Part shown: positions 1-64,000 of the stretch, piece by piece
How the letters are laid out: every line of letters begins with the position of its first letter
Numbering within the stretch: the stretch's first letter is position 1
Assembly (NCBI GenBank): GCA_036172245.1
Contig: JAYWIR010000002.1
Coordinates: forward strand, 2,790,001 to 2,854,000
DNA from: Raillietiella orientalis
Taxonomy: Eukaryota
DNA length: 64,000 nt
Direction of reading: 5' to 3'
Made by a program: the position numbers and the translations under genes
Notes under the pieces: generated by a model
The model's database searches: none
What the model was told of the DNA's origin: nothing
Seen by the model: only the letters and a program-made list of their open reading frames with translations

Positions 1-3000
1 CAGTGCAACTTTACTTACTCCAAGAAGCCGATCTCCTATAACTATGGCTCCTTGAGAGGCAGCTGCTGATTCAGGCTCAATCCTTGATACATATACTCCT
101 GATTCTAAGCTTAGACCAAGTGACTTATCATTCTTGGCTGACAACTACCCAATTTAACATGAAATTGGTGCACACAAGAAGATTCCTACCTCAACATGAA
201 GTACATGTGAGTGACACACATGCCTGTGCCGTTGCAGAAGCACCTGCACAGGCATAGGAGAATTGCAGATGGCACTGAACACAGCTTGCGAGTCACAAGC
301 AGTGCACTTCTGTCCATTGACAGCCAATATGATATCATTTACTTGCAAAAATCCTTGCATAGGACTGTTCCAAGACAAAGCAGCAACAAGCAGAGGATCA
401 TTTGGTGAGATCCCATAACTAAGTTGGAGACCAGGTTGCTTTCTATCTGCAGATTTCTACACAATTTTTTTGTTCTCTGGATGTGCTTTTGAACTAACCA
501 AATTGAGGTGAACTACTATTTTCTCAAAAGTGCCTTCTAACATGGAATCCTTGAGAAGATGATTTGGAAACATACTAGACGCAAGACCCAGGGCCATTTT
601 CTCAGAATCCGTGTTTTCCCTAACAAAAAAATCCGAGCTCAGTAATTCATGAATCACATCATACTTGAGCTCCTGCAACTCCCGAAAGGCCTCATTACAC
701 TGACGTTTCAAATCATCGGTTTCCCGTAAAGATTCAGCTAGATCTGAAACAGCACGATCTCTTTCTTTCCTTAAACGATCACAAAGTGTGCGAATCGATT
801 CTCGCTCCTTCACAATTTTGTCACGTTCTACTAAGGCCCATTCCCGACGTCTTTTTGAGACTTCAGCTTCCTGCTGAAAGCCTGAAAGTAATGCCAAATA
901 TGAGTAACCCTTACTTTCGATAAAAACCTGTTAATTCAGTCTGTAATTTCTGTAACTGTTTATGCAATTTAGCTATTTCTTGATTGGCTAAATCTAAGTC
1001 ATCCAAGCGTTCCTCACGCAGACTCTCTCTTCGTGATAAAGAATCCAGACAATCTGCAGGCATGGCATCCCTATTCGAAAATAGTGATACTAATTTAATT
1101 TAAAAACATCATTTTTTTCATTCAAATTTTCCTAACTACAGCACTGACCTACTGTCTTTTCCCACTTCAGCCTCATTTCGACCTCTTTCCCAGTCAGGAA
1201 ATTCTCCTCGTCGATCTGTTTGTCCTCGTCTCTCCCTCAAAGTACCCAATTCTTTCAAGGCTCTATCTCGATCTTGAAGGGCTGATGTGATTTCACAATG
1301 CAGGGCTTCAATCTGCAAATGTAACTGAATCAAACTTAGATTATTATTACTTAATCAAACACTCATTGTTACCTCTTGAGAAGTTTCTTTGTTACGTAAC
1401 TCTAGATTCTGTACTCTTCGATTGGCTTGAGCTAGTTCTTCCTGCAGGCGTTCAATCTCCCGATGTACAGCATCCCTCTCAGACATAACTAAACGATATT
1501 CTTTGACTGCAGCATCCCTCTCTTCACCAAGTCGCCGTAATTCTTTTCCAGCCTTCAGCCTGATTGCCATAGCTTGATTTACTTCTTTAATAGCTTCTTC
1601 ATGCTGTTGTTGGGATTTGCCTAGCATTTCTTGTAATTCATTGCGTTGACGCAATGCTCTATCCCATTGTCGAATTGCACCAGAACATTGCTGCTGGAGT
1701 CCTAACTGTTCTTGCAATGCATGATTACGTTCTTCCTTTAGCTGTTCCAACTGCTGCTTTAATATGGCAGCATCTTTTTCACTGTCTTCGAAGTTTTTCA
1801 CAACAGTAGCATGGGATGTCATTAACTCAGCATAGCATTTTTTCAACTCTTCATGATCGGCTCTAAGGACTTCATATTTGCGCATAGTATTGATGTACAA
1901 TTGGTTTACAGTCTCTGCAGTGTCACTCAGCTGTGTATTGCTCTATTCAGACAAATGCATGGTTCATATTGTGTCACAACCTGTTGTTGATGGCAGAACT
2001 CATGTAATTCCTGAGGGCTCTCTTCATGTTTCTTTGGCATATCAACTTCCTGTTCTAAATGTTTTTCAATAAGTAAATCTTTATATTGATTATGAGTATT
2101 AAAAGATTTCTGGCCAGGATTTTCCTCACTACGAGGTAGCACTTCCTTAATTCCCTTCTTGAGGTAGTCTCCATCTTTTGCTATCATTTCAGTTTTTGCC
2201 AACTGCCTATCAAACGATGGTTTGCATTGAAATGAAAATGGCTCACTTTCTCAGAAATTGCAACTCCAGTAAATCACTATCTGGTTCATTCTGTTGTTGC
2301 TGAAGGAGCTCTTCATAATCTCTGCAGTTAGACAGGGTTGTATACTTATCAGTACTGTTTGGTGGCTTAGAAAATGCACCTATAACTCTTGAAGTAAATA
2401 GGTTTTACAAATCTGCATACCTTGTTTATTGGGATTTCCTTCAAACTGTCTGTTTACCAAAGGCAATCTATTATAAATGCCTTCTTTGGACGCATTTTTA
2501 TTAAAGCTCCGATGCATCATTTCCCAATCATGACTGATAAACTTGAAAAATTTAATATTTTAGATAAGATAGAAAAATTTGACATTTGTATTTTGCACAT
2601 ATTACAAATGTTATACAAAAAAGGAAACAAAAAGTAACAGGTCAAGGTACTCGAATTTTTTTTTTTTTTTTTACAATAAGAAAGAAAATTACATGGAGAA
2701 ACATGAATTCAAAACACTTTTGAAATATCCATCTTTAATTACCAATTGTAAAACATGTGCCATGGTAATATATTTTCAAATCTGATATGTAAAATAATAT
2801 CAATCAAAATAAATAAAATAGAATAAAAATCATTATCTCAAAGTGATCATGAAGTATGTATCAAAAAGATAGGGAAATCTGAATTGTAAATTTGAATCCA
2901 GATTCAGATGTGAACCAAACCTAGGCTTTCTATTAAGGCATCCAATATCATTAACAAATATAAAATTTCAGAAAAATTTTCACAAATGCTAAATCAGTGC

Positions 3001-3979
3001 ATGCAATACAATTTTAAAACTACAATCATTTCAGTGAATAAATGATACATCTAAAAGCATTAAAATTCATAAAATTCTTCACCTTCAACTCTGCTTTAAC
3101 AAATGCTAAATTGCTGTGCTCAAGGTCATATTCTGAAGAGGTCTGTGAACAGAATTCACCTGAAACATGCCATTATCGAAATAACAAATACATGAATACT
3201 GATTCTTGGAAAATTAGTTCATTTTGAAAGTGAATATGCATTACACAAAAATTGAAGCAATGAACCTTTTTCATCCAAATAAATGATGAAAAAACACAAA
3301 ACATATTCAAAAATTAAAAAAGAAGGTACAAAAATACGTGAAAGAAGAACTGCCAGTCCAATAGCAGAGGGAATGTGGAAGAAAAGCAAACAAAAAAAAC
3401 ACACACAAAACATTCGTTTTAATGGAGGGAGCTTATTTGAACAAAGGGGAAATGAGTTACTATTCATGAAGGCACACACTGATTCTACACTACAAAATAC
3501 AAGTAATTTAACTTCATGCAAAATTAAGCAACAGGTAAAAACTGTAATTCAAATGATATTGAAAGAATTAAACCATAAATTTACATAGATAAATAGACAT
3601 GTTAAAGGCTCTAAATTATTACAAAAAAATAATTACCCATTGTACTTTTGTTCACCTTTTGACTTTCTAAAAACATTTCTGTCAATAAATGAGGATATGT
3701 ATTTTCTAGTGCCAAACAAAGTATCTGAAAAAACTGACTACTTTTTGTGGGCAAAATATCCAATAAGCATTCAACTCTGAAAGAACAATTTGCATTCAAC
3801 GGAAAATTCAATACTTAATTATACTTTGCTCCATTAGATGATGCTTCATGAATGAATTCAATGTCTTTAGGAGACAAAATGTCGCTTGCTTGCAAAATAG
3901 GAATTATTTTTTCAACATCTATGCATTGTACAAATTTGCTTCTATAAATTTTTAATAATTTATAATGTTTTTCTTCCAT
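1..3979 (-). CDS. DLG5: Discs large homolog 5 (DLG5, MAGUK scaffold), 5' portion: CARD, long coiled coil and first PDZ region; multi-exon, continues beyond the left edge
   Basis: ATG at 3979 begins a CARD-like segment (MEEKHYKLLKIYRSKFVQCIDVEKIIPILQASDILS...K|VECLLDILPTKSSQFFQILCLALENTYPHLLTEMFL). Coiled-coil exons follow with DLG5-typical text (AVKEYRLVMSERDAVHREIERLQEEL; REWALVERDKIVKERESIRTLCDRLRKERDRAVSDLAESLRETDD), then a PDZ-like segment (GFLQVNDIILAVNG) near 154-378. Short GT-AG introns join the pieces. Confidence 0.93.
1373..1931 (-). CDS. DLG5: DLG5 large coiled-coil exon (boundaries approximate)
   Basis: Open heptad-rich frame (track ORF 1355..1900) bounded by a tacacag acceptor and a GTAACA donor. 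Confidence 0.75.
3637..3776 (-). CDS. DLG5: DLG5 coding exon 2 (CARD C-half)
   Basis: Acceptor at 3777-3778, peptide VECLLDILPTK...YPHLLTEMFL, probable donor GTAATT at 3636 (an alternative donor near 3655 is possible). Confidence 0.7.
3825..3979 (-). CDS. DLG5: DLG5 coding exon 1 (CARD N-half)
   Basis: ATG 3979 to donor GTATAA at 3824; the 48-bp intron 3777-3824 ends in ttctttcag and restores frame (AA|A = Lys, then VECLL). Confidence 0.8.
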
Positions 3980-6900
3980 ATTATTTTGCCACGAATGAGA
4001 AAAGCACTCAAAAACCAAAGCTACATTATCAACTGCACTGAAATGAACATGAAACAAAAAAAATAAAAACAGTAAATTAACAATGAAAGATCTTCTTTCT
4101 CTCCACTGAACTAAGAACTTATCAGATCGGCGTTTTTGTGATTAAATATTCAACACAGTTGCCTACTCATATTACACGTACTGAAGTAATCTCCATGATC
4201 AAAACATCCCCATAATGATATTACACTGCGCAATTCAAAACTTTTGTCATGTTATCTTTACTATTACATCACGTCCGCATAAAACTGTATCAATTTATGT
4301 TAGTTTACATTTTAATTGTACTTATGAACACCGTATTTATGCATGTTTCTTTTAATAAACAACTATCTTTTCTTTAAAAAATACATATTATTCATCTAAA
4401 CTTATCACCGGTATTTGCTTCAAATACACTATTGGAATTTTTTATTAAAAAAATATAATTAGAACCCTCCTCATGCATAGAATTTCAAAAACATAATCGC
4501 ATTACCTGATTTGTTACGTAACTCAACTGCACAGCATATATTTTTGTCTATTTAGATTTCTTTTAATTCCATACATAATATGGAAAGCAATCCTTCCAAA
4601 AAATAAACCAAACCTTCACATTAAGTGATCATTTATGGAAACTCCTAATTTCAGAAAATCATTGCATGTTTACAATACTTGTGTTCCAATGAACACACTG
4701 AAGCACACACACATTTGAACTGCCTACACACTTCGCTTATGGAAATGCAAGAAAACTTGTTATACATTGAGCGGTTTCATATGTAATAAAAAGAAAGAAT
4801 TGTATAGAAAGTTCGGATTATTCTATTATGAAAACTGATATCCGAAATCATAAGAACACGTTATCACGGTACAAATATCAGTGAAATGCATTCTTTGCGG
4901 TTTTGATAAATAATGAAAACAAATCTCAATTTATGTCTCAATTTATGTTTAAAGAGTAAGCACGTATTCATAATCTTAGTAAAAATATAATGCTTTCAAA
5001 AATAGTTCTTGAAGGCAAGGTTTTCAATTACTTTGTAAAATTAAGGTTTCTTCACTATAAGAATGCTCATCATAAATAAAATAATTAGCAAATTTACGCA
5101 TACACTAAATTCGTAATTGCTTAATTGTCCAATCGGCATTAGTTCCCACTTTTGACAAGCAGGCCATCGTTCCCAATATCAATCTCTAAAATTGAACAGA
5201 AATCTTTACAAAAATTTCTGTTCAATACAGTCTGAAAAGCATCTGTATATAAATACAACATAGCTACACTTTCGTAAGAATGCACATCGTATCACACCAT
5301 TTTGATAGACGTTTTTTATAAAGTGCAAGAAATCCAGAGGGAAACCTTTTACGTTAAAAAAACACCAAACCGAAAATATCTTAATATCATTCTTGAGGAG
5401 AAGGTAATTAATTTCCTTTTTTTGTTAATTACAAATAAAAAAGTATGAAAGAACTGCCTTCAAAGTCATGAAAATATGTCCAATTCATCAGAATGCATCA
5501 AATTTTTGGATAACCGGCTATTCTTAAGCTAGTGAACTATTGTCTGAGTTTTAACAAACTCTGTCATGAGGATATCAACACCTTATTTATAAATAAAACT
5601 CATTGAAGAAAGTCAATGCTTAATTGGTTAATTTCAGATAGTTTCAAATAACAAGAGTCACTGTCAATCCCTGTAAATAGCAAATGTCGATAAGATGCTA
5701 TGAAATTATGATTAAATTTTTAATCAGCCTTCAATAATCGATGATTAATTGATATTTATTCTACTGACTTTAATCAGCTACTGAGGATAATTACATGATT
5801 TTTCAAACCAATTTTTCATTAAATGATTTGTATTCCCATTTCACCTCCATCAGTAGTTGCATTCCAGTTTTCTCTGATTGTTCATTATTATCGTTTAATT
5901 GTTTACTAATCAATTTTGGTTGTAACGTCTTTCGTTTGCGTGCCTATTCAGAATAACAACTAGTGTGAATTTACTTTTATTTCCTAAATGCCAGCACGTG
6001 ATGAATTTGAGCAATTATTTACTTTTAGCAATTTATATTTGATAGAATTTTTCAATTGAATTCTATCAAATAGTTCTTCAATTATTGCAACAATTACTTG
6101 AATTTACTTACCCTTAAATTTAGATGACTCTTTAAATGTAAAACCGTGTTCCTCGCTCCCTAATTATCAATTATATTTTTTCTGTTGTTTCTTTTAGATT
6201 ATTACAGTTGCTTGAAATAAGCAAATCTCTAACCAAAAAGAAAAGTATCTCCTATAATACAGAAACCAAAAGGGATTTAATATGTATAATCTTTCGGTGC
6301 GTACTTAGGTATAACAAAGTGTAAACCACGATTTTCGTTTAAAAGCAATCGTGAATCTTTAAAGATCACTTATTTCTTATGCGGATCCCAATTTTGAAGA
6401 ATTCTCATATACGGTTATACAATACATATAATACTTATATTTATTGTATACAGCAGCTTAACTGTAGCGCTTCAACATTTTTGAACTTCATAGATGAACA
6501 CAAAAAACTATTTAGAAATTATTTCTATTTCCAATCGATCAGTGAGAATCAAGGATTGTTTAGAAGTTTGTGATAATAGGTGTTCGTCTATAAGATTAAG
6601 TTAAAATTTTCATCGTTCCATGCATTGAAGCAAATACAAAAGACTGTTTTACCCATGTTCAATTCTCCTTGTACACATGATAACGAATGGAAAAGCCTGG
6701 AGCTGAGTACGAAATTCATATACAGGAAATAGTGCTGCTCTCTTATCTCTGTTGACTTTCGTCAACTAGGTTAGACTTCTGTTATTCAGATGCAATATGG
6801 ATTGCTCTCAATTGCAAACTGAATTTGATGTTCACGTATTTTTTATATCGACGTTTCTATGTTATTCTTTTATGATTTTAATTTGATTTTCTTTCTTTTT

Positions 6901-9900
6901 GTATTTTCTCTTTGTAGCAACTTTATAATACAATTCACTGATATGGAATTCGCAAATTCCAAATGCATTCTCACATGCTGAAACCTAAAACTTCTGTGGA
7001 TGAAAGTGTTCTGTTTACGACCACATTAGCAGTTAAGTGTGGTGTTTTTGAACGTGCAGCAAGTAGGAGTTTTTTTAAGAAGCTTTTCAAATTTCATAAT
7101 ATACACATCTTATGAATAGAAGTAAATTGCCTTGAATGAATTCCGCATCAATGTTTTCGGTTTCTTGAAATAGTTTCGTTGAACAAACTCAAATGCTTTC
7201 TCTACTGGAAGATCACTCAATGAATTTGGTATTTTTGATTACTTTCCATAATGATTAAAAACTTCGCGTACGTTGAATTCTCGATGTTTAGGGGAAAAAA
7301 TCAGTCAGATATCAAGAGTCATCACATTTATTTTGTGCTTTTTATTTATTGAGTCATTCAATGTTGAATGATTGGGTGTTTGTTGAAACCAAAATTTGTT
7401 TCTAGAAAAAATTTGCTCTGTTGATCAAGTACTTTATAACGTGAAAAGACAGCGCATTAACCATGCAGCTTGCATTTTGTAATGTTTTCATGCAATACAT
7501 TTTTTGCCTTTTACTGGGTATTTTTGTTACTCGAAAAGTGTTTGCAATTTCATAAACCAAACAGAAGAGACCAAACAGAGAGGTGGATCTGTTTCGTCAC
7601 TGTCGTTGTCTTCCTATTCTGTTAATCTAACGAATGTGTTACTTTCAACATAGCAAGCCCTGAGTGCCGCATGGTCGATCTTCGAAAACGTCACATTGCC
7701 ATCCCACTATTAATTAGTGAAAACATCTGTGAAGTGTACAATGTTTCCCATTTAGGTTACACCTGCTAGCCATGTACACGTGTCATCCAAAGTATTTTGA
7801 TGAATTCATATCATAGACATAACAATACCAAATGTTAGAATCTCAAGTTATTTTTTAAGTATCTTATTGGAATTCGTATTTGGTCACCATGAAAGGTGAC
7901 CAAATGCCGATTCAAAAATGCACATTCGAGTTAAAAAGTATAGGAAAATAAGCGTATGAGTATGTAAGGTTAGGTACGAAGACAGTTTGTGACAATTCTT
8001 TATACAGCAATGGTGAGCTGAAATGCGACGAGCAAAGGTTATGCATTGTTTTATTTTACTCAAGGAGTTTGGAAAATGTAATCATGCATAACTCAAACTT
8101 AGGGATAAGCATTTTGCATGCGTGTATCTGTAAGTTTCAGAAATTCGTATCTCTAAATTTGCAGGTATGTAATTTTATTTTAACAAACGTTTACCGTAAA
8201 AAAAAAAAAAACACTAAATATGCAGTTACTGCATTGTGAAAGAGCGATAGAGATATTTTTGTGTTGATCCATGTAAAGTCGGTTTACAACTTTATGCTAG
8301 AAAACTAAAAGTACCAATTCAGAGTCTGCGAATATAGTTGCCAGTAATGTAGTTTCACCGTAATCTGAATAATTGCAAAGGCGGACTTTTGATATTCTCT
8401 TGAGTACATGAAATATTTTTCTCATGTTGTATATATTTATATGCGAAAATTCAAGTAAAGAACGACTTTTGAAAATGTGGTTGGTTCAAAATGGCAGGAA
8501 GTAAGCTGAAATAGTGGGAAGTCTGTACTTTATTCTGACGTTTCAAGCCTGTAATGTGTCTCTTGGATTCTCATAACAAATAAACAAGTACATTTAATTA
8601 TTTTTTGTTGATTATGCTCAGAGAAATGGCAAGGTTCTACTGCATAAAAGAGTAAGTAAAAGATAAGGATACTTAAGGATACCTTATTGTTGAGAAAAGT
8701 GAATATTCTCTATTGCTCAGGGAATTCAGTACCTTGCATAATCTTCCTTGTAGATATTGAAAGCTTTGCAGCGATTTTTGTTTTTAGAATGCACCATTAT
8801 TACTTACTAGGAATGATGTACTAGGAATGAAACTAAACATAGATGATTTGAATCATGAGAACACTTACCGTGTTTTCAGAGTTAAGACTTTTTTCTTCCT
8901 ACATTCTTGGTTTTACACTAATAGATTTTTGTTGGGTATTAACTTGTGTTTTTTCCCATAAAAGGATTTATTGTTACAGAAGTCTTGGTGTATCCAGCAT
9001 AACTGCACATTTTGGTTCTGCATCAAGTAAAATATAATTTAATGTTCTAATGGTCACAGATGAAAAATTGACCATCTGTTTTATGCAAATACTTTCTGCT
9101 GTAAAAACATTAATCAAATGAATTTTAGTCCATTTTGCAGCATTCAAATTTTGGTGAAAATCATTAGACCAGAAAAGGCAACATTCATGATTCAAAATAT
9201 GGAAAAAGTTCTGACAGCTTGCTTTGTATATCAACAAGACTAGAACCCTGTAACCTAAATGTTGAAGGATATTCTAAATTGTAATAAAATGCAAATTTAG
9301 TGAAGATATATACGTATATTTTTTTCAGAGAAGTTCCCTAATTATTTTATTCATTAGGATCAGCATTCTCATAGTGAAAATTTTTCATTGCCAAAGTACT
9401 AGTAAATTGTGAATCCTTGTTTTTATGATTTCCCCTGATTGTAATGCAGAATACCTGTAAGCTACACTTTTAATAAAGCTATTAAATTTCTTTGGAAACC
9501 GTATTGTACTTCTGTCAGTTTCACAAAAACATAAACAATTTGTAGCTAAAGTTTTCGCCTTGTCCTTGTGTTATAGTTAAGTGTTTCCTGTTATCAAAGA
9601 GTATTTATTCTGATTCTTTATCTTGAAATTTAGCAGAGTGCAAAATTTTCAGCTTTAGTAAATAAAGGCTAAGGTTTTCTCAAGTGTTAATGGTTTCATC
9701 AAAGCTTCATTTATATTTTCTTGTCGACAGTAAACAAATTACCCTTAAAGGGTTAAATTTGATGCACCTTTTTTGTGTCGCAGCAATGTTTTGAAAAACT
9801 TTGTAAGGCAGGCATTCAAACAAGATACAAAATAGGGAAATGCATCCAAGACGATAAAATTCGTTTCATTCTGCCGGATTTCTTTACCGATGTTTATTTT

Positions 9901-12900
9901 TAAAAATCTTTGAGAACTAAATTGGTAAATTTTCACTTTGAGTTGAGATTAAGCAGCAAAAAAGATGCAGCTTATTTTTTATAACTTGGGTTAAAATTGC
10001 ATCTATAACAAGAACCGTAATTATTGATGGAAGGCAAGATCAAAGTCAGTAATGATGGTTGTTTGGAGCGATTCGAAATGTGCTCAGGTTTCGAGTTCCA
10101 TTTATCATCCTTGGTTGGACTGAAGGACAGTATTTGGGAATAAGTTTTCGAGAGATTGTCTTCTCAGGATAGAAATCTTGAAAGACCAGTCTTGCGTTAT
10201 TTCGCATTTTTAGTAGTAAGTGATCTCTGCATTAGAAAACTTTTGTATATTCCCCCCTCCCCCTCGCAACCATTTCGGAAGCTTGCAAATCTTAAACCTC
10301 ACTTTAATCAGACCTCCGATCTTTAATCTCGAATTTGCTTGTGATTTCATCTTTGGGTTACGTTGACTTTTGAAAACAGCGCAGTGGAGTTTTTATCGGG
10401 TGCTGACCAAATAGGTGACCACAAGTGTTTGCATGTGGGTGAAAAGCATGCGAGGTGTTAGCCAAGCAGACAGACAGACCTTTATGATACCAAAAGATTC
10501 GCAAACCAATAATTGAAATGTGAAAGAAAATGATGAAGGTAAACGGAAAGTTCTTATGCTTGTGGAATAAAAAATAGTCGTCTTATGGCAATTTATATTT
10601 GACCGTAGAACGGAAGCGCACCGAATAATCGCAAGCAATTCCTATCACCCTTCAAATTGTTCGAAGAACAGTTTCAGGGATGACCGATTTTTTTTTCCCC
10701 TCGTCGGCTGATTTTCCTTTGCTCACGCAGTTTCCCGGCATTTCAGCCTCATCCCGTAATGTTACTTCATGGAACACTCGAAATGTACCGAACCTCGGGA
10801 ATGGGAGCGTAGCAATGTGAACACTGAAGCCCACTCGTGACGTATGTGTTCATTAACATCGTACAGCCTTTTACACGCAGTAGCGCCGCGCGTACCTCTG
10901 TTTTCATTCGGGTATATCGTTAAAGTGTACATTACAGGTGAGTATTTCTAATGGGAAGTGGTTTTTGAATCTAAAAAAAAAAATTCGATTCCGTTTTCGC
11001 GGACGTGATCGAATATGCTCGTATGTAGTGGATTCCTATGTAACGAAGGCGGCGTATGCCATAAGAGTGGACTCGTCGACTGCCGAGAAGAAGCACGTTT
11101 CGTTTGTGAAAGAAGCGATTCATCTCATCCTGAGGAACTCGATCTCCGTAAATGTCTTGTAGGGAAGCAGTTTCGGAAACTCGTTGCTTAGGAAAGGGAT
11201 TTGTGCTGTTCTCACAGGCAGCACGAAGACGGATCAGTGATGTGAAGAAATGGATCACCGTCTCCGGATGCTGATAATAACTGTTCGTGTTCTGATAACT
11301 ATTCATGTGCATCATCAAGCCGATGCTGAGCGTATCGAGATCAGGTGTGCGGAAGCCAGTAAGGATCAAAAGCAAAAGATTCCTTGACGTTAGCATGATT
11401 GCGTATCGTGTTTTGCAACCAAACAGGGAAGAGTAATCTGGAACTGGGGTGGCATTTCTGCTCAACTTTTCCATCGTGTGTTGAATCATAAATTTCCTTT
11501 CCCACAAGAGACTTTGCTTACGCAGCACTCACCCCCTAAGCTGTACCGGCCGTGTGTGCATTGGAGGTCACTACATTTTAGCCGAATTGCCGAAGATTGT
11601 TCACTCTTCAGATTCTTTTCATATTAGAGCTGGGATTTTTTTTTCTTTTTTTTTTTAAAAAAAGTGCATCTGTTACTCTTATGTTTTTGCACATTTGTCC
11701 AGAGAATTTCTTTCTTTGTCCTTGATTAATTTACTCTGCAGATCCATTAGTTTTCTTGGTCGTGAGACACAGTAGCATTTGAAAATCACAAGTTGGTTTT
11801 GTGCTGATGTAATTTTGTGCTGATACAGCTCGTTTTTTTTTTTTTTTTGTCGACAAATTATTAATTGTGAATTTACTTTTCAAGGGATGCGTGAAGGTGT
11901 CTCTGGAGTCCGCATTTTTTTTTTTCTTTCTGAGACGGAAATCGTTGTGCATGGTAATTAAGCAGCCTGCACTGAGGCGGTTCCGTGCAGCAAGTCCAGG
12001 GGCCAGTCCTCTGTGAATCTCGAATTAGAGCATAAAGTTTGTGTAACCAGCAGCATTACGTGTTTCCATCATGGTCCACAAGAGTTTGGTACGCTTGCAA
12101 AGTCATCAGGTGCAAACCGTTCCGTTTAGTGGAAACCGAGTTGAATTCGCTGTTGTGTGTGAATGTACCGTTTCCTTGTAGCTGCAAAGTGGCACACTTG
12201 ATGGATTTCATGAGATTCAGTGAGAATCAGTCATTCCGCGACCTCTTGCATGGTCTTCAATTGCTTCGGGAATGTTCAGGAGTCAGTCTTTGTGTCGGTT
12301 CTGCCACCGTTGTGTTGCCGACTTCGCTTAGGTGGTTCCTATTTACATTTGCGTGAGATATTTTTGATATCTGAGATGTTGAAGGACGTGCGTGTGTTTC
12401 TGAAGGTGTGAAACGAATCGTTCCGACGGTCGGATCCTATCTAACGCGTTGCAGCCACTCCAGCACAACAGCCAAGCCATGATTCCATGGTTCCCAATGT
12501 TTCGAATCTTGTGACCGTCGTTCGCTGCCTGAAGCCTTTCTTTAAATAGATAATGAATTTCTGATCAGCAAAGAATGTCCTCACTGGTGCTCGTTCTTGA
12601 CCCGGACATTTGATGGGTTTTCTTACAAGGTTCTGTTGGACAGCTTACCCAATTCCCGTACCCAAGACCGAACGACCTGAACGGATGGATGTTTCTTCTG
12701 TAAAAACCGAGCTTACAGTGTCTGTATGTATTTCGCTCCCAGACGTAGATGCTCTCGGATGAGATCTGCATGGCCATGTAAGTGTGTGTAGTCTAAGCAG
12801 TTCTATGACGTCACGTCGCACGATAAAGTGCATTTAAGAAAAAAACATCTAGAAAATTTGCAAGCGTCGGCTTTAAAAATTTGTCGGCTGCTGAAGGAAG

Positions 12901-14999
12901 GGGGAGAAGGGTGAGTGGGTGGGGTCTAAATTATAAGCTCATCCCGAACTTCTCCTCCGGAAACTCAGTTCTTGTCGATCCCTGGCTTCCTATAATCTCG
13001 AGTGGTTTTTCAAAAATGAATAATGTCGGCGCGTACGAAGACCCTCTTGCCGGTACGTGTCTATGATTCACTAGATCTAGCTGTGTCGCAATTCTGCAGT
13101 GTTTCCCTTGTTCTACTATCAACAGCAGCTGGTAAGGTGCTCCTCATCGGCACTGTTCCTTTCCGCCTCACATGACGAGAGTTCGTGAGCACGTGAGCGT
13201 TGGGAGAAACAGATGACTAAAAGGATTTTCCTTTCGGTCTCAGAAGAAAATGGGCCAATGGATCGCACCTTTGAAAGAGACTTCTAAACCCTGATGTTTG
13301 GAGGGAACAAATAATAGGAACACCGCTCACTTGATCTTGAATAGCTGTTGTTCCATTGACGTCGTGGCTATTGCAAATGAAATGCATTTGCTTTCTGGAA
13401 GCAGAAGCGAAGGATCCTGAGCTTTGCAGGCAATGAAAGAATTTGACCATCACAAACTCCGTGCTCAGCGACCAAGAGAACTTCGCAGTTCCTACCTGGA
13501 AGCTTGAGGACTTCGGTTTTTGCACACAGGATTCAGCGAAAGTACAGGTTTAAAACTGAAGCACCGTAGGTGGAGCTTCTCAGAAGGACCTTTAGCCTGA
13601 AGACCTCAAAAAGACCTCTTCAGAAGGACCTCTTGATCCCGGAGCTCTAGCTTCTAGGGAATTTTTAAGAGGAGGAGGGTTAGCACAAGCGCAGATCCTA
13701 GGGAGGATTTCGAGCTTTCAAGATGCGACTTCCTTGATGGAAAGGAGGAGTGGAGGAGAAGGAGGAGGAGGAGGGTATACTGGAATGTAACCGGAAAAAG
13801 CAGCTGCACTCATGACATTTCGAGCATCCGTAACGGGGTCATCGGGAGTTGCACGGCTTTCGTTGAAAACTGTTGCTAGGAGAGCTGCCTCAGGAAGAAG
13901 CAGGGGATAACATCGCTGTTTCCAAATTGAGTGGGATCACAGTGGCAGTTTTTCGATACCTGAGTAGTCATGGTGATCAAGAAAGTGCCTGCTTCCACGT
14001 GACCCTTTATTTGTTTTTCTTATCCACTTGAAACGATTTATTCTGTTTCAATGTTGTAATGTCCGGAACCCTGAGATGGCCAGCTTTCCCTCGGTTCGTG
14101 TCTCCTCGTTTATGACACGTAAAGATCTAAAGTTCAAGTGTTGGCGTCCAAGACAGGGGCACTCCCGCTTCATCCGTACCATAAAAACTTGCAGTTCGCC
14201 GTTTCTTTCCTAGCTGCGCGGATTTTCCCATTAGGAGAGCTCTGCTCTGTGTCCAGATCCACATCTTCACGGTCGGGAAATGAAGACGTGGCACCCTAAA
14301 GCACACAAGCACCTCTTTGGCTGCAAGACACGATGCACCTTGCCTGCGATCCAACCCAACCGACGAAGAGCTCGCTTTCTTCGGATGAACTTGGAGTTTT
14401 GGAGAGATTTGAAAGACGCGGATCGTTGCCCGGCCGAGAGTCGGAGAACAGTGCTCTGCACCTGTCGTCTCGTTTCTTGCAGATGTAGGGAGCACCAGCA
14501 GATGCACGGGTAGTTTTATTGAACGTCGCTCGTTCCATCCTCTTCAGTAAGGCGCCGTTCGGTTGTCATGCATGCGACACGTTAGATCCATCTGGTCTTT
14601 ATGAAGTTTTGGAGAAGAGTTCCCTTATCTGCGTTCGCATTTTTTCGGACTCATTTTTCTCCAGCAGTGTCAGAACTGTTGGAGTACTCCAATGCACTCT
14701 GTCTGTCCGGGGTGTTCTCGTTTGCATTTTTCGGCAATCTTCCCAGACGCCTCACTAGGAAATTTCCTGAAAACTTGGGAGTGTTCGTGAAAAACACGAA
14801 GTGAATCTGCATGCTTGCTCAAATGCCGCTAACGATCACGCATTTTTGCATGGGTTTCTTTCGTGCTTGCGTTGGTGTTTGTTCGTCGTAATGTTGTTTG
14901 TTTTCCGCCGTTCTGTCTACGCCCCCCAATTTGTGCTTTTCCAGGTCCACCTGACTCCCTGGCTGCTGTAGGTACTCCGCTGAGGTGCAATTGGAAGAC

Positions 15000-15020
15000 A
15001 TGTCGTTCTGGGACTCGAAG
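15000..15020 (+). CDS. Candidate PAPSS start-codon exon (MSFWDSK)
   Basis: ATG TCG TTC TGG GAC TCG AAG|GTAAAG is a phase-0 donor matching the phase-0 acceptor at 15703; an upstream acceptor ctttccag lies near 14944. Splice-signal evidence only. Confidence 0.35.
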
Positions 15021-15353
15021 GTAAAGAACTGGGAATTTTCCTGCGTTTTTCTCTCTCCATTCCCGGCGTACACGTACCTGTTCTGGCAGCCAGGAGCAAT
15101 TCCCTGTAGCCCTCTCTTGTTGTCTTCGGGAAAGCACACCGAAGCGCACGCACAGGAGAGCTCCGCTCGCGACGGGCAGGAAGTGCTGAGAGCACTCTGC
15201 TCCACATTTCCGCAACTTTAGAAGGCCCCGCCGTCAGTTCTTCTTGTGCCAGTTTTTCCGCGTTTCTTTACCACCAGCGATTTCTGGACATCCGGAAACG
15301 TGTTTGTGTGTGTGTGTGCGTGTACGTGCGTGTGTCTCTCGCATGCATATGTC

Positions 15354-16014
15354 AAGATGCCATGATGCGTCGTTGTGCCTGCGCCAAGGATGGTCGCACT
15401 GGGCAGCTGCTTGTCTTCTGTCATAGATTCTGTTGCTGGTTACAAACCGAGCCGCTGCTGAAACACGGTTTATCCTGTTCATGTGTGTCTCCTTTCAGTA
15501 GACCGGTGGATGCGCAGTTTGGGTGTTCCGATTGCTCGCACACTCTCCGGCTTCCAACTGAATCATGCGCTTCTGACAAGCGAGAAATAAAGTTTTTATC
15601 TTCGACTGGGTGGTGATCTGTGGGATGCATGAGGTTATCGGCAACTGTGCGAAAATGATGAAAAAAAAAGAAAAGGCCTGATGGCTATTTTATGGTTTTC
15701 AGCTTCCCGCCAAATCGAAGAACATCACTTACCAAGTGTCCCACGTCACGAGAAGCAAGCGTGGCGAGATTATGGGCCAGAGGAAAGGTTTTCGCGGATG
15801 TACCATCTGGTTCACAGGTGAACATCTTCGGAGAATGGGGACGAAGAAGAGAACGAGAAATGACAATTCTCTCGTATCTGAAAGATGCCATGATGCGTCG
15901 TTGTGCCTGTGCTGTGGGTGGTTGGGTGGTCACACCGGGTTGCTTTGTTTCTGTCGCAGCTTCCATTGCTGCTTACAAACCGAGCCGATACCGGGATTGT
16001 TTATTCCTTCACAT
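15354..16014 (+). repeat. Diverged direct repeat (about 130 bp): copies about 15354-15484 and 15882-16014, flanking the PAPSS exon at 15703-15817
   Basis: Identical blocks AAGATGCCATGATGCGTCGTTGTGCCTG (28 bp) and TTACAAACCGAGCCG (15 bp), with a diverged sequence between them. Confidence 0.85.
15703..15817 (+). CDS. PAPSS: PAPSS exon (N-terminal APS kinase entry), separated from the next exon by a ~2.4-kb intron
   Basis: ttttcag acceptor; [41 protein letters not shown] donor at 15818; phase matches the 18178 exon (G|GT CTG TCG). Confidence 0.92.
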
Positions 16015-19000
16015 TTCGCTTACCAGGACCTGGTGAAGGCATCTTCTTTCTCCTTGGTCCAAATGTTTTCTCTTCGTGTCATCTTGGATTTTTTTTTTTT
16101 TTTCCAGAGTAGCCAACATCAGACAGGCATTTCGGGATGGGGAGGGGAGGAGGGGCAGCCTTTACGCACACGGTCCTCGTTTGCGAGATACGTGAATTGT
16201 AGACCTTCGCTCACTTCTTGCCTTGCGAGAGAAACCTGCTGGTTCCTCTGGAAACCGTTCTCCAGCGAACCTGGTTGAATTTGTGGCTCGCGTGCTTCGA
16301 GAACCAGAAAAATGCCGTCTCGAAACACGCGGAAAGCGGAACTGTGCACGCTCTGCCCGCGAGCGGAGTTGGCGATGCAAGCCTTATCGGCAGCCCCCTT
16401 CTCTTGCCGCAAAAAGTGCTCCAGCTCCTTGCCGTCGCCTCTGCAAAGTGCACACCACTTCGGGGTGGCTCATGCATGGGCCCGCAAGCAGTTTTTTCAG
16501 CAGCTTGTTCTCTTTCTCTCCTCTATGGGTCGAATGCAGAGGTGGGGGGGAGGGGGGTGGATGGGCTGAGTTGGGGTAGCAGAAGAACAAGGGAAAGGCT
16601 ACACCTCTAGAAATCTCAGGCCTGATCACGAGACTCAAACCGTACTAGTTCGCATCCAGCCATCTTCCGTTCATATGTTTTTTTTTTCTTTGGTATTTCA
16701 TTTTATTTGCATCAGCAATGATGAAGATGAGCACACGTCAGCAGTCGTCGTTCTTAGGAGCGAGGGTCCATCGTGTGTTCTCTGTGGTCCTTTCGATTCT
16801 TCCACTGTTCGTCTTCCTGCCATTGGCTCGTGGACGTCTCTGATTCCTCAGTCCGAAACCTCCTCCTCCGCTTTTGATCAAATGTGTGTGCTTGGGTCTC
16901 GCTCCCCACGGATACTTGAACTCCAGGTGTTCTTGCGAAACGAAATCTTGCGTTCCCTCCGCAGCGGCGTCAGACGCATAGCACATCGCGAGGGCGCTCG
17001 GCCCAGGTCCCCTGGCAAGCGATCAATCGAACCGTGCCTTGCTAGAAGTGGTGTGTTAAACCTGCAAGCAGCAAGGAGACTGCGCCTGCAGAACGGGTAG
17101 CGCTCGTCGGTGCACTCGAAGAATCCTTGAGTGGAGGTCAAAGGACTTTTGAGGGAAGGTCCAGTCGAGACGTCAGGGTTGCGGCGTTTCGTCAGGGCTC
17201 CCTCGAAAGCGGCCACAACAACCTCTCGGAGGCGATAGTCTCACTCAGTGGTGACTTGTTGCTGCTGCTGCTGCTGGGGGACAATGCTCGCTCGCACACT
17301 GCTCGCGCTGCCCCCACCCCGTGAAAAGGAAGCGTACTCTTCCGGGCTATTTCCCAGCTGCAGACCGCACGGCACGAGTTGCTTCCTGAAAGGGAACCGT
17401 CATCCAGCTTCCGGGAAAACCGCGAATGGATTTCTCATTCCGACACGGGCGCTCCAGGGTGTGGTTTTGCAGTTTTACAGATTTTGGAAGGCAAAAAAAA
17501 AAAAAAAATGCCCAAAGCAGCCTCTTCCGGAGTGATGCCACGTTACAAGGAGCGTCGTCACCCCTGGGGTGAAGATGCGTGTTTATTTCATTTTATTTTT
17601 TCCTCGTCCCAAAGCGAGACCAAAACTTCGACAACGAAAGAAAGAGCTTGCTTGGCGCCGAGATTACTGCATGGTGCTAATGGATTCACGAGCCACGAAG
17701 GCTTTGTGGGTGGATCCGCGGGTCGTAGCTGCTGCCATCCCGAAGCGAACCTCGACTCCATCAAAGACCGAGACCGGCACCTCTGGTCGTGCGGCAAGGT
17801 GCGGAACGCCTTCCTGAAGCTGCGGGGACATAGAGCTTGCAACGAGGACCGTCCCCGACCCGAGCGAAAAGAACCGTTGGCTCTTGGAGATTCCTGCGGT
17901 TGTGGTCGCTTTCATGGGAGGGAACGGCGCCAAGCGCTTGACCTCGTCAGTCGGTAGGCATGGGCAGCACGGAACGGGGTGCGCGCGCGGACGACGCGGA
18001 GATGACCTGCTTGTGGAGGGGCTCTTCAGAATCGGATGGTTTCCAGCTTCTTTTGTGACTTCTGGTCCTGGAACTGTATCGGCTTCCCTGTCCTTTCGGG
18101 ACTATCCCCTTCTTCCTTGGTGCCGCCCCCAATTCGCCTCCTCGCTTGCTCGTTTCTGGAACCTCATCTCTGTGTAGGTCTGTCGGCGGCCGGGAAGACT
18201 TCCATCAGCTTCGCCCTCGAGAACATCCTGATCCACAATGGGATCGCCTCATACAGTCTGGACGGAGACAACATCAGGCACGGGCTGAACCGGAACCTCG
18301 ACTTCTCCGTGCAGGATCGCGAAGAGAACATCCGCCGCGTCGCCGAGGTCGCCAAGCTGTTCGCCGACTCGGGGGTGATCGCGCTCTGCAGTTTCGTGTC
18401 GCCCTTCGCCAAGGTGCATATCGGGGTGTTTCGTATTCGAGCCAGAAAACTGGACGCCCACACAGCCGCACCCAGATGCTCTCTTTTCTTCTTATCCCAT
18501 GTCTTCAGGACCGGGATGCGGCGCGGATCATCCATGAGGAGTCTGGCCTGCCCTTTTTCGAGATATACGTGAAGACGCCGCTGGAAGTGTGCGAGCAGAG
18601 AGACAGCAAGGGGCTGTACAAGAAGGCGAGGCTCCAGCAGATCACCGACTTCACTGGCATCGACTCTCCGTACGAGGAACCGCAGCATCCCGATCTCGTC
18701 CTCTCCACGGTCGGCTTCAGCGTTGATGAGTGCGTGGCCCAGCTCGTTTGCTTCCTGAAGGAGAAGGTAAGACATGCGCGCTGCTTGAACTGCAGGGCTG
18801 GGTTAGCAGGGGGATGCTCCTCCCGTCCCGCTCCTCATCCCTCCGCACGGGACGAACGGCACGCAGTTTCTGCGCGCCTCTGCCTCCGAGAGCTCCCGGG
18901 TGCGCTCTCCCGGCTCCGGATCCATCCTTCGGGAGGAGGGAAAGGTCGTCAATTATATATTTCCGCTTTTTTTTTCTTTTTTTTCCTGTCTCCCCTCTTC

Positions 19001-22000
19001 TTTCCTCTTCCTTTCCATGCCTATCCTTGCTCTACCGCATTGGAGACCTCGAGTCCAGGGACTGGTGGGTCCATCGGACTGGTGCGAGTCCGCTCAAGTC
19101 CCCGGAAGAACTCGTGGTCTGGCAGTGGACGCAGCGATCGATCGACGGACCCCATGGCAGTGTAGGCGGCTGCAAGGGGGTTTCCTACCCCTCCTCATTT
19201 CTTTTTGTTTTGTGGCTCTGGCGCCCTCAAGACGCGGGACATGAAGGTACGTGTGCCCTTCATCTCCGGCCCCATCTAACGTTCGCCCCTCCCTCCTTTC
19301 CCCTTTCTGGATGGCCGAAGGCGTCCGCTGGGTGGAGTTCATTCCGAACAGGAGTTGGTCGAGAGGCAGGGAGGGTCCGACGCAGCGCGTGGTGGCCATC
19401 GGCTTCCTGCTTCGCCTCCCTCCTCTCCATCTGGCGCGAGCTCCTCGCGACCACGTTGTCTCTCCTGCCCTCTTCCATGAAGCCTTCTTCTCCCATCTCA
19501 GTTGCTGCATCACGTGTTTGCTTCGGGAGTTCTCCCCTTTCCTTGCCACTCCCTTTTCGTCGCCTCTACAGCTCTCCTCCGCCTTTCCTGGGGAGCGGCG
19601 AACGGCAGGCGTGAAGGTGTGGGAGAATGAACCCGCGGAAAGGGTACGGGATCTCTCCCTAACTTCCTCTTATAGGATCCATAAATTCTGGGGTACAAGG
19701 AGGGGAGAGCGGGGGACCTGTGCTGCTGACGGATGTGCACACTCGGGTAGGGGACGTCGCAGGTTTTCCAGAGGATCCCGCGGATGTATATTTCCCGGCA
19801 AAGGGGCTTGCGTTTATCAAGGAGTTCCGGTCATAGAGAAGAGTTTGCTGATCGGGGGGGGGGGCCTTTAGATGCGGAATTCGTCTCCCGAGGTCCCTCG
19901 CCTGAGGGACAGCTGTGGAAAATGGCAGAGCAGAGTGCGAGGGAGAAGAGAGGGGATCGGGAATCGAACCGTGCTCCCGGTTTCCACGGGGTCATGGGTC
20001 AGTAGATCTATCGAGTTGGAGCCACGCTGCCATGCCGCGGGGGGTAGGGGGTTCTTGCGTTTCTTCCCAGCGACCGCGGGACTCGGCCGTGCGGGAAGGA
20101 GGAAGGGTGCCATTGGGGAAAGAGAAGGGCCGGAATTTCCATCGTGCTAGCGATGAACTGAGACATCAGAGTCCTCCCCGCTTTTTCAGTGGAGATTCCC
20201 TGCATGCTCCTCCGAAAAATAGCGACCTATGTTCTACGCCGGTGAGCATCATCTCGCATCCGGGGCTCCCAATCCTCCTCGTTTTTCCCGGTCGGCCAGT
20301 GCAATTGGGTTCTCCCTCGTTCCAAAGCAGAAGCGCGTGCTCATGGGGATGAGGAGGGGGGGATCTCGTCCCTTTACCCACTTTGTTTCCCACGGATGTC
20401 CTTGCCTAGGACCCTCCTCCTGCCGAGAGAGTTGCTCGATCTCCTGATGGGGTGGCGCATCTGTCGCGCAATCGAAAAGTGGAGGGGAAGAGGAAAAAGG
20501 ATGGGTAGCGATCCCAGGCGCGCACACATCCCCTCCCCCCCCCTTCCCTCTTTCCTCTCGTAGGGGGCCACTTTTTCTACTCACCTCCGCCCCCGCATTC
20601 TTGCCTTTCGCCCCGCTCCTATGCGCGCTCCGCATGTGCCCTCTGCGAGTGAAGCAGAAAGTCTCGTCGTGTCCTCAGGGAGTCATTCCGATGTCCGACG
20701 AAGTTCTGGAACTGTTCGTTCCCGAGGAGCGCGTCCCGGAACTGCTCGTCGAAGCGTCCGGTCTGCCGGCCCTGGATCTGAGCGACCTGGACGCTCAGTG
20801 GCTCCAAGTCCTCGCCGAGGGCTGGGCTACACCCCTGCAGGGCTTCATGCGCGAGCTAGAGTACCTGCAGAGCCTCCACTTCAACTGCCTGCGCCAGGAC
20901 CGCCTCGTCAGCCTCAGCGTCCCCATCGTACTCCCGGTGTATGCAGAAGACCTGCCCCGCCTCCGCGGAGCTACTGCGGTAGCGCTGAAGTTTCGAGCGC
21001 GCTGCGTTGCGATCCTTCGTCGGCCGGAAATCTACGCCCACCGCAAGGAGGAACGCGTCTGCCGCCAGTTCGGCACCAGCAGCGCGAAGCATCCCTATAT
21101 CAAGGTCTGAGCAACGATCCTCTCCTTCCAAGGGAGCGGACAGGGGTGGGGGAGCTGTTGACCGACAGTGACGAGGACTGCCGCTTACGCTTCCTTCCAG
21201 ATGATTTACGAGAGCGGCGACTGGCTGCTGGGCGGAGACCTCGAGGTGCTAGAGCGCATTCGCTGGCACGACGGCCTGGACCACTTGCGCCTGACTCCGA
21301 AGGAGCTGCGTCAGCGATTCCGGGAAATCGGCTCCGACACGGTGTACGCCTTCCAGCTGCGCAACCCGCTGCACAACGGACACTGCCTCCTGGTGAACGA
21401 TGCGCGCCAGCGGCTGATGGAGCTCGGCTTCAAGCGTCCCACGCTGCTGCTGCATCCCTTGGGCGGCATGACCAAGGCGGACGACGTCCCCCTCCATGTC
21501 CGAGTGCGCCAGCACGAGGCCGTTCTCCAGGACGGGAAGTTGGCGGGCGCGGAGCATACCGTCCTTGCCATCTTCCCATCTCCGATGATGTATGCCGGCC
21601 CCACCGAGGTGAGTGTGGCGGCTGCTGCTGCACAATCTCCTCTCCCCTCCTTTCTCCTCGCTTCGCTCTCCCCTTCCCTCCACCACCACCATCTTCAGTA
21701 ATAATGGCAGGTCCCCTCCCCTTTCCCCTTTTTTTACTGCTCCCCTTCTTCTTGTGAAGCACCGAGACCCTATTTCCCAAGTTCTCCCGGAGACTCAGGC
21801 CTCTTCCTCCCTCCCTTTCCTTCTCTCAGAGCCTCCGAGAGCAACAGGGTTCTCTCCATCCATGAAGGGCCTTTCTCCAGGTGCAGTGGCACGCCCGGAC
21901 ACGGATGTTCGCCGGTGCCAACTTTTACGTTGTCGGTCGCGACCCGGCCGGCCTCCCGCACCCGGAGAAGCCCAATATCGACCTGTACGATCCCACTCAC

Positions 22001-22322
22001 GGCGCCAAGGTGCTCGGGATGGCGCCGGGTCTGACGGAGATGGAGATCATCCCCTTCCGCGTCGCAGCCTACGACAAGACACGCGCTAGCATGACCTATT
22101 TCGAGCCGGAGCGGGTTCAGGACTTTATCTTCATCTCGGGAACGAAGATGAGAAGTGAGGAATCCGCGTTCCTTTCTTGTCATTTCCCTAACGTGGGAGC
22201 GTGGCCCGCGTGGTTTCTTTCTAGCGCTGGCGAAATCTGGCTCCGAGCCACCTCCAGGATTCATGTCCGAGAAAGGATGGGAGGTGCTTCAAGACTACTA
22301 TCGCTCCTTGGAACAGGAATAA
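15703..22322 (+). CDS. PAPSS: Bifunctional 3'-phosphoadenosine 5'-phosphosulfate synthase (APS kinase plus ATP sulfurylase). Exons 15703-15817, 18178-18413, 18509-18766, 20679-21104, 21201-21608, 21881-22154, 22225-22322; first coding exon not fixed
   Basis: The seven GT-AG-bounded exons sum to 1815 nt in one frame (604 aa plus TAA). Motifs: [33 protein letters not shown] (P-loop), [52 protein letters not shown] (HxGH), [52 protein letters not shown]. Confidence 0.97.
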
Positions 22323-25300
22323 AGGGGAGCAGCCTTTGCATCCCCTCTGCCCGCTTTCCTGCATCATTCCCGCGAAAGGGGAAGCGGGGGAGAAGGAGGA
22401 AGGAGGGTAGCTCCTTGTGAGCTTTTGGAATTCTCCGAGTAAGCGTGGAGCTTCCCGACGGTTTCATACCGGGTCTTCTGAGTAAGCACTGCATTCCTCC
22501 GAAAGGCACCATCAGCAGTACTGGGGGGAGCGGAAACTAGACGGAGGACTCCATGTGCAATGACATTGGTAGGAGGGGTCATGGGTGACCCTTTAAGGGA
22601 GAGGAGGATCCCTTGGCTCAGGACATCCACGCACTTCGAAAAGAGTAAGGGAATTACGGAGGATGTTCACTTCAGTGGCAGCCAACGGAAGATCCTGGGA
22701 GTCGGGAAGGGATGGGAGCGTCTCGCTTTCCGGACTGCCAGTCGGCGGGAACTCCTGCTGCTTATGCACTGACACCCCATCCTTCTTTTTCTTCCTGCAA
22801 ATGCGCCGCACTTGGTGATGACGAGGGTCTTGCCTTCCTCGATTCAGGGGAGAGGGACGGGGGAAAACGAGGAGATGATCAGTAGCTAAGGAGAGATCTG
22901 GATATCCCTGGCGCCGCTGTTTTCCCTGCTGCTGTCTCTTCTTATTGCTCCCTCCATCGGAAATCCTTCGGTGGGAAAAAGTCAGGAAGAACAGAGACCA
23001 ATCGGAAGAGCGAATAGTCCTCCTCGCGCTATCCATTTTCTTCCTGGCGCGGGATGGTGTTTTCTGTCTCCTCCCGACGGAGGACTTCAGTCTCGGGAAG
23101 AAGCCACACCTTGAGACGAGCGGCTCGGGAGGTGCCTCGGACGAAGGGTTTACGCGGGTCCAAAGGGCACCACGAAGTTTTGGCAGAGGGACGGACAGCG
23201 GAGCACACTTCGCGGTCAGTAGAAGACCTCCAAACCCCCTTTCTTCTGGTCGGAAGCGCAAGTTGGCTTCCCTCCCTCCTTTCCCTTCTTTCTCCTCTCT
23301 CAGCTCTCCCGTCCTATTTTTCTCTCGTTCGTTCCACATCTTCGAAAAGGACCTCTGACTTCTGTGGGGGAGAACAGAAGCGGAGGAAGCGTTGCCGCCG
23401 AGAGAGGATGGCGGTAGGTCAAGGAGACCGCGAGGAATGCACCGGTCGTGAAGCCGGGGAACCGGAATCCGGACCGCGCTTCTCCAGCTCCGAGCAGGCG
23501 CAAATGCGCGCGCCACCCAGCGTGCCCTTCGGGTGCGAGGAACTCTCCGGCAGTGTGAGGTGCGACGTGAAAAGACGATGAGGTTCCTTCTCCTTTCGTT
23601 CATCTCTTCCTCCCGAACTGAACGCTCCGTTCGCGACCCCTGGCGTCACCGCACCCCGCCGTGACGAGGTGCGAACCCGTCCGACGAGCGCGGTTACCCC
23701 CGAGTCGAAGTTTGCCTCTGCTGCAGCAAACTCACTGACCGACAGCACTGGCCCTTAAGTGTGTGTTTCCTGCTTTCGTTTCCGCTTGCATGCTGGTGGC
23801 AGTCTTCTCCCCTCCCCTCCGGCGAGGAGGGGGTGGCTTCATAGAATTCGTTCCGTGCAGCACTTCGGGAGGACTCAGGTCGCTTGGATCACCGCATCCT
23901 CGCTCAAGCCTCCCCCTCCTCCTCGCGATCTCTGAATTTCCCTCGCCTGTTACATTGCGGGAGTAGGAGATCAAGTATGCCGCCGTCATCTCTAAGAAGC
24001 GAGTCATGCGCAGCAGCAGCAGATGCAAGCCGCCAGCGGATTCGAGGTCAGCTAGCTGGTGGCATAGCAATTCTCGCTCTCGACGCTGAGGTCGCTGAGC
24101 GATTTTTAGGATGACTAGGAAAACTAACTGGCAAGGAGGCTTTGCCCCTACCATCCCTCTGTTCGTTTCACCCTTCCTTCAATTCTGTAACTTCCCACGT
24201 TAGGGGCCATGTGGTTACGTGTGCTCTCCGCGCGTGGCACCAAGAGTCGCTCGGAGATCTTCCTTTTTTCCTCCTCCCCTCCTTCCTTCTTCACACCATT
24301 CTCTCCTGCTCCTTTTATTTTCTTGTCGGCCTTATACCCTCCAACGCAGAGTTGCAACTCGAACAAGCAGGGTAGGCCTGGCATTCCCGTCGCCGAAGGA
24401 CCTGCCGCCTCCCGACCACCACCCACGATGGGAACCCTAGTCACCGAGTGAAGCGGATGGAGGTCGGGAGGAGGACTACACTCTGGGATGATGTGTTTCT
24501 GGTAACACCACGTCCGGGTCTCTAAATGGGATGTCGTGCCTCCGAGTGCTCGTCTGCCTCTCTCTAAAGGAGTTTATGCCATGGTGGAATGGAAGCTGAC
24601 CCTTGATTCTTCCTGATCCCTGACGTGATTGAGGATACATCAGGCAGCCAGATCCACCGCTGCTCTTCTGCTCTCCACTTGAGGCGTTTTGTGGCAGCGA
24701 GCACGAATTGCGGTTGGATGGCAATACGCGCGGCACGGAACTCGTCTGCAGGCTCGTCTGTGCGCATAGGACGGTGAAGAGATGCATTGTGTGATGTCTT
24801 TGTACAATCTTCGATGACCACACTGTTACTGATTAGTTGAGACATCAGTATGTGGAAAATGCCTTCGAGGATCACCAGGATGGCACTCTTTTATCCGTCA
24901 GCATTGCGGACCCACGGACTCCCATCATCAGCATTCATGGGGTTCGTGGAAAAAAGCTCTCCCTTCTGGGAGGTCGTCTTTAGGGAGTAGCAAGGGAGTG
25001 GGAGAACAGCTGCACGCATAGCTTTGGATTCCCACAGGCACTACACCTTGGTGTGATCCAAGGAAAGAGGAGCTCAGGGACTTTAGGAATTCTTTAATCC
25101 ACTGTTCCCATAGGATGCCTGCGCGCCATATCGGGAAGGTCGTCTCCCTTGCAACAACATAACCACTGAGGATGGGATCTTCCAAGGATGCGGCGTTCCC
25201 CAAATCTCCTTTTTGTTCTGCGGTCACCATTGTTTTGCAAACAACTTTCCTTCTTCTGTCTCTCTCCCTCGCTGACGGTTCCTCCTTTCCGGCGAGACCT

Positions 25301-27572
25301 TGGCTACAGCTATTCCATTCCATCAAAGTTGGGGAAGGATCCTCTCATCTCACGTTCATCTCACATCTCACACTCTTCTCTTAGAGCCTTTTTTTTTTTT
25401 TCCAATCATTATTATTGCCTATTGGAGAGCTTGTAAAAAAAAGTTGCAAAGCCAACATTTTCGCCTCCTATTTTGTTTTGGCAACTCGCTACGGGCGGCG
25501 GTCGTCGAATTCGGAAGAACGGGGAATCGGATACGCAGAACAGAAGGTGTTTTTTTGGAAGCCTTGGTCACACCTTGAAGTCTTCCGGACTGAGCGAAAT
25601 CGTCAGCATTTCGTCAAGTCGTCTCTGATGTCGTCAAAGATGGCGCCAAAGGCCGGGCGGTCAATACACCTCGAAGTTGCTACTCGAAAATGTTTCTGCA
25701 TCCGCGCTTGTGGAGTGCAGACTTCACACCGGTCACGTGATTCTCTTCTTCGAGATGAAATCCGAAACGAGATTGAGCTGCTTACTATGGAACGAATCGC
25801 TACGCTGCTCCCACTCAAGGACGCGCTATTTCATGTTACAACTTTTCGCCGCGGCTGTTCCTCAGGGCGATTTTTTTTTTCTTCATGTGCGCAGAAATCA
25901 AGGCCACCTGCAAGCATAGTGTGTGAAGCTGTTTACTCTGCTTTTCCATGTGATCACGTCCCTGGTTCCCAATGCCGATGATGGTCGAGATAGAACTTGC
26001 ATCGGATCTAAGTGGTGAGGGAAAACATTTTTTTTTTTTCCGTAAGTCTTCTTGGCTCGTTATTCCTTGAATCCACGTAGAGAAAGCTTCACGCAAAGGA
26101 GTTACTTTAAGCGAAAATCTTCCAGGTCGGTTTCGTAAGTTGAGAAGCAGGAGCGCCCCTCCATTGCTGTACCATCAAGTTTCGTTTAGAGACCTGCGCA
26201 TTCCACGTCGAAACCCTTTTCCTCCAATCTCGATGAAGCTTCAGACCCGAATGTGGTCCAGAATTCAACTCCGTTATCAGTTCCGCAAGCTGATCACTTC
26301 CTTCCTTCGGTCTTTTCATCCACTTCGAAGTCTTTCGGCGTCGCTGCTTCCAGAATCCGTCTTACAGAGTCGAGGAAGGCCTTCGCTTCCAGAGCCACTT
26401 CAAAGAGGCTTACAGAAAAAGTGGAAGCAACAGAATTCCTCGAAGAGCAGGATTGCACTATACATAGGGAAGCGTGGGAGCGACAGTGCCCCTTTCGGGA
26501 TTAATGAACTTTATAATTTCCTTGCTTAGCTAGGAATGAAAAATTCTCATCACGACTTGAATTCCTTAAATGCAGTCACTGTTTCGCTGTCCAGTTCCCA
26601 AGCTTCCCTGTTCTCCGGAAGGTCTGATGGAGCCTCATCCGTATCAAGGGATGCTTTGTGCTACCGCTGATATCTTAGAATCGTCGGAAAATGCAAAGAC
26701 TAGTACTAGTTACGGCCCGTTTTAGGGAGAGCGATCTTCCTGACGCATCTTCCAGTGCCGTATCGTTGGCTTGTACGTCACACTGTGGCGCTGGTAGAGC
26801 GTGATGCCCGTGCTGCTCTTCGTGTCCCTGTTCAGTTGAAGCAGGAGAGCGGGCCTGGAAATTCTTAGAGAAACGAACATACAGGTGCGTTTTCCAAGCG
26901 TACCATTATAACAAATCTTCCGGGGATGTGGATTGCTTGCAAGTAATGTACGATCATCAGTCTTCTGTCCCCAGGATGTCTCGCTTTTCTCTCCACTGTT
27001 TCTTCCCCTTGTGATCATTTCGAATGCCAAACTTCCAAATGAATGAGTTCGCACTGAAGGCATGCAACGCGTCGCATCCTGCAAGTCGAGGGACCCTCCA
27101 AGTTCCTAGATTGCACGAACCTTTGCAATACAAATTCGGAGATGGTCAAGACTTCAACTTTCCTTCGACGGCACCGGAAGGGTTTTGTCAAGAGTTGCTC
27201 GAGACGGAGAGAGGGTAGAGAGAGATCACAAGTCCCCCGAGCCAACTACACTCAGACTCGTGCCTTTCTTAAAAGTTGAGGACAGCTGAATCTGAGGGAT
27301 TAAGTCATGACACCCGAGCTAGCTGAAGTCAGATCAGAGAGACAAATGAATGTTCACGGTGGCAGGAGGAGAGAGAGAGTGACAGGATATCGTCTGCTCT
27401 GTCTTAGGAACAAGTGTTGTTCGAGGTTACAGAAGGATGGAAAGGAAAGGGAATATCGGGAAGGAATGCCCTGGGGCGCCTGCGCCGTTAATAGGAATTT
27501 CCAATCAGCTCACTAGAGTGAAGAGATTAACCTCCCTTTTTTTCCAAACCTACCTTTTCTTTTTTATATTGT

Positions 27573-27694
27573 ACTGAGTAACTTTTACCCAATCTGGTAT
27601 GTCCGCCCTTATACTTGAAATGTTTGCATCTTTGGAAAAAAAGACGGGGTCAAGTTAAGGGAGGATATACCAGATCGGATAAAAGTTACTCAGT
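27573..27694. mobile_element. MITE-like element, 122 bp, with ~46-bp terminal inverted repeats
   Basis: Left arm ACTGAGTAACTTTTACCCAATCTGGTATGTCCGCCCTTATACTTGA versus right-arm reverse complement ACTGAGTAACTTTTATCCGATCTGGTATATCCTCCCTTA-ACTTGA (4 substitutions, 1 indel). Short non-coding spacer; no clean TSD seen. Confidence 0.6.
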
Positions 27695-30600
27695 TAGTAT
27701 AATGCAAAAGGACAGAGAAACGCAGACATTTGGGGAGACTTTTCATCTTAGTAACCAAGCGGAACCTCTAGAACAGATTTGAAATGAAGAACTTATGGTT
27801 TGGTTAACTCTTGTTCAAGACGGTAGGATAGGGTGATAGACCCTTCCCCAAAGCGGAATCCGAACGTAAAAAAGACATTGACGAGCTGTAGAATCGTATT
27901 CTATTGCTGCTGGAGATGCGAGAGCCTGGATGGCATTGTGAAAGAGTGAGAGCTGTTTTGCGACCGCCAACTTTAGGTAGTGAGGTATGGGTGTGGCGTT
28001 CCTAAGGTGGGGGGGGGCCCTACAGCATCCGGGAAGCATGATCCCATGTCTGATCTTGTCTCGAGAGCATTCAGCTTCCCATTTCGCAACCTTTCCATGT
28101 AACGGAAGGGGGAGAGAAGGAGTCTTCTTGTCTCACAACTCATTCATACTGAAGGCACTGGTTTCTTTTCCAGCTTGTGAGATCGTTCTTGCACTGTTAT
28201 GCTTGTCGATCGCTGTCCTCAGCTGTGAAGGAAAAGAAAGACAGCACAGCATCACGGAGATTCCCGGATGAATAGTACGTGACTCCTACGTCGTTCAGTA
28301 TCATGGATGAGGATTAAACGAAAAGGTTTCTCCTGCTCGTGTCTGGGTAATAAGTGAATGCTCATCGGCCACCCTCAATTTGCAGTGCTATGCCGCCTTC
28401 GGAATATTCTTTATTTCTGATGCAGTCTTCCCTCTCACTTAATCATCAGGCTTGCAATGCACATCTGTTCACACAATTTTTTGAATAAAAAGAAAAAGAA
28501 ACTGATAAATTACAAATTACAAGCTAATTTCAGAAACGTATCCGCTTGATCTATGTGGTAAGGAGAAGCTGAACGAAGGAGGAGGGATATGGGGTGTGCA
28601 TTGAAGGCAGAAAAGATGAGATCGCATAGAAGTTAACTACGGATGTCGTTCCTTTCCTTTTTCCCTTTCCTCTTCTGGATTTAACTATGCCAGTTGCACA
28701 AAACATGAGGACTTCAAATCACCAATCAGATCCAAATGTATGTAGGTTATGGATAGAGTTGCAGCCTTCAACGCTTTCGAGGATATCTTTTCCCAGGCTC
28801 TTTGTGTGTAATTCACAAGGTAGTGGGAAGTCTCCAAAAAGGAAAATCAGCAACATCTCCCCCCCCCCCCCCCATAGCCTAGCTGTAAGTGATCTACTCT
28901 GCAGCACGAAAATTCACTTTTGGATCAGAATTCAAGGAGGAGAAAAGAAGAAAGTGGAAAGATGGTATAGGGAAGATGATGAATTATTATTTCCTGAAAG
29001 CACCCTTCCTTTCGACGGTGGCTGACTTCCTGGTTAAGCTTAGCGGTTCCGCAGCGTTATCTAGCTGTTTGCTCTGGAATTTCAGAGGATGGAGAGGAGA
29101 GCTCATTCAGAAGGCGCTACTTCCTCAACAGAAAGGGGGAGGAGGAGAGGCAGAAGGATTAGGAAAGGAGTGTAGACGGGTGGTGGAGAAGAAATCGCGA
29201 AGTTGGCCGAACTGTCGTTGTTGTTGTCTGGCTGCCCTTCGCGAATAGGAAGATTCGGCTACCGGCCATATTGCCAGCCTCCTGCCGGCAGGAAACGAAG
29301 ACAGAGGAAACATAAAGTGAGGGATGTGAGGCCAGAAATCCACAGGATGGAACGGATGCGCTCAGCTGGGTAGTTGGCCTCCGAGGTTCCGCTCCAGCCA
29401 TGGACGAAAACAATGGCAAAAAGAGGGAGAGACAGAAAGAAAGAAAATGAAGTCCGAAATTTTTCACCGCAAAACGAGCCCAAATCAGGAGCGAACATGC
29501 TCCACACAACGCTGACTCATATACGGGGTGTAGGTGAGAAGTTGAACTCCTATTCTCGAAGCGAGTGGGACATGGATAGTGTCAGTAGCTGGGCTAGGCA
29601 GTTTCTGTGCTGATACACGGCCTTAAGAAAAGAACAGAGTTCTTTGTGCCTGATCCTCCACAGCTGTCTTTTGCTTTGCCCATGGTTTATGCAAGATCGT
29701 CAGCACTGGAGAAAAACCCCGTTGTGTGACCCGATAGGTCCGAGTTCTGGAACCTCAACAAGCCATGCATGATCTGTGCGGACTGTTGCGCTTCCCTGAG
29801 GTTGTTCACAGGAAAAACTCATCGCGGTAGCGTTCACACTTCCCACGTTCCACCCACCGGACTGTTTCTACGAGTGAAAAAGAAAACGAACCTTTGCTCA
29901 GCAAGTATCCACCGGAATCAGCAACATGGAAGCTTTTCCAAGATACTCCAGTGGTTCGTGTAAGCAAGCAGAGGGAAGGATAGATGTAGTTGTAACAGTT
30001 TCTTGCATCATCATCTCTACCAGACAGTTCGATCTCTTTCTCTCTCTCTCTCTGTCTTTTTGTTTTTTGTTACAAGAGGAAATTTTCATCTAGAGAAATC
30101 GTGCTGGAAAATCAGCGTGAACCTTTGTGTGCATTGTGAAGTCATCGGAATGCACTATGTCTAACGAGTTCCTGAGATGCTCAACATGGTAACCAAGTTC
30201 AAACGCAACAATGCAAATAGGGTAGGCTCCTAGGCCTTCCAGACTGTCGGCCATGATGGAAGTCAACCCAATGCAGGAAAGATTGGTGACTTGAGGGCAC
30301 CCGAATTCGAAATTGGTTGGAATTGTGCTACGGATCAAACGAGATACACTCACATGTTTTGTTTTGTTTTGTTTTTTTAAATGAGTGGGTGGCATATCGA
30401 GACAAGCAGGTATTCTTACTAATGCGCACCCTGTGATCGTGGATGCGTGATGTGTATATGTGTGTGTGTATGACACGTTACATGCTCTTTGTGAAAAACT
30501 GAATTACCATTCGAATTTGTTGCCTTTACTTTGAATCAAATCAGCTGTTCGAAACGAAATTACCGGATATGCTCCTTTTCTTCTTATTATTCCTCCTCCT

Positions 30601-30857
30601 CCTCTCCTGGTCTTCACTCCAAATGCCCTGCTGCCACTTGATTTAAAAAAATAATTTGGCACACATGCAAAGATGCTGCAGATGTATGTTTCATCACCTG
30701 AACTCCAAATAGCTTGAATTTCTTTATCATCTTCAAAAAACCACGGTATACGGCACTTTGACGACCGCTAAGCAGTTCGCAGTTTCTCGCGTACGATCGC
30801 TTCACTTCAAAAAAGAAAGAAAGAAAGAAAAGGAAAAAAAAAGAAAAAAACAGGCAA

Positions 30858-31835
30858 ATGCATAACTGGAAAAGCGAAACTGCCATTGGTGAGCGCTTCA
30901 AGAATTACGCCAAATCATGCACTTTACAGTACAAACCTCAATGGCTAGAAGGTGCGTGTGCCGTGCGTATTCCAGCTGAATCGAAATGGAGTTTTGCTGA
31001 AAAAGCAGCGTTGAAGAATGGTATCCGAGTTCAGCTATGGCACTTTTGATGCTGCGAATGCGGACAGTTGCTTCTGGAGAAACCAAAACAACTCCAAGAG
31101 TAACTCGTACTGTGATTGTAGTACAATAAACAGAAACGAGAGTAAGTAAGTCACTTCCGCTGTTTGCATTTGTGATAATCCTGCTGGAATTCGGTCTGCC
31201 GAAAGTGATATTATTCAAAACGGTTGTAGTTATTGATTACCTGATATTACCTGTGAATAAGAATGAGTGTAGAGTACGTTTCTGAAATCTGCTTGTAATT
31301 TTTAATTCATCAGTTTTTCTTTTTTTTTTTAAAAAAAAAAAAAACTTTTTGTGAACAGATGTGAACTACAATCCCGATGATTCAGTGAAAGGAGAGATTG
31401 CATCTGAAATAAAGAATATTCTCAAGGTGGCAAGGATTCAGCATTTTTCTTCACAAGCCATGAAGTTTTCCAAAACTCTGCTCCCTCGGATAGCAGAAGA
31501 AGTGATAAGCAAAGCAGAAAAGGAAATATGTGGTATCAGGTACTTCAAATTTGATGCTTCCAGGATGAATGAGGTTTTTTATGTGTTCTAGGGGTTGTAC
31601 ATTACGTGTGTTTTACGTCGACGAAAACAGATGTCGCAAAGAGTTGGGTTCTTTCAAGATAGACTACGACTCGGTTTCCACATTCGAATTGCTCCTGATT
31701 CTCCACAGAATCACGTACCCTCTGATCAATGTGTCATCAAGTTTTTTGAGAAGAGCATTCTATTCAGTAGGTTCTATAGAAATAGATGATCAGTTTGAAT
31801 TGCTGCTGAAAAAGCTGTACAGAACATACGATTGA
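30858..31835 (+). CDS. DDIT4: DDIT4/REDD1 family (RTP801_C domain; scylla/charybde-like) mTORC1 repressor. Exons about 30858-30888 (tentative), 31359-31539, 31592-31835
   Basis: Spliced peptide ...LLPRIAEEVISKAEKEICGIR|GCTLRVFYVDENRCRKELGSFKIDYDSVSTFELLLILHR...FELLLKKLYRTYD* matches the family signature (RIAxDVL..S..EPCGLRGC.....V.TFEL.L.....F.L.KKKLY). The 52-bp intron 31540-31591 restores frame exactly. Confidence 0.88.
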
Positions 31836-31910
31836 GTAGGTATCGAATTGTACTTTTAGTACTAAGGCACTTTGTTCTCTATTCTTATTGAACTGTTAGC
31901 AAATTTGCAA

Positions 31911-31932
31911 TATATATATATATATATATATA
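31911..31932. repeat. (TA)n microsatellite downstream of the DDIT4-like stop codon
   Basis: Direct reading: tatatatatatatatatatata. Confidence 0.9.
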
Positions 31933-32776
31933 TTGCAAATTAATTGTATGTATTTTTTCTTTGCAGAGTGTTTTTTACTATAACTATCCCACTAATTGAA
32001 GCATCATGCTCGAGTCAATGAACTTTGAAAATATGATACCAGGCCTGGTGTTAAATTCACATTCCACGTGAAGTGTACACAAAATCTCAACTTGTGGAAA
32101 ACCCATCAGTTTCTTTTCATGCAAAACAAATGAATAAATTTACGTTTACAACTGGAATGTCGTTTCTTTCAATGGCACCTTTCACGTCATATTCAAGATG
32201 CATTCTATAAAGGAGTCAGCATCTCATTTTATTCTATTAGTCAAAAAAAAAAAAAAAATGATGCGTTTTGCTGCCGGGATATTTTCACTTTTGCCGTTCA
32301 GCCAATCATTCATAACAAAACAAACTTTTCTCTCCAAACGGCAGGGATCTAAAGTACAGCAACAGCAACAACAAAAATTATTTTTTATCCAAAGGGGCTG
32401 GAAGAACCCGTATTCTAAACTGTCTGCACATTCCTTGTAGGGTGTTTACGGTTTTCAGTTCTTGAAAATTTCCATATGGAAGAATAAAATGAGATGCTGA
32501 CTCAGGGCAGTGAGTTTCTATTAGCCTGAAAATAAACATCGGCTAAACACCCGGATTTTCAAGAGATAGCGCAGTAACCTCGAGGTGTTAGCACTTGGTC
32601 TTATCTGCTTTCTTCATCCACTGCTGAAGCGGATGCATCTTGGAAAAACAAAAGCTTCTTTTTCGGTATTCGATCGCTTTTCGAAGAGAAACGAAAGAAA
32701 GAAAACTCATTTCTAGATCGCTTAAGATACCCTCTGATCTCTGTGTTTGCTTGCTTACCGGTTTCCCTTTTTTTTT

Positions 32777-33380
32777 GGGGGGGGGGGGGGGGGGGGGCTT
32801 TGGTTGAATTTGAAGGAGGGAGGGGGGGGCAACACGGCTCGCGCGAAAAACGTGCCCAGTGCGAGTGCGCACGCGCGAGCATCCACGAGCATCTCTGACC
32901 CGCAGCCGCTTTCTGGACCCGCACTCGCGAGTTGCTCTGCAAGTGACGGAGGAAAAAGTGGAGGGTGTCCCGCGACGCACACACATCTCGCCCCCCGTCC
33001 ACGGAGTTGCGCGCGCAGCTCGCTCGGCGGTCGGAGCAGCAGGGAGATTCGGAGCGCGCGCGAAACAAATTTATGCAAATTTCCCCGACCGCGGCTCTCG
33101 TTCCACCAGGGGCGAACCCGATGACGCAATTCCCTTCGGCGGAGGCCCTGAGCGTCACGTGGTTCGAAGCGCGCGCTTCCGCTCGCGCGCGCAGGCGCTC
33201 GAGGAGAGGGTGTCCGACCCGTCCGTGCTCGTCTCGTGAGAAAGTGACCTGGAGAGGAAGGTACGCTCGCCGGCGGAGCCTGCGGGCGGGCGAAGGGGGG
33301 GAAGATCCCGCAAGATGCGACACGCTTTGCATCTGGCCGACAGGACACGCGTTCTCCATCGCGCGAAGTGCGCAGTTCCG
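32777..33380. promoter_or_regulatory. CpG-island/promoter-like block beginning with a G21 run
   Basis: Abrupt AT-to-GC switch; dense CGCG; E2F-like GCGCGAAA at about 32841 and 33058; octamer ATGCAAAT at 33073-33080; E-box CACGTG at about 33156. No linked gene identified. Confidence 0.4.
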
Positions 33381-35484
33381 CCGATTTTTTTTTTCTTTTC
33401 CCATGTGGCGATCACCCCAGCAGCAGGGTTTACTCTGTTCTCATCCATCAGAATTTATCATCCTACTGCCCCACTTGTTCTTTTTTTTTGAAAAAAAAAA
33501 AAAGAGGCAACTGAAGGAAAAGTGACCGATAAAAGATATTCATGCATGTGACCTCAGAGATGCTCAGCCCCTCTTCGGATGTCCAGAGACTGAGGTGTCG
33601 CGAAGCAAATGCGGGGAGCCGCCAATGATGGAACGAAGTCCTCTTCCTCCAAACGGGCTCCTTCCTCCCTCCTTCCTTCCCCCACAGAACCGCTGATGAC
33701 TGAGGCGGCGGCCCGTCTCCACAAGAGAGAGCTCCGCGTTTTCCACGGGGTTCCCCCTGTGGAAAACGCGGGGCACTCCGGGCCGTTTCCCGAAACCCGG
33801 GAAGGTCGGATCCTCCCTCCCAAGCGAGCACGGAGAAGTGACTGGCCTCACGGCCTGCCTTGTCTTCTGGACGGTCTCTACCCTCGGGCGGCAAAAGGAT
33901 AGGGCGTTCCTTGCGCCCTCAGCTTCGTGTCCGGGAAGACTGCCGGTGCGCGCACGATCACCTTCCTGCCCCTTGAGGTCCCCTTGAGGACTCTTCTCTC
34001 CGAAGGGCACTCCTCCCCCTGCCCTCTGTCTCCGTTTGGGGAGCCGCGAGCGCCTTCTGATCTTCCCCCGCCCCGGCGGCGGGCGGCCGGCCCACTCGCC
34101 TCCACGGATCAACGGGACGAGTCCAGCGGAGTGGGGCGCGCGCGCGCGCCGATGTTCCCTGGAAGCAGGAAGGGAAGGGTAGGGGCGAGGACAAGCTCAA
34201 TTCCTGGGGGAGCAACCCTCCTGCCATCCTGCGCCGCGAGGGGCAAGCGGAAGGAGAGCAGAGAGCCGGATTCGTCGCTCTGGGAATCCGATCTCCAGGG
34301 AGACGGAGGAATCTCACCACTGGGTGTACTGCCTCGAGGCGCTCTGCTGCTACTGCCACCCGCTCTCCCTGCCGCTGGCGGTCGTCGCCCACCGTCTGTG
34401 TTGGCTGCAGCCTCCATCGGGGGATGAGTTGGTGGGGGTGGGGGGGGGGGGCGTGGACGAGGACCGTCCTGCTGCGCTCTCCGCAATTTCCTCGAGAAAC
34501 TGTGGGAAGGCACTACTCTAAAGATGGATGCCGGCCATTAGACGTAGCGCGCCGAGGATGGGAACTGACCCACAGTTCCCTTCCCCTCCTTCCCTTCCCC
34601 TATTCCTCCCCTGCTCCCGGCCTGGAACCGCGGTGGCGGTCGGTCGATTGATGCAGCGGAACGACGCATGAGCTCGGTAGGTGGCGTCAGGCAGCGCAAA
34701 CCAGCTGGAAAGGAGGCCACGGGTAAGGAGACTTCCGGAATGATGCAGAGCACCTCTTCATGAGCCCCGGACGTTTGGAATCGAGCGCGCTGCTGCGCCG
34801 TCTACAGGCATAGGAAGGAACAGGGGAGGTAGTGGCGTAAGGAAGGCTGGAAACAAGGGACACCACGGGCCTGTCGTGAAGGGAGATGGAACCGTGTGAC
34901 TCCCACCTCGTTTACCTTCCTCCCTCTCTCCTTTCCTTCCCTCTACTGTCCCTCGTCCCACAAAGGGTGTTTTCGGCATCCTCCGGAGGTCATTTTTAGA
35001 TTCACCACTGGGGGGCAGCAGTTGCAGGGAGGAGAGAGAGAGAGAAGTTGGGAGAAGGAAGGGGATTATCTAGAACAGGCTCAGCAGAAGCGTCAGTCGG
35101 ATGGAAGAATCGGGGGAGGATCGGATGAGGACCAACGAGATGCTCGAAGGGGCTCCCGAGGAGCTGCTTGGGGGAGCGGACGATGAAGAGAGAGGCGGAG
35201 GAGAAGAGCCCAGTCTGGCTGGAGGGCGAGGTCTCGCGCCGCCAGCAAAACTGCAGGGAAAGTAGGGTTGCGCGCGTGCACACCGACAGTCGTCGGAGGC
35301 CTTGTGGTCAAGGCTTCCTCGTGTGGCACCATGCGTCGCGGGTTCAAATACTTCGGCAGAAACTCTGACGCCACTGCGTCGTCGGGTTCCGAGTTTCTCC
35401 TGCAATGGCGCTGGTTGGCCGATGACATTCGGGCGTGGCACCGGCTGTGGATTAAGTCGGAGGCCCCCGATGAAGGCGGAACAA

Positions 35485-36077
35485 TGGGAGTCAACCTTCG
35501 GGTCCTCCCAGGAATCAAGGAGTGGGGAGTTCCCCCTCCTGTCGTGCAACGGAGAGCGGACCCCCCAACCGGGGGATCCCTCCGGTTTCAAGATGGAGCA
35601 GGAGCCCTAACGGGCACCTCTCCAGTTTTTCAAAGGAGTGGACCCCCCTGTTGGGGGATCCCTCCGAGTCGTCGCCTCTTCACAGAGTGTGCACAAGGAA
35701 GCAAGCGAGAGCGATTCCCTGTGGGAAGCTGCAGCGCCCCTTCTGAGTTTCGGAAGCGTCCCTTCGGGGTTCTCTTCAGAGGAGTGAACAGGAGCGGTTC
35801 CCTTGCGGGTTCCCTCCGGAGAAGAAATTCCTACAAGCGGATCCTTTCCGGATTCCCTTCGGAGAAGTTGAAATGGAGAGGACCACCCCCCATTGCGAGG
35901 GGTGTCCCTCCGGATAGAATGAGGAAGGAGATTCCCTGCGGGGTTCCCCTTCGGAGACAACCAGGGTGGGAGGTGCGATCTCCCCCGTCCGGGGGGTCCC
36001 TCCCCTAGAGTGAGAGGAACGGACTCTGAGCCCTTCCTGGATTCATAGGGCGGACCGCATTCCGGGGTGCCCCCTAT
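35485..36077 (+). repeat. Degenerate array of about 12-14 GC-rich stem-loop units, period about 35-55 nt
   Basis: Units such as GGAGCGGTTCCC-TTGC-GGGTTCCCTCC (35791-35817), GGAGTGGACCCCC-CTGTT-GGGGGATCCCTCC (35635-35665), TGGAGCAGGAGCCC-TAAC-GGGCACCTCTCCA (35594-35624) and GAAGCGTCCC-TTCG-GGGTTCTCTTC (35753-35777). Confidence 0.8.
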
Positions 36078-39000
36078 CCTGAAGAATTACACACCTCCCT
36101 GCGGGTTGCCGCGGGCGGAGGAGCGTGGAAACAAAACACCGACAGTCGTAGGGACGGTTTGCGAGCGCTATCCCTCCCCCCTCCAAAGGAGGATGGGGTA
36201 GGGTCAACAGAATCACCGCAGCACGGACCCAACGCAGAAAAAGAAGGCGTCTTAGGGCTGTGAGGGAAGGGAGACCAGGGAGAGAGGCAAGAGACAGCCC
36301 CTTCCAGTTCCTGACCCTCTTTTCTCCTTCTTCTCCCTCTCCTTGTCCTCTTTCCTCCCTTCCTCCTTTCTTCCCTTCCTTCCTCCTCCTTCCTCCTCCT
36401 CCCTTCCTCCCTTTTGTCCAAACCTTAGTTCAGCACTCTCGCTGCCGGATGACTGTAGGGCGAGCGGGCTCGCACCTTCCCTGGAGCAAGGCGCACTCCG
36501 GAGGAGAGAGCATACCTGAGTCGAAAACATCGTGATGAGAATGCGCACGAAGAGGAGAAGTGGGAAGGAAAGGGGAGGAGAGGGAGGGACCTTGAGACGA
36601 CCAGTAACTCCCTCTTTGCCGTCCACTTTCCTTGACAGGATGGGCTCCGAGGGAAAGCCGCACCATTTGGAAGCTGCGCTCCCTGAACCACAAGACTTCC
36701 CCCTCGAACTCCCCGGCTTCCAAGAAGGGCTCCTTCCAGGAAGGCGGGCGGGATTTTCGACCAGCATGGCAAAAGACCACGGAGTGCTGAGGGCAGCGGA
36801 GCATCCTTCGCTCCTGCCGCAGCAAGCTGGGGCTGTTTCCGAGGGAACGCCCTGCACAGGCGGCCAAGGTCATCCAGAAAGTTCCATCCCGTCCTCGCCG
36901 GGATTTTTCCAAGGACGCTGCGCTCCCCCGAGAAGCGGGCTAGGAGCCGCTTCATTCTTCCTGCTCCTGCTCGAGCGTAAGCTCCGCATGGGAAGGATCC
37001 AGGGAAGGGGGAGGGAGATGAGCGTGGCCCGTCCCGAGCCTGTCACTTGCGTAAGTCTTGATCAGGGGATTCATGTGGAGGGACCAACCATGAGTTTCCT
37101 GGGGCGGCAGGGTGCCAGAAGTCAACTTCTTCAGGGACTAATGAAGATCATTCGGACCTGTGTGTTTTTCCCGTCACGACCCCTACTTTTGCTCCCTCCG
37201 TCCCCCTTGACCGTGGGCCCTGTTCCCTGTCTCCATCCGGCTCTCGACCATCTCTTCGGCGCGTTCCTCGCTCTGCTCAGCGGTTGGTTCAGCGGTTCAG
37301 ACGGGCTCAGCGGTTGGTTCTTGATGCGACCTCGGCTTTGACCGCAGAGCCACCCGAGGCTTCCCGTTTCCGGGGTGCTCTCCCGCGCATCCTTTCCCGG
37401 CCCGCCCCACACTTCCCTCCAGAGCACCGTCGCCGGCGTCCTTGGAGAATCCAAGGATGCGAAAAACCTCAGGGCGCGTCGTCCGCTGCCGGAAGAGATA
37501 GATGGACGCAGCGCGCAGCCGTCCTCGCTGTCAGGAGCCTCCGTGCATCTCGCGCCATGGGCGGCAACCGTGCCCGAGGCGACTCCTCAGCGCGGCGCCG
37601 AAAACGCGCCCGTCGTCCAAGGAGCTGCCGAGGGACGTCTGCTCCGGGGATCGCTTCCTTTTTGCCCGGAGCGGGTGGGCGGATGAGGCGAAGGGACGGC
37701 GGAAGGACGCGGAGTGCGCGCGGCCCCGACTTGGCCGGCCTTGGCTGCCCCTCCTCCCTTCCCTTGAGGGGATGAGCGATCACCTGTCATCACGGATGTC
37801 GCCTGCCCGCGTCCAGAACTTCTTTCAGCCGCTTTTGGAGGCTTCGAGGCAGCATCAGCGTGAGGCGGGAAAGAAGTCCGGGACTGGGCGACTGATTCTT
37901 CCTCGAGGGAGTGTCGTCGCCAGCACGGGCACTCTCGCCGTTGCGGGAGCCTGGGCAACACCGGAAACGCCGGGATAGGCATCGAAAAAAGACTCCTGAC
38001 AAACAGGAGAGCGGAGAAGCATTTCGGGAAAAGGGGGACGGTCTCCAGCATGCAGAGCTCTCGAGACGTGTCTGCTTAGAGCATCGGTTGACCTCGACCT
38101 TCCGTTCCCTCTCCTTCCTGCTCGCGAGATTTCTCGGAGAGTAGACGAGGGCGGAGAAGAGCCGGGATTTCCCCCACCTGACCCGGGAAGCCAGGAAGGA
38201 GAACCTCAGAGCGCCGGCAGCGGCTTCAGAGAGTGGACAGGTTCCCGGCGACCCTTAACCCTCCCCATCCATCTCCATGCACGCACGCAAAACAAAGGAA
38301 GGAAAAGAATTTTTTTTTTTCACTTTTATTGTCTTTGTCCCCTCCCTCTTCTCTCCTTCCCCCTTCACAGGCTCGTCTGTCCCGTACCAACCGGTTACCG
38401 ACCAGCCCGCGTGGCTGTACACGCTTCCGGCACGTGAGTCCTGAAGCGAGCTTCCCGTCCTGGATCCCCGGCCCATCAGCTTCAAGCAAGGAAGAAGATT
38501 CTTCGTAAGGAGGGGAAGGGGAGGGGCAAGAAAAGAGCCTCCCGAAACGAGACGTGGAAAACAGAGATGGTGAAGGAAGGAGAAGCTGCGCCTCTGGGAG
38601 CGGTCCGAGAGAACCTTCCACTTAACGCGGCGGCGATACGAGGAAATCTGCGGAGCGTGGGGAGTAGCCAGCCTCGAGACGGTGGTCCCGAACGAGTGGG
38701 CGCAGGTTTTCGAGCTGCTGTTCGCTGTTCCTCTCGACCTCGTCCCACTTTCGAGGTGAGGGGTCGAAGGGGTCGATGGGCATCATCATCATCAGCAGCA
38801 GCAGCATGGGATCGGTCTTCTTCGATGGCATGCGCATCTGCTACAGCTGCGCTTCCCAGAATCTTTGCTCTCTCCGACTGCTTGGAGATCGGAGCCGAGA
38901 GTTCGTTCCGGGTATGCCCGCAGCAATTCTCCCGGTCCTCTTCCCGTTACGAGGGCTTTGTCGGGATCTTGGGATCCCCAGGTGGCGATGTCCCTCAAGG

Positions 39001-39327
39001 GAGAGAGAACTCTCGAGCCACATGCGGATTCAGCCCACCAGGTGGTGATGGTGGAAGCGGCCACGATCCAACGACCGAGCCTCTCCGCAATGGGGAAGGC
39101 CACCGGAAGTACCGGCTGGGACACCCTTTCGAATCCCCGAGCGGGGAGCGGTGTAGGTGGAACCTCTCCCGAAGACGACGCTCCCCTTTGACCCCGCCCA
39201 ACGCCTAAATGCGGCCGAGCAAGGTCGCCACGGTGCCCGAAGGCGGTTCGGACTGAGCCGGCGACCCTCATCCTGTCGAATGCCCCCTCCCTCGTTGCAT
39301 CACGGAGCGCCACCATCTCCACCACCA

Positions 39328-39751
39328 AGGAACGACATCGGAGTAGAAGGGTGGGGTCGGTTCCTTAAGTTGACCGGATGAAAATTGAGACGCCCCGGGA
39401 AGATGCCAGCCGCCGCCGGACGGGCGGGACGGATATGCAGGGACCGCATCCGAGAGGTAGCAGAACGCAGGAACAGCAAGGGAAAAGGAAGATTGGATGA
39501 GGAGCTGGGAGGGGTGCCTGGAACACCTGTCGCGCAAGGGACTCTCCGGGAACACCGGAGGAGCAGAGAATAGTTCGAGGGAAACTGAAACGGTCGTCGG
39601 TAATTCCCGTCCCAGCCCTTCCTTCCCTCTTCCTCTTCTCTTTCCGTTCCCGCCCGTCCGGCGGAGGCCGACATCCTCCCGGGGACGTCTCGATTTTTGT
39701 TCTGGTGAACGTGAGGAATCGAACCCACCCTTCGACCCCGATGTCGTTCCT
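39328..39751. repeat. Diverged inverted repeat: arms 39328-39433 and 39643-39751, spacer about 210 bp
   Basis: AGGAACGACATCGG...CCGCCGGACGGGCGGGACGGA aligns to the reverse complement of 39643-39751 at roughly 80-85% identity by eye. Confidence 0.85.
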
Positions 39752-42700
39752 CTACGAGGGGTCCGTAGCAGGTACGATGAGCTTTCGCTCCCCATTCCCC
39801 CACCCCCTTCCTGCTGTCTCGGCTGGCTCTCCCTCGTCCGCCTCTCATTCAGACTGCAAGAAGGATTCCCAGGATGGAAAACTCTGCTTCTGCAATTTAA
39901 GCATCCCCTCCCCCTTCCCCTCTCCCGCTTCCCTTTCCTGTTGTTCGCGTGCGCAACCAAGGCGAGGAAACGTCCAATGTCGGCGCTTTCTCTTGTGCAT
40001 CCGGAAGCAGAGGTCTTCCTTCTGATTCGGTGGATACGAGCACGGGAGAAAAGCATCAACCTCTTTCAAGACGGGGCAGAGGGAGCCTGCGGATGGCTCC
40101 AGGAAGAGTGAGCGGGAGGCTCTGTGATGCCGAGGGGGGGGGGGAGAGACACCCCGCCCCCCATGTTTACAGGGGATCCCTCTTTCGTCCCCCAATGGCA
40201 GTCCGGAAAGTTGGAAGGGAAACAAAAGATCATCTGCCACACTGACCTCCCTTCCGCCGTCCTACCCTTGATTCACGTGACCTTTGGGATCTTTGAGATC
40301 GACCCCTCACCTCGGAGGGAATCCGAGAAGTGCCTGCTCCTCTCCGGCGCTGTCGAAGACCGCGATCCAGAGGAGACGAGCCGCAGCAACAGCAGCAGGG
40401 CGAGAAAAGTCGCGGCGGTTGCAGTCGGTCTTCATTCCCGGGCGACAGGACGCGCTGCGGCCTCGTCGGAGAGAGCGCCGGGGAAGCAATTCCCTCCCAG
40501 ACTCGCCCAGGCAAAGGAAAGGCAGGACGTTGGCAGCGAGGACCGCAAGGAGAGATTCCAGCCCTCACGCATCTCGGGGCATCTGTGGGCCGCAGCAACC
40601 GACCGACTCGGAGCCGAGAAAATCCGAAAGGGGAGGGAAAAGGGAAAGGAAACCTGAGGATGAGGGTACCAGGGGTGCTCGAGAACGCTACGAGGTCATC
40701 GAGCTGATGTGTCCACATCTTTTTTTTTTTTGCGGGGCATACGCTAAGAAACGCGAAGGCACACGAGGTCGGCGTGAAGTATGGGGCGGAATCCGGAAGA
40801 AAAAGGCGACTGAGGGTCTTCTCTACTTCCGGTTCCGTTCATGAGACTCCAGCAGTGCACCCAAGCTTCAAGACGAGCTGGAGAGGGATTTCGACGGCGG
40901 CGCGCTCGAAAGGACTCGCGGACGCGGTCCAAGGAGGAGGTAGGAACGATCGCCGCTCGCGCACCTCCCCGTATCCTTCGCTCCCGGGATCGTCCGGTCG
41001 TTGGACCGGCTGCCGCCGTCCACATGGAGTCGAAGGACTGGCGAGAGACATCCTCGACCTCCCTTCTTCTGTGGCGTCTCCGGCAGTACTCCCGAAACGC
41101 TGCGGGTGACCGAGCTGCTCGAACTTCTTCTTCTCGAGAGGAGATTGAGGGGGGGGGGATGGAGAGAGAGAAAGAGGAAGCTTCTCACTGGAAAGTGGGA
41201 GTTGAAGGAATCCTCGGCAAAAACTGAAAGTGCCAAGAGGAGGCTGAGAAATCCATAGTCAAGGAGAAAAATGGTGGTTCTTCCTGCACTCCTAAGCAAC
41301 TCCCTTTCCCCAGGGAGCACACACGGGTTCGAAGGAACCCCGAGTGCAGCGCCGCCACCTCGTCGAAGCGTGCCGGACCACTCATTTAAGATAAAAAGAT
41401 CAATAAAACATCTGATGAGGTTCGAGGATCCACGAGAGGAACGACGGGAAGGGGAAACCTCGCAGCCGCCGCCGCTGTCTCCTTTCTTCGGCCACGAAAT
41501 CCCGCAGCTCGGGTTGGTGAAGTCCGACTCCGTCCCCCGAGTTATCCCCCATGTGGCGGAGTCGAAGGGAAGATCCGGTCCAGGATCTGGATCGAGAGGA
41601 TGTGCTTGGGCGGAATATCGCTCCCCGCCGGGGCGCGAGTCCGTACTTCCTCGATTTCCACGTCACGTTTCCGGGACACGAGCTCGACGCGCTTCCTCAA
41701 GTTGGCCGGGAAAATCCCAGGAAAGACTTGCACATCAGTTTGCCTACGCTTCACCCCTATCTGCCCCTCGCATCCAGAGGACTTCTCCTCCGGGGAGACC
41801 TTCTCTAGAATAAGTGAGGGCGTCCCCTCAGCGTTCAAGGACAGCTCCGCTTTCCTTCGGCAGCAGGACTCAGTTTTGTAGCTGGCGCAGCGGGCGTTCT
41901 CAGGCAACGCTCGTGGATACCAGTGGACAGGGGGAAACGCGGGGCTCCGAACCTTTCGGGGAAGCGGGGTCCTTTCACGCCCCTCTCAGGGAAATGGGCG
42001 CTGCCCTCCGGAGTGTTTGGGAACGTTCTGCCAGGGAGGAGCCACAGCTCCCTCCACTGGGTAACCACAAGCACTTGAACTCCTCTTCGTGCGAAGGGCA
42101 GTGCCGTCTGCCGCAGTCACCGCAGCTCTGGCGCTGCTTGAGAGGAGTGGCGCAGGCAAGAGCCACGGCGAAAGAGATTCGATTGACGGGTGGACGCCGT
42201 GTCATCTTCCCTCCCGATCACATCAGGATGGTCAAACCTGTGGCGCCACAAGGAGGAAATCGCTAGCATCCTTTGTAGGAAGTGGAGGACCACAGGGAGT
42301 CGGTGATCCCATTTTGTCTGCATTGACCTCGGTGGACAGATTGGGGTTTATCAGCAACGCATCCTGGAACCCAGAGTAGGTAGGACTAATAAACCCACTA
42401 TGGATGATGACGTTTGTTTGTTTGCCTTTTTCTTCAATGAATGACTATTTGTAGATGACCTTTTTTTACGGTAAGCGCCCCGACGTGATCTTTTCGTCCC
42501 CGCTATTGATAACCAGATCTTTTATTTCAAATAAATAAATAAATAACAACAGAACAGTTAGAGACCGACAAGCTGCGGCCCGAACCCAGGGTGGCCCTTC
42601 CCTCGCAGAAGACAGAACTAGGAGGGAGTGGAAGGAGGACAACGAACAAATAAATAGCGGATGGGATGGACCATCCTGACTGTATTCCGATTGCTTCCTG

Positions 42701-45700
42701 ATGACTTGCGTCGGACAGGCAAGGGGCGGAGGGTGCGTTCACCGGCATCGGGTCAGTCAGTCTTCCTGCCAATGATCGAAGGTTCCCTCGTGCTCCACTT
42801 CCCAGGTTGGGTCAGCCTCATCGTCCTCCGCACGTAGGCGATGGCAAACGACGACGACTCTCCGGGACGAAGGCCACACGTTTCTTCTATCTCGGCAATC
42901 ACCGCCGCCTGCACGTGAAAGGGAATCGCCAGCGGCGAGGCGAACGGCAAGCCCGGAGACGTGAACCTCCGCCTAAGCAGGTCTTCAGAGTTGGTGGCGC
43001 GGAACGGAGATGCTTCAGCGATGCGCGCCCATTCCTGACGCAGCTTCCCGCATTTCAGCGGGACGTGCGAGAGTATTTCCACTGTCCCTCAGTGGGGGGG
43101 CGTTCCTCCGGGGCTCTTTCCCGCTGAGGGCTTGGTGGGGTTCCTTGTTTCCGGAAAGTCTCCAGTGCACTAGCAAAATGGAGGTCTGCTAGTGCCGGAG
43201 ACTTAGAACCCGAAGTTTTCCCAGATGTTCAGTCCGCTCCATCCTCCTGACCGGATTGTAAAGAGGTTCCGCGGATGACACAAGGGAATCAGTCGCGGGT
43301 GAAATTAATCTACGAGGAACCTCTACGGTTAGATCTCCCCCTCCCCTCCCTCTTATGAATGAAATCGCCAGCTGGTCATTGGGTCGCGCGGTTCAGATGA
43401 ACATCCAGTAGGTGCTCCAGCGTGTGTGCGGCGACGCGCGAGAGCACTGCGAGCTTACTCGCGAGATCGGCGTAAGATCTAGGGATTTGTGTATCCTGGA
43501 ACGTTTTATCGCGGGCTGACAAACTAACCACGCTTCCAGGGCTCTGGGGAAAAGACGTCCACTGTCCAAAATGACGTCTGGATCCCTTCCTGGCAGGAGA
43601 TCCAGGCGCTGTCGAGAGTTGGCATTCGCATTGCGCCGTCGTGTGGTCAGGTGCGCGAACTAGGTCAAGTGAAGTCACAATTAGTGAGGGTCAGAACCTC
43701 CCCGGGATGCTCGAGTTGGGCGCACTGGCGAAGCAGCGTTGAGAAGGAGGTGGGAGGAGAGGAACGAGGGTTCGAAGGTGATACAGGGGGAACCGGCCTC
43801 GCGGTGCTGAAATATGGCTTCTGTGTAACGGAAGCGAAGGAGGGAAGGGGATGGAGAGGTGCTGCTGCCGCTAGTGACGACCCATCCTAATCCCTGAAGG
43901 TCTCCCTTTTCTTCCAGTTTGGTGAGTTTGTTCAGCTAAACTTCGCATGAGGCTCCTCCCGGACGGCGGCAACCACACGCTCCTTCCTCCTCCGCTCTGG
44001 AGATCACCCCTTGCTCTCACGTGGCAGAGGGCAGTCGGGGTACCTGAAGGGGTGTGGGCCTTCCGTGGAGCAGGTCGGAGAGGACGCAGTGACGGCGGGC
44101 ATGTGAGGGTCTCGAAAGTGTCCTCCGCAGTGCACGCCCGGCCTCTGGCATCTGAGGAAAGGCTGTCATGGTTGTGTAGCACGCTCGTGACTCGGAGGGA
44201 CCTCCTACTTGAATGCGTGGCGGCGACGTTCCTCGTCCTGCGGCGGTGGGCCTCGGCAAGGTGGCAGCGTGCCCATAGCAAGGAAGGGGGAGGGGGGAGA
44301 AACAAGCGCGTCGATCGGAGATCCCGGCGGTTTCGAATCTCCCTGGTGGGATCAGGTAGACTCCTTCCTCCTCGGGAGCCCCGAGCAGAGCGCGTCGCGC
44401 GAGTGACTTCGTGGGAAAAAGGGAATTTCTTTCCGAAGGGTCTGCCACTGCACCCTTCCTCCTCCTGACCTTCGTCCTTCTTCCCCCTCCTTTTCCTCCT
44501 CACTCCTTCGCTTCCAGGCCAAGTTTGGGAACAGCGAAAGGAGGACGCCGGTCCCCGCACTTCTGGACGAGATCTGCAGCCATCGGAACCGCCGGCGGCG
44601 GACAACCCGCTTCCCTGTGGTTCCGCAGGGGAGCGCTGCCGTCGACCCAAGTATCCACGACCCCACGAAGAGCAAGTACGAGGATCCCCATCCCTTTCTT
44701 CACATGCGGGAAACCTGGGCGTTTCGCCTTCCTCCCTCCAGATCGCCTCGACATAGAGCCCCTTCTCTCCTAGGCGGTCGAGTGCGAAAAGCAAAGGTTG
44801 ACTTTGCTTGACCCGTGGTTGACTTTCCCAGCCCGAGGGTAAGGAAGGGGAGATGACTGAGGTCGAATCAGAGGTGGAAACGGAGAGACAGCAACTCTCA
44901 AACGGGGGCTGCCGGGGAACAAAGAGAGAGAGAGCTGTTGATGCATCGTTGCGTAGAGACTGCCTATGCGCTCACGGACGCAAGCGCGCTTGCCGCATGA
45001 GTTTTGTTTTTTCAAGGAAAAAATTCGGGAATGGGACGCTTCCAGGGATGAAGGCTACTGAAGTTGTACCCGCGGTGGGGCATAGGTCCAGCAGACCCGC
45101 GGGAGCGGACCGGAAACGGCTCTGGAGCAAACGAAGGAAGAAGGGACGCTCGCGAGTAGCAATCTCTAGGGACGGCAGCAGAAGGGAGGGGCCGGGACGC
45201 AAAGGGCTGGGTGCGAAGGAGAGGGGGATGAACACCTTCGTGCCGAGTCCGCTAGGCAGTGAACAGACGAAGGGAAAAAATATCCCGGAGTGGCACCCGG
45301 AACGGCAGTGGGAAGCGTGCGGGCCGTCTCTGTTCGCTCCGAGCTGCATCCGCAAGGGAGAAGCTGCTGGAGGAAGGAGACGCATGCGCACGTGCGTGAT
45401 CGTCAGACCGGAGGAGACGCTGGATCACTGGCTCGACCAGCAGGGTGGAGGCAAATGTCGAGGATCTCACGGGGAAAATCCGCGGGCGGCAAATTGGATC
45501 ACCACACCGCTCGCCACACACGCAAAGCCCACACGAGCCCAGCGCTCAGCGACGAGCGCCGTCAGCGAGAGGGGAGAGAGAAGAGCCATGCACACGCGCG
45601 CACAGAGGGAGGAGGCAGAGGGGGATTTCGGTGTTGAAAGTGATGGCCCGTGGTCGTGGAGGCCGGTGAAGAGCTTTGGCTGATGGTTTCTTCCTGGAAA

Positions 45701-46324
45701 CGAACGTCGCGCGCGTTGAAGGAGGAGGAGGAGGCGGTGCTGGTCGTCGTTGTCGACGTCTCCCTCCCAGGACGAGGAAACCCTCGATAGGTCACTCGGG
45801 CCACGCAGGCGTGGAGCGAGTGGTGGAGCGGCCGTCACCATCGGCTGCTCCTGCGATCCGTGGACGGACCGCGTGTCTTCCCGCAGCGCGAACGCCCCGG
45901 AGAAAGCCCCGAAGTTCCCACCACTGTGCGCCTCCACCTTTCCCCAGGTGGTGGAGGGGGAAGCCAGGTGCCTACAACACCTCGTCCCGATCGTTAGGTG
46001 CATCTCCGGTCTTTCGAGCCCTCCCTCTCCTCCCCCTCTCCTTCTGAATCACACTGTTTTTGGCGAGGTTGCGTAGCAGCCACGTCATGTCGAACGAACA
46101 GGAACCGGTGCGCACGCCTAGGAAGGGACTGGGAAATGCCTCCATAGGGGAGGGTGGGGGAGAGGAATCCCCACCCTCTCCAGTCAAAAGTGCAGACAAA
46201 GAGCGAGTGTATTCTCTGTCGATCGACTGACCGCCGCCGCATCCAAGTGTTGCCCATCGCTCGTGCTGTGTGAACATCGGACGAAGGCATCTCCATCCAT
46301 CCGCAGTGCTGCCAAGTCCAAGGA

Positions 46325-47349
46325 TCATTTCTGAGAGGAAGCGGCATTTTTCCCGAGTGTCTGCCGCCTGCGAGAAGCGGCAGCGGGATCAGGAGCTTCC
46401 TTGGGACGCGAGGGCTTTCCTGAGGAGGAAGTGGACACGGGGTCGGCCTGCTTCCGTGTGACGCTCGCAAGCGTTTTCGCCTCCGGCGCCCTCCCTTGAT
46501 CAGGGGCGGGTTTCGGAGCACCTCCTCGCACAGCTCCCTTTTTCCCACGCTGCTGTGTAGGGCCCGCCGCGGGCTGCTTGCTCCTGCCGCTGCCGCCATA
46601 CAAAGGGAGAGGAGCGGGAGGGTCCGGTGGGACCGCGGCGGAAGGGGCGGCATCCCTGGATGCGTCTTCGCCGTCATCTCTGGACCCTCCTGACTGGCGA
46701 ATGGTGGGGGAGGAACAATCGCTCGCGGGACCCGACTTCTGGTCTCCGTCGGTTCTAGCCTCCGTTGCCAGGATCCCGGGCGCGTCGGGATCTGCTTCCG
46801 GTAATGTGACGACGAGGTCCTCCGGCCCTTCGGCGTCGCAAAACGGGGAGAACCGGATCTTCGGGACTTGGGCGTAAGCGAAGAACTTCAGGACGTCGCG
46901 CTTCAGGCAGCTCACGGAGTAGGCGTAGACGAGACGGGACGCGTCACAGCGTTGGTACACCGACCTCAGGACCTCGTGCAGCAGCCCGGAGCAAAAGACT
47001 TCGTCGTCATCCTGTTCCAGGTACCTCCTCCTGGAAACCAGACAGGAGGAGGGGGGGAAGCGAGAAGAAAAATTGCGCGAAAAAAAAAAAAAAATGGGAA
47101 AGAGGAGTGGATGACAGGAAGGCAGGGCGCGGTGGTTAACGACTTGGTTAGGTAGAACACAGGGAGCGCGCCGTGAGCAAAAGTGTGGCGCTCCCCCGAA
47201 GAAGGGTGGGAACGCATGAGCGAGCATGCGCGTGCGTGTATGTAGAGAGAGAGAGAGAAAGAGTTGTCTCCACGCCACACCACTCCGGAAGAGGAGGAGT
47301 GACGGTGATCCTAACCGCCTGGTGCTGTTCCACGCTCGCGTGCCAACAA
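46325..47349 (-). CDS. Probable C2orf81/DUF4639-like protein. Main exon 46325-47030; upstream exon ending at 47281 (5' end unresolved)
   Basis: Acceptor ggtttccag at 47031-47032 and donor TG|GTGTGG at 47280 give ...TPPLPEW|RRYLEQDDDEVFCSGLLHEVLRSVYQRCDASRLVYAYSVSCLKRDVLKFF...EDLVVTLPEADPDAPGIL, then a low-complexity tail. This resembles the recalled DUF4639 pattern (EW..L..E.GE.V...L..L......Y.....PF.V.....L....F....E....D.WA.G.V). Recognition is from memory only. Confidence 0.55.
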
Positions 47350-50300
47350 CTGCGCACTCGCAGGGTGAGTCACTCAGGAAGAATCATCGTCATCAAAAGA
47401 AACGGAGTGCAGCCTTCCCGAACGCTGCCTCCCTCCGCAGCCGGTTCGCGAAAAAGAGCACTCGCTCGCTCGCCGTCCCGGCTTGTCACCATTTCGATCC
47501 ATTCCACCACCTGGCCGGTCCTCGACGACCTCTCCAGGCTCGGGAGGAGCGGCGGAATAGTGGGCACGCACTTACATGGAAAAGTTTTCATTCCTCCCCC
47601 CCCCCCTCCCCCTTCCCATCCCCGCCTCGCATGGGCAACCTCATCTTGAGGAAGCGAACCCGCTGCTGCTTGCTCGGCGCCGCCACGCTGAGGCCACTTT
47701 CTTATGCAAGCAACAACCAAAGGCCGTGGAGAGCATCCTCCTTGCATGCAAGAGGTCAACCGGAAAGGGGAACACGGGACGGCAGGGGAAACCGCTAAGG
47801 AGATTCCTTGCCACTATTCCTTCATGTTCATTACCTGGCGACACTCCACAGCGCCAGAGGGGCTCTCAACAGTACTCGACGGGAAGCAGCTTCGCGTTGC
47901 CCACGACCGTCGGGTCGAACGGGAATGGAGCAAGGGGACGAGAGAAGTAACCGAGGAAACGAAACTCGTATATTGCCGGTATTGCCGATCTTATTGCGTA
48001 GTAGTGCTCACTGCGAAGCTTGAGCACCCCTACGACACCACAACTCCATTGCATCACACCTCAATGGGGGAACGGAAGGAGAAAAACGTGCGGGGGAAAA
48101 AATGGAAACCCCGACCGTTTCTCCTGCCCTCGTCATGGAAACAGAAACAAAATTGTCGAGGCGGTGCATACATACACTTCGTGAGCCCTTTATAGTCAGT
48201 CACTCATCCGTCTGGAACAGCTCTGGGAACCCTTTATGCCGCAACGGGCCGCGAGAGGCCCTTCGCCACAAAGCTGACGACGAACCCGGTGAAGTGTCCG
48301 TAACGTCGCGTATGGATGCCTTACGAAACGGCCCAGGTTGCCCACTCAGGCCCCCTCACGCCGCTCGCGTCGCCCCGGGCGAACCCGGGTGACAACGCCG
48401 CTCGCGTCGGCCAGCAGCAATGAGAGCTCTCACGTCCACTCCGAGATAATCGCTTTCGGAAATTTCCCTTCCAGAAGGTTCTCGAACGCGCGGCGGCACG
48501 CGCTTTCCGCGCTTCCGGAGCACAACTCGGAAGCGTCGCGCGGAGAACGTTTGGAATTCAAACGCGTGGTCAGAATGTGATGTTTTGTGTGCAGCTCCCA
48601 CGCTTGAACCCTTCCAAGCTGCTTTGCCAAAACGTAGGAGGCTTGTTTGTTGGCAGCCCATGTTACAAAATATTACAAGGTACTGCAGTTATTTGTTGCG
48701 ATGATGAATCACCACGAGTAACTTTTGGATGAATTATCTGTAGAAACTGAAATGAACGAAACGAACAGCCATCGTATGCACAAACTCAATCATCTGCAAA
48801 ACATATTCATGTGTAAATGCTTGCCTATGTACAAATACATGTGTACAATACGCCCACGGGCACGCTTAATTTGTGGATTGAATTTTTTTTTCTTATTATG
48901 TGATGCCTCAATAAAGACGGGTGTTGCTGTCCGTAGTGAATGTGCGTACTCTTCCAAAAACTGTCAATCCAATTACAAATAATTATTGTACCAAAAATTC
49001 AATTTACTTTAAGCCCAAGTTCGGGGAACTTTGAAAATGTAATCCCATACGAAAGGGTAATCCCATCTTTCGAACCTCTTCTTTGACTCCTTTGGCCATT
49101 CGTCTTGGATAGCCTCGCTTGGAGGACGAAACGGCTCTGCCCCGCGAAAATGGACATCCTTGATGCCAGAGGTGGGCAACCTTTTTTGCCAGGATGAGAG
49201 AAATCCCCATGGGGAAGAGAGTCGGAGGCACTGTCGAAACACGGTTTCCATTCCCCCATCTCTCTCTTCCCCCCCCCTTCCGTCGCAAGCAGCAGCCCGG
49301 AGATGCTCTAAGCCTTGTCTTAGAGACGTTTCCCGGCTTCACACAGCGTCAGTACCAGCAGCAACTGGTAGTAATCATAGAAGCACGCCCAGAAGCTTGC
49401 CGACCCGCGTTTTCCTGTCAACCGAGGGAGTTGGAACTCGGAATGAAGGCAGCACAAGCAATGAGGAAGATGCTCTCCTCTCCGCTCTCCCTTCCCCTTC
49501 CTCCTTCCCCCGTGGCAGCCGCCTATGCGAGTTCCCTCCCCCTCCCCAGTTTCTCAGATGCCACTGCCCTCTCCTCACGAGGAGGTGGGGGTGGGAGACG
49601 AAAACCGACTCCCGCCTTCGCGCTGCCGGAGCACCAACAGATCTGAGAAGTCTCCGCTAAGAGTCTACTTTCGCAGCATCCCCTACGACCGCAGGAACTC
49701 ATCCGAATGTCCTTGACGGCTGCTAGACCGACTGGCAATTGATTCCTGTGCTCTGCCCTTCTGGTCTGACGCCACCATCCTTCGCAGCCGCCCTCGGTGG
49801 CGACAGCAGAAGCATCTCTCCCTCTCAGCTTTACACTTTCCAGACGCGTCAAGCATCAAGCTACTTTCTGCTGTTTCAACGCTATTCTTCCCTTCCCTCT
49901 CTCCCTCTCATATACAACACAATGCGGTACCACCCATTACCGGAATCACGTAGAAAACTTGAGCGCGGCGCTTTCTACAGTGCCGTCATGGACCAGCGCA
50001 GCGTCCCTTAGGAGAACCAACCCCACGAGCAGCAAAGACAGTAGGCCGAGTGTGGCCACCAACCCCCTGACGAGAATGGGCTTCGACTCCTACTCTGGAA
50101 ACCGCTGAGGCACACATCCCTCGCGCTATCAGGAATCCGTGGAAGACGTCGAGAACTGGAGGAATACCTTCCGCCTCCCCGTGACTGTCGAGTAGGTCTG
50201 GCGAAACGCGGACGGGAGTGCATGGTCTGGCCATCTGGCGGTTGTGGACTTTCAGCACGACTGTCTCTTGGCTCATAGCTGGCGCCGCGAGTCCGCCGTC

Positions 50301-53300
50301 TGCCTCTTTTCGGGACCGAAGGAAGGAAGGAGAAAAGGGACGAGGCGCGTGGACAGCAGCCCACCCGCATCCCCCGGCGCGAATGACTTCCGGTCTGCCC
50401 TGCCCGTTTTCCCCCCTTACGCGTCCGCCGACCGGTCGCTCCTCGAACTGGGATGGAGGCTCACCGAGCCTACGGTGGCAGATTTCCCGACCTCGTCCCG
50501 AGGATGCACGAGCGCACCCGACGACGGCAGTGACGCCGGTGACAGCGTCGACAGAGGGGAGAGAAAAAGCGGGATCGGTTGCCAGAGAGCGGAGGAAGCT
50601 GCAGGAAGGAACACAGCCGCCGCCAATCTTGTGCTCTCAAAGAGAAGGCGAGTGCCGAAAAAAATCCTCGAGGCGCCCTCTCTCGGTCTCTCCCTCTGCA
50701 GTCTCGAGAGACAATGAGAACAGTCAGGGCTGCACGTGGGCGAGAACGTGATCTGGGAGAATAGGCGACGCTCCTGCCCTCTCCACGAGGTGGCGTGAGG
50801 TGGGAAGCCAACTGGGGAAAGGGCGATAACCTTCGAAGTCGGCAGCGTCCTGCACATCTTGGAAGAGAAGCGTCATGAGGAATTTCTTGCTCTGCGGCGA
50901 CCGTCGGACAGAATGAGGGGAAGGGAGGAGGAAGGGGGGGAGAAAGCGACGAATGTGGTTGCTGGATGACGACAAGAGGAAGCAGCACACGAAAGGACTT
51001 GCGGCACTCGAGGCAGTTTCATGCGCTCAAAAGCACATCTCAAGGAGACGCAGCCATGCACGGAGCCAGCATCTCTGTGGTGGTTCCGCAAACGCGCATC
51101 TCCCTCGCCTTGACGCCGGACGCACCCTGGGAGATCGGCGATTCCCCCTTTCCCTCCTCACAAGACCCCATCTTCAAAAAGTTGGATCTCTCCTCGCAGG
51201 GCGTGCTCCTCGCCCTACCCGAGAGTGGTAGGATTCAGGACCAGCGCTGCTCCTCCTTCCCGACCCCCTGACCCTAACGGCGTAAACACTTCGCCTCTTC
51301 TCCATTTCGTGGTTTTCTCTCTCGTGCTCCTCCTCTTCCCCTTCGGCATCCGGCGCCCCTTTGATGCGGCTCTTTCTCCGCGTTTTCTTCCGACTCCCAG
51401 ACTACCGCAGAAAAGACCACCGACCGCGAGCCCCCTCGATTTTCGGATCGTGATGCTGGTGAGGAGCCAACTGCGGGAGCAAGATGGGACGGAAGACGAC
51501 GAGGTTCGGGATCATTCTCTGATATCCAAATGCTCCCGCTCTATCCCTCTCCCACCTTCTCCTGCCATATGCATCATCTCCCCCCCCCCACTGGAATGCC
51601 ACGGAAGAATAGCAAAACAGTCTTCCTGAAAGACGAGTGTTCCTAGCAGCCTTCGGCAGTCCCGAGTGACCGGAGGAGAGGACAATCGGACGACGAGGGC
51701 CTTCGCAGATGTTCCTCCTATTCCTCCTTGCGTAGGCAGAAGGTTGCTAGAGACGGGAAAGGTAGCAAATGACATGACGGCAGGAAGTGGATGTCGTCAG
51801 TGGAAAAGGAGCGGCTGCCACGGAGAGGGCGGTCGCTGCGCACTACGGGCGCCAAGAGGACTGCGGTTCTGTTCGGAAAAGGAAAGGAGGGCAGCATCCA
51901 TCGACCCCTTGGCTTTGGGAACGCTCCCCCCCCCCCCCCCGCTCCCCAGAGCCGCTCCATCAACTCTTTCAGCCCATCAAGTCGCGAATTTCTTCGAAGG
52001 CGGAAAGGGCAGGGAGAAAATAGCGACAGCCAGCCAGTCCCCCTTGCAACACCACGAAAGAGCGGATCCCTCGTGAGCAAGATCAGGACGCCCTCGGACA
52101 CACGGTGCATCGCGCGCACACCGTCGCTTCACGAAACCCCACGCTGTTCCGAGAGAGAAGGCCGTCGTCCGTCCCCCTTCCCATGCCGCGGATAGAGCGG
52201 GAAGGGAGAGATCGCTCCCTGATGATCATCACGAGCGGGCCAGAGATGCTGCGAGTAGTTTCTGATGCGGTCCTGCACATCGCCGAACCTCCCCAGCCCT
52301 CATGGAAGGCACACCGGGGATGCGCAAAGCGAGCCTCTGGTTCCTCTGTCGTAAAAATCCTTGGGCATAACTCGAGGTACGAAGGGGGAGAAGGAGGAGG
52401 GGAGGAGAGAAGGAGAGAGAGGGCTTTTAAAACCGCAGGAATGCAGGTGCGTCTTATTACTCGGCTTGCAGGAATGCGGCAGCAGCGGCACAGGGAAGGC
52501 AAGCAGTGCATCCAAACAAGAGCATTAGCAGGGTTGCGAAAGGTGATGAAACAGTGGGGAGGTTCCTTGCAGAGAACACGTGGAGATCGTCGAACGCGAT
52601 CGTGATCGGAAGAGGATTGTTGATGGATGCACGTAGTCAAGGACGACGCGCGTGATCAGATTGCGAGGAACAGATAAGTGAAACAGAAGAATCGCATCCG
52701 ACGTTCGGGACGTGCAGGACCTCTCCTCTTAAAGGGGAGCGGGCAGATGCCTCCGGCAAGCCGGTTCGCATCAAGGGCGTTTCCGTTCTCGCCCGCAATG
52801 ACCACCTAACACAGGAGCAGCAGCACGGAAGCTTCCCATCGCTCTCTTTCTCTCTCTCCCTCTGTTCTCAGATTCTCATCTGCAGTCGAAAACTCGCGTG
52901 TTTTTTTTTTTGTCCCCTGGAGACGGAGCTCAGAATTAGACATTCCCACCTACAACGCTCGTCGCTCCGGATACTGAGCTGCAGAATCCCATCAGTTCCT
53001 AAGTGCTTTCGCTTCCGATATCCACTACAGAAACTCTCCAAAAAAAAAAAAAACTCACTCTAGGCTTGATCCCACGTCCCTACAGAGACTGCTGCTCCCT
53101 CGTCTCCCTCATCTGACCATGAAGGAATGAAAATAATATAATAGTTAAAGCGACTCGGAAGAGCACACTGCATAAACTCGAACAAAACCCCCATCGGGAT
53201 GAATTCTCTTGCAGCACCGAGAGAGGGAGACAGGGGATGAGCCTCCCTCATTAACCGCCCCCTTTGCACGCTTCGCATTACGCAATTCACGGGGCCAGCA

Positions 53301-53959
53301 GCAGATGAACCTTCCGGACGGAAGGGTACGAGAGGGCGGGCGGTTCGGTGCTGCCACTTCGTTCGTCCTGGCGAAAACGAAGCCGGGGGCTAGGACCGCC
53401 CAGCTCATCATTTATTTGGGGCTTGGTTTCACGAAATTCCCTGAGGTGCCCTTGGAAGTTCAGAGAGCCTGTCCAAGCGGATAGCAGGTGTTGCGCTTTG
53501 AAAAGAGCGGGCCATCGAAGGGACCTTCGCTCATCCTTCCGCAAACCACTGTGAATGGTGTGGCCGCAAGACCATGGAGAGACAAAGAGCGGAAGCAAGA
53601 AGTTGCTGCTGCTGCTGCTCACAGAACGAAAGATCTTGATTCGCGCTCCCTTTCGTAGATTTGGAGGAATGATTTCAGCGGAGTCGTCACCTATGTGGTC
53701 AGGTCCCTTTGCTCCCAGTACGTTTATCCTACATCTTCATCAGGCATGGAGAGACACAGTCATCTCTTCCGTACCAGCCAACTGTATAGGTTCTGTAGCG
53801 GTCAGACGCTTCTGACAAACTCCTACTGAGCTTCCATTGTTTGTTTTCAAATTTCCTAAGTTTCTCATGAGACCGCAGTGCCTTCATGTCTTTGTCATCG
53901 CGTTGCCCATTGCTAAAAACTGTTTCAAAGTGAATGCACACTAAGGTCCTTAGGCTAGA

Positions 53960-55359
53960 GTTTCGTCGAGAGGGAGTTGTAGGAAGCAGATGCTCGATAA
54001 AATGGAGGAGTCCTGCGGCGAAGGAGCGTGATTTGGAGGTCTGAAGAGGCCGATGAGCACCTCTCGACCGAGTGAGCATCGGCCTCTTTCGGTGGCCGTC
54101 AAGGAAGACCCAGCAAAAGCCTACTCGAACCCACACAAGTACACGAATGGTTTCTTTCCTGGAACTATGCCCGCAGACCCAACATCCAGTTGTTTCGAAT
54201 TCCTGCTGGGGTGTGAAGTACAACGTTGGCTCGCGTGTTCTTCGTTACAGCGTAGGACGTCAAGGGATTTCAGCAGCTAGCACTGAAGACAAAACTCCTT
54301 TGACGTGGTTGAGAGGAGAGGAGGGGAGGAGGGGGAGAAGAAGAGTTCTGGATCATTCTCCGGGTGGAACAGTGTTTCCTACGCGTAGTGTGCTGTGTCA
54401 CTCGTGCTTTTGTACCAAGCACGGTCTGAGGATTTGGTGCCACCTAATTGAAACAACCCGGAGAAAAAAAGGTATCTCAGTTTGCATGAGCTTCATGGTG
54501 TGGTTCTTGTATCTCCGTAGATGTACCGAACCTTACGGAATAAGACAAAGGTTGCAGCGATCAAGCAAAGACCAATCTGTCATCCAACCAGATATTCCAA
54601 CATGTGGATTTCAGAAAGCAGACGTTGCAAAAGAGTTCCTTGCTTCGGCTGTGAAGCTCGGTTTCCTCAATCAGATGCAGGCAGAAGCATCCTAATTGAT
54701 CGGTATTCTGTCAGGTGACGAAGAGACTGACCAAAGATCGGATCATTTCGACGAAGCAAAAGCAACACGCTTTCCTGATGCTCCAGGAAAATGTTGAAAA
54801 TGCCTGACATTGCTTGTAGTCGCAGCCCGGTTTGGTTTACCGGACTCGGCACTCTATTCGAAACTCGTGAAAGAATCAGACGTGCGATCGTCCATCTCAC
54901 AAAGTGGATCAGCTCATGCTAAGATCCTCGTTCCACGTGTAAAGAAGAGCGAGACTTCTCGGATGAGAAGGAACCGATGACGAAGGACGCATAAAGATCA
55001 AAGGCAGCAGCCATCCGTCAGCTGATCCAGCCTGGATAGACATTGATTAGCCTGATGTGTGTAGCCTGGTGATTCTTCAGTATTCGAGCCAACGTTGTGC
55101 TTCACACCCCAGCAAGAATTCGAAACAACTGGATGTTGGGTCTGCGGGCATAGTTCCAGGAAAGAAACCATTCGTGTACTTGTGTGGGTTCGAGTAGGCT
55201 TTTGCTGGGTCTTCCTTGACGGCCACCGAAAGAGGCCGATGCTCACCCGGTCGAGAGGTGCTCATCGGCCTCTTCAGGCCTCCAAATCACGCTCTTTCGC
55301 CGCCGGACTCCTCCATTCTTATCGAGCATCTGCTTCCTGCAACTCCCTCTCGACGAAAC
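53960..55359. repeat. Near-perfect inverted duplication: arms 53960-54233 and 55085-55359, spacer about 850 bp
   Basis: Arms differ by 7 substitutions and 1 indel over about 274 bp. The ORF track also shows mirror ORFs (54053 + / 55265 -; 54072 + / 55246 -). Confidence 0.95.
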
Positions 55360-57588
55360 GTTGAGCGTTTTTCTGAGGGCGACAAATGCAGGTAGTTATT
55401 CGGAATGTGAACCGTCTAGCCAGATGCGATGAACTTTGACAAACCAGCAATTACGTTTCCAAGGCGCAGTCGGAATTCTTGGGAACGAGCCGCCTGCATC
55501 GATTACAAGGAAACGAACTTGCCTGTCGTCGAGAAGCGAGCCCCGCGCGTGCTGGCAAAAAAATACTGACATGTTTCACCTCCGACGCTCTCGCTGCTCC
55601 TTCTGTCTTGTATCTTCAGGGATATGATCGTACCCATCAACACGTCTCCCCTGGCGAAACCGTGGGGCTTTCTCGGGCAATGAGCTCTCCGAGAAGACCT
55701 CAAAGGAGGCCCCTCAGGGTGTTTTCTTTCGTGAAAGTGCTTGTCTTGTTGCTATTTTGGCAAGTTAATTTTGCTTCTGTCTCGAGAGTGGCTGTGCCTA
55801 TGCACACGTCTTCCGGTCATTTCAGCAGAGCAGAGTAGAGGGAGGGGGAGAGAGAGAGCAGGTCGATACGGCCACTCTTCTGTTGTCCAACTAGAAGAAC
55901 GCCAAGGCTGCAAGTAATCGAAAATTGCAATTTTGAGTACCACTTCTTGATCTCGTTGAGGTATAAGCAGGATGGATGGATCACTGTTATCTCTTCATGC
56001 TCTTAGTATGGCAAGCGTCAGTGCTCGAGGGAACGACATGAAAACAACGGAACGGAGAACTCGCATTTGCTAAATGTCAAAGGTCAAAGCAATCTGAAGC
56101 TCTGAAACGTTCCTCTGGACTTTTACACCTGGAGAAAGTCCTGCTTTGTCGCGTAAACTAGAGGAGGAGAGGGAGGGACTGCTTTTCAGAACGAGCTGAA
56201 CGAAGGCTGACTGCTTCGAAAGCGCCCTCATAAAACCCCGAGGTCCAGGTTTCCGCAACTTTCCTGCCTCGCACCAAGAGCACCTCGCACAAACCGTTGG
56301 GAAATTTCGCACGAACACCGGACCTGAGGCCATTGAAGCATTTCTCTTCGTCCTTCGGTTATCGTTTGATTCTACACGGGGCTCAGGAACACAAGCAGGA
56401 GAGCAAACTTATTCCGAAAGATTGCTGTTTTGAATTTGCGCAGAAATTTATCGGTATCCTCCACTCGATTTTCGCCCATGCACTCATCAGGTCACACAGG
56501 ATAAGTAAGAGAAGTAAATCTGTGCTTTTTCTGAACGCTGTCTCGAAAGGCTGGGTGCAGAAAAGCGTTTAGCATTATCCGAAGGAAAATTTCTCGACCC
56601 CTATCCCACTTTGAACAATACTCCCCGTTGCTTTCATGTGTATTCTTCAGTTACATCCTACCGCACTGAGAACCTCTAACGAGACAAAATCATTAGCTTC
56701 CTTAGCGTATTTTGATTGCAATCGGCGCTCCACAGATGAATGGTTGAAACAACTGAAAAGCCAAAACAATAAAAGGCTGATTAGAATATACCCTATTTGA
56801 CCGTCTTGCGTGGGTTTCAAGGAAGAGCGTTGCACCTTTCCTTCAACTCTCATCCCAATGCATCAGAATTCTCCTTTAATCATTAAAAGCGAAAACTCAG
56901 AATAACTGGATTCTCACTGGACTTTCACCAGCTCTCTTATTTATTAAAGATGTGCTGGTGCTCACAGTTCCCGAAGACATGTGTCCATGTGTCCTGCTTT
57001 GTGTCATTTGTGTGAAAAACAATTCCATTTTATTTGTCCTCAAAATTCTCGTCATCAATGCGGCCCTTGAGCAAAAGCGGGCCTCTTGTACACCTAATCC
57101 TTCTGACCTTGGATCTCTAACATCAGAATGAAGCTTTACCAAGTACTAGCTAGCAAGGCCATGCGGGTCATAAACACTATTTGGTGCAATCACAAAATTT
57201 TATGATCAGTAAAAAAAAAAAAAAAAAAAACAAGACACATTGAACACATTTGCACTACGGAAGCTTATTCAGTGATGATCTCTGAAATCCTCAAAAGAGC
57301 AAAGGGCGGCACATTTTGGGCACTCTCCACGCTTGAGGAAAGCTTCAGAGAATCAACATCCAATTTAATGGATCCAAAGTGAAATATCAGATTCCGAGTT
57401 TACGGCTGGAATCACAGTAGAGACTGTTGTAAAGTCCAATCAGTTAAAATCAGTGACAGCGTGCTAGGGAAAAATTTGGAACACTAGCCATCGAAAAATC
57501 TCAGCATAGCTATTGATCAGAGGCCCCAGGAAATTTCCGACTCCCATAAGAATGACCCAGCTTTTCACGAATAGGGACTCCTTTTTTG

Positions 57589-57612
57589 GAAGAAGAAGAA
57601 GAAGAAGAAGAA
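57589..57612. repeat. (GAA)n microsatellite
   Basis: About 8 tandem GAA units. Confidence 0.9.
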
Positions 57613-60600
57613 ATGCAAAAATCATCGAAGGTTTGTGGTCCAAGGAAAAATTTTAAGCAACGAAGAAATCCTGGCCTTTAAGCTGCCATATCAGAAACTT
57701 TTGAATATTAGAAACGAAGATCAAGGCACATTCCTCAGTTGGGGAAGGAGAAGGAATTTCGATCGCGTAGTTTGCATTGGGAAATCATCCGAGATTCGTG
57801 GTGTGACGCTTTGCCGTCTGACAAGCCTAAAGGAACAACGACTCGCGCGAGAATTTCGAAATTCTCTGGTAGAAATAGGAACACATGGATAAGTCAAGCA
57901 CACTAATGAAACACGTGTTTCACTGTAGCCAATACGGACATAGGAATGTTGTTGTCACAAGACAGGTCCTACATCGAGTTGGCAATCAATTCTTCGATCC
58001 AGATGCACGATAGCTTTCTCCAGGATACTCGGTTTCGATCCCTCATAAAAACTGGTTTGCTGCAGTTTGGATTAAATCCACGAGGTTCGGGAAATTCAAT
58101 GAACTGGTGAGAGTAAAACAGCTGCCAAGCAAGCATACCAAGAGTTCCCGACAATTTAATGCCACTCAGATAGAAATCATCGTCTCTGTAAACAGATTCA
58201 GAGATCCAGTATATGCTTGCGGTCTGCCGTTTCAAGTCATCAGAATGACAATCAGTTCAATGATGTTCCACGCATGTGTTTCGACAGTTGTGATATCTCC
58301 AACGGATCGCATTCAGTAATAGCATAAGTGACGAAGACAAAACGAACGAAATGGATGGGACAAACTGAAAAACACGCAGAATAAAATAATTTAACATTTT
58401 TGCTGCGTGAAAAAACGACAGGGCCTGCGAGGTTTGTTTAAATTAGGAGCCCATGGTTTCCATTTTGAAATAGCAGTCATGCAGCACTGTTCCCACCAAT
58501 ACTTCCGGATGTAAACACGTCTACCATTAAATTGACCAAAACATTCTTACAGCTTGCTTGTGACGTGACACACAGCTCTGCGAAATACCACGTATGTTCA
58601 AAAAAAAAAAAAGTATACAGCAAAAAAATCAACGATCAGCATTTCCCCCCCCCTCCCCCCCAACTTAGCGCTGACACCATTTCGTAAGGTATATCTTTAT
58701 GGATTCTGCGTATAAGTGAACACTTCTCCCCCTTCAGAGGTATAATTTCGCGGTGTTAGGGTCACTGTAGTCATAACAAGCCAAGGTGAGTGGAAAAGAT
58801 GGAATTTTCTTGCAATCAACAAGTTCCGACGGTATTTCAATATGCAAACTTTTTCACGTTTGATACATTTCTGCTGTCTTCATACATAGCGATTCGAAAC
58901 TCTCTTTTTTTCCCAGCCTTACAAATTTCTGCCTCCCATGATGGGAAATGACGAAAACTATCAATGGAGAAGAAAAAAAAAAATGCAATTCGATGATTGT
59001 GAATGTTGTGGTTGCAACGTTGCACTGGAACGACCAACTTAATCCATAGGACACACGAAATGAGTCGGAATCGGAGAGGCAAAAAAGGAAACGGAAAATC
59101 ATACAAGATGGCATTCAGGACAACAACAAACTCAGGACACATCACTTGCAAGGAGACCTACACTTGGAAGAGATCCAGGATGACTCAGCACACTCCACGT
59201 GACGAGATGGGGAAAGCAAACAAAATTTGAATGTTAATAGAACTTGCTAATGAACTGGCTGAACAGTAAAAGCCATACTGAGACGTTTGTGCATTGCCAA
59301 GTTGCTTGCGTTGTACGTTAATAATAAGTAAAAAAAAAAAAATCCGTTATTATGTCTACTGGACATTCCTGTGCACTCTGGAAGGAAAACGTATGCTTCT
59401 TCATTCTTTTCACCTCTGCAACACAATTAGACCAAAAGATTGATCACACACATTCCTACGTGCTTAACGGGGACAATCATATGTGCTATGTAAAATAGAG
59501 GGAATAGAGAGGAAAACCTTTTCATAGTACTGATGAAATGAATGCTCAAAAGACCTATGGAGCAAACGGTATATCACCGCGTCGAAACTTTACTCTGTGC
59601 ATGCTGCACCCATACAAATACAGGCAGTTAGCTACGGGAAGCTGCTGATATTTACTTGTATACAGTGGGAAAAAAATCTTTCAAGAGTTAACATAAAGGT
59701 GCTATGCATTGCTGTAATAAAAGTGAAGGACCTTTTTAAACAAGGAGCATAAGTTGCAAGAAAATTTAGCACATCACGAACTCACCATTCCGCCTCACTT
59801 ATGTTCGAAGGCGTAACCAATCTAAGTTTGCCATGAGCTGATTCGTCATCATTATTCGCATATAGTTTCCGGTAAGGTTTCTTTTTTTTCTCTCTGATTT
59901 TCTTTGACATCATAATGAATTATTGCTTGCAGGCATGAGAGCTTTTATTAATAAACTCATTTGAATCCTATAACTCTTGCCATTCTCTGTTATCATTTTA
60001 AAAAATTCTACACGATAATTCTAAAAATCGTTCAGAATTGCCGTATTGAATTCAAGCAAACATGTACAAAAAAAAATCTGTGTGAATTCTATCTGTAAAT
60101 TATTTACTTTAGCTAAATTCAAAGAAACTTTATTGAGTAGGTTCAGAGGTTAGCTATTTAATTCCTAACAAAAATTATCCATGCAAATTGATTGATTCTT
60201 CAATTTGTATTTCTAATTCGTTTTCTTCAATTTGTATTTGTACTTCCTTGATGCATTTCATCATGAAATACATTCCCGGGTATTTTCCGATTACCACAAG
60301 TCAGTTTATGTGTTTCTACAAAGACATCTATTTTTTTATATTTCAGAAAGTCCGATTGCTGAGACAGTATAAAGCTAATGCGTAAGTAGGATTCGTAAAA
60401 CACACTTCGTAAAAGGCTGAAATAAATTGGAAATATAATAATAAATTGAAAATTACAGAATTGGAAATAAAATAAAGGGGGGGGCTTGCTAAGGCAATGC
60501 AATTTCTAGAAATTACGAAGAAGAAATCGTCAAATTGGTAGAAGATACAAAATTAGGAAGGAATTTTAGTTTTTTCTTGTAATAAGTAGGCCTTAGAACT

Positions 60601-60717
60601 AAATATTCGCATTAACTCAAATATTCAACTGCTAAAATGAAAATACTTGCTAATGTATTCTCATTTTGGCATACTCAACGCACCTACTATCAATACTCCC
60701 GCTATCCTACTATAGTC

Positions 60718-60794
60718 AACACAACTACTATCAGTTCCTTGTTTCTGAATGTTACTGCAGAGAGTGTAGCATTGCAGTCGATGTCAAAACCCAT
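60718..60794 (+). pseudogene. 77-bp copy of an HGH1 coding segment (source 63232-63309)
   Basis: AACACAACTACTATCAGTTCCTTGTTTCTGAATGTTACTGCAGAGAGTGTAGCATTGCAGTCGATGTCAAAACCCAT versus source: 3 substitutions and a 1-nt deletion. Confidence 0.85.
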
Positions 60795-62923
60795 ATGGGT
60801 TTAGTCTCAGAACCAAGTTCCTTCCAATGCAAGTTCATTTGACAGATTAATGTAAATGGAGAAAAAACAAGTTTCATTTACGTTCCAAAATTTTGTGCTT
60901 TGTGAATGTATATTACCAAATAAGCAAATATAAGTTATTCTGTGAAACTCTGTAAGGTTGTTTGTGTTGTCCTTAAAAACACTAAACCTTATTGCTATGC
61001 GGGTATAACCATAAACCAAGTCAGACTAGAGAATAAAAAATGTGTCTAATGCTTTCGTTTAGTCTCAGAACGTGAATCTTTTGTTTCATTTAAGATCAGC
61101 GAGTTAGGTGGAAGTATTCTTAGTTTTCGTATGAAGAATAAATTGGTAGTAATCTCTAAATTTCTCAAAGCATTCAACCCGCGAGAGAAAATGGGAAGGT
61201 ATTTTAAACGTTTTCTCTGCAGTTTATCTATAACATTATATTTCAAAGTAATCAAACGAAAAATTGTTTATTTCATAAAAAAAAAAAACACTTGCATTAA
61301 TACTGAGTAGCAACCCTGAAAGAACTCACAATTTAAAATGCTTCTACTAAAATCAACGTCAAAACGAATTTATGGAACTTCCAATAAGGCAACAAATGAA
61401 AAATGAACATGCAAAAATTTCCATTGAGTGAACTGAACTTTAAAATTGTTTTCATTTCTCACTCGGGAACTTTTTTGGTTGTTTTCTATGTGCATAACAT
61501 ATGTTCGTGTTTCCCTTGATTTTATTCCTCTAAATATTTGGATTAACTACAAACCACTTCGTGATATCTTCTTACATCTGATAATTTCTGTTTGAAATTT
61601 TACTTCGTTTTCGTTTCTACCATTCCAACTTTTTATCTTTCTTAAGATTCAAGGATAAATTTGCGTTCTACGCCAACTATGTACCAATGTCCCTAATTTA
61701 CCTTGCAACCAATTCGTCCGCTTTAATACTTCAGTTTAAATACTTGTGAGAAACAATTGCACAAATTGAGAAAATGAATAGATAAATAAATAGATATTGG
61801 ATTTCAACTTTAGCTTCCACACTCCTAGGGGTTCTTTAAATTTAAAAAAAAAGCTTCTGTGGCTACTACTAGCAGACAAAATGGTACAATTTTATTTTCC
61901 AAAATACGTGATATCAATCCAAACTGCAGATATATCTGAAATGAAAATGAATACCAACCGACATTTCCAACTACGTGTATCCTCTAGATTGGAAATGTTA
62001 GAAGATACAATCCATAACATAACATCTCTCATCTTTGGATATTTCATCGCTTGTGTTACCAACAAAGTGAAAACCCTTTATTCCGGTACGAGTTATGGCA
62101 GCAAAAGGAAATATACTCACGTTAAGCACAGTTTTTTTTTAAAAAAAAGTCCATAAACGAAAAGAGAATTAGTTTTACTGTTGTCCTTTTCCCTGACTGC
62201 TAAAATGGCTATTGATGCAAGTTGAAATCTCTAACAAGCAAAAATTTCAGACATTTGGGTTTATAGCACACCTAAATCTACTTTGATGGGTAGAAAAAGG
62301 AATAAAATAAAATACTTGTCATTAAAAAAAAAAAATTCATTTTGAACTAAGTAAATGCAATGTAAATCTAAAGAAAAATGTTAATAAAATCTAAACTGAC
62401 GATTTGACCCATAGGTTATAGATATAAAATTAATATCCTTAAAGTGATTCAAAACTCATGTTCAGCAACTCAGTTTACGAAAAAATAAATAATGAATTAC
62501 TGAATTTGAAATCTGGTTTCGAAGTTTTTACGCAAGCATTTCGAAGAAAATTACGGAATCTTTTTTCTCATTTTTGTATCCAAACAATAACTTTGATAAT
62601 TAAACAGGTCCATTTAGAATAGTTGCAAATTGTGAATAACAAACAGTACATTTCATGAAAAAGTTGAACCTAAGTCTGAAGAACATCTGGTTTTCTATGC
62701 ATTTCCTCAGCATCCTTATGTGAGAGGAGACTCATTAATTATCAGCATGATTGTGAGGGCGCTAATTATAGAAATTTACTAAAACTTTAGGAATGTGCTT
62801 GTCATATTATCACATATGCACAAAGTGTACTTTCAAAATCAGGAGTAGTGTGCGTTGAATATGCATTAGTAGTGACTTATTCGTGAATGGTGTTTTGCCA
62901 GTTCTATAAGAGGCAGTTTGAAC

Positions 62924-64000
62924 ATGGACCTGGAAAATAACTTGCAAGCATTATTGGGTAATTTCCTTTCATATTTCTTGTATTTTTAAGTAATATGCAA
63001 GCTGCAAATAGCATACTTATGAAGAAATCATTATCATACGAAAGAAATTGTGTAGGTTGCTATCTTGAATGAACACATGCAAAAACTAAGTTTTTCAAGT
63101 GTTTTGATTGCTTCTAATGCGCACCCTGTAATCCTTTAGGAATTTCTGCATCACAAGAAGGGCCCATGACGCTTGTTCAGGAAGAGGATCTCATTAAAGA
63201 ATTACTTCAAATTGTAAAGTTGCATTCTCTTAACACAACTACTATCAATTCCTTGTTTCTGAATGTTACTGCAGACAGTGTAGCATTGCAGTCGATGCCA
63301 AAAACCCATGTAGTTCATTTGATAGATTACTGCTTAAATGAGCTATTTCATCAGACAAATGATCAAGTATTGCAAATTCTATGCAATGTGACGCATGTTC
63401 CTTCTTATTGTGAGGAGACTGTAAATATGTTGGATCAAAAAAAGATACCTATCAGTGAACTAGTAGCTTTAGGCTTCTCAAGCAATGGTAACAAGAGTTG
63501 CAGGTTCCGTCAAGATGCAGTCTATTTATTGTGTAATTTGTGCCAACTTTCAGAATTCAGGAAGTAAGCACAGAATTGTGATTACCATGTTACATTACTT
63601 ATTTTTTGTCATTATGTTTCATAGAAAGTTTCTGTTGAAGGACCTAGTAATGTTTAAAAAAGTCTGTTCACTCATGGAAGATGACTCATTACATACCCAC
63701 ATAGCAGTTCAGGGATTAATTAAGAATTGTTGTTTTGAGACTGGTAAGGAAAAGTGGAAGAACTTTGGAAATAAACAATTTTGTTTTAGCACATCATGAC
63801 ATATTATTGCAAGATGATTTGGATATTCTGGGAAGGATCCTGTCACCTTTGATGGCTCCTGAAGTTTCTTCAGAAGAAAACTCAATCACTGGGGAACAGA
63901 GAGATCTATATATAAGTCTTTGTATAGTCTCCCTAGAAGCATTATTGCAGCTGTGTGCTACTGAAAGAGGCAGAGTCATCATGCGCAGCAGGGATATTTA
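62924..64000 (+). CDS. HGH1: HGH1 homolog (eEF2 co-chaperone, DUF383/DUF384 ARM-like). Exons about 62924-62957 (start uncertain), 63140-63563, 63625-63743, 63790->64000
   Basis: Spliced peptide includes AVYLLCNLCQLSEFRKKFL, VQGLIKNCCFET, HHDILLQDDLDILGRILSPLMAPE and LEALLQLCATERGRVIMRSRDI. These match the HGH1 signatures G.LRNCCF, H.WLL...DILP.LL.PL.GPE and EA..LL.AT..GR...R. Intron phases are consistent. Confidence 0.88.

Follow-up and report, generated by a model that had tools for sequence, protein, structure and literature searches.

About 14 diverged copies of a GC-rich hairpin lie within roughly 600 bases (positions 35485..36077) of the window, the whole 64-kb stretch of DNA analyzed here, and this array is the strongest local-folding outlier of the window. 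Its capacity to form hairpins is alike on both strands. The explanation that we tentatively prefer, with somewhat less than even confidence, is that the block is an old, non-coding, quasi-palindromic minisatellite with a period of ~43 bp, in which the symmetry of the units has been kept at the DNA level.

Architecture of the hairpin array

The initial annotation proposed an array of stem-loops, and 13 of its 14 intervals fold on the plus strand as one hairpin that closes within 1 nt of the interval ends, with energies of -6.1 to -22.4 kcal/mol. The remaining interval (35707-35745), flagged at the time as degenerate, gives only a partial fold at -8.2; widened to 35698-35743, it closes with GAAG/CTTC. 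The design ascribed to the units, consisting of an outer stem, a bulge on the 5' side, a GG/CC pair, and an inner stem, is recovered in the unit folds. Outer helices include GGAG/CTCC, GAAG/CTTC, AGGAA/TTCCT, and TAGGG/CCCTA, inner helices include CCC/GGG, GCCC/GGGC, ATCC/GGAT, and ACCCC/GGGGT, and most units have a 5'-side bulge of 1-3 nt that is followed by a GG(A)/(T)CC step. Each hairpin contains 7-15 pairs (153 in total on the plus strand, 159 on the minus strand). The loops differ and have no common motif (AACC, TAAC, TGTT, TGT, TTCG, TTGC, and others); the two C(UUCG)G loops noted earlier are present as C(TTCG)G in units 1 and 7.

The features below are given without strand assignment, with folding energies in kcal/mol. 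Unit 1 (35485..35510) combines outer TGGGAG/CTCCCA and inner ACC/GGT around a TTCG loop (-11.5 plus, -11.6 minus) and is not matched by model R1 at E<=10. Model R1 also does not match unit 2 (35518..35540; -14.7 on both strands), in which the outer helix AGGAG/CTCCT encloses an inner helix of flipped polarity, GGGG/CCCC. Unit 3 (35550..35584) is built from CGGAG/CTCCG, GGA/TCC, and CCCCC/GGGGG, with a 3-nt 5' bulge and the loop AACC (-20.6 plus, -24.7 minus); it scores 24.7 bits with model R1, though it is a training unit. Unit 4 (35594..35624) consists of TGGAG/CTCCA, AGG/CCT, and GCCC/GGGC with the loop TAAC (-18.3 plus, -20.2 minus), and its self pairing is better than 26 of 26 arm swaps. 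The helices of unit 5 (35635..35665) are GGAG/CTCC, GGA/TCC, and CCCCC/GGGGG, closed by TGTT (-21.5 plus, -25.0 minus). Unit 6 (35698..35743) is degenerate and enlarged, with outer GAAG/CTTC and inner TTCCC/GGGAA, and the interval 35697-35744 folds at -14.8. Unit 7 (35753..35777) is weak, with GAAG/CTTC, CCC/GGG, and a TTCG loop (-6.8 plus, -5.5 minus), and 19 of 26 arm swaps beat its self pairing.

In the second half of the array, unit 8 (35791..35817) has GGAG/CTCC, GG/CC, a TT.TT mismatch, CCC/GGG, and the loop TTGC (-13.5 plus, -12.4 minus), and serves as the reference copy of the sole direct-repeat family. Unit 9 (35835..35859), with AAG/CTT, GGATCC/GGATTC, and a loop of 5 (-7.3 on both strands), is 84% identical to unit 8 across 32 nt. 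Unit 10 (35875..35911) carries GGAG/CTCC, GGAC/GTCC, and ACCCC/GGGGT (-21.1 plus, -25.0 minus). Unit 11 (35924..35952), composed of GAAGG/CCTTC, GA/TC, and TCCC/GGGG (-12.4 plus, -14.1 minus), is the top match of model R1 at 29.3 bits, though it too is a training unit. Unit 12 (35968..36004) pairs GGGAGG/CCTCCC and GATCTCCC/GGGGGGTC, the latter with 2 G.T pairs on the plus strand (-22.4 plus, -20.6 minus). Unit 13 (36015..36038) is again weak; it has AGGAA/TTCCT and GG/CC without an inner helix (-6.1 plus, -10.0 minus), and 17 of 26 arm swaps beat its self pairing. Unit 14 (36046..36077), with TAGGG/CCCTA, GG/CC, and ACC/GGT (-15.0 plus, -12.9 minus), pairs with itself better than in 26 of 26 arm swaps. 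A further hairpin flanks the array at 36090..36127 (-19.5), where the outer arms appear in reverse order (CCTCC ... GGAGG). It is possibly a rearranged 15th unit, and by inspection of the sequence it has TCCCTGCGGGTT in common with the TCCCTGCGGGGTT of unit 11.

Loop centers of the 14 hairpins are spaced 31-70.5 bp apart (mean 43.3, sd 9.1). One direct-repeat family was found, comprising 3 copies with 66-84% identity at spacings of 40 and 43 bp, and internal BLAST comparisons of unit against unit gave 71-84% identity. The cores are related across units (similarity 0.077 per nt vs -0.156 in shuffles). The linkers, which are purine-rich on the plus strand (104/165, 63%), remain at shuffle level (-0.06 vs -0.079). 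In a MAFFT alignment of all 14 units, mean column identity is 40% and one column is invariant; short consensus patterns are only mildly enriched, and a crude gapless palindrome finder missed the bulged units. The regular period and related units would suit a minisatellite or other tandem repeat. However, besides the shuffle-level linkers, Tandem Repeats Finder returned 0 rows across the array at score 30 and none in the whole 64-kb window at score 80. Two traits set the array apart from a usual tandem repeat: the two arms of a unit are more alike than the same arm in sister units, and the divergence of the linkers is complete.

Local folding, strand symmetry, and arm matching

As the initial annotation anticipated, folding exceeds that of dinucleotide-shuffled controls locally, and it does so on both strands (z -3.42 plus, -4.48 minus); 0 of 100 shuffles were as good in mean 40-nt folding energy on either strand. 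Four GC-rich control stretches of equal length nearby have z values of +1.9 to +5.9, that is, they fold worse than their own shuffles; hairpins are therefore not a general product of the mutation regime of this region. Among the 600-nt bins of the window, 35401-36000 ranks lowest in GC-corrected residual (-3.3; the next is -1.4). On a finer scale, 40-nt folding residuals delimit a hairpin-rich domain (35201..36200) that encloses the array. GC-corrected residuals are below zero in all ten of its 100-nt bins (-0.6 to -6.35) and fall under the 1st percentile of the window (-3.13) in four of them, and the bins that flank it on both sides are positive. Folding of the whole array is weaker evidence than local folding, with z -1.71 on the plus strand (6 of 100 shuffles as good) and z -3.37 on the minus strand, where units 3 to 5 pair across units.

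The G-U wobbles had been read as pointing to a plus-strand RNA, which the counts contradict, since G-U pairs make up 4 of 153 pairs on the plus strand and 9 of 159 on the minus strand. Transition mismatches on the plus strand are 5 G.T and 7 A.C, so either strand has about as many A.C clashes (7 on plus, 5 on minus) as wobbles. Summed unit energies are -199.4 on the plus strand and -214.2 on the minus strand. This likeness of the two strands in energy, z, wobbles, and arm-swap results is what is expected of duplex DNA, not of RNA.

In an arm-swap test across the 14 units, own arms pair better than exchanged arms in all 12 settings (z from -4.18 to -6.06), and neither the strand nor the choice of DNA or RNA parameters alters the strength of the effect. 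Among the 10 clearly homologous units it amounts to z -3.1 to -4.65. Likewise, arm complementarity inside units (3.93) exceeds same-arm similarity between units (1.27). The sequence changes had been described as compensatory, a description that holds as unit-specific arm matching but finds no support in a column-wise count, in which the covariation score is 0.366 against 0.348 +/- 0.037 (168 of 500 shuffles as high) and most pairs of the consensus keep their sequence instead of covarying. However, that count was made on a mis-registered model alignment that includes one minus-strand row, and the MAFFT and RNAalifold unit alignments are structurally mis-registered as well, which makes it weak evidence either way. 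The RNAalifold consensus of 10 units is itself weak (-1.8 kcal/mol, covariation term -0.16).

The paired change of GGAG to GAAG with CTCC to CTTC, seen in units 6, 7, 9, and 11, may go back to one event that spread when a block of two units was copied. Because all units are paralogues in one array, few compensatory events are independent. The stems of units 3 and 5 are identical (27/27 bases), and bulge and flanks differ. Their loops differ at 4 of 4 bases, and the reverse complement of AACC (GGTT) matches TGTT at 3 of 4; this may be a loop inversion, and inversion is what a template switch leaves. The initial annotation further proposed selection on structure rather than minisatellite decay. 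Plain decay is indeed disfavored by the arm-swap results, by the arm complementarity inside units, and by cores that stayed alike beside diverged linkers, but selection as the cause is rivaled by arm matching at the DNA level.

Candidate origins and roles

If the symmetry was kept at the DNA level, the array would consist of a GC-rich quasi-palindromic module of ~30 nt with a free linker, multiplied when units were duplicated by unequal exchange or by slippage in replication. In the diverged units, dyad symmetry may then have been kept by copying one arm from the other via a hairpin template (intra-strand template switching, or quasi-palindrome correction), possibly aided by weak selection. 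Any effect would be that of non-B DNA, with hairpin or cruciform extrusion stalling replication and promoting slippage or exchange, and no dedicated RNA role would be involved.

According to Monttinen and Loytynoja 2022 (PMC8794818), template switching can create perfect stems, and one event can also restore pairing in stems that already exist, without base-by-base selection. It can also produce arm matching at the DNA level. Repaired stems, repeats in reverse complement, and 'compensatory' changes of several bases at once are what this mechanism yields, an outcome that fits the arm-specific matching described here and what may be an inverted loop in units 3 and 5. The same source follows RNA genes along species trees; in contrast, the array is one locus without a tree, so that no event can be polarized and template switching is here a proposed mechanism.

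Several observations count against upkeep at the DNA level. A purely neutral form would require that, within 600 bp, arms were corrected in most of the 14 units, and the GC-rich surroundings fold worse than shuffles (z +1.9 to +5.9). The combination of alike cores with shuffle-level linkers looks like constraint on a module, and template switching leaves the likeness of the cores unexplained. The purine-rich linkers of the plus strand and the two TTCG loops are strand-specific traits that a pure duplex model also leaves unexplained. Were the symmetry nevertheless of DNA-level origin, the array would be a compact natural case of 'covarying'-looking hairpins without RNA, a caution for covariation-based searches for non-coding RNA, and possibly a eukaryotic case study of template-switch repair of quasi-palindromes.

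Dyad-symmetric satellites, for example centromeric ones with cruciform potential, consist of tandem units able to extrude hairpins or cruciforms. The array is like them in its tandem units, internal dyad symmetry, and capacity for hairpins or cruciforms. However, such satellites are long and homogenized, whereas the array covers 0.6-1 kb, occurs once in the window, and has diverged so far that Tandem Repeats Finder misses its units. Bacterial REP/BIME elements and the GC clusters of yeast mitochondria are short, GC-rich, imperfect palindromes that are sometimes clustered and have stems better kept than loops. They are dispersed, many-copy elements of bacteria or organelles, unlike the array, a tandem cluster found once in the 64 kb, at what is apparently a nuclear locus of a eukaryote. 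Non-B DNA satellites and tandem repeats with dyad symmetry are a topic of PMC9910436 and PMC12887540.

A structured RNA is a somewhat less likely alternative. The block would then be an array within a lncRNA, intron, or UTR from either strand, whose 12-14 short bulged GC hairpins on unconstrained linkers form a candidate multivalent protein dock with pairing kept by selection. This is consistent with a hairpin excess that is unique within the window, with the unit-specific arm matching, with the recurring 5'-side bulge, and with the combination of purine-rich linkers and two C(UUCG)G loops on the plus strand. Inspection of the sequence also suggests a plus-strand cluster of motifs ~2.2 kb upstream of the array, which we take to be promoter-like, together with a GT donor-like site. 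Positions of poly(A) and TATA hexamers did not yield a usable transcript model. The RNA alternative is weakened by the missing strand signal, the non-significant whole-array fold of the plus strand, the weak RNAalifold consensus, a column-wise covariation not above shuffles (in a mis-registered alignment), the lack of a match to any Rfam family, and the paralogy of the units with its few independent compensatory events.

The closest layout for such an RNA is the XIST A-repeat region, where, as described in PMC10870365, tandem GC-rich self-complementary cores alternate with less conserved linkers, the repeats differ in sequence, and hairpins form within single repeats or by pairing of neighboring repeats. 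The array likewise keeps its cores and leaves its linkers free, and the minus-strand fold pairs units 3 to 5 with one another. In the XIST region, the cores are well conserved and contain GAUAC, the linkers are U-rich, and there are 6-8.5 copies. In contrast, the array has 40% mean column identity, purine-rich plus-strand linkers, and ~14 copies, and does not match any Rfam model; the tandem core/linker layout is shared, but a conserved core with a protein-contact motif is not. We regard as fairly unlikely the full proposition that the array is a transcribed, selection-kept multivalent scaffold whose ~14 bulged GC hairpins on free linkers recruit many copies of one RNA-binding protein, which would make it an RNA of no described family that functions like the XIST A-repeat in a eukaryote that is not a mammal and is probably an invertebrate. 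If the RNA alternative held, the array would be a modular protein-docking RNA, hitherto undescribed, from outside the mammals.

Searches for known RNA classes covered several types. No Rfam 15 family reached its gathering score in the whole window. At E<=1, nine weak matches fall within 34800-36800, one of which overlaps the array (mir-373, 35557-35662, minus strand, 24.3 bits vs a gathering score of 69), and ARAGORN found 0 tRNAs in its scan. Processing by Drosha and Dicer acts on stems of about two helical turns. The earlier suggestion of a small-RNA precursor array is therefore unlikely, the stems being of 7-15 pairs with bulges and the best miRNA-family score 24.3 against 69 bits. CsrB and RsmZ are bacterial sRNAs with GGA motifs shown in hairpin loops. 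A sponge of this type was rejected, as GGA lies in the stems or just after the hairpins, not in the loops, and the neighboring genes are of eukaryotic type; a CRISPR-like array was also considered and rejected. A 26-letter pattern common to units 3 and 5 had 0 matches in a metagenome scan.

It is improbable that the array is bound by protein as DNA, with inverted sites repeated ~14 times as an enhancer, silencer, or insulator and read by, for example, a Rel/NF-kB-type dimer or a zinc-finger protein recognizing GGGRTCCCTCC. The strand symmetry suits a duplex target, and so does the sequence conservation of most consensus pairs. The motif GGGRNWYYCC, the Rel/NF-kB consensus, occurs 20 times in the window (11.1 +/- 4.2 expected), and 9 of the 20 matches fall within the 593 bp of the array, where they take up 7 places, spread over 6 of the 14 units. 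However, the remaining units lack it, and so degenerate a motif arises from the G-runs and C-runs of which a unit is made. The CCC and GGG halves are not at a constant distance (loops are of 3-5 nt, one of ~9), and the outer halves are even more variably spaced, which would hardly suit a rigid dimer. Nor would binding sites be expected to show arm-specific matching outside a conserved core.

Mobile elements, coding potential, and neighboring genes

A known transposon or satellite was one of the identities that the initial annotation named as counting against its proposal. Inverted repeats do occur in the GC-rich block (53960-54233 with 55085-55359, 97%; 39328-39433 with 39643-39751, 83%), as might suit a piece of some dispersed satellite or transposable element with many genomic copies, such as the subterminal repeats of a DNA transposon. 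However, the 64 kb contain no second copy of the array, direct or inverted (best outside BLAST match E 0.89; best outside match of model R1 14.3 bits, E 1), and no transposase or reverse-transcriptase domain was found in 320 scanned frames (22, 150, 148), so that we consider this origin highly improbable.

The other identity named, a constrained coding exon, can be dismissed with near certainty: the minus-strand frame noted earlier is indeed open (35607-36086, 159 codons), as is a plus-strand frame (35187-36008), but open frames of such length are common throughout the GC-rich block on both strands, GC is flat by codon position (0.59/0.63/0.62 and 0.58/0.64/0.57), there are no Pfam domains, the plus frame (273 aa) has 0 matches among 1.84 billion representative proteins, the minus frame (159 aa) has 0 homologues (0 of 87 candidates scored), and the unit spacings break frame, in agreement with the earlier remark that unit lengths do not keep one. 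A codon-periodicity scan of the GC-rich block gave trinucleotide-repeat artefacts only. For contrast, GC in the PAPSS exons of the window is ~0.4 at codon position 2 and ~0.8 at position 3.

The neighbors of the array in the window include RTP801_C and PAPSS domains and are of eukaryotic gene type. The order of these domains suggests that the genome is probably that of an animal. For the RTP801 exon, 0 of 40 homologue candidates scored. The APS-kinase exon is 42-67% identical to PAPS synthases and kinases of many phyla.

Local folding and hairpin design

Hairpin signal in the array (35485-36077) is above chance. The folding excess anticipated in the initial annotation was recovered on both strands, where the mean 40-nt energy was better than in 100 of 100 dinucleotide shuffles (z = -3.42 on plus, -4.48 on minus). 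Four equal-length GC-rich neighbouring stretches fold more poorly than their own shuffles (z +1.9 to +5.9), and after GC correction 35401-36000 is the most extreme 600-nt bin in the window (-3.3; next -1.4). In bins of 100 nt the hairpin-rich domain spans 35201-36200, with all ten bins negative and four of them under the window's 1st percentile of GC-corrected folding. Whole-array folding (593 nt) is less informative than 40-nt local folding, with z = -1.71 on plus (equalled by 6 of 100 shuffles) and -3.37 on minus.

Fourteen stem-loop units had been proposed, and their intervals do form a run of short GC-rich hairpins; 13 of the 14 fold end to end on plus, with energies of -6.1 to -22.4 kcal/mol. 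Unit 6, annotated as degenerate (35707-35745), folds partially in that interval and, taken as 35698-35743, closes with GAAG/CTTC. The predicted helices agree with the shared design described for them: an outer helix 3-6 pairs long (GGAG/CTCC or an extended form of it in eight units, GAAG/CTTC in four, and AGGAA/TTCCT and TAGGG/CCCTA in one each), a 5'-side bulge of 1-3 nt in the majority of units, a GG(A)/(T)CC step after the bulge, often followed by a small mismatch, an inner helix of C-run against G-run, and a loop of 3-5 nt that is TTCG in two units. Each unit has 7-15 pairs, totalling 153, and the spacing between loop centres is 31-70.5 bp (mean 43.3, sd 9.1).

Sequence repetition among the units is faint. 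Tandem Repeats Finder reported no repeat over the array, a direct-repeat search of it returned a single three-copy family (66-84% identity), BLAST among units gave pairs at 71-84% identity, and mean column identity was 40% when the 14 units were aligned with MAFFT. Between-unit similarity is confined to hairpin cores (0.077 per nt vs -0.156 in shuffles); the 12 nt 3' of each hairpin score like shuffles (-0.06 vs -0.079). Divergence is greatest in unit 6, which is enlarged, and in units 1, 2, and 13 at the edges; a covariance model trained on the remaining ten matched none of these four at E<=10. The extreme is the pair of units 3 (35550-35584) and 5 (35635-35665), identical at 27 of 27 stem bases and different at all four bases of the loop, in the bulge, and in both flanks; a loop inversion between them is possible, as an anecdote only.

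Compensatory change and strand symmetry

Compensatory change, as claimed in the initial annotation, is upheld at the level of unit-specific arm matching and not by a column-wise count, which shows no excess over shuffles. Chimeras built in silico from the 5' half of one unit and the 3' half of a different one fold far more poorly than native units. Across 14 units, native pairings were better than deranged ones in all 12 settings (arm length fixed at 14, 18, or 22 nt; either strand; RNA or DNA parameters), with z of -4.18 to -6.06, and of -3.1 to -4.65 in the ten clearly homologous units. Own-arm complementarity (3.93) exceeds both same-arm similarity between units (1.27) and cross-unit complementarity (0.39), with Mann-Whitney p = 6e-4 across the 14 units and 0.027 when restricted to the core ten, values obtained from pairs that are not independent. 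In two of the 14 units (7 and 13) the own arm pairs more poorly than most foreign arms. The earlier objection to simple minisatellite decay is supported: an own-arm match above between-unit similarity is unlike neutral decay from one palindromic ancestor and, since such decay predicts a within-unit match no better than the between-unit one, something has kept each unit's arms matched.

Column-wise covariation in the model-fitted alignment was 0.366 vs 0.348 +/- 0.037 in shuffles (168 of 500 as high), and 85.2% of cells were paired vs 84.5%. The shared consensus pairs in this alignment are mostly conserved G-C rather than covarying, and the RNAalifold consensus has eight pairs at just -1.8 kcal/mol, with a covariation term of -0.16. 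This column-wise test is weak because the alignment is misregistered at the outer helix and one of its rows comes from the minus strand. Among column changes the clearest replaces GGAG by GAAG together with CTCC by CTTC in units 6, 7, 9, and 11, with zero mismatched units; since these units alternate with GGAG units, it is possibly one event copied as a two-unit block. Independent compensatory events are few, because all units are paralogues of one array.

The inference of a plus-strand RNA is not borne out. Minimum-energy folds contain 4 G-U pairs among 153 on plus vs 9 among 159 on minus, and summed unit energies slightly favour minus (-214.2 vs -199.4). Transition mismatches in arm-to-arm alignments, read on plus, comprise five G.T and seven A.C, so A.C clashes are about as numerous as wobbles on either strand, unlike functional RNA stems and as expected of a duplex-level palindrome. 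Strand-specific traits are a purine content of 63% on plus in the linkers (104/165) and the location of both TTCG loops on plus.

Origin and possible function

The array combines hairpin potential, strand symmetry, and arm-specific matching. We tentatively read it as a quasi-palindromic module that was tandemly repeated long ago, presumably by unit duplication, and has been maintained at the DNA level. Hairpin-templated copying (template switching) may re-match the arms of units from time to time; template switching can make a stem, or mend an existing one, in a single event (PMC8794818). As a DNA object the array belongs with dyad-symmetric tandem repeats, from which its short length, its single occurrence in the window, and the strong divergence between its units set it apart.

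The weak point of this DNA-level account is that cores are alike but linkers are not, and that neighbouring DNA has no hairpin tendency, which looks like constraint on the module and keeps functional readings alive. Such constraint would suit a structured RNA scaffold, which we consider somewhat unlikely. The closest layout is that of the XIST A-repeat region, where cores folding or pairing together alternate with less conserved linkers (PMC10870365); the array, examined here as DNA sequence, does not share the XIST A-repeat sequence features. An array of DNA-binding sites would also account for the apparent constraint, but is improbable; a Rel-type consensus is present in just 6 of 14 units.

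A coding exon is rejected, as GC is flat across codon positions in both open frames (plus 35187-36008, minus 35607-36086); exons of the PAPS synthase (PAPSS) gene in the window have GC of ~0.4 and ~0.8 at positions 2 and 3, respectively. Neither frame contains a Pfam domain, the plus frame had 0 matches among 1.84 billion representative proteins, and a protein homologue search with the minus frame found none. An Rfam search gave no match to a described RNA family, a tRNA search found none, and the stems are too short for the usual small-RNA precursor. The array is not visibly a transposon: a second copy is absent from the 64-kb window (best match outside the array E 0.89 by BLAST; 14.3 bits, E 1, by covariance model), as are transposon domains from the 320 frames scanned. 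The analysis covers one locus in one genome window, and a literature search aimed at mechanisms rather than at the locus found no published description of the array sequence.

Genomic surroundings

The PAPS synthase gene (18006-22417, plus) encodes APS kinase, then PUA_2, then ATP-sulfurylase, in the animal-type order, and domain content marks the window as eukaryotic and probably animal. Its GC3 is ~0.8 and its best relatives are just 42-67% identical; a change of frame in the APS-kinase match near 18.4 kb may reflect a short intron, a frameshift, or an indel in the assembly. A two-exon RTP801/DDIT4-like gene (31355-31832, plus; RTP801_C E 1e-4 and 7e-10) has GT...AG-like borders between its two frames, and a protein search with it gave no scoring homologue. 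It is AT-rich, in contrast to the PAPSS gene 10 kb off.

At 32768-32830 GC steps abruptly from <40% to >60%, exactly where a T9 run gives way to a run of 21 G and then more G-rich sequence; elsewhere in the window GC changes gradually, and this step could mark either a natural boundary or a join made in assembly. The array lies 2.7 kb inside the GC-rich block that follows (32800-56000, ~23 kb), which has 55-62% GC, a CpG observed/expected ratio of ~0.9 (no depletion), no Pfam domain, and no codon periodicity. Outside the array the block folds more poorly than shuffles, and it holds many purine/pyrimidine microsatellites, such as TTCCTCCC at 36346-36413. A cluster seen by eye at 33060-33265, ~2.2 kb upstream of the array, contains an exact ATGCAAAT octamer, TGACGCAA, CACGTG, and then AG|GTACGC; it looks promoter-like, and the last element resembles a splice donor. 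If the cluster is real, a plus-strand transcript could reach the array. A 52-nt palindrome at 33727-33778 (81% complementary) is centred on GGGGTTCCCC, a decamer also present in unit 11 (35924-35952).

Inverted repeats at 53960-54233 and 55085-55359 (275 bp, 97% identical, ~850 bp apart) may be a foldback or terminal-inverted-repeat element. A ~150-bp inverted repeat (28391-28540 and 31275-31432, 80% identity), which flanks the upstream region of the RTP801-like gene, and a 78-bp direct repeat in the AT-rich part (60718-60794 and 63232-63309, 95% identity) are probably small dispersed elements.
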